Source of the DNA: a virus
Reading direction: 5' to 3' (one strand)
Length of the DNA: 64,000 bases
Virus record (IMG/VR): IMGVR_UViG_3300045988_122718
Span: 64,001 to 128,000 of that record
In this document: positions 1 to 64,000 of the stretch, piece by piece
Position numbering within the stretch: the stretch's first letter is position 1
Layout: each line of letters opens with the position of its first letter
Notes under the pieces: model-generated
The model's database searches: none
The model's input: the letters and a program-made list of their open reading frames with translations, nothing else
Told to the model about the DNA's origin: nothing
Program-made: the position numbers and the translations under genes

Positions 1-701
1 GGTCTAATATAGTTGGCGATAGGTTTGGAAATCTTGTTGTTAAAGAAATGTTATATAACTATAGGAATGGAAAAACATATTGTTTATGCGATTGTGATTG
101 TGGCAAAGAACATATTTGTTCCTTATCTAATTTATCTACTGGTCATACGACTTCATGTGGTTGCATGAAATCTGAAAAAAATTGGAATGGTAGACGTACA
201 AATTTAGTGGGGAATAGATTTGGTATGTTAGTTGTTGATGAGATGTTGTATGGATATATAAACAAGCAAACATGTTGTAAATGTACTTGTGATTGTGGGA
301 ATACATCAATTGTATATATGAGTAATTTGTTGCAAGGCTTTACTCATTCATGCGGATGTAGCGAACATAATTCTGTTGGAGAGCAATTAATTAAAAGTAT
401 ATTGGATAAAAATGAAATTAAATATATTTATAATTATAGGTTTGATGATTGTAGAAATGTTCTTCCACTTCCATTTGACTTTTATCTTCATGAATATAAT
501 ACTTGTATAGAATATGATGGTATTCAACATTTTGAGCCAATTGAATATTTTGGTGGAGAATATGCACTTCAACAACGACAAATGAATGATAATATTAAAA
601 CACAGTATTGTATTGATAATGATATCAAATTAATACGATTGCCATATACATTGTCAGAAGATGAAATAATAAATATAATTTTAAATATTTGGAATCCGTA
701 A
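1..701 (+). CDS. homing-endonuclease-like protein, 5' partial (Zn-ribbon repeats + Vsr/DUF559-type PD-(D/E)XK nuclease domain)
   Basis: The frame is open from the window edge (SNIVGDRFGNLVVKEM...). There are three copies of G-x-RFG-x-LVV...C-x-C-DCG...SCGC. The C-terminus FDFYLHEYNTCIEYDGIQHF resembles Vsr/DUF559 endonuclease cores. It sits just upstream of, and in the same orientation as, an N-terminally truncated tape-measure ORF. Confidence 0.6.
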   Translation, partial: SNIVGDRFGNLVVKEMLYNYRNGKTYCLCDCDCGKEHICSLSNLSTGHTTSCGCMKSEKNWNGRRTNLVGNRFGMLVVDEMLYGYINKQTCCKCTCDCGNTSIVYMSNLLQGFTHSCGCSEHNSVGEQLIKSILDKNEIKYIYNYRFDDCRNVLPLPFDFYLHEYNTCIEYDGIQHFEPIEYFGGEYALQQRQMNDNIKTQYCIDNDIKLIRLPYTLSEDEIINIILNIWNP

Positions 702-866
702 CGAGTAAGTGTTTTATATGGTGACATATAATTCCACGCCAACCACCCTATTATATAGGGTGATGATGTACTCTGTTCTGCACATATAATCTAAAAATGA
801 AAGTGCAGAGGCAAGGAGAAATCACTTGCCCCTTTTACTTTATGTAAAAGAGTAACAAATAGATAG
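1..866 (+). mobile_element. putative group I intron (3' portion, carries the endonuclease ORF) interrupting the tape-measure gene
   Basis: After the ORF stop (701), four consecutive hairpins follow: ACCCTAT/ATAGGGT 745-761, CTGCAC/GTGCAG 778-808, GGCAAG/CTTGCC 811-830, CTTTTAC/GTAAAAG 832-850. A GTGCAGAG string resembles the P7 region of T4 td-type introns. The tape-measure frame reopens at 856 without a start codon or RBS. The 3' splice site is only approximate (G862 or G866). Confidence 0.5.
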
Positions 867-906
867 TATTGAAGAGGCCGGTGAACTCGCTAAGAGTACA
901 GCGGTC

Positions 907-3900
907 TTGCTGAATGTTTCAGAATTCGAGAGTGCTGATGAAGCGTCAGAAGCGTTAATCAGTACCATGCAAGCTTATGGATACGCTGCAGAAGATAGTA
1001 TGCATGTTGTTGATATACTTAACGAAATAGGAAACAATTTTGCGATTTCTAGTGACGGATTGGCAACAGCTCTACAAGATTCAGCAAGTTCCTTAATGGC
1101 TGCGGGGAATTCGTTAGAACAAAGTGTAGCAATGGTAGCAGCTGCCAACAAAGTGCTTCAGGATCCTAATTCCGTAGGAAGTGCGTTGCGTACAATTTCG
1201 CTAAGAATTAGAGGAACTAGCGTAAAAGTTTTAGAAGAAATGGGTGAGGAAACTGATGGCGTTATCGAGAGCGTCAGTAAACTCCAAGCCAAAGTCAAAG
1301 GTCTAAGTGGAGTCGATATCCTAACCGACACTGGTGCTTATAAAGATACATACACAATTATCAAAGAAATTGGTCAAGTATGGGAGCAAATGAACGACAT
1401 TGACCGTGCTGCGTTACTTGAGTTGTTAGCAGGTAAGAATCGTTCGAATGCAATGGCAGCCCTACTAACTAACATGGAAGACCTTGAGGGTGCATACGAA
1501 AGTGCAATGGAAGCACAAGGTTCAGCAGAGGCCGAGAACAAAAAGTACATGAATAGTATTCAAGGTAGAATTGATCAATTTACTAATGCTTTGCAAACTA
1601 TGTGGAAAAATGCAATTGATTCTAATTTTGTAAAGTTTATTGTTAGTGTAGGTACTGGATTAGTAAAAGTTGTTAATTGGCTCGGAATGATACCAACCAT
1701 ACTTGGCACAATAGCCGGAGCTATGTCTGCAATTAAAGGACAGAATCTTTTTGTTAACTTAACTGGAAATGGAAAGTCTGGGATTATAACTGAGTTAATT
1801 CAAAAGGTTAAAGAAGGCATACCCGCTATAAGAGAATTTAATTCAATTCAAGGCGTAGATAATCAAGCCAAATTTTTAAATAGTTTAAAAGAAACTAATC
1901 CCGAACTTTCAAATTATATTACAAAGGTTATGTCGGCCTCTGCTGTAACAACCGAAAATGGAGTTGCTACAAATATAGCAAGTGTATCTCAAAAGAGATA
2001 TATAGGAAGTTTAGTTGCAGCGAAAGTGGCTTCAATAGGGTTAAAGGTTGCAACAGTTGCACTAAATGCCGCACTAACAATTGGCATTAGTTTATTGATT
2101 TCTGGAGCTATATCCGCTATATCTAAAGTAATCAATGGTGTTAAAGAGGCAAAAGAAGAAACAAAGAGGTTGACAGAAGAATTGAAGCAGCAACAAGCCG
2201 AAATAAAATCTAATATTTCTTCGTTGGAGTCATTAAAAGATGAATTTGATAAATTATCAAAGGGTGTAGACGAGTATGGCAATAATATTTCTTTGTCAAC
2301 AGAAGAATATGCAAAGTATAAATCAATAGTTGAGCAAATATTTGGGTATACTCCTACTTTAATTAGTGGATATGATAAAGAAGGAAATGCTATTGCTAAT
2401 AAAAATAGCCTCATTGAAAAATCTATAGAGCTACTAAAGGAAGAAAGAAAACAAAAGCTTTTAGAACTTGTTACAGATGATAAGCTTAAGGTGGCGTATG
2501 ACTCAGCAAAGGAAAATCATGATAAGGCAAAAAAAAAGCTTAAAAATGTAAATGTCCCATCTACATTAGCATATAGCGGTGTTAAGATTGATGATAATGG
2601 CAAAGAACATAGTGGATATGTAAATCAAATTGATAAGTATATTGAAGATGTAATTGGCGTAGAAAAAAGTGTGTGGGAGTCTCTTACTGAATATATAGCT
2701 AGAAATTCTGATGCCGTAAGAAAGAATATAGGGAAGATTATTGAGCGCTCTGGCCAAACAAAAGATGGATGGAAGGGTTTGAACGATAAACAACAAGCAG
2801 AACTTTTAAACTATTTGAACAATGTTTTATCTGGTGTGAGAGAAACAGATGCTGCGTGGGATAGTTTTATTCAGACATTGCAGCTTGTTCCACAAATATC
2901 TACTTATTATGATAAATTATCAGATTCACAGAAGAGCTTCATATCATCCTATATTAATGGGCTTGGTGATTTGAGTAATAAAACAGAAGCAGAAATTAAT
3001 AATATAAAAACCAGTATTTTATCTTTAACAAATGCAATCGGAAGTGACAAAGAGGCACAGTCTTTAATTGACCAATTATTTTCTATTGATTCAAATCTTT
3101 CTGCAAAAGAATATTCTGACAAAATATCTGAAATTTTTAATAAGCTTGTTGAAAAAGGAATAATTTCAAACGACAACAAACAAAAGTTTATAGAACAACT
3201 GTTCCCAGATTTGAAAGATATCGAAACTATGCAAGAAGATGTCAAAAAGAAAATAAAAGATGATCAACAAGATTTAGTAAATAGCTTAAATGTTCAAGAT
3301 TTAAAAATTGCATATTCAATAGATGCCAGTGATCTTTCATTTGATGAATTAAAGAAAAAAATTCAAGAAGTAAAAGTTGCTACTATTGGCGATTTTGATA
3401 TTTCTAACTATTCTGATTCAATTTCGAGTCTAAGTGAAAATATTGGTGTTCTCCAAGCCGCCCTTGAAAAATTGAATAGTGGCTCGTTTACTATGGACGA
3501 TTATGTCAAACTAATTAAGGACTTCCCAAAACTTGCAAAAGGTGTTGATGTTAGTTCTAAGAGTTTCAAGGGGTTAACTTCTAATCTAGTAAGAGCAATA
3601 AAGGCATCCCCAAAGAGCATGGTTAAGGACTTAAAAGCGTTAAAGTTACAATTAATGCAAACTGGTAGGTCTACTTCTGATATTGACCAGCTTATTTATT
3701 CCTTGGAACATATGCCAGAAAATGCTCTTGATAGTATGATTACCAAATATGCTACACTTGCAGATAATATAACTGAAGCTACTGAGGCTCAAAATGAACT
3801 AAAAGCCGCTATGGAAGAAAATCCAAATGAGGGATTTGAAACACGTGGCGAAGCTATGGATTATATGAAAGAGGCTATGAGTCGTGGAGAAATTGGTAGT

Positions 3901-6900
3901 GAATCTAACCTTTGGAATGTCGCAGAAAAATATGGATTTACTTTTGATTCTGCAAAATCAATAAATGAAAATGCTGATGCATTAGCTAAGTTCATTGCAA
4001 CACGTGAAAAGTGGTTTAAGCAGGATGATGATGGTAATTATACATATGAAGGAACAGAGGACTTCATCAAAAAAGTAGATGCGGCTGTTGCTTCTATGCC
4101 AGAGCTTCAAGAACTTATGAAGTGGGATTATAACGAAAGTACTGGGGTTCTTGATTTTGACTTTAAGAATAAAGATTGGGATCAAATTGTTAAGTATTTA
4201 AGTACATGTGAAGGCTTAATCGGATTGACATCTGATGAATGGGCGGACATGCTAGTTCAGGTCGGTCAGTATTTTAATATTGATTGGTCAAATTATAATG
4301 ATGAATTAGAATACTTAAAGAAAATAACAACTGAAGATATGGATAATAAGACCAAAGTAGAAAAATATGGTTCTGCTATGCAGGAATATTTTGGCAAGGA
4401 TTCTTCTATAGACTTGGCTAATCGCCCAATGATTAGCAGTTCAAAGATGAATACAAAGGGATGGGATATAGAAGACGGTAGTTATGCAACTGTACTTTCT
4501 AGTGCTTATTCTAATGAAGGGGGAACTGTTGCCATAACTGTAACACCAATTCTTCCAGATGGAGAAGTTTTAACAGAGGATGAACTAACAAAATATGCTA
4601 CAGAAATTGTAAACGGCGCAGACCCAGTAACATATGAATTCGAAGTCAATGGTAAGACTTATACTGGAGAAGACATTATTCTAGCAAAGCATAATGGTAA
4701 GAACCCAATAGAGGAAGCAAAAGAATATGGTAAAGCACTGCATGAAGCACAAGAAGAATATGATAAACTAAGAGACACTCTCAACATCAACACTACAATT
4801 GACGAAAAGGGTATTAATGGTCTATCTGAAATTAAAGAAATTCAAGGTGCAATCCAGAAGAATGCAGATGGTACTACTATAATTGACGAGCAGGCATTCA
4901 GAAAAGCACTAACGAGTGCCGAATACACAGAAGATCAAATTGATTTAATTATTGATAAAATTAAATACTTAAATAAAGAAGCTTTTGCTTCTGACACATT
5001 TAATATTGGCAAGATACTTGACAAAGAAACTGGCTCTGGAATTGATGGATTGTTAGAAATTAAGGAACTACAAGACGCAATTGAAAAAGATGCAAATACC
5101 GGGTTTACAGTTATTGATACGGACATGTTTACTTCTGTTCTTTCTGAGGCTGGATATACAAAAGCTCAAATTGATGAACTTATCCAAAAAATTCAAGAAT
5201 ATGAAAATGTTGTTTCTGTGGCTGGGAATACAGATCCACTTGGACTTAGTGGTGCAAATTTAAGTATTGATACATTAAAAGCATCTCTTAGTACTTTAGG
5301 TGTGTTTTTTGAAGACACTCTTGGTGACTGGTTTGATGGAAAAAGAGATCTTGTAATTAATGTTCCAAATTTAGTTTCTACACTTAAAGAAAAGGGTTGG
5401 TCTGAAGAAGCAATAAGAAGTTATTGTGAACAGCTATCTAAAGCCAACATTGAAGGATTCAATATTAAAGTCAATTCTCAAGAAATAGATGAAGCATTGG
5501 CAAAATCAGATGATGTTCCTGAAGAAAAAACGACAAACTATGAAGTAACCGGAAATGGTGCTACTACTCTTGATGGAATAGAAGATACATGGTCAAATGT
5601 TACAAAGGATAAAACAACGAATTATACCATTAATGAGACAACGGTAAAGAAAACTGTAGATGATAGTCCTAAGTGGTATAAACCATGGACCTGGTTTGCA
5701 GATGGAACTGCAAATGCTCAAGGGAATTGGGGTGCAGAACGAACAGAAACATCTCTTGTTGGTGAGTTAGGCCCAGAACTTCGTGTACGTGGAAGTCGTT
5801 GGGAAATGCTCGGTGAAAACGGGGCAGAATTTACTGATGTTAAAAAGGGCGATATTATATTCAACCATAAACAAACAGAAGAATTGTTGAAGAATGGGCA
5901 TATTACTGGTCGTGGTAAAGCGTATGCCAATGGAACAGCTTATGCTGCTGGTGACGGCACTTTTTCTAGATATAATTTTAGTGGCAATGGTGGATATACG
6001 AAGTACGATGTAAATAATAGCATAGTTGATTCGTTTGGTAATGCTGCTAGTTCAGTATCTGACGCTGCCGATGATATTTCTGATGCCGCTGATAAATTCG
6101 AAGAAGTATTCGACTGGTTTGAAGTTCTTCTAGAAGAAATCGAAGACAATATCAGCTTAATGAATGCCAAGCTAGAAAATGCAGTTGGTATAAGTGCAAA
6201 GAAAGGTATTTATTCTGAAATTCTAAATACAGAACAATTCAAGTTACAAGAATTATATGAGGGTGTCAAACTATATTCCGATTATGCCAATAAGCTTCTT
6301 GCTAAAGTTCCAGACCAGTATAAAGAAATGGCTAAAAATGGCGCGGTCGCTATCACAGACTTCCTTGGTGAAGCAAACGAAGAAGTTGTAGACTCAATTA
6401 ACAACTATCGTGAGTGGGCAAAGAAGGTATCCGACCTTAATCAGCAATTAGAAGAAACAAAGAAGACTATTGCCGATACTCATGTAGAAATACAGAATAT
6501 GCTTAAAGATGAATATGATAATCGTATATCTTTAATTACTTCTGTAAACGACCGTATACAAGATACAATAGACTTACTCGATGAAGAAGGCAAACGTTCT
6601 TCTGCTGTAATGTATGAAGAAATGATAAAAAATAGTACAAAACAATTATCAGAACTTCAAAGCAAACGTGCAGAAATGCAGAGAGCATTAGACGAAGCCG
6701 TGAGAAGCGGAGACGTAGCTAGAGAAAGCTCACAATGGTACGAGATGGTCAATGCAATCAATGATGTCGATAGTGAAATTAATGATTGTAGAATTGACCT
6801 TGAAAGTTTCCAAAACTCTATCAACCAGCTTCATTGGGATAACTTTGAAAAGTTCATTGATGCCATTGACAATGTTGGCAACGAAATTTCCAATCTAGGA

Positions 6901-8490
6901 GACCTAATCGACGAAGAAGACATTGTTGATGAAGTCGGTAATTGGACAGATAAAGGTATCACTGCACTTGGTTTGTATGCTCAAGAGATGGAACGTGCCA
7001 AATACAGAGCAGAACAGTATGGCAAAGAGATTGAGTATCTAAACCAAGAATATGCCGCTGGAAAGTATAGCGAAGATGAATATCTTGAGAAACTACAAGA
7101 ATTACGAGACGGCCAATGGGATAGCATTAAATCTTATGAGGCTGCAAAAAAGGCTATTGTTGATTTAAATAAAACTCGTATTGAGGCTATAAAAAATGGT
7201 ATTCAGAAAGAAATAGACGCTTATTCGGAACTTATTGACAAGAAGAAGGAAGAACTTAGCTTACAGAAAGAGTCACATGACTTCCAGAAGCAAGTAGCTG
7301 AACAGCAAAAAAATATTGCAAATATTCAAAAACAATTGGCTGCAATGGCCGGAGATAATTCTGCGTCTGCAATTGCTAGGAAAAAACAATTAGAAGCAGA
7401 ACTTGCCGCAGCACAAGAAGAACTCGATGAACTATATTATAATCATAGTGTTGAGAAGCAGCAAGAAGCACTTGATAAATCCTTAGAGAATTATCAGGAC
7501 AATAAGCAAGACGAAATGGACGCTCTTGACGAGTCTCTCAAGAACGAAGAACAAATCATTGCCGATAGTTATGCCACTATTACGGCAAATACGGAATCTG
7601 TAGCACAAACATTATCTGATATAGCAAGTCAGTATGGGATTACCCTATCTGATTCTGTTATGCAGCCTTGGCTAGATGGTGCTAACGCCATTGGTACTTA
7701 TCAAGAGCAGTTAGACACCTCTATGAGTTCTTTCACTCAGCAACTAGAGGCTCTTAAGCAGATGTATGCCGACTTACAAAATCAGGCTGATAGTGCTGGT
7801 AAGAGTATGGTTGATGCGATAAATGGTAGCAAGTCTAAAACAGAAGGTGCAACATATACGCCACCAATTCCATCACAACCAAGTACCCCATCAAAGCCAT
7901 CAAAACCATCTGCTCCATCTACTGGTTCGTCCGTTACAGTGAAAAAATCTGCAACACGCTTTTCAAGAGATGGTGGTAATGGTACTAGAATGCAGTCATG
8001 GGTCCCTGGTTCAACATTTACTGTTTATCAGGTTAGTGGTTCAGAAGTTCTAATTGGAAGAAATGGTCAATATACTGGATGGGTGCGTCTATCTGATATT
8101 GAAGGATATGCAAAGGGTACTAAAGAAATTCAAAATAACCAATTAGCAATGCTAGACGAACTTGGAGACGAGTTGGTTTTACATGCCGGTAAGAATGGCA
8201 GGTTAGAATATCTAACTAAGGGTACATCTGTTGTTCCAGCAGATATTACAAGCAACTTAATGAAGCTTGGCTCCTTAGACCCGAAGGATATTCTTGAAAG
8301 AAATAGACCTTCTATTGGTGCTCCACATGTTATTGATAATAGTATAGAGTTAAAAATGGAATTTGGCAGTCTTGTACATGTTGATACTGTTTCAAACGAT
8401 ACATTGCCATACTTGCAAAAGATGGTCAGAAATGAGTTTGATAATTGCATGAAACACGTAAATCAAGGGCTAAAGAAATTTGTTCGTTAA
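907..8490 (+). CDS. tail tape measure protein (C-terminal exon; frame is open back to 856)
   Basis: The N-terminus (ALISTMQAYGY...DILNEIGNNFAISSDGLATALQDSASSL...SALRTISLRIRG) matches the TP901-type TMP core. The body is long coiled-coil and TM segments are present. It is followed by Dit/Tal genes. The called TTG start lies inside the conserved domain, and in-frame upstream residues IEEAGELAKSTAV continue the domain. Confidence 0.9.
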   Translation: MLNVSEFESADEASEALISTMQAYGYAAEDSMHVVDILNEIGNNFAISSDGLATALQDSASSLMAAGNSLEQSVAMVAAANKVLQDPNSVGSALRTISLRIRGTSVKVLEEMGEETDGVIESVSKLQAKVKGLSGVDILTDTGAYKDTYTIIKEIGQVWEQMNDIDRAALLELLAGKNRSNAMAALLTNMEDLEGAYESAMEAQGSAEAENKKYMNSIQGRIDQFTNALQTMWKNAIDSNFVKFIVSVGTGLVKVVNWLGMIPTILGTIAGAMSAIKGQNLFVNLTGNGKSGIITELIQKVKEGIPAIREFNSIQGVDNQAKFLNSLKETNPELSNYITKVMSASAVTTENGVATNIASVSQKRYIGSLVAAKVASIGLKVATVALNAALTIGISLLISGAISAISKVINGVKEAKEETKRLTEELKQQQAEIKSNISSLESLKDEFDKLSKGVDEYGNNISLSTEEYAKYKSIVEQIFGYTPTLISGYDKEGNAIANKNSLIEKSIELLKEERKQKLLELVTDDKLKVAYDSAKENHDKAKKKLKNVNVPSTLAYSGVKIDDNGKEHSGYVNQIDKYIEDVIGVEKSVWESLTEYIARNSDAVRKNIGKIIERSGQTKDGWKGLNDKQQAELLNYLNNVLSGVRETDAAWDSFIQTLQLVPQISTYYDKLSDSQKSFISSYINGLGDLSNKTEAEINNIKTSILSLTNAIGSDKEAQSLIDQLFSIDSNLSAKEYSDKISEIFNKLVEKGIISNDNKQKFIEQLFPDLKDIETMQEDVKKKIKDDQQDLVNSLNVQDLKIAYSIDASDLSFDELKKKIQEVKVATIGDFDISNYSDSISSLSENIGVLQAALEKLNSGSFTMDDYVKLIKDFPKLAKGVDVSSKSFKGLTSNLVRAIKASPKSMVKDLKALKLQLMQTGRSTSDIDQLIYSLEHMPENALDSMITKYATLADNITEATEAQNELKAAMEENPNEGFETRGEAMDYMKEAMSRGEIGSESNLWNVAEKYGFTFDSAKSINENADALAKFIATREKWFKQDDDGNYTYEGTEDFIKKVDAAVASMPELQELMKWDYNESTGVLDFDFKNKDWDQIVKYLSTCEGLIGLTSDEWADMLVQVGQYFNIDWSNYNDELEYLKKITTEDMDNKTKVEKYGSAMQEYFGKDSSIDLANRPMISSSKMNTKGWDIEDGSYATVLSSAYSNEGGTVAITVTPILPDGEVLTEDELTKYATEIVNGADPVTYEFEVNGKTYTGEDIILAKHNGKNPIEEAKEYGKALHEAQEEYDKLRDTLNINTTIDEKGINGLSEIKEIQGAIQKNADGTTIIDEQAFRKALTSAEYTEDQIDLIIDKIKYLNKEAFASDTFNIGKILDKETGSGIDGLLEIKELQDAIEKDANTGFTVIDTDMFTSVLSEAGYTKAQIDELIQKIQEYENVVSVAGNTDPLGLSGANLSIDTLKASLSTLGVFFEDTLGDWFDGKRDLVINVPNLVSTLKEKGWSEEAIRSYCEQLSKANIEGFNIKVNSQEIDEALAKSDDVPEEKTTNYEVTGNGATTLDGIEDTWSNVTKDKTTNYTINETTVKKTVDDSPKWYKPWTWFADGTANAQGNWGAERTETSLVGELGPELRVRGSRWEMLGENGAEFTDVKKGDIIFNHKQTEELLKNGHITGRGKAYANGTAYAAGDGTFSRYNFSGNGGYTKYDVNNSIVDSFGNAASSVSDAADDISDAADKFEEVFDWFEVLLEEIEDNISLMNAKLENAVGISAKKGIYSEILNTEQFKLQELYEGVKLYSDYANKLLAKVPDQYKEMAKNGAVAITDFLGEANEEVVDSINNYREWAKKVSDLNQQLEETKKTIADTHVEIQNMLKDEYDNRISLITSVNDRIQDTIDLLDEEGKRSSAVMYEEMIKNSTKQLSELQSKRAEMQRALDEAVRSGDVARESSQWYEMVNAINDVDSEINDCRIDLESFQNSINQLHWDNFEKFIDAIDNVGNEISNLGDLIDEEDIVDEVGNWTDKGITALGLYAQEMERAKYRAEQYGKEIEYLNQEYAAGKYSEDEYLEKLQELRDGQWDSIKSYEAAKKAIVDLNKTRIEAIKNGIQKEIDAYSELIDKKKEELSLQKESHDFQKQVAEQQKNIANIQKQLAAMAGDNSASAIARKKQLEAELAAAQEELDELYYNHSVEKQQEALDKSLENYQDNKQDEMDALDESLKNEEQIIADSYATITANTESVAQTLSDIASQYGITLSDSVMQPWLDGANAIGTYQEQLDTSMSSFTQQLEALKQMYADLQNQADSAGKSMVDAINGSKSKTEGATYTPPIPSQPSTPSKPSKPSAPSTGSSVTVKKSATRFSRDGGNGTRMQSWVPGSTFTVYQVSGSEVLIGRNGQYTGWVRLSDIEGYAKGTKEIQNNQLAMLDELGDELVLHAGKNGRLEYLTKGTSVVPADITSNLMKLGSLDPKDILERNRPSIGAPHVIDNSIELKMEFGSLVHVDTVSNDTLPYLQKMVRNEFDNCMKHVNQGLKKFVR

Positions 8491-8497
8491 ATGATAT

Positions 8498-8528
8498 GGA
8501 GGGGTGCTTCGGCACCTCTCCTTTAATT
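8498..8528 (+). terminator. hairpin after the tape-measure gene (possible attenuator or weak terminator)
   Basis: GGAGGGGTGC-TTCG-GCACCTCTCC followed by TTTAATT. The T-run is short. Confidence 0.35.
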
Positions 8529-8558
8529 ACATAAAGTAGTTATAGGAGGTGTGGTCTG

Positions 8559-9662
8559 TTGATTTATCACCCTAAAATTAGATTTAGAGAAAGAAGTAAT
8601 TACGATGAAAGACTCGTGGTTTCTACATTTGAACCAGATTCTGGAGAGACCGATTCATATTTAACTATGGAACCAGTTTATACAGATAACTATGATGGTG
8701 CGATTCGTACAGATTATGGAGCCAAGTATAGCGATGTTGCAAGACCATCTGTTACTCTTATAGATGTTGATGGAGAGGATATCATACCATCTAAAGTTAG
8801 GTCGGTTTTGAGATGGCTTACTGGTTCAAGACAAAATTCCTGGATGGATGTTTATAATGTAGATGATGAGATTGTTTGTTCTTATCTTGGCAGATTTACA
8901 GATGTTAAGTTACAAAAAATGGATTCAAGGGTTATTGGTATCAGAGCTGAATTTACCTCTGTTAGTCCTTGGGCTTATTCAGAAGTGAAAGAAGTAGAAA
9001 TGGAGATAGATGGGAAAACGGATTTCAGTATAGATAATGATAGTGATGATTTATATTCTTGTGTTTATCCGCAAATGACATTTACGAACAATCAAAATGG
9101 AGCAGGACTTTCTGTTAAGAATAATACGATTGGAGAAGAAACGAAGTTTAGTGGTCTTCAGCAAGAAGAAATTGTGACGATAGATAACAATTTTGTTGTA
9201 TATTCCGATAATAAATCACGAATTTTCAACAATGATTTCAATTTCATATTTCCTGCGCTATCTTCTGGAACAAACAGTTTTGAAGCAAATGGAAATGGTA
9301 CTTTGATAATGAGGTTTCGTTATCCTATGAAAGTATCAGATGGCTTATTGGATGAATATGAAACAAGGAATAGGGTCGTTGTTTATGTCAAAGAGAAAAC
9401 TGTCAAAATTAAGGGAGACACAAGTAAGAATCCACCAAGTGGTGTAAATATTAAAGTTGATGGTACGACTATGTTTATAAGAGGAGAACTAAAAGGCGTG
9501 AGTAAGGTTTCAAGTGAAAACTCCGTATTCAGCGAGAGTAATGGTACATTGACAATTGATGATAGCAACAATGTATGCCCGTTCGATGAGTTTAATGCAG
9601 AAGTAAGAAACGGAATATTGATTATAAAAAAAGATTTTAAAGATGCAGAGATTAAAGAATAG
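8559..9662 (+). CDS. distal tail protein (Dit)
   Basis: Immediately downstream of the TMP and upstream of Tal. The size and position are typical of siphovirus Dit. GGAGG RBS. Confidence 0.7.
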   Translation: MIYHPKIRFRERSNYDERLVVSTFEPDSGETDSYLTMEPVYTDNYDGAIRTDYGAKYSDVARPSVTLIDVDGEDIIPSKVRSVLRWLTGSRQNSWMDVYNVDDEIVCSYLGRFTDVKLQKMDSRVIGIRAEFTSVSPWAYSEVKEVEMEIDGKTDFSIDNDSDDLYSCVYPQMTFTNNQNGAGLSVKNNTIGEETKFSGLQQEEIVTIDNNFVVYSDNKSRIFNNDFNFIFPALSSGTNSFEANGNGTLIMRFRYPMKVSDGLLDEYETRNRVVVYVKEKTVKIKGDTSKNPPSGVNIKVDGTTMFIRGELKGVSKVSSENSVFSESNGTLTIDDSNNVCPFDEFNAEVRNGILIIKKDFKDAEIKE

Positions 9663-9676
9663 GGAGGTGGCATAAA

Positions 9677-12600
9677 ATGATATTACCTAAAGACTTATTG
9701 TCAGAGAGTTATAGAAAACCAAAGGTTATATTGTGTCAAACAAACAAGGATAAAATTTGTCAATTAGATGCAACAGGACTGACTGGAACCTTTAAGTTTA
9801 ATAGCTATAGTGAAATTTCATTTAATGTTGCCTCTATTTATCATGATTTAATTACTGGTGAACAAAAGCGTACTCCATATTATGATTATATTGAAGGGCT
9901 TAGATTAGTTTATCTTGAAGGCTTTGGATACTTTCAGCTTCAGAATCCAGAGTTATATAGTGATGGTATTCAGGAATATAAACAAATAAATGCTTATTCT
10001 TTGGAGTATACACTATCTCAAAAATATCTAGAAACATTTATTATAAATAAGGGAGATGTAGGAGATACAATCGGCAGTATTGATGGAGCTGTTTTATATA
10101 ACCCATTAGATGTTGACCATAGTTTGCTTCATCTTGTATTACAAAAGGCATACGGTTGGACTATTGGACATGTTGATGATGAATTAGCATCACAAAGCCG
10201 TAGTTTCGAAGTTGATAGAGAGTCTATTTATGATTTTATCATGAATGATATGTGCGATACATTTAAATGTTATGTTGAATTTGATACTATCAACAATACA
10301 GTAAATGTGTATTCTGAAAATGAAATTGAGCGCTTTATCGGAGATGGAGAAACAGATACGTTTAAATTATCAAATGGGATTTCTGAAACTACTACTGTTA
10401 CCATCAATGGTCATGTAGTTACACAGTATAAATACAATGAAGATACAAAAGAGCTAATACTTACTCCTGCTCCGGCTCAAGGAGATATTGTAGAGGTTAC
10501 GGATGAATTCAAGCACAAATATGACACAGATATAATTATTGCATTTGAAAATCTGTCAAATGAAATGAAAGTAAACTATTCTTCAGATGATATAAAGACA
10601 GTTCTTACGGTAAAAGGCGCAGACGACTTAGACATTCGTAATGTTAATTTTGGATTGCCTACAATTATGAATCTTGACTACTATTGTACTCCAGAATGGA
10701 TGGGCGAGAAGCTTTATAATGAATACCTTTCATATGTTGACAAACAAGATAAATATATGAGCGGATTCTATAGTAGAGACATTGCAGGTTCTACAGAGGA
10801 AACATTTAATGTTGAAACAACTAAAGAAAGTTTTGTTGTTGGTAACACGCAAGAATTTATAGCAAAAGGATCACAAGAATCTTTTAACGCAAATGGTGAT
10901 GTGTCATATTTTAATATAGATAAAGCACAAGTAACTTATCAGATAAATAGTGTAGTTGAAAAATTAGATGTCAAGGCAGAATCAATGGTATTTGTTCAGC
11001 CAAAACTTTTATCAGAGAAGCATACTGTTGAGCTTGATGAAAAAACATTTATTCTTAAAAATAAAATTATTGTTCCAAAAGATACGAAGGTTTATGTTAA
11101 TGACGAAGAAATAAACGAAAATCAGTATGAATATGATGCTAATAAAAAAGAGTTGACAATTGTTGATGATTCACTTCAATTATCGACGGGAGATATAATT
11201 AAGATAGAAACACCAGAAAATAGCATTCAAACTAATTTTATCTTTGACAATCCTGATAACAAAAATATAGTCGTTAAAGTTAACGGAGAAGAAACTGAAA
11301 AATATGAAACTAACACAACCGGATTAAAAATTGCTGACGATGCAATTTTAAACTATGGAGACACTGTTATTGTAGAATTGATTGATAACAAGTTCAATTT
11401 AAGTAGTACAAAAGATAGAATTATTTCTGTAACTGTAAACGATAGAGATGTGGAGAAATATATTAGGAACGGAAACGTCTTATCTATAACCGACAATAGT
11501 TTGCGTAGTGGTAATATAGTTTCTGTAAAGTCTGTTGGCACAGAAAATACTATTGATTTGTCTCAACATAAAGATAAGGTTGTTGTATCTGTTAGTGTTG
11601 GTGAGAATGAAATTGATTCATATACATTAGAAAATTATAGGCTAACAGTTAATTATGAAGTCAGCCCTGGTGATGAAATAGTTGTTAAGTTGGTCAACAA
11701 CAAATTCGCTGTGCCTCAAGTAAAAGACAGAATATTGTCAGCCGAGATTGATTCTAATAACATCCAAGATTATTCTTTTTCTTTTATTAATGACGTACTA
11801 ACCATCAATGAATTGAAAGCTCTATACAATGGCACACAAGTTATATTGAAGTCTGTTGACGAATACTTTATTTTAAATAAAGAAGGCAGGGCTACATCTG
11901 TTTTTATTGATGGTATAGAAATTGGTGATAGTGAGTTTGATTATGATGATAATAAGTTAACTATCACATCAAATGTAATAACACCAGAAAGCAATATAAT
12001 AGTAGAGTTTGTAGGCACCTCTTTTCATTTAACCATAAGTGGAAGAATTAGTTCTGTTAGTATCAATGGAAAGAAAATAGAAAATTATAGCTTTGATGAA
12101 TCAAAAAGAATGTTAATTATTGATGATGAAAGTTTAATTTCGAATTGTAAAGTTAGTGTAGAAATAATTAACAATATGTTTTATTTATCAAATGTTCAGG
12201 AAAATGTGTCGTTATATGTTTATATTAATGGAATAGAAACGAAAAATTATGAACTTAAAAATAATGAATTAACTATAAAAGACACTCTGAAAATAAAAGA
12301 TACTGTGTCTGCTGAATATACAGACAACCATTTCCAAATATCGGGAGATATTGGATTAAGGCATGTAGTCGAAAAAGAATCGTCAGATGGTTCTTCCGAA
12401 AGTATTCAAGAAGGAACCGGATATGAATATGATGATACTACTAAAATATTAACAATCAATATTCCTCTTAAAAATGGAGAAAAAATAGTAGTTAAAAACA
12501 TTGATACTACAAACGCTTTAAGAGTCGTTCAATCAAATGCAAAAGAAGGAGAAATCCTGCTTGAAGATGTAACCCCAACATTGAAGTCATATGAACCAAA

Positions 12601-14569
12601 GGTCGGAGACTATGTTATAAAAATAGAAAGCTATACAACTATTTTGAAACAACTGTACGAGTTGATAGATAAACAGTTAACAGAAGAAAACTCTGTACCA
12701 GATGATTATGAAATTATAGAAATAAAACTAAACCCAGATAACTTCAATGAGGTCAATAAGTTTTTACCAGAAGCTGACATAGAGCATCTTGGAAATGTTT
12801 ATAAGATTACTAACCAAGAGAAAATCGTTGATGAAAGTGGTGGCGTTTCATATAACGACATAGCTTATAAGTATTATGTCTGTGAAATGAAGATGTCAAC
12901 ATATGTAGATGATGATGGAAAAGAGCAGCAACAGTATAAGTATGTTTGGAATGAAAGAGAATTAGTGTTTGGTGGAGATGGTATAAACTCTCTTAAGGAA
13001 AGAATAGATATTTATTCCGCCATTAATGATATACAAATTGCTGCAGAATGGGATCAAAAGCCACAAGGTAGCGATGAATATCAAAGCTATTCTGATAACT
13101 TGAAGAAGCTACAAGATACCAAAAAGGAATTAGAAGAGAAACAAAAAGCAGTTGATAGTATAGAAGAAGAAATAAAAAGTGCTCAAGACGAAATCAGAAT
13201 GATATCAGAAGATATCAATGTTGATAAAAACTTTTCGCCAGAGAGCTTAGATAGGCTTTCTTTATTCTTACGTGAAGATGAATATTCTGATGATTGTTTC
13301 TGTACTACAGACATTGATACGGATTTAGACATAATCAACACACAGAAAGAGCTATTAGTTGCTGGATATAAAAAGTTAAAGACCATTTCAAGACCAACAT
13401 TATCATTCTCTGCTTCTATGAAAAACATTTATGCAATCCCAGAGTTTGAGCCAATATTACATCAATTCAAACTTGGAAATTTTATAAAAGTTAGAATCAG
13501 AAAAGATTTTATTAAGAAGGCAAGATTACTTGAGGTGCAATTAGATTTTGACGACTTAAGCAATTTCTCATGTACATTTGGAGATTTACTGTCTGCAAAA
13601 GACCAAGGAGATATTCACGCTGATTTGTTGGCGCAAGCAATTAATGCCGGAAAAGCAGTGGCAAGTGGCTCTGCAAACTGGCAAAAGGGCTATAATGTTG
13701 CTACTGCGATTGATGAAAAAATTAAGCAAGGATTGATTGATGCAACGACTTCTATAAAATCAAATTCTGCCGGTCAGGACATTTCATGGGACAATTATGG
13801 TATTCATTTACGCAAAGTTGTTGATGGTATTCTAGACAAACATGAAGGATGGATTACGAACAACAAGTTCTTATATTCTGATGATAATTTCCAAACTACA
13901 AAATCTGTATTCGGTAATTATACTATTGAAGGAGAAACATATTGGGGCATTCTTGCTGGATGCGTTAGTGCTGGTCTTATTGAAGGTAGCCATATTATCG
14001 GTGGAGAAATATGTATTGGCTTACAAGAAGATGGAACTTATGCGTTTAAAGTAGACAAAGACGGAACGGTAACGATGAATAAAGGTGACGCAGCAGAAAA
14101 GTTATCCTACTTTAGTTTTGATGGAGATAATGGTTTGATTGTTGGTGAAAATAAAGAGGGAGATTATTTCTCAAGAGTTTCTGCGCAAAAAATTGAATTT
14201 TGTCGCAAAGCAAGAATTATTGTTGTAACATCTGAACCAACACATAAATACGATAATTATGATTATGTTCTATATCAACACACAGAAGGTTCGACTACTT
14301 ATTTTGATTATTATAAGAATCCAGACTTCGTATATAAAAATGAAGAACCATTATATGAGGCACGTGCCATTGGAGAAAATTTTGAAGACCCTGAAATAAA
14401 ATTCGGCATCCCAATTACTTATTTTGCAAATAATACAGCATATATGAAACAGGCAGAAATAGAAGGAAGTTTAAAGGTTGGTACAGAAGAACAAACCCCA
14501 TCTATTTCTTTGAAGAATTTCAGAATACAAATAGAGAGCAATGGTAGTTTGTCTATTGTAGCAACATAA
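9677..14569 (+). CDS. tail-associated protein Tal (minor structural protein / tail endopeptidase family N-terminus) with an internal domain array
   Basis: Position after Dit. The N-terminal ~380 aa resemble prophage tail endopeptidase / minor structural protein N-terminal regions. A long repeat-containing extension follows. GGAGG RBS. Confidence 0.75.
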   Translation: MILPKDLLSESYRKPKVILCQTNKDKICQLDATGLTGTFKFNSYSEISFNVASIYHDLITGEQKRTPYYDYIEGLRLVYLEGFGYFQLQNPELYSDGIQEYKQINAYSLEYTLSQKYLETFIINKGDVGDTIGSIDGAVLYNPLDVDHSLLHLVLQKAYGWTIGHVDDELASQSRSFEVDRESIYDFIMNDMCDTFKCYVEFDTINNTVNVYSENEIERFIGDGETDTFKLSNGISETTTVTINGHVVTQYKYNEDTKELILTPAPAQGDIVEVTDEFKHKYDTDIIIAFENLSNEMKVNYSSDDIKTVLTVKGADDLDIRNVNFGLPTIMNLDYYCTPEWMGEKLYNEYLSYVDKQDKYMSGFYSRDIAGSTEETFNVETTKESFVVGNTQEFIAKGSQESFNANGDVSYFNIDKAQVTYQINSVVEKLDVKAESMVFVQPKLLSEKHTVELDEKTFILKNKIIVPKDTKVYVNDEEINENQYEYDANKKELTIVDDSLQLSTGDIIKIETPENSIQTNFIFDNPDNKNIVVKVNGEETEKYETNTTGLKIADDAILNYGDTVIVELIDNKFNLSSTKDRIISVTVNDRDVEKYIRNGNVLSITDNSLRSGNIVSVKSVGTENTIDLSQHKDKVVVSVSVGENEIDSYTLENYRLTVNYEVSPGDEIVVKLVNNKFAVPQVKDRILSAEIDSNNIQDYSFSFINDVLTINELKALYNGTQVILKSVDEYFILNKEGRATSVFIDGIEIGDSEFDYDDNKLTITSNVITPESNIIVEFVGTSFHLTISGRISSVSINGKKIENYSFDESKRMLIIDDESLISNCKVSVEIINNMFYLSNVQENVSLYVYINGIETKNYELKNNELTIKDTLKIKDTVSAEYTDNHFQISGDIGLRHVVEKESSDGSSESIQEGTGYEYDDTTKILTINIPLKNGEKIVVKNIDTTNALRVVQSNAKEGEILLEDVTPTLKSYEPKVGDYVIKIESYTTILKQLYELIDKQLTEENSVPDDYEIIEIKLNPDNFNEVNKFLPEADIEHLGNVYKITNQEKIVDESGGVSYNDIAYKYYVCEMKMSTYVDDDGKEQQQYKYVWNERELVFGGDGINSLKERIDIYSAINDIQIAAEWDQKPQGSDEYQSYSDNLKKLQDTKKELEEKQKAVDSIEEEIKSAQDEIRMISEDINVDKNFSPESLDRLSLFLREDEYSDDCFCTTDIDTDLDIINTQKELLVAGYKKLKTISRPTLSFSASMKNIYAIPEFEPILHQFKLGNFIKVRIRKDFIKKARLLEVQLDFDDLSNFSCTFGDLLSAKDQGDIHADLLAQAINAGKAVASGSANWQKGYNVATAIDEKIKQGLIDATTSIKSNSAGQDISWDNYGIHLRKVVDGILDKHEGWITNNKFLYSDDNFQTTKSVFGNYTIEGETYWGILAGCVSAGLIEGSHIIGGEICIGLQEDGTYAFKVDKDGTVTMNKGDAAEKLSYFSFDGDNGLIVGENKEGDYFSRVSAQKIEFCRKARIIVVTSEPTHKYDNYDYVLYQHTEGSTTYFDYYKNPDFVYKNEEPLYEARAIGENFEDPEIKFGIPITYFANNTAYMKQAEIEGSLKVGTEEQTPSISLKNFRIQIESNGSLSIVAT
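11060..12520 (+). repeat. about 8-9 tandem copies of a 52-61 aa domain inside Tal
   Basis: The recurring pattern is (V/I)-N/D-G-x-E/x-x-x-x-Y-x(5-10)-L-x-I-x(6-10)-G-D/N-x-I/V-x-V-x. Examples are VKVNGEETEKYE..., VTVNDRDVEKYI..., VSVGENEIDSYT..., SINGKKIENYSF... and YINGIETKNYEL.... An isolated copy lies at about 10395-10500. Confidence 0.8.
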
Positions 14570-14584
14570 TGGAGGTGAAATAGA

Positions 14585-16345
14585 ATGGGAGTATCAAGCG
14601 GAGCATTTGAAACAAGTGTATATAGTATTGGTGATCAATATCCAAATAGAATAAGAGTAGAATGGTCTTCTTCTCAAAGTGTTGCAAATAATACATCAAC
14701 TATTTATTGGAAAGCAGTAGCTGCTGGTGGGTACGGAAATTGGTTTGTAACAACAGGGCCAGTAATTATTAATATTGCAGGTGTAGAAGTTTTACGTAGG
14801 TCAAGTCGATTTGATATGACACCAGGTATGCAGATTGGTTCAGGTAGTTTTACTTTAACACACGATTCTCAAGGAAACAAAACATTAACAGCGTGGGCAG
14901 AAGCTGCAATTTATACATATGCAATTAGTAGCACAAGATATGGCTACTCTGTTGATTTGCCACAGATTCCAAGGTCGTCTAGTTTTAGTATAAGTGGAAG
15001 TACAATGGGTTCACCATTAACTATTCAGATTTCGAAAGCAGTATCTTCTTTTACACATACATTAACTTGGCAATTTGGAAATAAAAAAGGCACAATAGCG
15101 ACCCAAACTTCTAATTCATCTGTAACATGGACCCCTCCATTAGATTTGGCAGACCAAATTCCAAATGCAACATCTGGCTATGGAACTATTTGGTGTACGA
15201 CTTATAATGGAGGAAGTAATGTTGGACAAAAATCTGCTAATTTTACTTTAAATATTCCATCAAATATAATTCCTTCGATTAATAGTTTTACATCATCTAT
15301 TGCTAGTACTAAACCATCTGGATGTGGAATGTATGTTAAAAATAATTCAACAGTAAGGTGGAACGCATCGGTTTCTGGAATTTATGGGTCAACTATTAAG
15401 AAATGTGTTATTAATGGTCCCAATTTGTATTATGAAACTACAAACTCTTCTAGTTCATATAGTGCAACGAGTTCTACATTAACAACTTATGGTAGAAAAG
15501 AATATACAATTACAATTACAGATAGTCGTGGAAGAACGACAAGTAGAACACAAGGAATTGATGTAGTAGATTATAATGCTCCATTAATTACTTCATGTAC
15601 TTCATTTAGAAGTGATTCATCTGGTAATATTAATGGATCTGGAACATATGTAACTCATAAAATTACAGCATCGTTCTATACATTAAGTGGTAAAAATAAT
15701 ATAAAAATTATTGCATATAGCAAAGAGGGGAAATCTAATACGTATGGCAATAATGTAACTATTAAAAATGATACAAACAATACAATAAGTTATGTGCGTA
15801 CATTTAGTTCTTTTGATGTATCAAAAACATATGATTTTAAATTTGTAATTTCTGATAGCGTTGGTGGTTCTTATACATCTTATACACATGTTGGTACTAA
15901 AAATTTGCCAATAAATATTGCAAATGACAACAATTCTATAGCAATCGGTGGATTTGCACAAACATCTAAAAATAATACAGGTAGATTTGATTGCTTTTGG
16001 GAAACACATTTGCCATCAGAACCTATAATCGGCTCGGATAGAAAACTAAAGACAGATATTGAAGATGTTGATATTGATATAATAGACCTTCTTCATCCAG
16101 TGAAATATAGGCTAATCAATGAATCTTCTGGAACTATTCATTACGGACTTATTGCACAAGATGTAGAAGATACTCTTTCTAGTGTTGGAGTAAATTATAA
16201 AACTGGAATTGTTCATTATGATGAAGACGACAAAACAAATGAACGTTCAAATTATGCATTGGCATATGGCGAAATCATCCCCCTGTTAGTAAAGAAGTGT
16301 CAGGAGCTTCAACAGGAAATAAATGAGTTGAAGAAAAAACAATAA
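14585..16345 (+). CDS. tail fibre / receptor-binding protein with C-terminal intramolecular chaperone (peptidase S74) domain
   Basis: The C-terminus SDRKLKTDIEDV...YGLIAQDVEDTL...YALAYGEIIPLLVKKCQELQQEINELK is the S74 auto-cleaving chaperone signature. The N-terminus resembles the DUF859 siphovirus tail proteins. Confidence 0.8.
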   Translation: MGVSSGAFETSVYSIGDQYPNRIRVEWSSSQSVANNTSTIYWKAVAAGGYGNWFVTTGPVIINIAGVEVLRRSSRFDMTPGMQIGSGSFTLTHDSQGNKTLTAWAEAAIYTYAISSTRYGYSVDLPQIPRSSSFSISGSTMGSPLTIQISKAVSSFTHTLTWQFGNKKGTIATQTSNSSVTWTPPLDLADQIPNATSGYGTIWCTTYNGGSNVGQKSANFTLNIPSNIIPSINSFTSSIASTKPSGCGMYVKNNSTVRWNASVSGIYGSTIKKCVINGPNLYYETTNSSSSYSATSSTLTTYGRKEYTITITDSRGRTTSRTQGIDVVDYNAPLITSCTSFRSDSSGNINGSGTYVTHKITASFYTLSGKNNIKIIAYSKEGKSNTYGNNVTIKNDTNNTISYVRTFSSFDVSKTYDFKFVISDSVGGSYTSYTHVGTKNLPINIANDNNSIAIGGFAQTSKNNTGRFDCFWETHLPSEPIIGSDRKLKTDIEDVDIDIIDLLHPVKYRLINESSGTIHYGLIAQDVEDTLSSVGVNYKTGIVHYDEDDKTNERSNYALAYGEIIPLLVKKCQELQQEINELKKKQ

Positions 16346-16381
16346 AAAATGGATTAAAAGGAGATAATTTATTATGAATGG

Positions 16382-16852
16382 GTGATTTTTATGGAATTGA
16401 TAAAAGATATCGCGGCTGTTATTGGCTGTATATCTGCTTTTATCGCACTTATTACTACAATTTTTAAACCAGTTAGAAAAAAGATTATCAATTGGATTAA
16501 ACATACATCTGAGGCAAGTGAGACTTCTGCGGCAATTAAAGATATTAATGCTAATATTACGGCACTTGAAAGTAATGTAGGGGCGATTCTTGAGCGTTTA
16601 GATAAAATAGATAATCGTATTAAAACATTAGACGAGAGAGTGTTTGAGAATGAGCGTGATAGGATTAAAGCAGAATTATCAGAGTGCGCATCTCGTTGTG
16701 CCCGTAGTATAAAACTTTATCCAGAAGAAAAGCTTCATATTGATGAAATTTATTCTAAATACAGCAACAAACTTCACTGTAATTCTACTGGATCTGAGGC
16801 GTACCATGAAATAGTAAAGTATTATGAAAATCAAGATTGGCTAAATGTATAA
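16382..16852 (+). CDS. membrane-anchored coiled-coil protein (possible holin-like or lysis-associated; function unknown)
   Basis: One N-terminal TM segment (IAAVIGCISAFIALITTIF) followed by coiled coil. It is the last + strand gene before a strong terminator. The start could be GTG 16382 or ATG 16391. Confidence 0.5.
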   Translation: MIFMELIKDIAAVIGCISAFIALITTIFKPVRKKIINWIKHTSEASETSAAIKDINANITALESNVGAILERLDKIDNRIKTLDERVFENERDRIKAELSECASRCARSIKLYPEEKLHIDEIYSKYSNKLHCNSTGSEAYHEIVKYYENQDWLNV

Positions 16853-16861
16853 TAAATATTT

Positions 16862-16896
16862 AAGGACTGAGATTAATTTCTCAGTCCTTATTTTTT
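16862..16896 (+). terminator. rho-independent terminator of the tail operon
   Basis: AAGGACTGAGA-TTAATT-TCTCAGTCCTT followed by ATTTTTT. Confidence 0.85.
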
Positions 16897-17107
16897 GCGT
16901 TATTATAATTATCTATATATTCTTTTAGCACCATATTAATTAAATTAGTTACTGTTCTACTCTCTTTCATTGCAATTTGCTCCAATTGAAAGCGCTGTGA
17001 AGCCGGCATTCTTAATGTGAAATTTACACTATCTTTAGCTTTTATTTCCAAATTTATCACTCCCCTCTCATATAATTTTACTTCATTCTCGTGTCATTTG
17101 CAATGCA

Positions 17108-17136
17108 AAAATAGAAAGAGTGGTTGAAACCACTCT
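17108..17136 (-). terminator. rho-independent terminator after int
   Basis: In - sense: AGAGTGG-TTTCAA-CCACTCT followed by TTCTATTTTT. Confidence 0.7.
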
Positions 17137-18288
17137 TTACTTAAGATTTTTTATAACAGATATAGATTCATTTTGTGTTTCTTGCAACAAATGAGAATAT
17201 ACTGTCATTGTAACGTCAATTTTTGCGTGTCCAACTATTTTCGAAATCATTGTTATCGGAACACCTTGGTCAATAAGCGTACTTACGAATGTGTGCCTCA
17301 ATGAGTGTGGCCCACACTGTTTTATGTTTGCTTGTTTTAATATACGCTGAAATACCTTATACGCATCAGCAGGGCGAACTATTGTATTATATCTTGAGCG
17401 TACAATGTACTGTTCTGGATCATATCCTTTTTCTTTTTTCAAATCGTTAAGAGCCTCTATTGCCATGTCTGATAAAAACACGGTTCTCCCTCTTCCTACC
17501 TTTGTAGTTGATTGATCAATAAGAATTTTGCTTCCATCATTTTTTGTTCGGTCTTTTACATATACTATGGTTCTTGATACATAGACTGTTCTTTTTTCAA
17601 AGTCAATATATTTCCACTTAAGTGCGAGCCCTTCGCCAAGTCTAAGCCCAGTATACATTAAGAAAACATAAAATGCACCATATTTAAATCTTCTTTCCCC
17701 GTTACTATATTTCATATAGCAGGCGTTTACCAACCTAGCTCTTTCCTCTTCTGAAAAGAATCTTTGCTCTTTTTCTTCAAATAGTTCTCGTTTTGGCATC
17801 ACTACATTGTCTATTGGGTTTTTGTTTACTTTTCCTCTGGCTATAGCATAATCAAAAATTTGCCCCAATGTTCCATAAGCTTTGCGAATTGTTGAACGTG
17901 AATACCCGTCTGTTTTAAACTTATTTATTATCATAGTTTGAATTAAACTATCATCTATTTGCTGCAATGCCAAATCCCCTAACTGTTTAATTAAAAAATT
18001 TTCTGTTATGTCTGCAAGTCTATCATATGAGGCTGGTTTAATAGATGGCTGTTTAATATTTTTAAGCCATGAACGAGCAAAATCCTTAAATAAAACGTCT
18101 TTCTCTCCAACAATACCTGTTGACAATAACGCTTCAAATTCTTGCTTTTTATTTAAGCACTCTTGCTTGGTGCCATAGAAATATTTCCTGCCAAATCCCT
18201 TGTATGATACAGATAACTTCCATTTACCATTATCGCGCTGCGTCCAAGATCCTTCTCCGTTCATTCTCTTCTTTGCCACAATAACCAC
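17137..18288 (-). CDS. int: tyrosine site-specific integrase
   Basis: C-terminal catalytic region with ...GLRLGE...HSLRHTFVSTLIDQGV...GHAKIDVTMTVYSHL (R..H-x-x-R..Y). The likely true start is GTG at 18279, behind AAAGGAG. Confidence 0.9.
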   Translation of the reverse strand: MVIVAKKRMNGEGSWTQRDNGKWKLSVSYKGFGRKYFYGTKQECLNKKQEFEALLSTGIVGEKDVLFKDFARSWLKNIKQPSIKPASYDRLADITENFLIKQLGDLALQQIDDSLIQTMIINKFKTDGYSRSTIRKAYGTLGQIFDYAIARGKVNKNPIDNVVMPKRELFEEKEQRFFSEEERARLVNACYMKYSNGERRFKYGAFYVFLMYTGLRLGEGLALKWKYIDFEKRTVYVSRTIVYVKDRTKNDGSKILIDQSTTKVGRGRTVFLSDMAIEALNDLKKEKGYDPEQYIVRSRYNTIVRPADAYKVFQRILKQANIKQCGPHSLRHTFVSTLIDQGVPITMISKIVGHAKIDVTMTVYSHLLQETQNESISVIKNLK

Positions 18289-18320
18289 TCCTTTAACAAT
18301 ACAAAATTAATTGTACTACT

Positions 18321-18350
18321 ATTATAATTTATGTTAACTGATGTGGTCAA
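18321..18350 (-). promoter_or_regulatory. sigma-A-type promoter for int
   Basis: In - sense: TTGACC (18345-18350), 18 nt spacer, TATAAT (18321-18326), then the AAAGGAG RBS. Confidence 0.5.
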
Positions 18351-18650
18351 GTTGTAAATTTCGTACCACATTTATACCACAATTATGGTATTAAATATGG
18401 TGAAAAAACATCAAAAACAATGAATGTTAGTGAAATGCTTATAATTTATATATTAGGGCTAATCCATTGAAAATACTAGACTTGTTAATTCTATAATGAT
18501 AATATTTATTGCACTAATATTTATTCAAATGGATATACTAAACCTACCTAGGTAAGAACTTCAAAGTATTGATTCGACTAGTGTTTGTGTGAATGTGTTT
18601 TGTATTTGACCACATCATTTACCACAATTTGATTGTACCACAATTTGCAA
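18341..18650. other. attP-like region with integrase arm-type repeats
   Basis: Five direct copies of (T/G)ACCACA(A/T)(T/C) lie in two clusters: 18364-18381 and 18608-18646. An inverted ATGTGGTC copy lies at 18341-18348. The clusters flank an AT-rich ~230-bp core between int and xis. Confidence 0.5.
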
Positions 18651-18670
18651 TGCATAGCAAGGCTTAATAA

Positions 18671-18865
18671 TTATTTTTTATATGCCAATGTCTTTTTCTC
18701 GAACCATGCATCAACTTTATCTTCAATGATAAGAAATTTGTTACCGATTCTTACCGAAGGGAAATCTTTTCTTTTGACAAGATCATACACAGAATTGATT
18801 CCTATTATTCCTGGATGTTGTGTATTTAGTTTTTTATATAATTGTTTTACCGTTATATACTTCAT
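18671..18865 (-). CDS. xis: excisionase / MerR-like HTH DNA-binding protein
   Basis: MKYITVKQLYKKL...SVYDLVKRKDFPSVRIGNKFLI matches the excisionase-family HTH pattern. AAGGAG RBS before the internal ATG. It lies next to int. Confidence 0.7.
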   Translation of the reverse strand: MKYITVKQLYKKLNTQHPGIIGINSVYDLVKRKDFPSVRIGNKFLIIEDKVDAWFEKKTLAYKK

Positions 18866-18948
18866 TATATCATCTCCTTGAATATTTTTAATCAAATATG
18901 GAAAATATTAAAATAGTTGCATTGTTATATATAAATTTACGGGGCTAC

Positions 18949-18980
18949 TGGTTTTATTCCAGCAGTCCCGTATTTTTTAT
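18949..18980. terminator. strong hairpin with T-run (module boundary, possibly bidirectional)
   Basis: ACGGGGCTACTGG-TTTTATT-CCAGCAGTCCCGT followed by ATTTTTTATTT on the + strand. It lies between dut and xis. Confidence 0.5.
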
Positions 18981-18987
18981 TTAATTG

Positions 18988-19434
18988 TTATACACCGGTA
19001 GAACCAAACCCACCATTTCTAGTAGATGTAGCATCGTCATCGTCTGTCATTAAATATTTAATAAACATACCCTGTCCAATGCGATCACCTGTATGGATTG
19101 TATAAATGGTTTTACCAAGATTGAATAGTCTAATTCCGATATTTCCATCGTTATCAGGATTGTTTGCATAGTCACTTTCAATCCACCCTTGGGTATTTGC
19201 AATCATTACCGGCTGTTTGCCCATAGAACTACGAACATTGATAAGCAAAGCCTCGTCATTCTCAAAAATTGCTTTGACATCTGTCCAAATCATCTGAGAA
19301 CACATTGGCTCAATGTCCACACTAATTGGACTATAGAAGTCGTATGCAATACTATTCTTTGTAGCACGAGTGGGGAGTTTAATGTCCCCGCTATTTTTTC
19401 TGTGTTCATCTTTAACTACTTCAAAGTGTCTCAT
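18988..19434 (-). CDS. dut: dUTP diphosphatase (trimeric dUTPase)
   Basis: Motifs RSSMG, GDRIGQ and C-terminal GGFGSTG. The ATG overlaps the upstream stop (TAATG). Confidence 0.85.
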   Translation of the reverse strand: MRHFEVVKDEHRKNSGDIKLPTRATKNSIAYDFYSPISVDIEPMCSQMIWTDVKAIFENDEALLINVRSSMGKQPVMIANTQGWIESDYANNPDNDGNIGIRLFNLGKTIYTIHTGDRIGQGMFIKYLMTDDDDATSTRNGGFGSTGV

Positions 19435-19790
19435 TAGAACCACCCACCAAGTAGCTTAGATAGAGCAGGAAAATCATCGAAATAATGAGATTCTCCAAGC
19501 TGTATGGAACCATAATCCTTACAATAGTTGTTTATAAGTTCTACTAGTTCCTTATATTTCTTTTCAATTTCAGCCTTGTTAGCAGCCTTCTTTCTTTCTT
19601 TGATTTCCTTCTCTAGCTTTTCCTGAGCCTTCTTTTTCTCTGCAAGACACTTAGTTTCACAAGCTGCACGTTCACCAACTGTCTTATAAGACTTTCCACA
19701 GATACCACAACGATATAGTGTTTTATCAGATAAATTCTTATCACCATAATTTGAAGTAAAAGTCTTGTTAATGCTATCGTTATTATTCAT
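19434..19790 (-). CDS. hypothetical protein (CxxC...C Zn-ribbon + lysine-rich coiled coil)
   Basis: ORF with a GGAGG RBS preceded by the leader box. No domain recognised. Confidence 0.55.
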   Translation of the reverse strand: MNNNDSINKTFTSNYGDKNLSDKTLYRCGICGKSYKTVGERAACETKCLAEKKKAQEKLEKEIKERKKAANKAEIEKKYKELVELINNYCKDYGSIQLGESHYFDDFPALSKLLGGWF

Positions 19791-19819
19791 AGTATCAATC
19801 CTCCATTAATTTTGTATTA

Positions 19820-22800
19820 TTAACCACAGTGACTATACCCACATGATTTACAAATGTCACATCCCCCTTCGTGCTCAAGTAGCTCCCCACACTCTGGGCA
19901 TCTTCCGTTCTTTTCAGTAACAATCTTAATATCATTAGGAACTCTAGATTCATCATATTCTTCCTCGGAATCTGTGTCATAAGTATCTCCGATTTCATCT
20001 TGCATTTCCTTCCACATGTCTACAAGCGCATTTCCAATAGCCATAGGACAACAAGAACCCTTTGATGTGTCATGCTTTGTGGCTGTTCTTGCTGCGTAGC
20101 TTGGGCATACACCGGTTGAATCTAGCTGGTCTTTAATTGTAGCAATATCAACACCTGCTCTACATAGAAGAGATACTGTACGACTTAAACCAGTCATAAA
20201 ATTAGCACAACCACCAGTGCTACCTTTGTTGAAATATACTTCCTGCAAGTCACCATTGTATGGATCAAAGAAAGCCAATACATGAAGACTTCCACATCCA
20301 GTAGTCAGTTTGCGCTTTTTACCAATAAGGTCATCGGAACAGTTCATGATTGCACCACGTGGAATAGATTCTTCCGTCTGAATTTCTTCTTTGTTTTTAT
20401 CTTCTACAATCAATACACCTTCACGCTTACAGCCAGAACGATAAATTGTAATACCCTTTAGGCCATTCTTCCAAGCTGACATATAGATATTTTTAACATC
20501 ATCAATCGTAGCCTCATTTGGTAGATTTACTGTAGAGCTAATGCTCGCGTCAATCCCCTTTTGCCAAGCAGCCTGCATAGCTACACGTTTGTTATAGTCA
20601 ATTTCGGAAGAATCAACAAACCAATCAGGGAATTTATCGTTGACAGTAAGTCCGTGTTCGTCTGCATACTTTTGATAAATAGGGGTAAGCACATCATAGT
20701 ACTGAGTTGTTTCGTGCAGAGATTCTGTCTTACGCTTGTAGCTCTTTGCGAAAATAGGCTCAATACCACCACTGATTCCAAGCATTGTTGAGATGGTTCC
20801 GGTTGGAGCAATGGTTAGAAGTTGACTATTGCGTAGACCATAATTATCAACCATGTTTCTTGTTATGGTGTCTGCATTTGCTCTAAAGAATGGGGTATCA
20901 ATTGTTGCATTTGTATATTTAGGATATATACCCTTTTCACAAGCTAAGTGAGAAGAAACATAAATTGCGTGGTTAGCCATTGCCATAGAAATATCACGGC
21001 AGTGTTCGATTGCCTCGTCACTATCATAACGTAAATGCATCTTGATGAGCATATCAGCAACGCCGCATACCCCTAGTCCAACTTGACGCCAATCTCTTAC
21101 GCTATCTCTTTGCTCTTGTAGAGGATGAAGAGGAAGACCTTCGTCAAGAACCTCGTTTAAGTATCTAATACCAATATCTACTGTATCATAGAAATCATCA
21201 TACATAAAATTGCCATAATCATCTACAAAGGCAGACAGATTAATGGAACCGAGTAGGCATGACCCACCAGCGGGAAGAGGTTCTTCTGCACAAGGATTGG
21301 TTCCAGCATATTCGAAGTCTGGATTATTACTTAACAGATTATATTCTTCAATATTATCCCAGAATAGAATTCCTGGCTCTGCCCAGTTCCAATTGTTCTC
21401 ACATAGCTTATCAAAAATATCTCTTGCTTTTGCAGTCTTTGTGATTGTTTCACCAGTTTCTGGACGAGTAAAAGACATTACCCAATCGGTATCATCTTCG
21501 ACCGCTTGCATAAAATCATCTGTTACACGAACAGATATATTAGCTTTAGTAACGCTATTTTCTTTGGTCTTGATGTCAATAAAGTCTAGTAGGTCTGGAT
21601 GATGACAATCAAGACTAATCATTAAAGCGCCTCTGCGGCCATTCTGACCGATTTCCTCGGTTGTCTGACTATAGCCCTGCATGAAACTTACGGCGCCACT
21701 AGTCTTTTCTGCTTGATTATGGACCTTTGCACCAGCAGGGGCAAGTTTAGAAATGTCAATTCCGCAGCCTCCACCATACGAATATGTTCTTGCTAGCTTC
21801 TTACGACTTTCAAAAATAGACTCAATGTTGTCTTCTGGAGGTGCAATTACATAGCAATTATGAACAATAACACCATTTACATTATATGTATGCGTGTCTT
21901 CTACAGATAAGTTGTATACTTTGCAGTGGCAATCTTCAGAGATGCTAATTGAACTTAGAGCCGCATACTCAAAATCGCCACGTACATCAAGGCTATTTCT
22001 TCCGTCACTATATTGTTTAGACAATAGTGGATTTAAAAATTTATTAGAAATAGATACCCCAACACGAAATTCATATGTATCGGCTTGACGCTCTACGGAA
22101 TGAATAGGAGATGCGTTAATGCCATTCATCCACATTGTATAATGTAGCCAATCAATTAATTTACGATTTTTTAGCACAATACGAAATGCACCGTGTGTGT
22201 CTAACGTACCATCTGCGTCACATAGTCCGACCATCATTGGAACACAACCAAGATATTCATCAGGAACAAATTTATCGTTGCATTTTTCTCCAAAATGGTT
22301 AATAAACCAAGATGCTACAATTTCACTTTCAAACCTTAAAGCAATAACATTCTGATTGGTTTCACGATAAGATGCATGAATACCAAAAACACTTTCACCA
22401 ATAGATTTACAACGTTCAAACGCATCACGCTCTGTGGTTGCGTTGAATACGATTTGTAGAATAGATGGATTTTTATAACCACGGCGTGCCGTTATACTAC
22501 CATCACCCAACCAACGACCAATAAAATATGCAAAATCATCATCAAATACCCACTCAGCACGTACAGAGTTACCTCTATGCTGATAGGTTGTAGTTCCACG
22601 GTCATTTACAAGCGTATAAATTTGAGCCATTCCGTCTTTTACTTCAACCTTGCTATTGTCTCTAGCCTTAAATCCATCAAGAGCGGATACAATCTTTGGC
22701 GTAAGCTTAATCATATGGCGTTGTGCCATCTTGATTTTATCTTGTGCTTTAATTTGCTCAGAACAAGCAAGTATACGGTCTGCTCGTTTCCAACCGTGGT

Positions 22801-23236
22801 TTGTCAAAAATTTATGATTTGGAGTACATTTGATTGGTTCCATAAAATTTATACTTTTAAGACAATAAATATCTCCAGTATATTCACGACACATAATGTC
22901 ATTTACACGATGAAACTGTTCATCATGAGACAGTACCATGTCTCCAATAGCAATATCTTCAATATTTTTAAATCCGTCAATCGTAAGCACTTTGGAACCA
23001 GCCATAAAACAATTTGAGTAAGTGACTCTAGTGTCCTTTACACCTCGGTTGCTAAGAATACGACCACCAGGAACAAACTTCTTATTGATAATTGCTTTCT
23101 TTGCTCTCTTATTACCGCCACTTACTCTGTCTAGCCATTCATCAAATGACTCTTCGCCCTTACGATATTTTCTCATCCAAATATCAATTCCAAGTTTATT
23201 GTCTTTCCCTAACCACTGTTCTACTGTCATAGGCAT
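19820..23236 (-). CDS. nrdJ: class II (adenosylcobalamin-dependent) ribonucleotide reductase, intein-containing precursor
   Basis: The extein reads ...TYSN|CYVIAPPEDNIES.... Large RNR core motifs are present (NPCAEEPLP..GSCLLGS). The C-terminal Cys-rich tail is CPECGELLEHEGGCDICKSCG. Length is 753 aa without the intein. Confidence 0.85.
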   Translation of the reverse strand: MPMTVEQWLGKDNKLGIDIWMRKYRKGEESFDEWLDRVSGGNKRAKKAIINKKFVPGGRILSNRGVKDTRVTYSNCFMAGSKVLTIDGFKNIEDIAIGDMVLSHDEQFHRVNDIMCREYTGDIYCLKSINFMEPIKCTPNHKFLTNHGWKRADRILACSEQIKAQDKIKMAQRHMIKLTPKIVSALDGFKARDNSKVEVKDGMAQIYTLVNDRGTTTYQHRGNSVRAEWVFDDDFAYFIGRWLGDGSITARRGYKNPSILQIVFNATTERDAFERCKSIGESVFGIHASYRETNQNVIALRFESEIVASWFINHFGEKCNDKFVPDEYLGCVPMMVGLCDADGTLDTHGAFRIVLKNRKLIDWLHYTMWMNGINASPIHSVERQADTYEFRVGVSISNKFLNPLLSKQYSDGRNSLDVRGDFEYAALSSISISEDCHCKVYNLSVEDTHTYNVNGVIVHNCYVIAPPEDNIESIFESRKKLARTYSYGGGCGIDISKLAPAGAKVHNQAEKTSGAVSFMQGYSQTTEEIGQNGRRGALMISLDCHHPDLLDFIDIKTKENSVTKANISVRVTDDFMQAVEDDTDWVMSFTRPETGETITKTAKARDIFDKLCENNWNWAEPGILFWDNIEEYNLLSNNPDFEYAGTNPCAEEPLPAGGSCLLGSINLSAFVDDYGNFMYDDFYDTVDIGIRYLNEVLDEGLPLHPLQEQRDSVRDWRQVGLGVCGVADMLIKMHLRYDSDEAIEHCRDISMAMANHAIYVSSHLACEKGIYPKYTNATIDTPFFRANADTITRNMVDNYGLRNSQLLTIAPTGTISTMLGISGGIEPIFAKSYKRKTESLHETTQYYDVLTPIYQKYADEHGLTVNDKFPDWFVDSSEIDYNKRVAMQAAWQKGIDASISSTVNLPNEATIDDVKNIYMSAWKNGLKGITIYRSGCKREGVLIVEDKNKEEIQTEESIPRGAIMNCSDDLIGKKRKLTTGCGSLHVLAFFDPYNGDLQEVYFNKGSTGGCANFMTGLSRTVSLLCRAGVDIATIKDQLDSTGVCPSYAARTATKHDTSKGSCCPMAIGNALVDMWKEMQDEIGDTYDTDSEEEYDESRVPNDIKIVTEKNGRCPECGELLEHEGGCDICKSCGYSHCG
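21857..23011 (-). mobile_element. intein (385 aa) with LAGLIDADG homing endonuclease domain
   Basis: It begins CFMAGSKVLTIDG (Cys1), ends ...GVIVHN, and is followed by extein Cys+1. The two LAGLIDADG motifs are FAYFIGRWLGDGS and MMVGLCDADGT. Confidence 0.9.
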
Positions 23237-23298
23237 CTCTCCTTATCTAAATAACTTTTTATATCTACTAAGAACGGACACTTGCCGTACTTTTCGAG

Positions 23299-23454
23299 CT
23301 AACAATCCATGAGCGTATCAAATCCTTCTTGGCTAAGAAGACATTCAACAGACCCATCATCAAAAAATCTTGCAAAATGACAACCACAAGCTGCCGTTGG
23401 TTCTTTTGTAACTAAAATGCTTGTCGGACATTTATGAATTTCAAAATGCTCCAT
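23299..23454 (-). CDS. small Cys-rich hypothetical protein (51 aa)
   Basis: MEHFEIHKCPTSILVTKEPTAACGCHF... fills the gap between thyX and nrdJ. It is below the ORF-track cutoff. Confidence 0.35.
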   Translation of the reverse strand: MEHFEIHKCPTSILVTKEPTAACGCHFARFFDDGSVECLLSQEGFDTLMDC

Positions 23455-23455
23455 T

Positions 23456-24166
23456 TTAGTTTCCTCCATTATTGTTTAAAATTTCTTTAAGCCGTTTCTT
23501 AGTTGGATATGCACCACAAGATTTTTTGCCCTCTGGACACCATAGCAAATACTGACACTCTGGCACTAGTTTGGATTCAAGGTTTGGCAAAATCTTAACA
23601 ACCTCTTTCTTCATTTCTACTGCTAGCTGACGAATAATATCTTCCGCCCGAGAACATAGTCTTTTGTGCATAAAGTGGATAATACCTTCCACAGTAAAGC
23701 CAATTACAAAAGCAGTATGTGTTGAAATAGGCAGTACATATCTCGCCTGTTCGTTTGCTCTTTCTTGTGTCTTGCCCTTAGATAAAACATAAGACTGAAT
23801 ATATTCATATAGGTTCGTGACATCTTGCATATGCTTATCATACTTTGCTAGTAGTTCAGGATTATCAGTAATTTCTACTGGCACCTCATATGCAAAATGA
23901 TCCTTCCCTACATATCGAAACGACTGAACGTTCTTAAACACCCCAACCTCATGTCGCACTGCTTGGTCAACAGTGAAGCGAGGAATGTCTGTAACTAAAA
24001 ACTTGATAAAGTCACCGCGACTACCACTAAAATGCCCATTTGCCATACAACCCTTACCAATTGGGATTGGATCGTCAGTATGAGTATCGTAACAAATCGC
24101 ACTTGTTTCACCCCAATTAGTGAACAGTTTTGATACTGCATCTGGATTTAAAATTTTTACATTCAA
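23456..24166 (-). CDS. thyX: flavin-dependent thymidylate synthase
   Basis: GHFSGSRGDFIKF....SRFTVDQAVRHEVGVFKNVQSFRYV approximates the ThyX motif (RH-x(7-8)-S-x-RY). Confidence 0.75.
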   Translation of the reverse strand: MNVKILNPDAVSKLFTNWGETSAICYDTHTDDPIPIGKGCMANGHFSGSRGDFIKFLVTDIPRFTVDQAVRHEVGVFKNVQSFRYVGKDHFAYEVPVEITDNPELLAKYDKHMQDVTNLYEYIQSYVLSKGKTQERANEQARYVLPISTHTAFVIGFTVEGIIHFMHKRLCSRAEDIIRQLAVEMKKEVVKILPNLESKLVPECQYLLWCPEGKKSCGAYPTKKRLKEILNNNGGN

Positions 24167-24738
24167 TTCGACATCAGCTCCTCATCCTGCTTATAAAACT
24201 CCTCTACTGCCGCAACAATTTCATCCCAATTTGTGCAACGCTTAATACTATAAGCTTCATCATGCACATTCTTGTTCCAAGGTTTTTCTAAGACTACCCT
24301 ATTGCATCGAATATTTCCAATAAGATTGTCTAGATTATCATCAATCATTACATCTACGGCTAGAAGGCTCTTGTCTCTGATGCAGATAATATGAGATTCA
24401 TCAATAAACGGGAAATAGCTTTGCAGCCACTCAACCTTCCAAGGAAAGTTCTCCCAATGTGTTGCAGTTGTAATATACACATCATAGCCGTTATCAATCA
24501 GCTTTTTTGTTCCCCATTGAGAATGATATACAGGAGTAAGAGAACGCCAAACGTCCTCTCTTCTCCATAGAGCAGTGTACTTTTCTGCATCTTCAAATGG
24601 TAAGCATTTATAGATATCATACGAAGTAAATGTGTCTTCTGTAATGTCCGTACCATTCTCTTCATTGAATACTTTACATACAGCTTCGTTAAGATTATTC
24701 AGAACATCATCACAATCCAAAGCAATTCTATATCTCAT
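24163..24738 (-). CDS. 5'(3')-deoxyribonucleotidase (HAD/NT5C family)
   Basis: N-terminal IALDCDDVLNNL (DxDxV motif). The size and C-terminal pattern are typical of NT5C-type phage nucleotidases. Confidence 0.7.
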   Translation of the reverse strand: MRYRIALDCDDVLNNLNEAVCKVFNEENGTDITEDTFTSYDIYKCLPFEDAEKYTALWRREDVWRSLTPVYHSQWGTKKLIDNGYDVYITTATHWENFPWKVEWLQSYFPFIDESHIICIRDKSLLAVDVMIDDNLDNLIGNIRCNRVVLEKPWNKNVHDEAYSIKRCTNWDEIVAAVEEFYKQDEELMSN

Positions 24739-25856
24739 ACATTTCCTCCATTAATTTTGTACTGTACAATATAATCAGACCAATTAGTACCATTATCGTT
24801 GAATAGCAGAGAATAGAAGATGGCCACCAAACAGGATGTTACGATAGAATTACCAGCCTGTTTATAAAGGGCAGAGTCACTTACGTACTTAGATGCACGA
24901 TTGCAGTCTTCATCGGAGAAGCTCATCAGCCTCCAGCATTCTTTTGGTGTTAGTTTTCTAATCCTCCATTTAATATTATCCACTACAAGCGGCTGTCTAT
25001 TGCCACCTTGTGCAGTCATAATAGTAGGAGAAACAGAATCCTGATCCCACACATTTCCAGCATATCCAGTACCAAACTGTTCACCGTAGATATTACCAAT
25101 TCTAACTGGGTTGATATCTTCTGACTCAATAACTCTCTTATCACCACAAGCATCAATAGTACGAAGTGTACCAACGACATCATCCTTGAAGAATCTTAGT
25201 CCTTCATCGCAACGCTGCTCACAAACGACGGGTTCCATTACATAATTATCCTTGGCAACAGTAGTAATAGTATTGGTAGTTCCGTTCATATTGGCTTCAA
25301 GTCTCTGCTCCGTAGGAGAACCCGTAGTTCTGTCTGATGAATTCTCTGGATTTCGACCACGAGAAGCTACAATGAAATATTCATCAACAAGAATCTTATG
25401 TGAAGTATATTCACCAGATGTTGAACCATGAGAATTTGACATAACAGTATGTGCAATACATTCTGCACTATATACTCTGCCACTCTGGTCAAAACTAGAA
25501 TCTAGCTGATCGACTTTGATAATGCTAGGCTCAATAACACCAGTCATAGACTGATTACCAAAGCCCTTATAATCTCTAGCCATAAGAGTATGTGCAACAT
25601 TTGTTAGACCATCGAATGTCGTTTCCTGATTTTTTAGATTAATACCACTAGCTTCGTTTTGTCTTGCAATAAAGTTTGCAAGAATGCTTTCTACTTTATC
25701 ACCAGAGAGGTAGTATTTCTCATCTACGGTCTTCTCTAGAATATCCTTTAGACGAGTTGTTAGAGGAATCTGCTCTGGCCAAGTAAAATCTTTCCATAGC
25801 TTGATATTTGGGTTTTTCTCAATTTCTTTCATTATTTCTTGAACTTTATTATTCAT
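24735..25856 (-). CDS. DNA (cytosine-5) methyltransferase, C-terminal fragment (TRD + motifs IX-X)
   Basis: FTWPEQIPLTTRLKDILE..., RKLTPKECWRLMSF and LYKQAGNSIV (motif X). The ATG at 25856 has an AGGTGGG RBS and overlaps the HNH stop. Confidence 0.8.
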   Translation of the reverse strand: MNNKVQEIMKEIEKNPNIKLWKDFTWPEQIPLTTRLKDILEKTVDEKYYLSGDKVESILANFIARQNEASGINLKNQETTFDGLTNVAHTLMARDYKGFGNQSMTGVIEPSIIKVDQLDSSFDQSGRVYSAECIAHTVMSNSHGSTSGEYTSHKILVDEYFIVASRGRNPENSSDRTTGSPTEQRLEANMNGTTNTITTVAKDNYVMEPVVCEQRCDEGLRFFKDDVVGTLRTIDACGDKRVIESEDINPVRIGNIYGEQFGTGYAGNVWDQDSVSPTIMTAQGGNRQPLVVDNIKWRIRKLTPKECWRLMSFSDEDCNRASKYVSDSALYKQAGNSIVTSCLVAIFYSLLFNDNGTNWSDYIVQYKINGGNV

Positions 25857-26379
25857 ATTCCCACCTATATCCTTTATATAATTTATGCAATCTACATGCT
25901 CTTGCAATTCCACTATTGTCATATCCTAAAATACGTCCTGCTTCACGAGTTGATGCGAATTTTGCTATAAAGTTCATATTTGAATCATATTGCAATATTG
26001 GTTTACTCCAATAATTTTTTGCCATTGTTCCACATTGTTCTTTGTTCTTTTTAGAGGCTCTACCTTTGGCATTATTTTCTTCCCATGTTAACAATTGCAT
26101 ATTATCAAAAGTATAATCCCTATAATCATCAATACGATCTATAGATGGACATAAATTTTTATTATAATTACTGTCTTTATAATTTTGTAATAATGATAAA
26201 ATCTTTTCTTTATAATTTGACAAAATCCAATCATTAAATTGATTTCTTGTAAATGATAATTCAGATGAAAATTTATTCTTTTCATCTCTTTTCATTCTTC
26301 CGTATTGCTTTGTTACCCAGTAATGCAAATCACCTTTATGTGTCTGGTCATACCATTTTTTATACTCATTTTTCGTCAT
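25849..26379 (-). CDS. HNH homing endonuclease (with NUMOD/IENR-like DNA-binding C-terminus)
   Basis: PSIDRIDDYRDYTFDNMQLLTWEENNAKG (HNH core) and a C-terminal ...TREAGRILG...GYRWEY. It is inserted between the two halves of the C5-MTase. Confidence 0.8.
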   Translation of the reverse strand: MTKNEYKKWYDQTHKGDLHYWVTKQYGRMKRDEKNKFSSELSFTRNQFNDWILSNYKEKILSLLQNYKDSNYNKNLCPSIDRIDDYRDYTFDNMQLLTWEENNAKGRASKKNKEQCGTMAKNYWSKPILQYDSNMNFIAKFASTREAGRILGYDNSGIARACRLHKLYKGYRWEYE

Positions 26380-27061
26380 TTATATCAATCCTTTTGCTAA
26401 TACAAAAAATACGAAGCCTGTTTTGTGGAACACCGTAATTCTTGCTATTCAATAAGTCAAATGTACTCTCGTACCCAATCTCAGTAAGTTTTTCCAGATA
26501 CTTAATAAAATTATGTTTGTGCTTATCACTCAATACGGCTGCAACATTTTCCCAAATTACATATTTAGGCTTTGATGTTCCAATTAGACGCAGAGATTCC
26601 CACATAAGAGAACTAGTTGTACCACTACCTTCGTCTCCACCAGCACCGAGTCCGGCCTGTGAAAAACTTTGACAAGGGCTACTATGAAAAACGATGTCTA
26701 CGTAAGGAAGACTTTCACAAAGACTTACATCACCAAGATTTTTTGCCAACTTATCCGCTAGATAATATTGCTTGACTTTATTTTCATTAGTTCTCATTGT
26801 GATGGTGTGCTTCGATTTGGCGAAGTCAAAGCCCACATTTTTCTTCTGTAGTTCAGATACCATGGTTTCTTTAGATGGAAATGTATAATTGTTAAATTCC
26901 TTCTCAAAGTCATACCTCATTGCTGCGTAACTTAAAATAGCATCTTTTTCAACATCCATCGTTGCAACAACTTCACAATTGATAGGCAACTGTCTAAGTG
27001 CCCTTTCTTGGGCACCAATACCCGAAAAAATCTCTATCAGCTTAATTTTATTATTGCCCAT
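26366..27061 (-). CDS. DNA (cytosine-5) methyltransferase, N-terminal fragment (motifs I-VIII)
   Basis: IEIFSGIGA (motif I), SSPCQSFSQAG (IV), VIWENV (VI), QNRLRIF (VIII). It ends 10 codons after motif VIII. Confidence 0.85.
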   Translation of the reverse strand: MGNNKIKLIEIFSGIGAQERALRQLPINCEVVATMDVEKDAILSYAAMRYDFEKEFNNYTFPSKETMVSELQKKNVGFDFAKSKHTITMRTNENKVKQYYLADKLAKNLGDVSLCESLPYVDIVFHSSPCQSFSQAGLGAGGDEGSGTTSSLMWESLRLIGTSKPKYVIWENVAAVLSDKHKHNFIKYLEKLTEIGYESTFDLLNSKNYGVPQNRLRIFCISKRIDINDEK

Positions 27062-27075
27062 AAACTTACCTCAAA

Positions 27076-27621
27076 TTAATTTTGTACTGTTTCTACTTCA
27101 ACAATATGTTTCAGCACAGAATACGCTTTATCCTCGTTTAGATTACTAATAGCGTAATCAAACCCACCATGTGCTTTCATATGAATAAACTGTTTCATCT
27201 CTGCCCTATTTCTAGCAAAGAAATCTTCCACAGAATCTCCACGATACAAAGCACGGTCTAGACGAACTTCTGTAGGTACATTGATATAAATAGAACATAG
27301 GTCAATATCTTCAAGTCCCAGACTTTCTAGTGTTTCAAGCCCTGCTGGGTCGATGATATAAATATCATTATTATAAATTTGCTCAATTGTCGTCCAATAG
27401 TGGGACCCGTTAATTTCAGTATAAGCAGCCAAATTATCCTTCATTTGCTCATAAAAGGCATCGTCTACAAAAATATGCGTGTCTCCTTCATTTGCACGAC
27501 GAGGGCGAGTTGTATAGCTGATAATCTTTTTTAGACTAGTATCTTCACATAGTCTATTCACCAAAGTATCTTTACCAGCACCAGTTTCAGCCATAATGCA
27601 AAACAACTTATGATTACTCAT
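27076..27621 (-). CDS. guanylate-kinase-like nucleoside monophosphate kinase
   Basis: P-loop AETGAGKDT and SYTTRPRRANEGDTHIFV (GMP-kinase-type motif). GAGGAG RBS before the internal ATG. Confidence 0.6.
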   Translation of the reverse strand: MSNHKLFCIMAETGAGKDTLVNRLCEDTSLKKIISYTTRPRRANEGDTHIFVDDAFYEQMKDNLAAYTEINGSHYWTTIEQIYNNDIYIIDPAGLETLESLGLEDIDLCSIYINVPTEVRLDRALYRGDSVEDFFARNRAEMKQFIHMKAHGGFDYAISNLNEDKAYSVLKHIVEVETVQN

Positions 27622-27937
27622 ATGTCTTCTCCTCTTCTTCTCCAAACTTCGGTGTCTCTACCTCATGGTCAATAGCCTTCTGACAGAAGTCAAGAACCTT
27701 CTTTACGGTTCTGCGCATATCGGCCATAGTGCGCTTACCAGGCTTATTCAGTTCCGCATTGATAATGTTAGCAATAGTTACCGCCATAGTACGTGCGCCA
27801 AGCAAAAGTGCCTGTGTACGAATCTTTTCTACAACGTCTGTTACCTTATCCTTGAACTCATCCTTCTTCCCATCGGCAATATCGTTATCTACAATGACAT
27901 CCTCATTTTCATTTACGACATTAATGTTTTCGTCCAT
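27614..27937 (-). CDS. hypothetical protein
   Basis: ORF behind promoter + leader box + GGAGG RBS. No domain recognised. Confidence 0.5.
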   Translation of the reverse strand: MDENINVVNENEDVIVDNDIADGKKDEFKDKVTDVVEKIRTQALLLGARTMAVTIANIINAELNKPGKRTMADMRRTVKKVLDFCQKAIDHEVETPKFGEEEEKTYE

Positions 27938-27953
27938 TACTTTTCCTCCTTCA

Positions 27954-27998
27954 TTAATTTTGTACTGTAAGTATAACACCACTTGCAATATTTGTCAA
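27954..27998 (-). promoter_or_regulatory. sigma-A promoter + leader box
   Basis: In - sense: TTGACA (27993-27998, overlapping the ligA TGA), 17 nt spacer, TGTTATACT (-10 at 27970-27975), then ACAGTACAAAATTAA (27954-27968). Confidence 0.65.
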
Positions 27999-29944
27999 GA
28001 GGGATTTTTAATCATATTTAAGAAATCTTCTTCGTTGATGATAGGGATTCTTAAATCTATTGCCTTCTTGTTTTTGCCACTTGTACTATTCTTATCGTTG
28101 TTGATTAGGTAGTCTGTCTTCTTGCTTACACTAGACACATACTTGCCGCCATTATATTCAATAACTTTAACAAGCGTATCTCTATTGGCATAATGAATAA
28201 GGTTGCCAGTAATACAAAAACTTTTACCGTCAAGACTAGCACTAGAAATTGCACCATCATCAACAATAAAGTTTACTTCCATAGGCAACAATTCTACCAT
28301 TGAGTCTTTACTATGCCACCAATCGTGCAATGACTTATTAGTAATCTCGCCGAAATCATCAATCTGAGAAAAATCATAGTTATCATTAGCTAATGCCATT
28401 ATAAAATCATAGTGATTACCATTAAATTTTTTGCTAATAGCCTTTGCTGCAGATAGACCAATATTAGGAATACCTAATGCTGCAATAAAATTCTCTAGCT
28501 TTACATCTCTACTTTTTTCTATACTATTTAATAGATTTTCAACGGACTTTTTGCCCATTCCATCTAAGGTGCACAGTTTACCCACATGCTCCTTTAAATG
28601 ATAAATATCGCGGAAATTCTTTACTAAATTATTAGAAATTAGGAGCGATAATGTCTTCTCCGATAGCCCATCAATATTCATGCATTTACGACTTACAAAG
28701 TGAGTGAATCGAGCCAACTTCTTTGCGGGACAATCTGGATTAGTACACATTAGCACCTTACTATTATCTGTATACTTAACCTCTGTAGGATAGCCACAAC
28801 ATTGGCAGGTAGTAGGAATCTTTAACGTATTGCTGCGAGTTAGATTATCGTCAATTTTAGGAATAACCATGTTTGAACGATACACCGTAATATTATCTCC
28901 AATACCAAGCTCAAGTTGCTCAATAATGGAAAGGTTGTGAAGTGTAGCTCTTGTAGTCAAGGCTCCGTCTAGGTCAACCTCATCGAAAACGGCTACTGGA
29001 GCAATAATTCCGGTTCTTGTCGTATTCCACTCAACATCTCTTAGTACCGTTTCATAAGTTTCATCACCGAACTTAAATGCGTAAGCTGCATTGCTATGAT
29101 GTGATGTTGTCCCAAGGCTTTCGCCATACTTAATATCATCAAAACGTCCAACCAACCCATCAATTGGATATCCAAGCTTTTTAGCCTTATTGACCAAAAA
29201 CTCCTTTGCATCCCAATCAAAAGAACTAGTCCACGGAACAACAGTAAAACCTAACTCATCAATAAGTACTAACTTACGCAAGAAGCTATTTTCATTATCA
29301 AAACCTTTGATTGCATTCCAAGCCACAAAAGTTAGAGGTCTCTTTGCGCATTCATTTGAATCAAGTAATCTGATACTTCCAGAGGCAAAGTTTCTCGGAT
29401 TCTTATACTCTGTAGAGAATGGCTCAAAGTCATCATATGTGCAGATAATCTCACCATCAATAATGAGTTCATCCTTATATGGAATCTTATGTGGAACTGT
29501 TTTTACAGTTTTAATGTTGTGAAAAATATCTTCTCCAATTTCTCCATTACCACGAGTTTCTGCTGATATTAGTTCGCCGTCAATGTATCTTATACTGCAA
29601 GTAAGGCCATCCATCTTTAGCATTCCTATAACATCTTTACTACCAAAGTATCTAATAAATTCATTCCAATCTTTAGTCTTTGCCAAAGATAGCATGGGGT
29701 GGTTATGAGTGACCTTCTGTAGTTCAGACTTTACTTCATACCCAACTTTATGCGTAGGCGATGCCATCATAACAAATCCAGTCTCCTGCTCTAGAGAACG
29801 AAGTTCTTCTAGAAGTGCATCAAACTCATAATCCTCCATAATTGTATTACCAGTATTATAATAAGCATCCGCTGCCTTATTAAGCAATTCTGTTAATTCT
29901 TTAATTCTACCAATTTTCTCCAATACTTGATCCCTCCCATTCAA
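27995..29944 (-). CDS. ligA: NAD+-dependent DNA ligase
   Basis: Adenylation motif LKMDGL, OB domain, Cys4 zinc finger (CQCCGYP...CTNPDCPAK), HhH region and C-terminal BRCT-like domain. 649 aa. Confidence 0.9.
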   Translation of the reverse strand: MNGRDQVLEKIGRIKELTELLNKAADAYYNTGNTIMEDYEFDALLEELRSLEQETGFVMMASPTHKVGYEVKSELQKVTHNHPMLSLAKTKDWNEFIRYFGSKDVIGMLKMDGLTCSIRYIDGELISAETRGNGEIGEDIFHNIKTVKTVPHKIPYKDELIIDGEIICTYDDFEPFSTEYKNPRNFASGSIRLLDSNECAKRPLTFVAWNAIKGFDNENSFLRKLVLIDELGFTVVPWTSSFDWDAKEFLVNKAKKLGYPIDGLVGRFDDIKYGESLGTTSHHSNAAYAFKFGDETYETVLRDVEWNTTRTGIIAPVAVFDEVDLDGALTTRATLHNLSIIEQLELGIGDNITVYRSNMVIPKIDDNLTRSNTLKIPTTCQCCGYPTEVKYTDNSKVLMCTNPDCPAKKLARFTHFVSRKCMNIDGLSEKTLSLLISNNLVKNFRDIYHLKEHVGKLCTLDGMGKKSVENLLNSIEKSRDVKLENFIAALGIPNIGLSAAKAISKKFNGNHYDFIMALANDNYDFSQIDDFGEITNKSLHDWWHSKDSMVELLPMEVNFIVDDGAISSASLDGKSFCITGNLIHYANRDTLVKVIEYNGGKYVSSVSKKTDYLINNDKNSTSGKNKKAIDLRIPIINEEDFLNMIKNPS

Positions 29945-29978
29945 TTTTTGTCATATATCCACATCTTAAAGTATATTT

Positions 29979-39066: not shown

Positions 39067-39843
39067 TTATAGTTCATCGTCTTCTTCTGCAAGCTTCTTC
39101 TTAATAGCCTTAATTGCGGCTTGTACGTCTGGACGAGTAATATTTTCCTCCATCCAAATTACATAATCGTCACCAGAACGATATAGGTCGATTAACTTCT
39201 CGCCCTTATGCTTACCAAATGTCAGCACGTATTCCTCTGGCTTAGATTCTACTCTTGGAGCTTCAATGTTCTCGAAATCCATCATAATAGTTTTACGAGA
39301 TGCAAGGTAGTCTGCAAGATGTACTAGCTCTTGATATGTGTCTTCTGGTTTCGGCAAACATTCTCCGGTTTTTCTATCCACATTCCATTGGCCCATATGC
39401 GATTCAATACAATGAGCAATTAGTTCAATTTCATCGTGATTTAGATACTTGCCATCATAACTACGAATAACCGTTGCCATTTGTAGAGGGTGGTCGAATT
39501 TAGTATACTTACTTCTTTCATAATCTGATTGGGACCCACTCTTACGGCCATCATGAATCAGTCCTGCCACACGTAGCAAGTCTCTTTCTCTACTAGGAAT
39601 TATTTTGTTGTATTGTTCAAGTTCAAGAAAGAAATTTAGGAATCTTACAACTGCAATCTGATGACGCATCAATCCAAGTTCTCCAAGTGAATAGGCCGGA
39701 TGGTACTTTCCAGTAGACGATGCTCCAACATGCCAGATATATTCTGGAAGATTGTCTAGCAACACAATTGCAAAATCTTTAATATCATTATTTTCAAATG
39801 TATTTAGTACTGGTTCTACTATATTTAGTCTTTCAGGCGTCAT
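39067..39843 (-). CDS. HD-domain phosphohydrolase with C-terminal DUF3820/ExoX-C-like module
   Basis: H-x(n)-HDGRK motif. The C-terminus is VLTFGKHKGEKLIDLYRSGDDYVIWMEEN. Confidence 0.6.
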   Translation of the reverse strand: MTPERLNIVEPVLNTFENNDIKDFAIVLLDNLPEYIWHVGASSTGKYHPAYSLGELGLMRHQIAVVRFLNFFLELEQYNKIIPSRERDLLRVAGLIHDGRKSGSQSDYERSKYTKFDHPLQMATVIRSYDGKYLNHDEIELIAHCIESHMGQWNVDRKTGECLPKPEDTYQELVHLADYLASRKTIMMDFENIEAPRVESKPEEYVLTFGKHKGEKLIDLYRSGDDYVIWMEENITRPDVQAAIKAIKKKLAEEDDEL

Positions 39844-39844
39844 A

Positions 39845-40093
39845 TTAATCCTCCGTAGTGTAATACTCTAGTTCATCAAACATATTCGATAGGGTGATGA
39901 CCGCATCTCTGCTATGATTATGTACTGCATCAGTTGGATTCTCATCTTCATAGTTCTCTACAAACCACAGGATATTGCTTAGTACGGTCTTTGCAAAATC
40001 AACAACCTCTACTACATCGTCTGCCTGGACATTTATAATACCATTTTCTGAAATGTTATTACATACATTGAATAGGTCGTTAAAAGCCTTCAT
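39845..40093 (-). CDS. hypothetical acidic protein
   Basis: Packed ORF. Confidence 0.45.
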   Translation of the reverse strand: MKAFNDLFNVCNNISENGIINVQADDVVEVVDFAKTVLSNILWFVENYEDENPTDAVHNHSRDAVITLSNMFDELEYYTTED

Positions 40094-40257
40094 TCGTCAT
40101 CCTCCTTAATATCATCTACAAGCTTTTCAATCTTTCCACAACAGGCACATGCTTCCATATAAGGTGTAAACACAATTCTATCAATATTCTTCTTTGATAA
40201 TTTGTGTTTCTTTAGGAAACATTTCCGGCAATAAATTCCATAATCAGTCTCGTTCAT
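40090..40257 (-). CDS. small Zn-ribbon protein (55 aa)
   Basis: MNETDYGIYCRKCF...CACCGK. ATGA overlap with the next gene. Below the ORF-track cutoff. Confidence 0.4.
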   Translation of the reverse strand: MNETDYGIYCRKCFLKKHKLSKKNIDRIVFTPYMEACACCGKIEKLVDDIKEDDE

Positions 40258-40272
40258 TTCTTTAATCCTTTC

Positions 40273-40680
40273 TTAATCAAATGTCTCTTGAATATATCCA
40301 TTATCCGTTGTATAGTTAATCTTTTTAATGCCAAGGCTCTTGATAAGTTTTTGACATCCAGGACATGGTTTACTCAATGCTTTTGTGCCATTTTTCCACT
40401 CTCTATATATGTAAATCTGTACATCTTTCCAGTTGATGTCTTTGCGATTCATAAGTGGTAAAAGCGCAGACGTTTCTGCGTGAAGAAAATGATTCGTATC
40501 TCCGTCAAAACGTTCTTTATTGAGTTCTTTCTGAAGTGGGTGTGTTTTCATAATATTACAACCGCTTGATATAATACGGTGGCCACACACTATGACACAT
40601 CCTATATGATGCTTTTCAAAATCACTCAATTCAGAAACTGCTCTGGCTGCATTAAAATATGTTCTATCCTTTTTCGTCAT
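40273..40680 (-). CDS. dCMP deaminase
   Basis: HAETSAL (H-A-E) and PCPGCQKLI (PC-x-x-C) zinc motifs. Confidence 0.85.
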   Translation of the reverse strand: MTKKDRTYFNAARAVSELSDFEKHHIGCVIVCGHRIISSGCNIMKTHPLQKELNKERFDGDTNHFLHAETSALLPLMNRKDINWKDVQIYIYREWKNGTKALSKPCPGCQKLIKSLGIKKINYTTDNGYIQETFD

Positions 40681-40697
40681 AAATTAATTTTGTACTG

Positions 40698-41204
40698 TTA
40701 ATCCTTTTTAATAATTGCCCACACGTCATTATATGTAACACTTTTACTTAGTGCCTCATCGTGTGTCTTAACCAAAACATCAATATGATTGCCGTTTACG
40801 GCACCACCTCTATCTTGAGCCGTTCTATATCCAATTCCATCAATATAAACTTTTGTGCCATATGGGATTACACTTGGATCAACTGCAATTGTTGTTCCAA
40901 CATCTGTAGGTGCTCCAGATGCGGTTACTCCAGACCCTCCACAAATATGTTCCCTCCTTTCATCACAATAGTAAGTAATTTTATATGATCCGAGGTACAT
41001 AAATTCAACACCAGGAGATTTTAGGTCCTCAATTTCTTGCTTCAATCGAGAATTTTCATCATCCTTTACAGAAATCACCTCGTTCAATCCATCAATAGAA
41101 CTACTCATCATAGAGATTTCGTTATTTTTCAAATGGATTGTCATTACAAGCAAAACAATCACCGTAGCCAAAATAAGATAAGATATGTATTTCTTTCTAA
41201 TCAT
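40698..41204 (-). CDS. membrane-anchored 3D-domain protein (cell-wall-active, MltA/Sps-like)
   Basis: N-terminal TM, coiled coil, then the 3D domain GVTASGAPT...VDPSVIPYGTKVYIDG...DRGGAV.GNHIDV. Confidence 0.75.
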   Translation of the reverse strand: MIRKKYISYLILATVIVLLVMTIHLKNNEISMMSSSIDGLNEVISVKDDENSRLKQEIEDLKSPGVEFMYLGSYKITYYCDERREHICGGSGVTASGAPTDVGTTIAVDPSVIPYGTKVYIDGIGYRTAQDRGGAVNGNHIDVLVKTHDEALSKSVTYNDVWAIIKKD

Positions 41205-41223
41205 TCTTAATGTCCTTCCTAAA

Positions 41224-41267
41224 TTAATTTTGTACTGTAATTATAACAGATATTTTCTATTTGTCAA
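41224..41267 (-). promoter_or_regulatory. sigma-A promoter + leader box
   Basis: TTGACA (41262-41267, overlapping the TGA of the upstream gene), 16 nt spacer, TGTTATAAT (-10 at 41240-41245), then ACAGTACAAAATTAA (41224-41238). Confidence 0.65.
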
Positions 41268-42388
41268 GATGTTCTTAACCTTTCAATAAGTTTTTTTAGA
41301 ATTTTAGCAATATCAGAAATATCGTGCTGATTCAATGTTTCGTCCAATGTAATACGAATTGTGTTTAAAGCTTCTGTGTCTGTAAGTCCGATAGCTTTTA
41401 ATGTACTACTTGGCACAGCCTCCCCACTACTACAAGCAGAACCTGCAGAGATATAAATCCCATACATACTTGCTAGAGTCACAAGGTCACTAGCTTTTAC
41501 TCCATCAATACGAACAGAAATATTATTGCACAGACGATTAGTATCAAGTTCTGGACCATTTAGATGTACTCCAGGAATTTCAAGAATTTTCTTTGCAAGT
41601 TCATCCCTATTAAATCTAGTACAAATGTTTGTATAGTCGTGTAACGTTCCTCTATTAATCTCTAGCGCTTTACCCATAGCTGCTATTGCAGGAGTATTTT
41701 CAGTTCCTCCTCGTTTGTGTAATTCTTGACTTCCATAAATAATCGGTGATAAATCAATTGTATCTTTGCAGTATAAAAATCCTGCACCTCTTCCACCTCT
41801 AAATTTCTGTGCTGAAATACTCATCATATCTATTCTAAGCTTATCAACATCAATTCTTGATTCAGGGAAATATTGAACGGCATCCACATGTAATATACAA
41901 TTATATTTATGCGTAATATATGAAATAGATTTAATATCTTGGAGTGTTCCAATTTCAGAGTTTGCATACTGAATACTAACAATAGAATTATTATGTTCTT
42001 TTATTGTATCTTCTAAAATATTTGCATCAATATTTCCAAATTCATCTACTGGAATATAATGTACATTAGTAAATTTATGATGATTTAAAATTTCACTAAT
42101 AGATTTATGCTCTAATTGTGTCGTTATAATAGTGTCAAAATTTGTTCCACAAAGTGCTAAAGTGTTTGCCTCTACTCCCCCACTTGTGAAAATTATTTCT
42201 TTAGGTTCACAATTAATGTCTGCTGCAATTTGATCTCTTACATTTTCAATTATATTTTTAGCATCTTGCCCCATCTCATGAGTCGAAGATGGGTTGCCAT
42301 AATGATTATACATTACATCGGCAACCACATCTACAACTTCTTTGTATGGCTGAGTAGTAGATGCGCAATCTAAAAAGTATTTCTTCAT
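41264..42388 (-). CDS. cysteine desulfurase (class V aminotransferase, NifS/IscS-like)
   Basis: The PLP-lysine region SAQKFRGGRGAGFLY corresponds to S-x-HK..GPKG.G. The active-site loop is SAGSACSSG. Confidence 0.8.
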   Translation of the reverse strand: MKKYFLDCASTTQPYKEVVDVVADVMYNHYGNPSSTHEMGQDAKNIIENVRDQIAADINCEPKEIIFTSGGVEANTLALCGTNFDTIITTQLEHKSISEILNHHKFTNVHYIPVDEFGNIDANILEDTIKEHNNSIVSIQYANSEIGTLQDIKSISYITHKYNCILHVDAVQYFPESRIDVDKLRIDMMSISAQKFRGGRGAGFLYCKDTIDLSPIIYGSQELHKRGGTENTPAIAAMGKALEINRGTLHDYTNICTRFNRDELAKKILEIPGVHLNGPELDTNRLCNNISVRIDGVKASDLVTLASMYGIYISAGSACSSGEAVPSSTLKAIGLTDTEALNTIRITLDETLNQHDISDIAKILKKLIERLRTS

Positions 42389-42391
42389 TGT

Positions 42392-42820
42392 CTACTCCTC
42401 AAATTCAATTTTCTCCTGGTGCCCATTACGAACCTCTGTGTACAGATACTTACTAGCAGCATAATCATTGTGAAAGTGCGCCCACTTATAAGCATCAAAC
42501 ATTGAATCGAAATCTACATCGTATCCGTAATAAATTGTATAGAAAGATGTGTCGTCTCTATATCTTCCAATCATTACAAGTACATTATCCTCGTTCTGCA
42601 AAACGTTTCCAAGATACTTATGTGGGATTTCATAGATATTGTTAAGAACATCCTCCACAATATCATAATCTACTGTAGTAACATTCTTTGTGATAAGAAC
42701 TGTATTATTGTTACATTTGCAAACTGCGTGGTAATACTTTAACCCCTTTATCTTATTCTCTGTGAACTCAGCAGATACTACCTCAAGCATTGCCCCTGAA
42801 ACATCATATAATGTGCTCAT
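42392..42820 (-). CDS. hypothetical protein
   Basis: ORF behind promoter + leader + GAGGAGG RBS (ATG at 42820). Confidence 0.5.
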   Translation of the reverse strand: MSTLYDVSGAMLEVVSAEFTENKIKGLKYYHAVCKCNNNTVLITKNVTTVDYDIVEDVLNNIYEIPHKYLGNVLQNEDNVLVMIGRYRDDTSFYTIYYGYDVDFDSMFDAYKWAHFHNDYAASKYLYTEVRNGHQEKIEFEE

Positions 42821-42835
42821 GTCTAACCTCCTCAA

Positions 42836-42879
42836 TTAATTTTGTATTATAATTATAACGCAAATTTCTCATTTGTCAA
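42836..42879 (-). promoter_or_regulatory. sigma-A promoter + leader-box variant
   Basis: TTGACA (42874-42879), 16 nt spacer, TATAAT (42852-42857), then ATAATACAAAATTAA (42836-42850). Confidence 0.6.
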
Positions 42880-42887
42880 GTGCATTT

Positions 42888-42926
42888 TAGAAAAATAGCC
42901 ACCTTTTTACAGGCGGCTTATTTTTT
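42888..42926. terminator. hairpin terminator after glyA (T-runs on both sides)
   Basis: AGCCACC-TTTTTACA-GGCGGCT, flanked by GAAAAAT (a T-run in - sense) and TATTTTTT. Confidence 0.6.
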
Positions 42927-44163
42927 ACATATAAATTGGATGTAGTTCGCATAGTTGACGAGCTATATCGGAGATATATTTCTTATTGCCATCGAAGTCT
43001 TTGATGGCCAACGAAATAAGTCCCGCCACATTTCTTGCGTCAAACTTATCAAAGCCACGTGTAGTAATTGCGGGAGTCCCAATACGAAGACCACTAGTTA
43101 CAAATGTGGATAGAGGGTCGTTAGGAATTGAATTTTTATTCGTTGTAATGTTTACACTATCGAGCTTCTCCTGTAATTCTTTGCCAGTAATTCCTGTGTC
43201 TCTAAGGTCTAGAATCATTAGATGATTATCTGTTCCCCCAGAAATAAGCTTAATGCCATTTGTGTTAAATACACTTGCCATAGCCTTTGCATTATTAATA
43301 ACATTATTCTGATATTCTGCAAATTCTGTCTTCAACGCTTCTCCAAAACATACTGCCTTTGCTGCAATTATATGTTCTAGAGGACCTCCCTGAGTACCAG
43401 GAAATACCGCCGAATCAATCTTCTTTGCAAGTTTACTCTTGCACAAAATAACTGCACCACGAGGGCCTCTCATGGATTTATGAGTCGTAAATGTGCAAAC
43501 ATCAGCATAAGGGACAGGACTTGGATGTACGCCTCCTGCTACAAGGCCAGCAATATGTGCCATGTCTACAAAGAGATAAGCACCGACTTCATCTGCAATT
43601 TCACGGAACTTTGTAAAATCAATGATACGCGGATATGCAGAAGCTCCTGCCAAAATCATCTTAGGCTTGTTCTTTAGTGCAAGGTCTCTCACATTGTCAT
43701 AGTCAATAAAGCCATCTTCTCCTACGCCATAATGAACGACATTAAAATATTTTCCAGAGATATTGAACGATGCTCCGTGACTGAGATGTCCACCGGCAGA
43801 AAGATCCATGGACAGAACGGTATCACCAGGAGATAATAGTGCATAAAATACTGCCAAATTTGCGCTTGCTCCTGAATGCGGCTGCACGTTTGCATGTTCT
43901 GCTCCAAATAGCTTTTTACAACGTTCAATTGCAAGAAGTTCTACTTCATCAATATACTGACATCCACCATAGTATCTCGCATGAGGCTTTCCTTCTGCGT
44001 ATTTATTAGTTAGAACAGATGACATTGCGTCAAGAACTGCTGGAGATACAATGTTTTCTGATGCAATAAGTTCAATTGTACCACGTTGCCTGTTAAGTTC
44101 TTTCAAACAAATATCGTATACTTCTACATCTTGCTTTTTTAGATTGTCTAGCATTATATTCAC
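42925..44163 (-). CDS. glyA: serine hydroxymethyltransferase
   Basis: The PLP site is [12 protein letters not shown], and SHMT-like sequence runs throughout ([10 protein letters not shown]..., GGHLSHG). Confidence 0.9.
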
Positions 44164-44172
44164 TCCTTACTT

Positions 44173-44199
44173 AAAAATAGGGGAGACTTTCGTCTCCCC
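44173..44199 (-). terminator. rho-independent terminator between the tRNA island and the glyA RBS
   Basis: In - sense: GGGGAGAC-GAAA-GTCTCCCC followed by TATTTTT, then AAGGAG and the glyA ATG. Confidence 0.7.
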
Positions 44200-44202
44200 T
44201 TA

Positions 44203-44278
44203 TGGAGCACGTGACGAGGCTCGAACTCGCAACAGCCAGATTGGAAATCTGGAACTCTACCAATTGAGCTACACGTGC
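44203..44278 (-). tRNA. tRNA-Gly(UCC)
   Basis: Cloverleaf GCACGTG..CCAGA-TTTCCAA-TCTGG..GCGAG-TTCGAGC-CTCGT-CACGTGC-T-CCA. The CCA is encoded. Confidence 0.9.
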
Positions 44279-44284
44279 ATATAA

Positions 44285-44356
44285 TATTCCACACAGGAGT
44301 CGAACCTGTCTCTCTACGTTCGCGGCGTAGTGTTCTATCCGATGAACTAGTGGAAT
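44285..44356 (-). tRNA. tRNA-Arg(GCG)-like with C33
   Basis: ATTCCAC..CTACG-CCGCGAA-CGTAG..ACAGG-TTCGACT-CCTGT-GTGGAAT. The anticodon loop has C at position 33. No CCA is encoded. Confidence 0.6.
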
Positions 44357-44364
44357 TTGACTTA

Positions 44365-45120
44365 CTATATATCAAATTCTTTGTGTCTACCACAATCTCT
44401 TGATAACCACGTTATATTTCTTTTACCATTACCTTTGTTTGCTCCTCTATATGTAGGAGTTAATGAATGACAATTAGGGCATAACAATGTTAAATTTTCT
44501 TCTTTATTATTTGTTGCATCTCCATCAATATGTTCTATTTCAAGTGGCAAAGTTCCAGTATATGGATTAATTTCACTCCACCCACATTTTGCACATTTAT
44601 TTTCGTATTTATCAAAAATATATTTTTTAATAGACGAAGATAGGTCTATCCATTTATCACCTGTTAATCCATCCCATTCTCCATCTTTCCATTGTTTTAT
44701 TTTTTGTTTATATCTATATTCATTAAAACATTTTGCAGAACAATATTTATTTTTCTTAGGTATTTCTTTATTACAATTAATACAATAATGATGTCCTACT
44801 TTCTTTTTTCTATGTTGGTTGCTATATGTCACAGAGCATGAACGGGAACAAAACTCAATTCTTTTAAAATCACTATTTTTTTGATTATATTTTTGCGAGA
44901 TTTCTTTCCCACAATTTTTACAAAACTTAATATCTAATTCTTCTTTAATGTGCGGACATTTTTCAATCATACAATATTTTATTGTAGATAATTGCTTTTC
45001 AAATGTTTTATGACACCCATCACATTCTACAATATATATAGTATGATTGTCTTTTGTTCTTTTGTCAGATATCCCTATTATTGTATAACATCCATATTTT
45101 TCTCCTATGTGTTTATCCAT
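44365..45120 (-). CDS. HNH endonuclease (multi-Zn-ribbon N-terminus)
   Basis: The C-terminus LEIEHIDGDATNNKEENLTLLCPNCHS is an HNH core. It is embedded in the tRNA array. Confidence 0.8.
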   Translation of the reverse strand: MDKHIGEKYGCYTIIGISDKRTKDNHTIYIVECDGCHKTFEKQLSTIKYCMIEKCPHIKEELDIKFCKNCGKEISQKYNQKNSDFKRIEFCSRSCSVTYSNQHRKKKVGHHYCINCNKEIPKKNKYCSAKCFNEYRYKQKIKQWKDGEWDGLTGDKWIDLSSSIKKYIFDKYENKCAKCGWSEINPYTGTLPLEIEHIDGDATNNKEENLTLLCPNCHSLTPTYRGANKGNGKRNITWLSRDCGRHKEFDI

Positions 45121-45152
45121 TATGTATCACCACGATGTCTATTATTTTAAGA

Positions 45153-45284
45153 TGGTGGGCCTGGAGGAACTCGAATCCTCGACCAATAGCTTAATGGTGG
45201 GAATGGCAGGTGCTGCCCCTACTTGCAAAAGCTTTTCTGAATACACCCCCAAGGCTACTGCTCTACCTACTGAGCTACAGACCC
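45153..45284 (-). tRNA. tRNA-Lys(UUU) interrupted by a 56-nt tRNA-like minihelix
   Basis: GGGTCTG-TA-GCTC..GAGC-A-GTAGC-CTT[56 nt]TTAA-GCTAT-TGGTC-GAGGA-TTCGAGT-TCCTC-CAGGCCC-A-CCA. The length is 76 nt after removal, and the body resembles bacterial tRNA-Lys. Confidence 0.8.
45195..45250 (-). ncRNA. nested tRNA-like minihelix (intron candidate) in tRNA-Lys
   Basis: GGGGGTG-(21 nt)-GTAGG-GGCAGCA-CCTGC-CATTCCC-A-CCA: a 7-bp acceptor-like helix (2 G-U), a 5-bp stem, a 7-nt GGCAGNA loop, a discriminator and CCA. Confidence 0.7.
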
Positions 45285-45287
45285 ATA

Positions 45288-45363
45288 TGGTCTGAGTGGT
45301 GAGTCCCGCCCTCACGGCCTCGTGGTCCCAGGCCACGCGCTCTGCTAACTGAGCTACACCCAG
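45288..45363 (-). tRNA. free-standing tRNA-like gene: Pro(UGG)-type anticodon loop with C33 and non-canonical T-loop GGCGGGA
   Basis: CTGGGTG-TA-GCTC-AGTTAGCA-GAGC-G-CGTGG-CCTGGGA-CCACG-AGGCC-GTGAG-GGCGGGA-CTCAC-CACTCAG-A-CCA. The D-loop lacks GG. Confidence 0.6.
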
Positions 45364-45368
45364 AAATA

Positions 45369-45445
45369 TGGCACCCCGTGTTGGACTCAAACCAACGACA
45401 CATGGCTTAGAAGGCCATTGCTCTGTTCAACTGAGCTAACGGGGC
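45369..45445 (-). tRNA. tRNA-Arg(UCU)
   Basis: GCCCCGT..ATGGC-CTTCTAA-GCCAT..GTTGG-TTTGAGT-CCAAC-ACGGGGT-G-CCA. Confidence 0.85.
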
Positions 45446-45450
45446 ATATA

Positions 45451-45539
45451 TGGCGCGGCGCTGAGGTGTCGATCCCCATTCCTTTCACAGAACCACTAGT
45501 TTTCAAGACTAGGTTGCAAGCCGTTGCAATTAACGCCGC
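45451..45539 (-). tRNA. tRNA-Ser(UGA), class II
   Basis: GCGGCGT..CTAGT-CTTGAAA-ACTAG, a long variable arm, TGGGG-ATCGACA-CCTCA-GCGCCGC-G-CCA. Confidence 0.8.
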
Positions 45540-45649
45540 ATATTTTTGTAATCTCAAACTCCTCCACACAGATTACTGGGCACCCCTTACCTCGAATGCT
45601 AGTTAGTAGCAACAAACGTTTGTGCCGTTTCCACAAATAAAGATACACT

Positions 45650-45844
45650 TTACTGCGTATTAACCTCTGTATATTCAGTACTAGATAAGGTAATCATTCT
45701 TTCGCATCCGTCCTGTGGACAAAAAATATTTGCAACCCCAAGATTATTTATTCCGTCAGACGGATTAAATGCAAATTCACAACCACAATAAGGGCAGATT
45801 GCCTTATAGGTCTTAACTTTGCCTCCCTTGATAATATACTTCAT
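45650..45844 (-). CDS. small Zn-ribbon protein
   Basis: CPYCGC...CPQDGC. ORF with RBS inside the tRNA island. Confidence 0.5.
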   Translation of the reverse strand: MKYIIKGGKVKTYKAICPYCGCEFAFNPSDGINNLGVANIFCPQDGCERMITLSSTEYTEVNTQ

Positions 45845-45855
45845 AGTAACACCTC

Positions 45856-45975
45856 TTAATTAAACTTGCTTAACTGCCGCTTAACCTTACGGATAAGACC
45901 TTCGTTCATAGTCTCGCCTCGTGCCAGAAGCTTTGCTAAACGATTTTCATAATGTTCCTTAGTGCGAAAATTCAT
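45856..45975 (-). CDS. small basic ORF (39 aa)
   Basis: MNFRTKEHYENRLAKLLARGE... with an AGGAGG RBS. Below the ORF-track cutoff. Confidence 0.35.
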   Translation of the reverse strand: MNFRTKEHYENRLAKLLARGETMNEGLIRKVKRQLSKFN

Positions 45976-46001
45976 AATATGTACCTCCTAAAATTTTTGT
46001 A

Positions 46002-46124
46002 TGGCAGGGGTAGCAGGGTTCGAACCTACGATGCGGGAGTCTGGTCAAGGTAGTTGGTACTGCCCCAACTAAATTCACTTGAATACCTTGAAAGTCCCGT
46101 GCCTTACCACTTGGCTATACCCCT
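46002..46124 (-). tRNA. tRNA-Gln(UUG) interrupted by a 49-nt tRNA-like minihelix
   Basis: AGGGGTA-TA-GCC-AAGTGGTAA-GGC-A-CGGGA-CTTT[49 nt]GAC-TCCCG-CATC-GTAGG-TTCGAAC-CCTGC-TACCCCT-G-CCA. The body resembles bacterial tRNA-Gln (GCCAAG.GGUAAGGCA, weak 1-72 pair, G73). Confidence 0.8.
46042..46090 (-). ncRNA. nested tRNA-like minihelix (intron candidate) in tRNA-Gln
   Basis: CAAGGTA-TTCAAGTGAATTTA-GTTGG-GGCAGTA-CCAAC-TACCTTG-A-CCA. Confidence 0.7.
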
Positions 46125-46127
46125 ATA

Positions 46128-46202
46128 TGGTGGATCTGACGTGACTCGAACACGCAACCTCTTCCTTGCAAGGGAAGCTTTCTCCCATTGAAATACAGAC
46201 CC
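46128..46202 (-). tRNA. tRNA-Ala(UGC)
   Basis: GGGTCTG..CTTCC-CTTGCAA-GGAAG..GCGTG-TTCGAGT-CACGT-CAGATCC-A-CCA. G3:U70 is present. Confidence 0.9.
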
Positions 46203-46363
46203 TTATTTTGTGAGGTAACTACACTATGTATACCTAATGTAGCTACTGGCTTTCAAACTCCCCACCTCAAACCATTTTTATCTGTCTCTCCTCTTGGCCA
46301 ACCAGATTTGAGTGATTTGAACGGCGCGCCGTCCTCACATTGATAAAATAGTAAAATCAACAA
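46203..46363 (-). ncRNA. unassigned structured RNA candidate (~135 nt closed by TGTGAGG/CCTCACA)
   Basis: In - sense there is a 7-bp closing helix and the palindrome ACGGCGCGCCGT. Nested helices are TTCAAAT/GTTTGAA and CTCAAAT/GTTTGAG. A 9-bp hairpin is GTAGCTACA/TGTAGTTAC. There is no ORF. It does not fit a tRNA. Confidence 0.35.
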
Positions 46364-46454
46364 TGGCGCGATAGGAAGGCTTCGAACCTTCGCACGGCTT
46401 TCACCGCCTAGCAGATTAGCAATCTACCCTCTTCAACCACTTGAGTACTACCGC
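46364..46454 (-). tRNA. tRNA-Ser(GCU), class II
   Basis: GCGGTAG..GTAGA-TTGCTAA-TCTGC, a long variable arm, GAAGG-TTCGAAG-CCTTC-CTATCGC-G-CCA. Confidence 0.85.
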
Positions 46455-46457
46455 ATA

Positions 46458-46661
46458 TTAATCTAATGTTTTTCCAGTTGCTAATTCAAAAATTAAATTA
46501 TCAACACAAGGAATGTGCATTACCTCTCTCTCATATTGAGTACGATGTTCAATATCATTAATATAGATAGGACAATCTTTACATTCTACATTTTCACAAA
46601 AACGAACAGCTTTTTCTACTACTTTAGAATTCGCAAATTTTATATATTCTTCCCAACGCAT
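46458..46661 (-). CDS. hypothetical Cys-containing protein
   Basis: ORF with a GGAGG RBS (ATG at 46661) directly downstream of a pseudoknot motif. Confidence 0.5.
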   Translation of the reverse strand: MRWEEYIKFANSKVVEKAVRFCENVECKDCPIYINDIEHRTQYEREVMHIPCVDNLIFELATGKTLD

Positions 46662-46678
46662 AAAATCCTCCATAAAAC

Positions 46679-46709
46679 GAGCAGTTTATACAGTGATACT
46701 CAGCACTAT
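46679..46709 (-). ncRNA. H-type pseudoknot motif, copy 1
   Basis: In - sense: ATAGTG-CT-GAGTA-T-CACTGT-ATAAAC-TGCTC. Both stems pair, with G-U pairs valid only in - sense. Confidence 0.55.
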
Positions 46710-46762
46710 CCGTCTGGGTTCCAATATTAGAACCGTCCACAATTGAGTTTTGACCACCATAG

Positions 46763-46837
46763 TGGAGCTGATGGAGAATTTCGAAATCTCGACCTAGTGA
46801 TTACAAATCACTCGCTCTGCCTCTGAGCTACACCAGC
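46763..46837 (-). tRNA. tRNA-Thr(UGU)
   Basis: GCTGGTG..AGTGA-TTTGTAA-TCACT..T-arm GAGAT-TTCGAAA-TTCTC (one mismatch)-CATCAGC-T-CCA. Confidence 0.8.
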
Positions 46838-46891
46838 AGATCTCCTCGTCTTTCCGAGGTGTCAATCACACTTTTACATTAATAATCTTAA

Positions 46892-46920
46892 ATTATTCTT
46901 TAATAGGAAGATGACGTCAA
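46892..46920 (-). promoter_or_regulatory. candidate sigma-A promoter inside the tRNA island
   Basis: TTGACG (46915-46920), 17 nt spacer, AATAAT (46892-46897). It is enclosed by the inverted repeat AATCACAC/GTGTGATT. Confidence 0.4.
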
Positions 46921-46943
46921 TCTGTGTGATTACCTTTTATGTG

Positions 46944-47012
46944 AGGTCTTAATTGGAATCGAACCAACACCTGCCCTACCATAGGGCCGATCTACCATTG
47001 AACTATAAGACC
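46944..47012 (-). tRNA. aberrant tRNA-like gene (anticodon arm GCCCT-ATGGT-AGGGC, 5-nt loop); identity undetermined
   Basis: The acceptor (GGTCTTA/TAAGACC), D-arm and T-arm (GTTGG-TTCGATT-CCAAT) are canonical. The anticodon loop is 2 nt short. Confidence 0.45.
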
Positions 47013-47015
47013 TAT

Positions 47016-47092
47016 GGTGACGCTACCGGGGATCGAACCCGGACACTCCACGGTGAAAGCGTGGTAACTCTACCAATTCGTCCATAGCGCCA
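47016..47092 (-). tRNA. tRNA-Glu(UUC)
   Basis: GGCGCTA..CCACG-CTTTCAC-CGTGG..CCGGG-TTCGATC-CCCGG-TAGCGTC-A-CCA. Confidence 0.85.
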
Positions 47093-47099
47093 TATCTTT

Positions 47100-47130
47100 G
47101 GACAGTTTATACAGTGATGTCCAGCACTGT
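47100..47130 (-). ncRNA. H-type pseudoknot motif, copy 2
   Basis: In - sense: ACAGTG-CT-GGACA-T-CACTGT-ATAAAC-TGTCC. It ends 8 nt before the tRNA-Glu 5' end. Confidence 0.6.
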
Positions 47131-47142
47131 CACTTTTGGGAG

Positions 47143-47227
47143 TGGTAGCGGTGGTGGGCTACGATCCCACACGTCATAAGACATTGGTTTTTGAGACCAA
47201 CCTGTCTACCTGTTCCAGCACACCGCC
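47143..47227 (-). tRNA. tRNA-Leu(CAA), class II
   Basis: GGCGGTG..TTGGT-CTCAAAA-ACCAA, a long variable arm, GTGGG-ATCGTAG-CCCAC-CACCGCT-A-CCA. Confidence 0.8.
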
Positions 47228-47434
47228 ATATTAAGCACAACCTACACTGAGCTAGCCTCGCTCACACTTGCTTTCCCGAACACGTCCCACCCTCGGTTAT
47301 GCTTTGATATTGTTTATCCTATTTTCACAATAACATATGCCTCGTTCTCTTCTTGTTACTGTGGGTCAGTAACTTAGTAGCTTTTCTCTTGTGGATAGCA
47401 CTTATCAATACACCGAGAACCCCAATAGGCGGCA
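47228..47434 (-). ncRNA. unassigned structured non-coding block (207 nt)
   Basis: No ORF. Long-range pairs are GCCT...AGGC and GTTCTC...GAGAAC. Hairpins are GTTACTG-ACCCA-CAGTAAC and TGAGC-GAGGCTA-GCTCA. A D-arm-like TAGCTCAGTGTAGG lies at the 3' end. Confidence 0.3.
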
Positions 47435-47511
47435 TGGTTGCGTGAGGTTAGATTTGAACTAACGATCTTCAGCTTATGGGGCTGACGAGATGACCACTTC
47501 TCTACTCCGCA
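47435..47511 (-). tRNA. tRNA-Met/Ile2(CAU) with C33 and a bulged acceptor stem
   Basis: TGCGGAG-TA-GAGA-AGTGGTCA-TCTC-G-TCAGC-CCCATAA-GCTGA-AGATC-GTTAG-TTCAAAT-CTAAC-CTC(A)CGCA-A-CCA. Confidence 0.6.
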
Positions 47512-47515
47512 GTAT

Positions 47516-47546
47516 CTAGCAGACTATAATGCCGTCTGCTATGGCA
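47516..47546 (-). ncRNA. spacer pseudoknot between tRNA-Ile and tRNA-Met
   Basis: In - sense: ATGCC-A-TAGCAGAC-GGCAT-TATA-GTCTGCTA. It has two interleaved perfect stems. Confidence 0.45.
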
Positions 47547-47566
47547 TCAGAAAGAGGTGTTGCATG

Positions 47567-47719
47567 TGGTCCCCTACCGGTGGATTGAACACCGAACCTC
47601 CCGATTATTGGCCTCCTCAGTAAGTCCTGCCCTTACATCTCTAAATCCTGCTGTTTAGTAGTTCTACTATTAAACTATGAGGAGAAGTCGGGTGCTCTAG
47701 CCAGTTGAGCTAGCAGGGG
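47567..47719 (-). tRNA. tRNA-Ile(UAU) interrupted by a 76-nt tRNA-like element
   Basis: CCCCTGC-TA-GCTC..GAGC-A-CCCGA-CTT[76 nt]ATAA-TCGGG-AGGTT-CGGTG-TTCAATC-CACCG-GTAGGGG-A-CCA. The length is 77 nt after removal. Confidence 0.75.
47609..47684 (-). ncRNA. nested full-length tRNA-like element (intron candidate) in tRNA-Ile
   Basis: CTCCTCA-TA-GTT-TAATAGTAG-AAC-TA-CTAAA-CAGCAGGA-TTTAG-AGAT-GTAAG-GGCAGGA-CTTAC-TGAGGAG-G-CCA. It is cloverleaf-sized, with an 8-nt anticodon-like loop and a GGCAGGA T-loop. Confidence 0.65.
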
Positions 47720-48133
47720 ATATATAATCCGGCTTTTACGGTACGACCAGTAAGATGGACGCGCTTGAATTTCACAATTGCCTAGCGTTTCAGGTACTTT
47801 TTAGGAGTTTGGATGTAATACCTTATCCATTCACGCATAGTCCATTAGTACCATGGGCTATAGGACTCACTCCAAGTGGCCGGATTCAACTCCCCTGTAA
47901 ATTCAGGTCTTCCTATCCCCTACCCTTGAAGGATGTTTACCATACTTTTATACCGCTGGCACACATCAGGCGGCTGTGGTAATGATAGCAAGCGGAGCCG
48001 TGCATGACTCCATTTCATAGTGTTTCGTCAATTGCCTTCAGCTCATCCAAGTAATATCAACAGTTAGCAAATTCTGTCGAGAGCTTATTCTCATCGGTAA
48101 TCACTTATGAAATTTGCACTACTCACTATCATC
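47720..48133 (-). ncRNA. large unassigned structured non-coding block (414 nt)
   Basis: It is visibly GC-richer than the flanks, has no credible ORF or RBS, and lies between tRNA-Asn and tRNA-Ile. Its 3' ~55 nt are repeated at 48291-48345. Confidence 0.35.
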
Positions 48134-48210
48134 TGGCGGGAGTAGAAGGACTTGAACCTACGACATCTTGCTTAACAGGCAAGCGCTCTAACCAACTGAG
48201 CTATACTCCC
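48134..48210 (-). tRNA. tRNA-Asn(GUU)
   Basis: GGGAGTA..CTTGC-CTGTTAA-GCAAG..GTAGG-TTCAAGT-CCTTC-TACTCCC-G-CCA. Confidence 0.85.
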
Positions 48211-48213
48211 AAA

Positions 48214-48290
48214 TGGCGACCCATACCAGACTTGAACTGGTGTCCTCTTGCGTGACAGGCAAGCGTGATACTCTTCTTCACCAATGGGCC
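48214..48290 (-). tRNA. tRNA-Asp(GUC)
   Basis: GGCCCAT..CTTGC-CTGTCAC-GCAAG..ACCAG-TTCAAGT-CTGGT-ATGGGTC-G-CCA. Confidence 0.85.
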
Positions 48291-48408
48291 ATATTATGCC
48301 GGCTTTTACGGCATATTTAGCTAGAATATGCTTGAATTCCACAAAAGATGTTTTCTCTATATTAGACACAGTTATTCCCCGGTAGAAAATCTAACACCCG
48401 CTGCGTCT

Positions 48409-48493
48409 TGGTGGGCCAGGTTGGTGTCAATCCAACTACTCTCGAAGGAAACGGATTTACAATCCGCCGCGTTTGCCGATTCGCTACTGACCC
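48409..48493 (-). tRNA. tRNA-Tyr(GUA), class II
   Basis: GGGTCAG..GCGGA-TTGTAAA-TCCGT, a long variable arm, GTTGG-ATTGACA-CCAAC-CTGGCCC-A-CCA. Confidence 0.85.
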
Positions 48494-48550
48494 ATATAAC
48501 TATACTTTAGTATTTTGTTTTAATGTTTGAGAATTACTTGCCAAGGTCAA

Positions 48551-48683
48551 TGGTGCGGGTAGCGAGACTCGAACTCGCACGGATATTTCACCGAGGGATT
48601 TTTGGTGGATATTGTAGGTACTGCCCCTACCAAAGCACTTGCTATACCCAAGTCCCTTATGTCTGCCATTCCATCATACCCGC
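48551..48683 (-). tRNA. tRNA-Leu(UAA), class II, interrupted by a 47-nt tRNA-like minihelix
   Basis: GCGGGTA..A-AGGGA-CTT[47 nt]AAAA-TCCCT-CGGTGAAATATCCGT-GCGAG-TTCGAGT-CTCGC-TACCCGC-A-CCA. The length is 86 nt after removal. AAGGGA.UUAAAAUCCCUCGG matches bacterial tRNA-Leu(UAA). Confidence 0.8.
48603..48649 (-). ncRNA. nested tRNA-like minihelix (intron candidate) in tRNA-Leu
   Basis: GGGTATA-GCAAGTGCTTTG-GTAGG-GGCAGTA-CCTAC-AATATCC-A-CCA. Confidence 0.7.
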
Positions 48684-48691
48684 ATATCACA

Positions 48692-48721
48692 GGGCAGCTT
48701 TAAGGTGATGCCCAGCACCAT
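48692..48721 (-). ncRNA. H-type pseudoknot motif, copy 3
   Basis: In - sense: ATGGTG-CT-GGGCA-T-CACCTT-AAAGC-TGCCC. It ends 8 nt before the tRNA-Leu(UAA) 5' end and lies just after the stop of the TROVE-like gene. Confidence 0.55.
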
Positions 48722-48731
48722 ACTTAACTCC

Positions 48732-50285
48732 TTAAGAGTTCTTCAATGCGGCTTCCACCGCATCATATCTATCACTCATAAGCGTCTCAACTAGACACTC
48801 ATAAGGATCGGGTTTACCACTCATAACCATCTTGCAAACATTAGTGGAGAATCCGCTAACAAGAGCAACACCAAGGTCATTCTCCTTTACATGAATAGTT
48901 CCAGTGCGAGAATTTACATTCCAGAAGACTAGTCTAGGCATCTTATACCCAGCATACTCGAAACGCTTTTTGATCACATTAAAAAGTCTTGCATTAGGTC
49001 TATTAATACCATATCTAGCGGAACCATCACATGTTGCACAAGAGTCAAACTCCATGTCTGAAATAATGAGTACATTCTTAGGCATATCCTCTTGCTTCAT
49101 ACGACCATTTACCGCAGTAGTAAGAATCAAATCAAACACCTTTTCAATGTTTGTATTCGAACACTCGTCATGACCATACGCAACACATAACTTATCTCTC
49201 AGAGAATCGCACTGACTAAAATCAACCAACTGAGGTCTGCTAGAGAAAGTAATATATTTATCTTTAAAGTCTCCAGAAGAATGTTCTGCAAAGTAAATTG
49301 CAAGTGCATTTGCAACTTCAAGTGCAGTAACACGGCTACTTTCACCAACGTTACAACACATAGAAGCAGAACCATCTGCAACTACAATGGTGTTTCCACA
49401 CTCATTTACTGTATCAGGCAAAGCCCTCCAAAGAGATTCAAGAGTTGCATCATACTTGTTGACATAATTATTCCATCCAATTGTGTTAGAATACTTATGT
49501 ACAATGTCGTGAGGGAACAAAGTTCTAGCATTAATCTTAGTTTCACCATTTTCAAGCTTACTTAGATACTCTCTGCGACGCTCCTTATCATTACGAAGGA
49601 AAGCTCCGTTATAAATGAGATTTGCACGAGAAGGAACCGTTTCGTACTTAATGTCTCCCCATTTCTTTGCAGACATCTTACTTTCTACAATGTCAATGTA
49701 AGAACGCAGAGAAGAAAGAATCTTACGATACTTACGCTCTGTCATTCCAAGATTCTTGCAAATGTATCTTGCATCCATCTTAGTTTTTGCAGAAGAAGCA
49801 TTCACAGAAGGAAGCCACTTTGCAAGAAGAGATACGGGCTTATTATCAGCCATATTTGCAATGTCATCGGTGAGCTGCTTTTTGATGATGTCAAGAATAA
49901 CACCATCTACATCTGTTCCAAACAGACACCATAGGTCATCATAACGACCATACTCACTCACTAGAGGAGCAAGATGCTTAACAATGTCAACGTCATCCTT
50001 TACCATATTCTTAAGAATCACTCTGAACAAATGTCTCTCACCAAGACCACCATGAACATCTCTGGCGAAGAACAGCCAACGTAGAGCCATCATTTTATCT
50101 TCAAAATAAGCCTTAGTAAACTTATTATAGATATTCTCCTCACTCATACCACGCATAGAAGAAACTGCAAAGTTTAGGTCAACCAGTTCCTTACCAGAGG
50201 TACGATACCCAAGAGCGCCATTCTCAGTTACTGAATAGTTGAAATCCTCGTTCAGAGTATTCTTTACTGCATTCATAAAAGACAT
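48732..50285 (-). CDS. TROVE/DUF2828-like + vWA domain protein (Ro60-related candidate)
   Basis: The N-terminus VTENGALGYRTSGKELVDLNF...RWLFFARDVHGGLGER resembles DUF2828/TROVE. The C-terminal half has the vWA MIDAS motif VVADGSASM (D-x-S-x-S). A GGAGG RBS precedes the ATG at 50285. The size is Ro60-like. Confidence 0.6.
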   Translation of the reverse strand: MSFMNAVKNTLNEDFNYSVTENGALGYRTSGKELVDLNFAVSSMRGMSEENIYNKFTKAYFEDKMMALRWLFFARDVHGGLGERHLFRVILKNMVKDDVDIVKHLAPLVSEYGRYDDLWCLFGTDVDGVILDIIKKQLTDDIANMADNKPVSLLAKWLPSVNASSAKTKMDARYICKNLGMTERKYRKILSSLRSYIDIVESKMSAKKWGDIKYETVPSRANLIYNGAFLRNDKERRREYLSKLENGETKINARTLFPHDIVHKYSNTIGWNNYVNKYDATLESLWRALPDTVNECGNTIVVADGSASMCCNVGESSRVTALEVANALAIYFAEHSSGDFKDKYITFSSRPQLVDFSQCDSLRDKLCVAYGHDECSNTNIEKVFDLILTTAVNGRMKQEDMPKNVLIISDMEFDSCATCDGSARYGINRPNARLFNVIKKRFEYAGYKMPRLVFWNVNSRTGTIHVKENDLGVALVSGFSTNVCKMVMSGKPDPYECLVETLMSDRYDAVEAALKNS

Positions 50286-50530
50286 TTTCTTTCCTCCATT
50301 TTTTTGATTTATTTCTAAATCCCAAGACACATTATTATGTACAATCTCCACATTAAAAATTTGCTGTTAGTGTCTTTGGAGTTTATTCAACGAGACGCCA
50401 AAATAAAACCATTAGTAAAAATATCATTTTCATCTTTTTAAATTACTGTAAGCGTCTCTATGTAAGGCAAGGCACCATCAATACAAATCCATATCATATT
50501 ATGTAAAGTTGCTGTTAGTGCCTTTTTAAA

Positions 50531-50648
50531 GTCTCCTGACAGGACTTGAACCTGCGACCTCTGGTTTAACAGACCAATTAGAAACTTGCTATTTAAGGCT
50601 TTTACAAGTCTCGTTATTAAGCGCTCTATCCGACTGAGCTACAGGAGA
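50531..50648 (-). tRNA. tRNA-Asn(GUU) copy with a 44-nt insertion between the D-arm and anticodon stem
   Basis: TCTCCTG-TA-GCTC-AGTCGGATA-GAGC-G-[44 nt]-TTGGT-CTGTTAA-ACCAG-AGGTC-GCAGG-TTCAAGT-CCTGT-CAGGAGA-C. No CCA is encoded. Confidence 0.55.
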
Positions 50649-50657
50649 CATATTTAT

Positions 50658-50685
50658 GAGCAGTTTAACGAGGTGCTCGGCTCAC
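50658..50685 (-). ncRNA. H-type pseudoknot motif, copy 4 (in the 5' leader of the tRNA-Asn transcript)
   Basis: In - sense: AGTGAG-CC-GAGCA-C-CTCGTT-AAAC-TGCTC. Stem 2 uses two G-U pairs that are valid only in - sense. Confidence 0.5.
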
Positions 50686-50686
50686 T

Positions 50687-50731
50687 TTAATTTTGTACTG
50701 TGATTATACCACAGATTACTTATTTTGTCAA
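50687..50731 (-). promoter_or_regulatory. sigma-A promoter + leader box driving the tRNA-Asn copy
   Basis: TTGACA (50726-50731), 17 nt spacer, TGGTATAAT (-10 at 50703-50708), then ACAGTACAAAATTAA (50687-50701). Confidence 0.65.
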
Positions 50732-50739
50732 ATACTTTT

Positions 50740-50805
50740 TTACTTTTTATTCCAGAGAAGCCATCCACAAGCAACTCCGAACAAGAAACATACAATTTGT
50801 TTCAT
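50740..50805 (-). CDS. micro-ORF encoding a 21-aa hydrophobic peptide
   Basis: MKQIVCFLFGVACGWLLWNKK, with an AAGGAAGAAG RBS, lying between two promoters. Confidence 0.3.
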   Translation of the reverse strand: MKQIVCFLFGVACGWLLWNKK

Positions 50806-50820
50806 CTTTACTTCTTCCTT

Positions 50821-50849
50821 ATTATACCATATTCTGCATCATTTGTCAA
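50821..50849 (-). promoter_or_regulatory. sigma-A promoter
   Basis: TTGACA (50844-50849), 17 nt spacer, TGGTATAAT (-10 at 50821-50826). Confidence 0.6.
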
Positions 50850-51196
50850 GCATTTTCTCGATTTTTTCTTGTGCAACTTACTCGATTGCAGAACTCAAAC
50901 TGCACCGCATTCAAATCCTCTGCAAACTCGTCACACTTGGCATCCAGTGCTGTATAGTACCGATCCAGAAGCTTTGCCTTTGCCATCTTCATGCCGACAG
51001 CAGGATTATACTCATCATCAGGATGGCATACGACAACCGCACGATAAGAACTACTCATCAGGTACTTGCTAGGATTGAAACACAGAGATTTGGTTTGTCC
51101 CATAATCTTTGCAATCTTATGAATAGCGTCATACTTCGTATTTTCAAGAATCGCGATAGTCTTGTTTTGCTCCGGCACATGTACAAACTTAATCAT
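50846..51196 (-). CDS. hypothetical protein
   Basis: ORF behind promoter + leader box. Confidence 0.5.
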   Translation of the reverse strand: MIKFVHVPEQNKTIAILENTKYDAIHKIAKIMGQTKSLCFNPSKYLMSSSYRAVVVCHPDDEYNPAVGMKMAKAKLLDRYYTALDAKCDEFAEDLNAVQFEFCNRVSCTRKNRENA

Positions 51197-51217
51197 TTTT
51201 TGTTATCCTTTCTTGTT

Positions 51218-51262
51218 TTAATTTTGTATTGTGATTATAACATACTTTCTTGAACTTGTCAA
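51218..51262 (-). promoter_or_regulatory. sigma-A promoter + leader-box variant
   Basis: TTGACA (51257-51262), 17 nt spacer, TGTTATAAT (-10 at 51234-51239), then ACAATACAAAATTAA (51218-51232). Confidence 0.65.
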
Positions 51263-51311
51263 GCACCTTTTTAACCATCCCGGTAAAGGTTCTTGCCTCA
51301 TTCATTGTTTG

Positions 51312-51340
51312 TATTATAGCACATTAATTTTGTTTTGTCA
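51312..51340 (-). promoter_or_regulatory. sigma-A promoter (tandem, upstream of the previous one)
   Basis: TTGACA (51335-51340, overlapping the TGA of the PurA-like gene), 17 nt spacer, TGCTATAAT (-10 at 51312-51317). Confidence 0.6.
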
Positions 51341-52486
51341 AGTATCTTTTTTAAATAATTTTCTAGTTTCTTCATAAGACAGGTACTTAATATTAATGCC
51401 CGTCAAATTCAGCAGTTTTTCATTTTTAAACTCGTTAACATGAGTTACTGCCAGAGACACCTCATAGGCAATATCCCCAATATCTTCCTTAATTCTTTGC
51501 ATAAGCTCACCAACATCAAGATGCCCATACCGAATAGACCCCTGATACTGGTTTGTAATATTGGTCTTGTCATCAATGTTAATGTTAATCTCCGACTTGT
51601 CACATTCACATTCAAAATCACCAGCACCATGCTTCGTCATATATGTTCTAGTAACATAGCACACTTCAACGTTTGCATTAGGTAAATACTTTTCAATGAT
51701 TATATGAGGATTTGCAATGCCAGTATTGCTAGGAGTCGTATTATCATAATACTGAACATGACGCTGATCCAACAGCAATCCTTGCCCATTTTCAAATATA
51801 ACGTTATCAAACTTTTGCAAAATCCTACTATAATCAAATACTACATGAGAATGTATAAACTGCACATCGTCAATAAAGTTATAAATCAAATTGTCGGATG
51901 CCAAAATATCTTCCCATTCCTGCAAAACTTCAGGACTAGCCTTTAGCAGCCTCTTAGACGTATATTCATCCCTGACACGCTTAAGAAATGCGACCTGCTC
52001 GTCCTTAGTCATATTATAAAACTGCTGGAAAGACGGACTTGTAGTATTCCTATATCTAAGAACAGTTTCCCAAATACCCATACCACAAGAGCCATACCGA
52101 TTTTTGCCACGACTATCCTCAAGGATTTGATTTGTAATCATATCATATGGAGTAGACCATCTGCAATTCCAATGACTATAAACACGAGGTGCATAGCCTA
52201 ATGCCTTCAGTTCCTCGTACTCTTTTCTAAAAGTCATAGGATTTAGAATATACTCTTCCCCAAAATAAGTATCTGCTCCCGCAAAGGTTCCTGAACCAAA
52301 ATGGTGGAACACATGTCTAATGTCATCTGGAGTAACTACAGTATGTCCTCTTTGTGCGCCGCCATTGCATAGAGCAACGATACAAGATTCATTCCGCTTA
52401 CTTGCTTCGGCACAAAAGTAATCGGTCATCAGACCTTTTCCCTCGTCGCCAAAATTGCTGCCAATTACTACCTTAACATTAGACAT
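51338..52486 (-). CDS. adenylosuccinate-synthetase-like (PurA family) enzyme, divergent
   Basis: P-loop VVIGSNFGDEGKGLMTDYF, GGAQRGHTV and YGSCGMGIWET parallel the PurA motifs (GDEGKG, N-A-GHT, TTG-GIGP). The ATG at 52486 follows AAAGGA. Confidence 0.65.
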   Translation of the reverse strand: MSNVKVVIGSNFGDEGKGLMTDYFCAEASKRNESCIVALCNGGAQRGHTVVTPDDIRHVFHHFGSGTFAGADTYFGEEYILNPMTFRKEYEELKALGYAPRVYSHWNCRWSTPYDMITNQILEDSRGKNRYGSCGMGIWETVLRYRNTTSPSFQQFYNMTKDEQVAFLKRVRDEYTSKRLLKASPEVLQEWEDILASDNLIYNFIDDVQFIHSHVVFDYSRILQKFDNVIFENGQGLLLDQRHVQYYDNTTPSNTGIANPHIIIEKYLPNANVEVCYVTRTYMTKHGAGDFECECDKSEININIDDKTNITNQYQGSIRYGHLDVGELMQRIKEDIGDIAYEVSLAVTHVNEFKNEKLLNLTGINIKYLSYEETRKLFKKDT

Positions 52487-52500
52487 GTGTTTATCCTTTC

Positions 52501-53355
52501 TTACCAAGAAATACCTTCACTAGATGTTGCTACATTGCCACCAGAAAACGCATTGGTGACAATATCAATGATGTCGTCTGCAATCTTATCAACAGATGTA
52601 TCCTTCAGATGATTCTCGTCCAGAAGCTGTCCGAAAGTCTTATGAACATCCTCCTGATAACGACCATAACCATGCTTGACATACAGGTGATAGATATCAA
52701 ACTTCTCGGATGCATCAATGTAAAGCTGCGTCGTTTCAATATCATTCTGTAGGTCATCACCAGTCACTGCAGATAGAGCCTTCTTCGGCAGATATGGATT
52801 CATAGGCTCATCACCCATAGTGATAATGACACCCTTCTGTCCACGATTCCAGCAGTCTAGCTTCGTGTGGTTAAGGCCGAAATACCATGCGGCGCTATAA
52901 GACTCATAAGCATTACCTCCGCCGCCGCCCTCAAAATAAATCTTATCAAGCTGTTCTGCGATACGGATATCAGACTCAAACTGGGATGCCTGAATTGGAG
53001 CGCAATCGTAAGCAAGGTCCCCAATGCCCATAACCATAAACTCTACGTCTGCGATATTCTCGTATAGTTTGGTCATTACTACGTTGATCTGCTTTGCAAC
53101 TTCCATAGCCGCCTTGCCCATGCTACCAGTTACATCGAGTGCTAGAATAACAGGCTTGGTATTAGGATGCTCCACAGAATCAACACACTCACGCATTACA
53201 TTCTTGGGATCAAGGTCTGCTACTAGCATTCTAGATCTGAAATTGTCCTGCACATTAGAGGACATTCCAGTGACTACACCGTCCATTGACACGTTGTACC
53301 CCTTGGTAGTCGTATAAGAGGTAAAAGCGCTTCTAGTCCAACTGCCACCGCCCAT
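52501..53355 (-). CDS. von Willebrand factor A (vWA) domain protein
   Basis: The MIDAS motif is LALDVTGSMG (D-x-T/S-x-S), with a beta-alpha pattern typical of vWA. Confidence 0.7.
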   Translation of the reverse strand: MGGGSWTRSAFTSYTTTKGYNVSMDGVVTGMSSNVQDNFRSRMLVADLDPKNVMRECVDSVEHPNTKPVILALDVTGSMGKAAMEVAKQINVVMTKLYENIADVEFMVMGIGDLAYDCAPIQASQFESDIRIAEQLDKIYFEGGGGGNAYESYSAAWYFGLNHTKLDCWNRGQKGVIITMGDEPMNPYLPKKALSAVTGDDLQNDIETTQLYIDASEKFDIYHLYVKHGYGRYQEDVHKTFGQLLDENHLKDTSVDKIADDIIDIVTNAFSGGNVATSSEGISW

Positions 53356-53357
53356 TC

Positions 53358-53933
53358 TTACTCAGCCTCACTTTCATCATCAATATCAAAATCAAACATG
53401 CCACTAAACATGTCGGATACATTGTTGCCGTTCATAAGCATCATCATAGGAAGCATAGAATTCATACCATTGCCGGTGCCACTGTTGCCCTTCATCATCT
53501 CGGACATAATCATATAAGACATCATCTTGTCCATACCCTTCTTGCCCTTCATGAAGTTGTTGCCGAACATGGATACAATCTTGCCGTAGAAATAAGTGCT
53601 ACCCATAAAGACATGGCGCTCAGGAAGAATAGTTTCTACAGTAGAGTCCTCGTAGTTGATTACGGTGATAGTGTCCTTCTCAGCCTTAATCACACACTTG
53701 GGCTTACCAGAAACCAGAATGATGTCGCCAACCTCAACCTTGTTCGTAGGCATAACAAAGAAGAACTCTTCACCAATGTCAAAAACAAAGCTGTCACAAT
53801 TCGTCAGACGACCATTCTTTACATTGTAGCTCTTGTAACCATTAGAAGTCTTGACCGCGATACCACCGTTCATAGAAAGTCTGCACATACCAGGTGCAAT
53901 CTTGCCGAACATACCATTAAATACGTTTGTCAT
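53358..53933 (-). CDS. hypothetical protein with Met/Gly/Asn-rich C-terminal tail
   Basis: The ATG at 53933 follows AAAAGGAG and the leader box. The C-terminus is MMSYMIMSEMMKGNSGTGNGMNSMLPMMMLMNGNN. Confidence 0.55.
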   Translation of the reverse strand: MTNVFNGMFGKIAPGMCRLSMNGGIAVKTSNGYKSYNVKNGRLTNCDSFVFDIGEEFFFVMPTNKVEVGDIILVSGKPKCVIKAEKDTITVINYEDSTVETILPERHVFMGSTYFYGKIVSMFGNNFMKGKKGMDKMMSYMIMSEMMKGNSGTGNGMNSMLPMMMLMNGNNVSDMFSGMFDFDIDDESEAE

Positions 53934-53955
53934 AATGTTTCTCCTTTTTTGAACT

Positions 53956-54013
53956 TTAATTTTGTACTGTCTTTTGATGATTGAATAATACCACATCAAC
54001 TTCATTTTGTCAA
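53956..54013 (-). promoter_or_regulatory. sigma-A promoter + leader box (box displaced 14 nt from the -10)
   Basis: TTGACA (54008-54013), 17 nt spacer, TGGTATTAT (-10 at 53985-53990), then ACAGTACAAAATTAA (53956-53970). Confidence 0.6.
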
Positions 54014-54088
54014 ATGGTTTCTTCAAGTTTTTTTGAGAGGTGGCTCGGCAGTATGTGTAAGTTTGAACCACCTCTCAACTGTATCTGG

Positions 54089-54117
54089 ATTATAGCACCA
54101 GATGTTTTATTTATCAA
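54089..54117 (-). promoter_or_regulatory. sigma-A promoter (tandem)
   Basis: TTGATA (54112-54117, overlapping the dnaE TGA), 17 nt spacer, TGCTATAAT (-10 at 54089-54094). Confidence 0.55.
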
Positions 54118-57100
54118 GAGGGTAATTGCACGTTTATCAAGTAGTTCGTCAGCCATTTCTCCGTGACAGAATAATTCTTTTGCCACTGGCCATCGACCAA
54201 CTTTGACTTCGGTCGCTGCTCCCAATGGAAATTCAAAAAGCACCCCTTATCAAAAGGATTTTTCTCATATGCCCTTTTTTGCACTTTATATGTCACGATC
54301 TTTCCGTCCCAGAGTTGATAAATCTGTATCTTTGGAGAATATCGGCAATTCACATCCATGACATAACCAATATCCTTTTTGCTTTCATCCTTATAACAAA
54401 TATAACCTAAATACTCTGACTGCCATGTAAATATGCTTTGCATAGGTACGGTGCAATTGCTCGGAATCATACAACAAAGTTCTGTGATAAAGCCGTTTGT
54501 GTCCTGTACTCGCCACTGCTTCTCTGTCTCCGTACAATACTTGGTTAAAATCTCCATAGGAAGTTTACACTTATCCTTCTTGATAATTTTCTTTCCGCCA
54601 TATGCATTATACATTTCAACTGTACGTAGTAAAGTACCTATAGTTCCGAACTCAGAAAAATAATCGAGCTTAATCAAAATGTCTAACATTCTACTGTTTC
54701 CAGGAAACGCCCTAATGATATCTACGAATGAGTCAAAATGCTCATCTTTCATCGCATAAAGTTTATCCGATGTTTCTGCGTTAATAAATTTGACCGAAGA
54801 CATGCCTTTATAGATCGTATTTTCTGTCTTATCACAGTTATAATCAGACTTAGAGTGTCTAAACTTTATGTCCTTCAATGTAATACCGAAGTACGGAAGT
54901 TCATCAATAAGCTTTGCCGTTCTATCCATATCGCCACTATACATAGTAAGTACTACAGTAAAGTATTCAAGAGGATAATGCGACTTCAAATACGCTCCGT
55001 ACATTGAGTCTATTGCCACACTAAGACTATGTGATGCATTGAACGAGTAGTGTGCAGCATCATTAACAACTTGCCATGTTTCTGCGAAGCCTTTTTCTGT
55101 ACCAACATTTTTAATCCAACCTTGTAGAAGCTCTGATTCAAGTTTCTTCAACTCATCCTCTTTGAATTTCTTCTTTGCAATCTTCTTGATGGTATCATAG
55201 GTGCCCTTTTCTTCCATACCTAACCACACAAGATAGCTCATGATATTCTCTTGGTACATAAGAAAATGGAATGAGTCTTCTAGAATATCATCAAGCTCTT
55301 TGACGCCTGTAGTATATGGCTTCCTCTCTACAAATGTATTTAACAATGAAGCAAAGCCAGGGCGAATAGCGGCTACATATGCAGACATCTCTGCTAAGTT
55401 TCTAGGTTTATACCTCTTAAGAATCTGCTTATCATAATCACTATCGGCCTGATTTATTGTCGTAGTAAGACCTTTAGCATAAATATCCCACACCTTATCA
55501 TCGCAGTTTTTGATAAGTGTCGTAATATTGTCAATCGGTCTACCAATCATTTCATATACATCATGAATAATCTGATATACAGAAACAGTTAAATAATCGT
55601 TCTTTAGATACTTATAAACATCACAATTATAACCATCAAGACAGCAACAAGTTACGTCTCCGACCTTAATTAGACCTATCATTTCAGATATTTTATCGTT
55701 GGACAGAAGAAAACTACAAGGACTTGGTGCAACACTTTCTACTACTCCACGGAAAATCTTGCTACCCTCTATCAAATCCTTCCACTTAGGGTCATCCAAA
55801 TGATTTTCCAAATTTTTCGCCACATCATCATACTCTGAAATGTTAAGGCCATTAGCTTTACACCAAAGACGGAACGCAGAAGATTCCTGTAGTGGCTTAT
55901 ACGCAACCATATAATAGATTCCGTCTTCGCCAAGAATATCCTTACTCGCTTGAATAACAGGTGTTACATCCGCAAAGTTAAGATCAATATCTGGGATGCT
56001 GCGACTAGAAAGAATACGCTCTGCCGACATAAATCTCGTAGGATAGAGTTTGATAGGGGCACTAATACGGTCTACCTCGGTAAGCCCTAACAACTTGTTG
56101 ATATAAAAAGACACTGCCGATCCACGCCCGCTACGAGTTAAAATGGCATCATAATCCTTGACTGCCTTTTCTACAACGTAATGGTCTAGAATAAAATAGT
56201 CTGCCATACCACAGTCTTCAATAATCTTATATTCGTACTTGATTTGCTCGATATATTCCTTGTGACGTTCTTTAGGCACATTGACCTTTTCTCTGCGCCA
56301 TCCTTCATTGATAAGCTTTCGCAAAATAGCATTGCTATCGCCTTCAACTACTTTAGGAATTTTAAACTCCTTATCAATATAAATACCTTCGGCATTATCG
56401 AATACAAGGGTATTATTTAGGGCTTCTTCCACTTCTCCTCTTGTGAGTATCCCCTGTTTCTCATAGCGTTCAAAGATAGTATCAGAATCAGGATAGTCAA
56501 GACAGAATCCTGATTCTTCTTCATATACAATGCCTTTAGCCTTTAAGAATAAGTCACGATACTTGGCATCTTCTGGTAAAATATAGTGAGAGTCATTGGC
56601 ATGGATAATAGGCACACCAGTCTCTCTATGCAAAGCAATAATCTTTTTATTATACTCTATCTGGTGAATATCATTATGATTTTGCACCTCAAGATAAAAA
56701 TTTTTCCCAAAATGTTTATAAAGAGGTTCAAAAAAGTTAGCGCTCCAATAATCTGGTTCAATCGGTATCTTTTCGTAAATTGGCTTTTTAACAATCCGAT
56801 CTCCCACATGATAACTGGGGCCAGAATCATTAACCACTACGTCTCTATATCCGATAATATTTCTTGTTTCTTCATAATATTTTGGTTTAAACATTCTCCC
56901 AGCAATACAAGCAGTCGTTACAACAACTTCTTCTGCCGGTAGACTAAGGAGGAGTTTGAGATCAATTCTTGGCTTATAATAATACCCTTCAGTATTGGCC
57001 ACAGACATAATCCTGTTGATTTCTCTACGAGCATTTTCTGTTAAAGCCACAAGCATTATATGATAATTTGTTCGACTTGTTTTATCATTGATGTCGTCAA

Positions 57101-57317
57101 CGTAATACGCCTCAACTGCATAAATACACTTCAAATCATTCTGCTGACAAAGAGTATAAGCTTCAAAAATGTTACCTTGAAACCCATGCTCTGTAGTGAA
57201 ATATGTAGTATGACCAAGCTCCTTAGCACGATTGATGTAGTCAATTGGTTTCACCACACAATCCAATGTGCGCAAATTACTATACATCGTATGTTTATGG
57301 TAGTTGTTATATCTCAC
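54114..57317 (-). CDS. dnaE: DNA polymerase III alpha subunit (DnaE-type, N-terminal PHP domain)
   Basis: The PHP motif is HKHTMYSNLRTLDCV...ELGHTTYFTTEHG. The 1067-aa length and polymerase core pattern fit. Confidence 0.85.
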   Translation of the reverse strand: MRYNNYHKHTMYSNLRTLDCVVKPIDYINRAKELGHTTYFTTEHGFQGNIFEAYTLCQQNDLKCIYAVEAYYVDDINDKTSRTNYHIMLVALTENARREINRIMSVANTEGYYYKPRIDLKLLLSLPAEEVVVTTACIAGRMFKPKYYEETRNIIGYRDVVVNDSGPSYHVGDRIVKKPIYEKIPIEPDYWSANFFEPLYKHFGKNFYLEVQNHNDIHQIEYNKKIIALHRETGVPIIHANDSHYILPEDAKYRDLFLKAKGIVYEEESGFCLDYPDSDTIFERYEKQGILTRGEVEEALNNTLVFDNAEGIYIDKEFKIPKVVEGDSNAILRKLINEGWRREKVNVPKERHKEYIEQIKYEYKIIEDCGMADYFILDHYVVEKAVKDYDAILTRSGRGSAVSFYINKLLGLTEVDRISAPIKLYPTRFMSAERILSSRSIPDIDLNFADVTPVIQASKDILGEDGIYYMVAYKPLQESSAFRLWCKANGLNISEYDDVAKNLENHLDDPKWKDLIEGSKIFRGVVESVAPSPCSFLLSNDKISEMIGLIKVGDVTCCCLDGYNCDVYKYLKNDYLTVSVYQIIHDVYEMIGRPIDNITTLIKNCDDKVWDIYAKGLTTTINQADSDYDKQILKRYKPRNLAEMSAYVAAIRPGFASLLNTFVERKPYTTGVKELDDILEDSFHFLMYQENIMSYLVWLGMEEKGTYDTIKKIAKKKFKEDELKKLESELLQGWIKNVGTEKGFAETWQVVNDAAHYSFNASHSLSVAIDSMYGAYLKSHYPLEYFTVVLTMYSGDMDRTAKLIDELPYFGITLKDIKFRHSKSDYNCDKTENTIYKGMSSVKFINAETSDKLYAMKDEHFDSFVDIIRAFPGNSRMLDILIKLDYFSEFGTIGTLLRTVEMYNAYGGKKIIKKDKCKLPMEILTKYCTETEKQWRVQDTNGFITELCCMIPSNCTVPMQSIFTWQSEYLGYICYKDESKKDIGYVMDVNCRYSPKIQIYQLWDGKIVTYKVQKRAYEKNPFDKGCFLNFHWEQRPKSKLVDGQWQKNYSVTEKWLTNYLINVQLPS

Positions 57318-57529
57318 TATGCCACCTCATATCCTAGAAATTTTATCTTTACATAATACGTCCACTTAGGCTTCCAAATCTGCCACCACTTGCGCTTATA
57401 CTTGTCAAATCCTACAATGCAAAATGGTGCAGCCCAAAGGCTACTTTCTGACATAAAAACATCTAACCCAACAGAAAAGATATCTCCATCGTGTAATTCA
57501 TAAACTCTTACTTCGTCCATCACTCGCAC
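57317..57529 (-). CDS. hypothetical protein
   Basis: ORF behind the promoter at 57541-57582. Its stop overlaps the dnaE start. Confidence 0.5.
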   Translation of the reverse strand: MRVMDEVRVYELHDGDIFSVGLDVFMSESSLWAAPFCIVGFDKYKRKWWQIWKPKWTYYVKIKFLGYEVA

Positions 57530-57540
57530 CTCCCCCTACT

Positions 57541-57582
57541 TTAATTTTGTACTGTTATATCATACTTCTTCTTCTTTGTCAA
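57541..57582 (-). promoter_or_regulatory. sigma-A promoter + leader box
   Basis: TTGACA (57577-57582), 17 nt spacer, TGATATAAC (-10 at 57554-57559), overlapping ACAGTACAAAATTAA (57541-57555). Confidence 0.6.
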
Positions 57583-59164
57583 GTTTAACATAATCATTCA
57601 TTGTAAGCTGAAAAAACTTATTGCGACCATAATACGGGGCTGCCAAAGTGCCAATCCCAACAAACTCTCCGTTATTATCCATAGTTTTCCACGACATATC
57701 GTTCCACTTGACTAGAATAACTCCACTCTCATCAATAATTTTTAAATGTTTCTTAGTAGAGAATGTACTCACTTCATAGTTATCGGTTCTAATAAGCACT
57801 GTAACCGCTGGGGAATCTTTCCCACTGATACGATTAAAAGCGTTAAGCTGCTTAATGAGTTGTTCATTTACCTGTTCTGCTGTGATTTCAATATCAGCCT
57901 CAATATCGACACTAAATTCAATATCTGCTAGTTCATCTTCTATGACATTTCTAAACTGTTCAAATTTATCTGTATCACAAGTAAACCCAGCCGCCGACTC
58001 ATGTCCGTCACAACGAGCTAGACCAGTATTGTTTACTATACCCATGAAATCTGGGATTCCTATGGCCCTCATGCTGCCAGATATTGTGTCACCATAATCT
58101 CTAACTACTATAAGGGGGCGCTGGAATTCTGATAGCAAACGGTTCCCGACCAAGCCCGTTATATCCGCATCTGTTTCGTCAATGAAAAACACCATAAACT
58201 TTTTATCCAATTGCTCTTCACCTTGCTTCATAAGGTCTGGTAATATTCCATTGACAATCTCATTCTGCTCTTCACGACACGCTTTAAGTTTTGGATAAAT
58301 TTCAGCAATTTCATCCTCATCTTCTGCCAAAAACATTTGTGCGGACAAATCATTATGCCTTGTTCTAATTGCAGCATTAACTAGTGGGGCAATACTAAAT
58401 TGAATAGCTTCTGTATTAAACTGATAAGTGCCGATCATTTTTTTAACAATTGGATTTTGATATTGGTTTAATCCCTTGCTAACGATATACCGATTTTCTG
58501 GCTCTGCAAGTGAGCAGACATCTGCAACGATTCCAACTGCTCCATACCACCATAAATCATCTGCATAATCAGTAAGATTCATTTCATCACAATATAAGCA
58601 GCACTTAAGCACAACACCAGCACCTGACAGTTGGCTATTCGGGTAATCTACTGCGCTACTTACAAGAACAAACGGAACATTACTATTTAATAATTCTTGG
58701 CTCGGAATATGATGATCCATCACAATCAAAGAAATTCCAGAGTCTGTAATTTTTTTATATATACTAGGGTCATTATTAAGACTGTCTACTACAATAATAA
58801 TATCTACTCCATCAAAAACTTCCAAATCTATGTTCTGTACGCCATGTTCCTTCTTGTCGTGTACAAAATATGAGACATCTGCGCCGGCTCTTTGTAGGTA
58901 TTTGGTCATAATTGCTCCAGCAGCATGGCCATCTTGGTCTTCGTCCCACACTACGCAAAATTTATATCCCATTGCTATTCCATCGTCAATAATTTCATAC
59001 GCCTTGTCTATGTTTTTTAACTTCTCAAATGGGATTAAGGAGTCCTCACTTGGGTGCAAGAACTCCTGAATATCTTCAATTTCTCTATCATCAAGTATGG
59101 TTTCTATAATTTCACCATTATCCATACCACGACAATCATATTTTGCCTTTAATACTTTCTTCAT
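57560..59164 (-). CDS. DHH-family phosphoesterase (RecJ-like single-strand exonuclease)
   Basis: Motifs DEDQDGHAAGA, VVDS, MDHH and GHESAAGF (DHHA1). Confidence 0.75.
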   Translation of the reverse strand: MKKVLKAKYDCRGMDNGEIIETILDDREIEDIQEFLHPSEDSLIPFEKLKNIDKAYEIIDDGIAMGYKFCVVWDEDQDGHAAGAIMTKYLQRAGADVSYFVHDKKEHGVQNIDLEVFDGVDIIIVVDSLNNDPSIYKKITDSGISLIVMDHHIPSQELLNSNVPFVLVSSAVDYPNSQLSGAGVVLKCCLYCDEMNLTDYADDLWWYGAVGIVADVCSLAEPENRYIVSKGLNQYQNPIVKKMIGTYQFNTEAIQFSIAPLVNAAIRTRHNDLSAQMFLAEDEDEIAEIYPKLKACREEQNEIVNGILPDLMKQGEEQLDKKFMVFFIDETDADITGLVGNRLLSEFQRPLIVVRDYGDTISGSMRAIGIPDFMGIVNNTGLARCDGHESAAGFTCDTDKFEQFRNVIEDELADIEFSVDIEADIEITAEQVNEQLIKQLNAFNRISGKDSPAVTVLIRTDNYEVSTFSTKKHLKIIDESGVILVKWNDMSWKTMDNNGEFVGIGTLAAPYYGRNKFFQLTMNDYVKLDKEEEV

Positions 59165-59173
59165 TCACATCAC

Positions 59174-59353
59174 CTATCCAAAAATACACCCAGACTCAAA
59201 GCAGCACCCATCTAAATCTTCTCTGGTCTCATTTATTTCCACACAAGCAAGAACACATACTCCTTCATAACGATAATTATTATCTTTGTCCATAAACGAA
59301 ACAAGTACTGTTTTGCCAATGGACGGCAGCTCATTCATCTTATGCCAAATCAT
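59174..59353 (-). CDS. DUF551-like small protein
   Basis: MIWHKMNELPSIGKTVLVSF pattern. The RBS is GAAAGAAGG. Confidence 0.45.
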   Translation of the reverse strand: MIWHKMNELPSIGKTVLVSFMDKDNNYRYEGVCVLACVEINETREDLDGCCFESGCIFG

Positions 59354-59511
59354 CAAATACCTTCTTTCTAAACAAATCAAACTTTCGGAAGAACTTTCCC
59401 CATGGTAAGCAACACCAATATGTTACTCTATACCTACCATTTAAAGTAGTCTCGTAATAATGCCAAAAGCCGAAAAACGAATAAATCTTTTGCCATAGTG
59501 TCTTTTTCATA

Positions 59512-59742
59512 TTAGTCCTCCTTAACCAAATCTACTGCAATAATAAACTTATCAGCATCCATACACCAAAAGTCCTTGCAATAGCCGCACCCTCTCGCTA
59601 ATTGTGTATGCTCTTTATCCAAGTGTAATGCACAAAAAATAGGGGCACCTAAAACTTTATCATTTTCGCATTCAATCACTTTGTGAACTACATATTTACA
59701 ATAATCGCAACAAGGGATACATTCTTCACTACATTTCCTCAT
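59512..59742 (-). CDS. hypothetical Cys-rich protein
   Basis: CSEECIPCCDYCKY...CGYCKDFWC. Confidence 0.5.
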   Translation of the reverse strand: MRKCSEECIPCCDYCKYVVHKVIECENDKVLGAPIFCALHLDKEHTQLARGCGYCKDFWCMDADKFIIAVDLVKED

Positions 59743-60233
59743 AGTCTCCTCCCAATTTCATTCGTAATCTTTTCGGCTTCTCTAATTTCTTTCTCTGCTT
59801 GTTTACAAATGCTGTCAATGTCCTTTTGAACAAGTTCGAGCATCCCTCTCATATCTTCGTTGTGCTTGTACTTCTTCTTTATATTTTGTTTATGTTTATC
59901 CCAATAATAGAATCTGATGTATGAGAATAATTTAAATTTGACTTTATATTTGTTTCTAAACTTTACACTAAGTCTACGATACATATCATATCCATCATAT
60001 TCTTCTTTAATATTTAAAGAACATAGTTTCCCATCATAATCGTATCCTATTTCATATCTGTCTGGATTTAAATTATAAAAATCTATAAAATCTTTGAAGG
60101 ATAAAAATATTTCACTTTTGCCATCATCATAACCACTCTGATTGAAATACTCTTGCTTTATAGCAAACACCGCTACAAAAATAGGAACACCAATAATTGT
60201 ACAAAATATCAAACATCCAATCGGAAATATCAT
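59739..60233 (-). CDS. hypothetical membrane-anchored protein
   Basis: N-terminal TM (IGCLIFCTIIGVPIFVAVFAI). Confidence 0.5.
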   Translation of the reverse strand: MIFPIGCLIFCTIIGVPIFVAVFAIKQEYFNQSGYDDGKSEIFLSFKDFIDFYNLNPDRYEIGYDYDGKLCSLNIKEEYDGYDMYRRLSVKFRNKYKVKFKLFSYIRFYYWDKHKQNIKKKYKHNEDMRGMLELVQKDIDSICKQAEKEIREAEKITNEIGRRL

Positions 60234-61261
60234 AACTCCTCCTCCAACTCCGTTTCGTCTTTTATGTTTTCTGCCAATATATATTCAAGAACTTCCTTAC
60301 CTTCGTCAGAGGCCGAAGCCTTGGCTGGAAGATCTAAACATTCTTCCCAATCAAAATAACTTATTTGTAAATCTCTCATAGTTGCTACACTACGCAACAT
60401 ATCTATATTTCTTTTAGTATTATTCAATGGTAAATCATTATCAAGCATAAAAATTACTTTCTGTGGGTTTAGCGATAGAATCATCTTTGCCTGATATTCT
60501 GATAGGCTATTGCTGCCAAGTGCTACCGCATTGTGGTAGCCATAACTTGCACATTGTAACACGGACTTTTCACTCTCGAATATCATTACTGTACCACCAT
60601 ACATTAAACTATAGTTAGTGCTATAGCCGAAGAGTGTTTTGCTCGTTTGACATGGAACTAAATAAAGGTACTTTGGGTCATCATCATTGTCAGTTTCGTA
60701 GTTGCGTCGCCCCTTCAAGCCCATCAAGCTCCCATATTGATCACGAATAGGTATTACAATTCTATCTGTATTTACATCATATGAGATACCAAATTCCATT
60801 TGTGTTTCAAGTGATATATGGTCGCGCTGGAATCTTACATTTGGGACCTTTAGATATGCATCTAAGATTAATTCGTCATATGTTTTTGGAGGAGCATCTA
60901 CTTTATGTATTATATTTTCATAAACACCTCCAAAAATGAGACGACGGCTTTGAGGTCGCCAGTCATCTGATAGGTGGAGAATACGTTTGATTGTTGTAAG
61001 TATAGTTCTAAAGTCTGTATGCTTTTCTTTAATAATATATGAAACAATATCGCAATGCTCAGACCTTGCGTAGTCTGTTACATTGAGATAGTCATTATTC
61101 TCAAGCCTTATACGAATGTTCTGTCCGCCTTCACTGTTTCTAGCAAAGCGAATCTCGTTTCTTTTGATGGTTATATGCTCAAACTCGAACTCCTCAAGGA
61201 GGGTGCAAATGTTTTCTGGGTCTTCTAATAGCTGTTTTTTTAGTTCTGAAATCACATTCAC
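60230..61261 (-). CDS. dnaG: DNA primase (TOPRIM domain, DnaG-like)
   Basis: TOPRIM: MIFESEKSVL...VIFMLDNDLP (E...D-x-D). Confidence 0.75.
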   Translation of the reverse strand: MNVISELKKQLLEDPENICTLLEEFEFEHITIKRNEIRFARNSEGGQNIRIRLENNDYLNVTDYARSEHCDIVSYIIKEKHTDFRTILTTIKRILHLSDDWRPQSRRLIFGGVYENIIHKVDAPPKTYDELILDAYLKVPNVRFQRDHISLETQMEFGISYDVNTDRIVIPIRDQYGSLMGLKGRRNYETDNDDDPKYLYLVPCQTSKTLFGYSTNYSLMYGGTVMIFESEKSVLQCASYGYHNAVALGSNSLSEYQAKMILSLNPQKVIFMLDNDLPLNNTKRNIDMLRSVATMRDLQISYFDWEECLDLPAKASASDEGKEVLEYILAENIKDETELEEEL

Positions 61262-61274
61262 ACCACTCCTTTCG

Positions 61275-61318
61275 TTAATTTTGTACGGTTATTATATCAT
61301 AAAATTTGGATTTGTCAA
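61275..61318 (-). promoter_or_regulatory. sigma-A promoter + leader-box variant
   Basis: TTGACA (61313-61318), 16 nt spacer, TGATATAAT (-10 at 61291-61296), then ACCGTACAAAATTAA (61275-61289). Confidence 0.65.
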
Positions 61319-61360
61319 GAGGGAGATGCTTCTTTATATTTTATTTATTCACTAGGTCTA

Positions 61361-62929
61361 TTAATTTGAACCAATAAACCCATGTTTCGGTTTGCCCCAG
61401 CAACATTCACTAAATGTAGCATATCTACCGTTAAACCTAAACATCAATGCCGAACCAGAAGATGTAGAGTTTTCTGAATTTCTACTTTTTGCCAAGAAGC
61501 AAAATTTCCATGGATACTTTGGGTCGCACAAATAATCTTTCATTACAGAATTTCCATTTTCATCTCTTACAATTTGATATGGATGACAAAAATATTTTGA
61601 AGATTGGTCAAGCTCATCTTTATACACATCTCTAATGCAAAGCAATGTATCAAGCTGCTCTACCATCCCCTTTGCTCCTGATAGCATATTAGAATCTAGA
61701 AACAAAGCTCCCTTTTGGCTTTGTGCTAACTGGACAGAAGCACACATAATCAGGTTAAATTTCTTTGCCAAGATGTCAAGGTCACGGCTATACTGTACAA
61801 GTTCTTCCCATGCTGCCAAATTGCCATCTCTCTTATTGCTATCAGAGATCTTTAGCGTGTCGAAAATAACCATAGAATACCCATACTGTAATGCATAGAA
61901 TCTGATCTTTGACTTTACTACATCAAATGAATTTTCCGAGAGCTGAATAAAATGCATCCTTCCTTTATAATGCTCGTTGAAATAATCCTTTGCCTTTTGA
62001 AGCATCTTTTTATTTTCGTCTGTTAACTTACCAGCCATAAGACTCGACTTTGTGATACCATACTCCTTAAAATGTTTGTATAGAATGAACAGTATCATGT
62101 TAATCTTCCAAACTTTTGATGATTGCTCATTACACAAAATTAATATCTTTTCTTGAAGTGCCATAGACATGGCAATTGAACACCACATTGCAGTTTTACC
62201 ACTTGACGAAAATCCGGCAATATAGTGTGACGCTTGTCGAGTGAATCCCAATGTCAAAGAGGAAAGGTAAGGAAAAACGTTCATATTATCTCCGTTTATA
62301 TCTTTTCCTGCATATGCGTATGGAGTTCCGTACTCTTCTGCATTTTCCAACGACTCTAGAAACTCATCTGTAATTTCAATATCTGTATCTTCAAGTAGCT
62401 TTACATCATATCCGCCAACATACATCTTATTAAGCTGAGTTTCATACCACTCCACAAGTTCTGTTGACGTAAGATTTTTAGAAAACTCAAGGGGTGTCAT
62501 TTCCTTTTTACCGATCTGAACTTTCTTTGTAAGGTTAAAACCAGCATCATATAGGCGTAAAATCGTATTATATCTATAAAGTTCATCTAGAATGCTATCT
62601 CTATTCTTCAACGAAACAACACTTGCCATATTATCAATTGCCTTATACCCTCCACGCTCATTGAACTTTTCTAGTGTTTCTTCGGATAAGTTACTGATTA
62701 CTGCAACTTCATCAAACTCGTTCAAATTTTTCGAACGAAGATGTTTTTCTACACCGAAATAAAAGCGTCCATCTTTGCTGAGAAAGTCCGCCGATGATAA
62801 TGAAATTTCATCTAGAATAAGTGGGTCTTGCCATAGGATACCAATTACAGATGCTTCTGCATTGATACGCCCTTCTAGTAGCTCTTTTGGATATTTATCT
62901 TCTACACCTCTTAGCCAAACATCATTCAT
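61361..62929 (-). CDS. dnaB: replicative DNA helicase (DnaB-like)
   Basis: N-terminal DnaB-like helical domain, Walker A GFSSSGKTAM, and a RecA-like C-terminal domain. Confidence 0.75.
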   Translation of the reverse strand: MNDVWLRGVEDKYPKELLEGRINAEASVIGILWQDPLILDEISLSSADFLSKDGRFYFGVEKHLRSKNLNEFDEVAVISNLSEETLEKFNERGGYKAIDNMASVVSLKNRDSILDELYRYNTILRLYDAGFNLTKKVQIGKKEMTPLEFSKNLTSTELVEWYETQLNKMYVGGYDVKLLEDTDIEITDEFLESLENAEEYGTPYAYAGKDINGDNMNVFPYLSSLTLGFTRQASHYIAGFSSSGKTAMWCSIAMSMALQEKILILCNEQSSKVWKINMILFILYKHFKEYGITKSSLMAGKLTDENKKMLQKAKDYFNEHYKGRMHFIQLSENSFDVVKSKIRFYALQYGYSMVIFDTLKISDSNKRDGNLAAWEELVQYSRDLDILAKKFNLIMCASVQLAQSQKGALFLDSNMLSGAKGMVEQLDTLLCIRDVYKDELDQSSKYFCHPYQIVRDENGNSVMKDYLCDPKYPWKFCFLAKSRNSENSTSSGSALMFRFNGRYATFSECCWGKPKHGFIGSN

Positions 62930-63486
62930 AGATCATCCTCCAATTCCGCAAATGATTTTCGTATCTTTTTATTTTCCCTTACTGGTTCGAATAATACAAA
63001 AGAAGATTCCTTTGGTATAGCATTGTCAACAACTGGAAGTTGTCCTCTATAGTCATGTAGCTTCGATGACACGATAACACTATAGTAGCGCACACGGTTA
63101 AAGTCGTTTGCAAATTCCTTTCGTGCTAATGTGGAAGATAAGAAATCTTCATTCTCTTTGAGATAGCTTAGAATCTTCTTTCTGTCCGCAAGCTTCTCCC
63201 AATTCTTTACTTCTCTTTTCAGTATGCCATAGCCTTGAAATTCGTACCCGAAGATAGCTTTTGTTTCTTCAAAAATTTCATCGTACTCTGCCTTTTCTTT
63301 CACATACTCTTCATTCTCTTGTTTCTTTGCCAGCCTCTCAATTTCTTTCGCTTTCTTTTCTGCGTTTGCTTTGTCATAGCATTCTTGATTACAATAATAT
63401 GTATTATATTTCTCTCCTGGAATTTGAAGAGCATCTTTCTTTTCTATTTTAGACTTGCAGTATCTGCAAGTTACTCTCATTCCCAT
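62926..63486 (-). CDS. hypothetical protein (N-terminal Zn-ribbon; possible helicase-loading accessory)
   Basis: CRYCKS...YYCNQEC. It is translationally coupled to the helicase gene. Confidence 0.45.
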   Translation of the reverse strand: MGMRVTCRYCKSKIEKKDALQIPGEKYNTYYCNQECYDKANAEKKAKEIERLAKKQENEEYVKEKAEYDEIFEETKAIFGYEFQGYGILKREVKNWEKLADRKKILSYLKENEDFLSSTLARKEFANDFNRVRYYSVIVSSKLHDYRGQLPVVDNAIPKESSFVLFEPVRENKKIRKSFAELEDDL

Positions 63487-63497
63487 AGTCTACCTCC

Positions 63498-63526
63498 AAA
63501 AAAATAAGGGGAAGGTTGCCCTCCCC
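63498..63526 (-). terminator. rho-independent terminator
   Basis: In - sense: GGGGAGGG-CAA-CCTTCCCC followed by TTATTTTTTT. Confidence 0.7.
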
Positions 63527-63533
63527 CTGTTTG

Positions 63534-64000
63534 TTAAGCTAGGGCTTCTAGAATTGCCTTTAGAGTGTTTTCATCATGTACGTCTGCAAGCTTTGCACCG
63601 TTTAGAATTCCCTTAATACCCTTCTTAGTTTCCGCATCCGCATTCTTAAATGCAGGTCTGATAGCTGCCTTTGCTGCATCCTCATCAAAAGGCTCCACAT
63701 CCTCCTCGTTGTCTTCATCGAAAAAATCCGTATCATCCTCGTCCCAAGAAGCAGTTTCTACTTCATTTACATCATCTGACTGAACTGGAGTAGCATCAAT
63801 CTCTTCGTCTTCCTCAACGACAGGCTCCTCAACCTTTGCCTTCTTGGTAATCTTCTTAGCAGTCTTCTTGACCGAAGTCTCTACATCACCAGAAGAAGCG
63901 TTGCAAGTCTTACTCTTTTCCATACCGTCCTCGATCACTTTGATAAAATCCTTTGCCATATTTGGCTTATCAAATACTAGATACTCAGGGACTGCACCGA
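63534..64000 (-). CDS. acidic protein, probably 5' partial (frame open to the window edge)
   Basis: No stop lies upstream of the listed ATG (63959) in frame (..GAVPEYLVFDKPNMAKD..), and no RBS precedes that ATG. The central region is very acidic. Confidence 0.45.
   Translation of the reverse strand, partial: GAVPEYLVFDKPNMAKDFIKVIEDGMEKSKTCNASSGDVETSVKKTAKKITKKAKVEEPVVEEDEEIDATPVQSDDVNEVETASWDEDDTDFFDEDNEEDVEPFDEDAAKAAIRPAFKNADAETKKGIKGILNGAKLADVHDENTLKAILEALA

Follow-up and report, generated by a model that had tools for sequence, protein, structure and literature searches.

The window, that is, the whole stretch of 64,000 nucleotides of viral DNA that was analysed (positions 64,001 to 128,000 of IMG/VR record IMGVR_UViG_3300045988_122718), encompasses four tRNA genes that are each interrupted in the anticodon loop by an insert of the same nested acceptor/T-arm design (Table 1). 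One of these, which starts 48 nt past the stop codon of the gene for a Ro60-like protein (ORF 48732-50285), is a class II tRNA-Leu(UAA) gene interrupted within the anticodon. On the minus strand, the region 48551-48683 reads GCGGGTATGATGGAATGGCAGACATAAGGGA-CTT-[ GGGTATAGCAAGTGCTTTGGTAGGGGCAGTACCTACAATATCCACCA ]-AAAA-TCCCT...CTACCCGCACCA, where the brackets enclose the insert, and the insert itself (48649..48603) reads GGGTATA-GCAAGTGCTTTG-GTAGG-GGCAGTA-CCTAC-AATATCC-A-CCA.

The tRNA-Leu gene is not called by ARAGORN in the default mode; when introns are allowed, the program reports, at c[48551,48683], a tRNA whose anticodon loop is interrupted by a 47-nt insert and guesses that it is Pro-UGG. 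The Rfam tRNA model (RF00005), run with relaxed filters, fits positions 48554-48683 with a score of 39.7 bits, compared with a gathering score of 29. The boundaries were fixed with the help of 44 related phage loci that were fetched by similarity to the neighbouring Ro60-like protein. In three of these loci (L003, L007, and L008), an 86-nt tRNA-Leu(UAA) gene, called Leu(taa) by ARAGORN, is located downstream of the same gene and is identical to the joined exons of the window, and in six others (L001, L002, L006, L009, L012, and L035), the 47-nt insert is present at the same locus. Alignment with the insert-free loci reveals a clean 47-nt indel within near-identical surrounding DNA, and moving either boundary of the insert by a single base alters the sequence of the anticodon loop, so that the insert is exactly 48649..48603, between U34 and A35. 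Deletion of these 47 nt gives a 7-nt loop, CUUAAAA, with the anticodon UAA, in a molecule that also has a long variable arm and A73. The outer gene thus has the features of a bacterial tRNA-Leu(UAA), and its exons resemble phage tRNA-Leu genes. Both the proline reading of ARAGORN and a possible Ser(UGA) reading were excluded, given that the long variable arm and A73 fit leucine but neither serine nor proline.

The minimum-energy fold predicted for the insert reproduces the nested minihelix, with 6 of the 7 acceptor pairs formed and an A.A opposition at pair 7:66, and variants of the Leu insert with the acceptor strands GCTGATA, GAGTATA, GCTTGAT, and GTTGGAT retain the pairing. The preliminary description of this DNA had proposed a class II tRNA-Leu(UAA) in which the naive anticodon UGG is misleading, interrupted by a 47-nt acceptor/T-arm minihelix that ends in ACCA. 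The identity of the tRNA is borne out by ARAGORN, by Rfam, and by the insert-free alleles that equal the joined exons; the ends of the insert are, to the nucleotide, where they had been placed; UGG is indeed wrong; and the minihelix agrees with the layout of the insert, its fold, and the covariation in the family described below.

The three other interrupted genes are mis-called by ARAGORN as well, tRNA-Lys as Thr, tRNA-Gln as Glu, and tRNA-Ile as Arg. No intact Leu-UAA, Gln-UUG, Lys-UUU, or Ile-UAU gene is present in the window, and the codons TTA, CAA, AAA, and ATA are common in the window ORFs. Some relatives possess further Lys, Gln, or Ile tRNAs that are intact. The window also contains a free-standing tRNA-like gene with the same kind of variant T-loop as the nested units (here GGCGGGA) and the anticodon loop CCUGGGA, which is a relative of the nested units.

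On the same strand, 10–15 kb downstream of the tRNA-Leu gene, there is a cassette of RNA-repair genes. The ligase, with an N-terminal OB domain and an RNA_ligase domain, matches the Naegleria gruberi RNA ligase 5cot (E 1.5e-39) and is a candidate for the exon-sealing enzyme; the kinase-like protein matches the kinase domain of Clostridium thermocellum Pnkp 4gp7 (E 3e-13); and the metallophosphoesterase is possibly an enzyme that heals 2',3'-phosphate ends. Neither this cassette nor the three further interrupted tRNAs were mentioned in the preliminary description.

Table 1 Interrupted tRNA genes, RNA-repair genes, and neighbouring features of the window
Feature	Positions	Strand	Description and basis
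Interrupted tRNA-Leu(UAA) gene	48551-48683	minus	133 nt; ARAGORN with introns, Rfam tRNA, insert-free alleles
tRNA-Leu(UAA) 5' exon	48650-48683	minus	34 nt; ends ...AGGGA-CUU
tRNA-Leu(UAA) insert	48603-48649	minus	47-nt nested minihelix: stem GGGUAUA/AAUAUCC (6 bp + A.A), small AAGU hairpin, T-arm-like GUAGG-GGCAGUA-CCUAC, A73-like base, CCA
tRNA-Leu(UAA) 3' exon	48551-48602	minus	starts AAAA-TCCCT...
Interrupted tRNA-Ile(UAU)	47567-47719	minus	76-nt cloverleaf-like unit 47609-47684, after U34 (CUU/.../AUAA), tail GCCA
Interrupted tRNA-Gln(UUG)	46002-46124	minus	49-nt minihelix 46042-46090, after U35 (CUUU/.../GAC); insert-free alleles in L003, L008
Free-standing tRNA-like gene	45288-45363	minus	76 nt; Rfam tRNA 43.8 bits; minihelix scan and fold
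Interrupted tRNA-Lys(UUU)	45153-45284	minus	56-nt minihelix 45195-45250, after U34 (CUU/.../UUAA); Rfam tRNA 56.8 bits
Ro60-like protein gene	48732-50285	minus	Pfam DUF2828 + DUF7788; PHROG 850 'RNA-binding protein'
Putative single transcription unit	44179-50731	minus	consensus scans only
ATP-dependent RNA ligase, Rnl5/NgrRnl type	37473-38636	minus	Pfam PF21189 + PF09414; PHROG 968
RlaP-like nucleotidyltransferase (RNA-repair-associated family)	36386-37195	minus	Pfam RlaP, weak (3.5e-4); PHROG 388 (4e-17)
Polynucleotide 5'-kinase-like protein (P-loop AAA_33)	35284-36195	minus	Pfam; PHROG 505 polynucleotide kinase
Calcineurin-like metallophosphoesterase	33833-34381	minus	Pfam Metallophos_2 (1.6e-8)

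A family of nested tRNA-like units

Inserts of the same design were found in about 13 lineages of related phages, a count that is drawn from 106 loci, retrieved by similarity to the Ro60-like protein or to the RNA ligase, and from a pattern scan of IMG/VR. In each lineage, the insert consists of a 7-bp acceptor-like stem, a variable middle of 12–42 nt, a T-arm-like hairpin (5-bp stem, 7-nt loop) directly adjoining the 3' acceptor strand, a discriminator-like base, and CCA, such that the family has the minihelix layout of a 7-bp acceptor on a 5-bp T stem with a 7-nt loop and an N73-CCA end; in two lineages, the end is CAA instead of CCA. The nested units form a graded series, from full cloverleaf-like structures of 71–77 nt to minihelices of 47 nt. 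One of the full units, located within the tRNA-Ile(UAU) of L006, L007, and L046, combines the anticodon loop GUCUAGC with a canonical T-loop, and ARAGORN calls it a tRNA(CUA).

The structure is primarily supported by covariation. Among 14 distinct family members, the 12 acceptor and T-stem pairs are 97% paired, with compensatory changes in 11 of the 12, and the equivalents of G53:C61 and C56 are invariant across the nested units. This level of pairing and covariation was not reached in any of 500 shuffles, and sliding the partner columns lowers the pairing to 36–47%. The family was filtered for at least 5 of the 7 acceptor pairs, which inflates the acceptor statistics; the T stem was not filtered and is unaffected. 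Compared with shuffled sequences, the nested units show no significant gain in folding energy (z from -0.4 to -1.8); the energies are thus uninformative, and the structural argument rests on the covariation.

By our own calculation, which follows the pairing rule of the window-wide minihelix scan, the probability that an insert at a fixed position has, by chance, 6 or 7 of the 7 terminal pairs together with an adjacent hairpin of 5/5 bp and a terminal CCA is about 1.5e-6. The window-wide scan itself, at the 6/7 threshold, yields about 11 chance matches per shuffled window. Therefore the minihelix motif alone is not significant, and the significance lies in its exact coincidence with the independently defined ends of the insert.

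Most of the nested units carry an unusual T-loop, GGCAGNA, and the loops of some are canonical or of another type. Among the loci collected via protein similarity, 31 nested copies of the GGCAGNA loop were found versus 2 free copies. However, many phage tRNAs that stand alone and otherwise look normal also have the GGCAGYA T-loop, both in IMG/VR and in genome bins of Bacillota/Clostridia. Sharing of the variant loop with free-standing phage tRNAs indicates that the nested units derive from this class of phage tRNAs and that the loop is not a special protein-binding motif. In bacterial genomes, matches to the 17-mer of the T-arm occur at about the chance level, and 8 of 120 showed the full tRNA architecture, mostly free-standing tRNAs.

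The host tRNAs of all lineages, namely, Leu-UAA, Ile-UAU, Thr-UGU, Gln-UUG, and Lys-UUU, have U34 and an anticodon loop that starts with CUU. The insertion site is usually 34/35, sometimes 35/36 or 36/37, and in one case 32/33, and the base that precedes the insert is U in every lineage except for one, in which C occupies position -1.

Proposed excision of the inserts

We propose that the 47 nt are a tRNA-derived intron that is cut at its own mature-tRNA ends, after which the exons are sealed by the phage ligase, and consider the probability of this reading to be roughly one half; the architecture of the inserts, their exact ends, the covariation, the lasting preservation of the outer and inner structures, and the existence of the ligase cassette are shown, and that splicing occurs, as well as each of the enzymatic steps, is what we infer here. 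At the first step, RNase P would cleave 5' of the nested stem, leaving a 5' exon that ends in U34-3'OH. A second endonucleolytic cut, exactly after the nested CCA, would then free the 3' exon. The outer cloverleaf would hold the exons together while the Rnl5-type ligase seals the anticodon loop, preceded by healing of the ends by the kinase and the phosphoesterase, should healing be needed. The sealed exon junction would read GGGACUU/AAAAUCCCU, with the slash marking the seam.

Given that the nested units start at +1 and end with N73-CCA, the insert begins and stops exactly where a tRNA-like molecule would have its mature ends. The insertion site shifts between 32/33 and 36/37, yet the insert always extends from +1 to CCA, so that the cuts appear to be specified by the insert rather than by the host tRNA. 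Acceptor/T-arm minihelices with a 3' NCCA are classic substrates of RNase P, an enzyme that prefers U at position -1 of the leader, and the U at -1 in all but one lineage is consistent with an RNase P cut at +1. In the YrlA RNA of M. smegmatis, RNase P cleaves at a 7-bp acceptor-like stem, and CCA is added subsequently (PMC4201824). On these grounds, a 5' cut by RNase P has a sound basis in principle. Furthermore, the free-standing phage tRNAs with the GGCAGYA loop must be processed at their ends, which we count in favour of end processing of the nested units.

The weak point of this mechanism is the cut after CCA, which is not explained by RNase P. Ordinary RNase Z, an enzyme that CCA inhibits, cleaves on the 3' side of N73, and in Bacillus-type hosts, precursors that encode CCA are trimmed by exonucleases, which would leave no defined 3' exon; both these properties count against the model. 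The ligase counts against it as well, being of the nick-sealing NgrRnl type and not of the T4 Rnl1 type that is known for anticodon loops, and so do the CAA ends in two lineages and the C at -1 in one. Moreover, RNA-repair cassettes, which counter anticodon nucleases, are common in phages, so that the presence of such a cassette is not specific to splicing.

The kinase and the phosphoesterase suggest that at least some of the ends may be 5'-OH and cyclic phosphate, and because of their presence, a route via a dedicated endonuclease stays the main rival of the proposed mechanism. Under this alternative, which we regard as unlikely, the insert is a genuine intron, but it is cut by a dedicated endonuclease, either phage-encoded or a host anticodon-loop nuclease, or by some other pathway with 5'-OH and 2',3'-cyclic phosphate ends as its products; the kinase and the phosphoesterase heal these ends, the ligase seals them, and the tRNA-like shape is only a recognition handle. 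Indeed, there would be no need for a 5'-kinase and a metallophosphoesterase if the cut ends were 3'-OH and 5'-P, the cut after CCA is beyond the RNase P model, and the inserts are confined to U34 tRNAs, mostly at 34/35, a site at which known anticodon nucleases act. The strong conservation of the GGCAGNA loop, with its 31 nested versus 2 free copies in the protein-fetched loci, would also suit a handle, but the abundance of GGCAGYA in free-standing phage tRNAs identifies it as a tRNA variant, and canonical or other T-loops are found in some nested units. In addition, no candidate endonuclease was detected among the window ORFs scanned.

Alternatively, the insert might not be spliced at all, and the host tRNA gene would have been destroyed by a tRNA-like element, either selfish or domesticated; in this case, the products would be only the minihelix or tRNA halves, perhaps acting as decoys for tRNA-targeting host enzymes or toxins. 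The presence/absence polymorphism among near-identical phages resembles that of a mobile element, the nested unit is equipped for release as a stable RNA with a CCA end, and the extra intact Lys, Gln, or Ile tRNAs of some relatives also fit this possibility. No decay is seen, however, in the outer exons, which for Leu match the intact alleles without any difference and for Gln are near-identical to them, and in tRNA-Ile(UAU), the outer acceptor and T stems are kept by compensatory substitutions across the insert-bearing lineages, while the nested stem changes too. Insert-free alleles of the Ile and Lys types were not found in any fetched locus, which indicates that the interrupted state is stable and old, and disruption of the genes would mean that four tRNAs for frequent codons were lost at once in the window. 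In L060, L075, and L081, CCA is not encoded in the outer Leu gene, and the nested unit keeps ACCA or ACAA. As judged from these patterns of substitution, the outer and inner structures are both shown to persist in the long term, and this joint preservation makes the non-spliced, selfish alternative quite improbable.

Comparison with known introns and tRNA-like modules

The tRNA-Leu(UAA) of cyanobacteria and plastids contains a group I intron at the same point, between U34 and A35 of the same tRNA species. The phage insert differs in that it folds as a minihelix and has no Intron_gpI match in Rfam. A group I intron was excluded because the insert is 47 nt long, compared with about 200 nt or more for the P3-P8 core, and the only Rfam matches in the region are to tRNA.

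The protein-spliced introns in archaeal and eukaryal tRNAs have a bulge-helix-bulge structure and are removed by EndA/TSEN together with RtcB or Trl1. Like these introns, the phage inserts are short, non-self-splicing, and located in the anticodon region, their removal would need an endonuclease and an RNA ligase, and the kinase/phosphoesterase/ligase tool-kit of the phage resembles the heal-and-seal pathway. Inspection of the junctions excluded, however, a bulge-helix-bulge intron: the nested 7-bp stem begins directly at the 5' site, and the 3' site follows the 4-nt ACCA tail; A35-A38 cannot pair with G1'-U4' of the Leu insert, and there are no two 3-nt bulges around a 4-bp helix. Unlike the archaeal and eukaryal junctions, those of the phage flank a 12-bp acceptor/T stack and a 4-nt NCCA tail, and the Leu insert is located at 34/35, inside the anticodon, as opposed to 37/38. 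To our knowledge, no splicing endonuclease has been described in bacteriophages.

Release of tRNA-like modules by RNase P and RNase Z is known for YrlA, for mascRNA from MALAT1, for the t-elements of plant mitochondria, and in mitochondrial tRNA punctuation. In all these cases, an embedded mimic of the acceptor/T-arm directs the tRNA end-processing enzymes to cut a larger transcript, and the phage insert is such an embedded mimic as well. The difference is that in those systems the flanks are not re-joined, whereas in the phage, the flanks are tRNA halves that would need to be ligated. The YrlA gene adjoins that of Ro60, and the RNA receives CCA (PMC4201824). Identity of the phage locus with Y RNA or YrlA was excluded, given that there is no Rfam match at E <= 1 and the topology is inverted, the outer molecule being the tRNA here.

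The phage-encoded kinase, phosphoesterase, and ligase, which could reseal an anticodon loop, are reminiscent of T4 Pnkp/Rnl1 and of the bacterial Pnkp-Hen1, except that the ligase is of the Rnl5 (NgrRnl) type, unlike T4 Rnl1. The T4 and Pnkp-Hen1 systems repair damage inflicted by host nucleases, and we know of no role for either of them in the removal of an encoded insert. By analogy, the closest working likeness for the phage inserts would be a combination of the tRNA-like modules released by RNase P and RNase Z with phage repair of the anticodon loop.

The only comparable inserts we are aware of are the 'enigmatic' tRNA introns of the Lak megaphages, among which one, located in tRNA-Thr(UGU), was predicted to form a tRNA of its own (Devoto et al., bioRxiv 10.1101/356790). 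The similarity includes short inserts in phage tRNA genes, presence/absence polymorphism between related genomes, and the lack of a known mechanism. The comparison is by description only, and the Lak paper gives no 7-bp stem, T-arm, NCCA, minihelix, boundary rule, covariation, or link to a ligase. Apart from that remark, our literature search found no description of tRNA-like or minihelix introns, and among the cultured phages in INPHARED, there was no close relative, only generic matches to tRNA exons. The 'Pseudo-TAA' tRNA of Bacillus phage Izhevsk, considered as a further interrupted case, proved to be uninterrupted.

In these comparisons, the insert family fits none of the characterised classes of tRNA introns, which suggests a novel mode of tRNA splicing. 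A tentative generalization, somewhat bolder than the reading of the Leu insert itself, is that the family represents a further class of phage tRNA introns, nested mature-end introns, which would be excised by the tRNA end-processing enzymes of the cell, with the phage repair ligase completing the splice. The location of inserts that run from +1 to CCA at sites of the anticodon-nuclease type in U34 tRNAs points to a possible origin at the RNA level: a mature tRNA may have been ligated, by a repair enzyme, between the ends of a cut anticodon loop, with subsequent copying of the resulting RNA back into DNA. The tRNA(CUA) nested in tRNA-Ile(UAU), which resembles an amber suppressor, would allow the production of two tRNAs from one gene.

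If the inserts are spliced, phages would possess protein-dependent tRNA splicing that involves neither self-splicing introns nor a bulge-helix-bulge endonuclease, in a pathway composed of universal signals of tRNA end maturation and an RNA-repair ligase. Such splicing would give the phage RNA ligase/kinase cassettes a constitutive role beyond the repair of damage, would explain the "enigmatic" tRNA introns of huge phages, and would provide natural minimal substrates of RNase P as well as a living two-half tRNA around a minihelix, with a bearing on ideas on the origin of tRNA. At a practical level, standard tRNA finders mis-call the interrupted genes, reporting Pro, Thr, Glu, and Arg in place of Leu, Lys, Gln, and Ile, so that the tRNA repertoires of phages and the conclusions drawn from them on codon usage are misread.

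The Ro60-like gene and its transcription unit

The protein encoded upstream of the tRNA-Leu gene shows no match to Pfam TROVE and no sequence match in PDB. A Foldseek search of PDB with its AlphaFold2 model (pLDDT 71.6) produced Ro60/TROVE proteins as all of the top nine matches, with E from 5e-7 to 8e-4 and TM-scores of 0.34–0.50, including the Ro60 of Thermus phage phiLo (E 5e-7). At the level of the predicted fold, a HEAT-repeat ring with a vWA domain, and with a match of moderate quality, the protein thus appears to be Ro60-like, as the preliminary description had suggested.

That description also placed the Ro60-like gene and the tRNA-Leu gene, with probability, on one transcript, which is plausible: by consensus matches only, a promoter at 50731-50703, preceded by three others, and the sole terminator-like site, at 44200-44179, bracket a block that consists of an interrupted tRNA of a second type, the gene for the Ro60-like protein, and the tRNA array, which includes an HNH ORF. 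In a clade with roughly 60% identity, however, the Ro60-like gene is conserved with no tRNA downstream, and its constant neighbours are upstream tRNAs with the second, unrelated type of insert, so that the gene is not specifically tied to tRNA-Leu.

This lack of linkage bears on the possibility that the excised minihelix accepts alanine or is a specific ligand of the adjacent Ro60-like protein. The window copy combines G1:C72, G2:C71, G3:U70, and A73, and the neighbouring protein has the predicted Ro60-like fold. Ro60 binds helical RNA that carries a single-stranded 3' tail, and the Y RNAs encoded next to Ro60 mimic tRNA (PMC4201824). The G3:U70 pair is found only in the variant shared by the window and L001; elsewhere, this position is G3:C70 (with G2:U71), U3:A70, A3:U70, or C3:G70, that is, neither the other Leu-insert variants nor the Lys, Gln, and Ile inserts have it. 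The alanine acceptor identity set noted in the preliminary description, which had allowed for chance, is therefore coincidental. With respect to the Ro60 ligand, Rfam identifies no Y RNA family in the region, and the Ro60-like gene persists in the clade that has no such tRNA downstream. We consider either role of the minihelix to be very improbable.

The HNH ORF in the tRNA array (44365-45120) was considered as a homing enzyme for the inserts and rejected. In L003, the interrupted tRNA-Lys directly precedes tRNA-Arg, with no HNH gene at this site, so that the HNH ORF is an independent insertion.

An insert that separates the D and anticodon arms

A second kind of tRNA insert, unrelated to the tRNA-like or minihelix units nested in anticodon loops, is found in the window next to the Ro60-like gene and recurs in about 70 distinct tRNAs across the 106 related phage loci (L001-L106) that were retrieved with the Ro60-like protein and the RNA ligase. 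The insert separates the D arm from the anticodon arm. Its parts are an A-rich run, a hairpin of 6-9 bp that covaries and whose loop is frequently GUAU or GUUA, a conserved heptamer (ACAGCAA) and a tail rich in A and U; Rfam gave no match to the insert. The tRNAs that carry this insert almost exclusively lack an encoded CCA and, in each of the 44 loci retrieved with the Ro60-like protein, are located directly 5' of the gene for that protein, an arrangement that, by analogy, recalls the synteny of Ro60 and Y RNA. Upstream of this tRNA/Ro60-like block, four predicted sigma-70 promoters are packed within 640 bp.

Features of the window and of related phage loci
Feature	Position	Strand	Remarks
tRNA with insert between D and anticodon arms	window 50530-50649	-	
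Variant-elbow tRNA	window 45288-45363	-	odd anticodon loop, CCUGGGA
tRNA-Ser(UGA), class II, 89 nt	window 45451-45539	-	from minihelix scan
UAA tRNAs of class I size	L101 1529; L076 907; L092 17737; L097 17207; L102 8109		
tRNA-Ile(UAU) with nested CUA unit	L006 ~12140-12295; L007 12133-12286; L046 ~1480-1640		
Sigma-70 consensus promoters (n=4)	window 50703-51341	-	perfect 12-of-12, extended -10 TG; consensus matches only
HNH endonuclease ORF	window 44365-45120	-	between interrupted tRNA-Lys and tRNA-Arg(GCG)
C5 cytosine methyltransferase, apparently split	window 24735-27061	-	N-terminal half 26366-27061; C-terminal half 24735-25922
Ribonucleotide reductase large subunit with intein	window 19820-23236	-	Hint and LAGLIDADG matches
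Truncated adenylosuccinate-synthetase-like gene and DnaE-type polymerase	window 51338-57317	-	

Unusual tRNAs and nested units

One widespread class of phage tRNA, encoded as free-standing genes, has a non-canonical elbow; its T-loop GGCAGYA replaces TTCRANY, its D-loop lacks GG (for example, AACAGUA) and its anticodon loops, including those of Gln, Lys, Trp and Val, look normal. Such tRNAs are present in many IMG/VR loci (for example, L240, L241, L250, L261 and L294) and also in Bacillota/Clostridia bins (L176, L179, L202, L212 and L217).

In the tRNA-Ile(UAU) of three related loci, a 77-nt unit is inserted 3' of U36; it has a canonical T-loop and an amber-suppressor-like anticodon loop, GUCUAGC (anticodon CUA), and was assigned by ARAGORN to tRNA-Pyl(cta). 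Some related phages encode UAA-anticodon tRNAs of only 76-79 nt, without a long variable arm, one of which (L101) contains a 71-nt nested unit. The tRNA-Ser(UGA) of the window, with the loop CUUGAAA, G73 and CCA, was called neither by ARAGORN nor by Rfam scans.

Mobile elements and neighboring genes

The HNH ORF looks, from sequence comparison, like a free-standing mobile endonuclease because it is missing from the corresponding tRNA-Lys/tRNA-Arg junction of the related locus L003. The two methyltransferase halves are separated by an ORF with a NUMOD1 domain (25849-26379), which suggests interruption by an intron or homing-endonuclease insertion. The truncated adenylosuccinate-synthetase-like gene, possibly PurZ-like, is located near the DnaE-type polymerase gene, with two function-unassigned ORFs in between.
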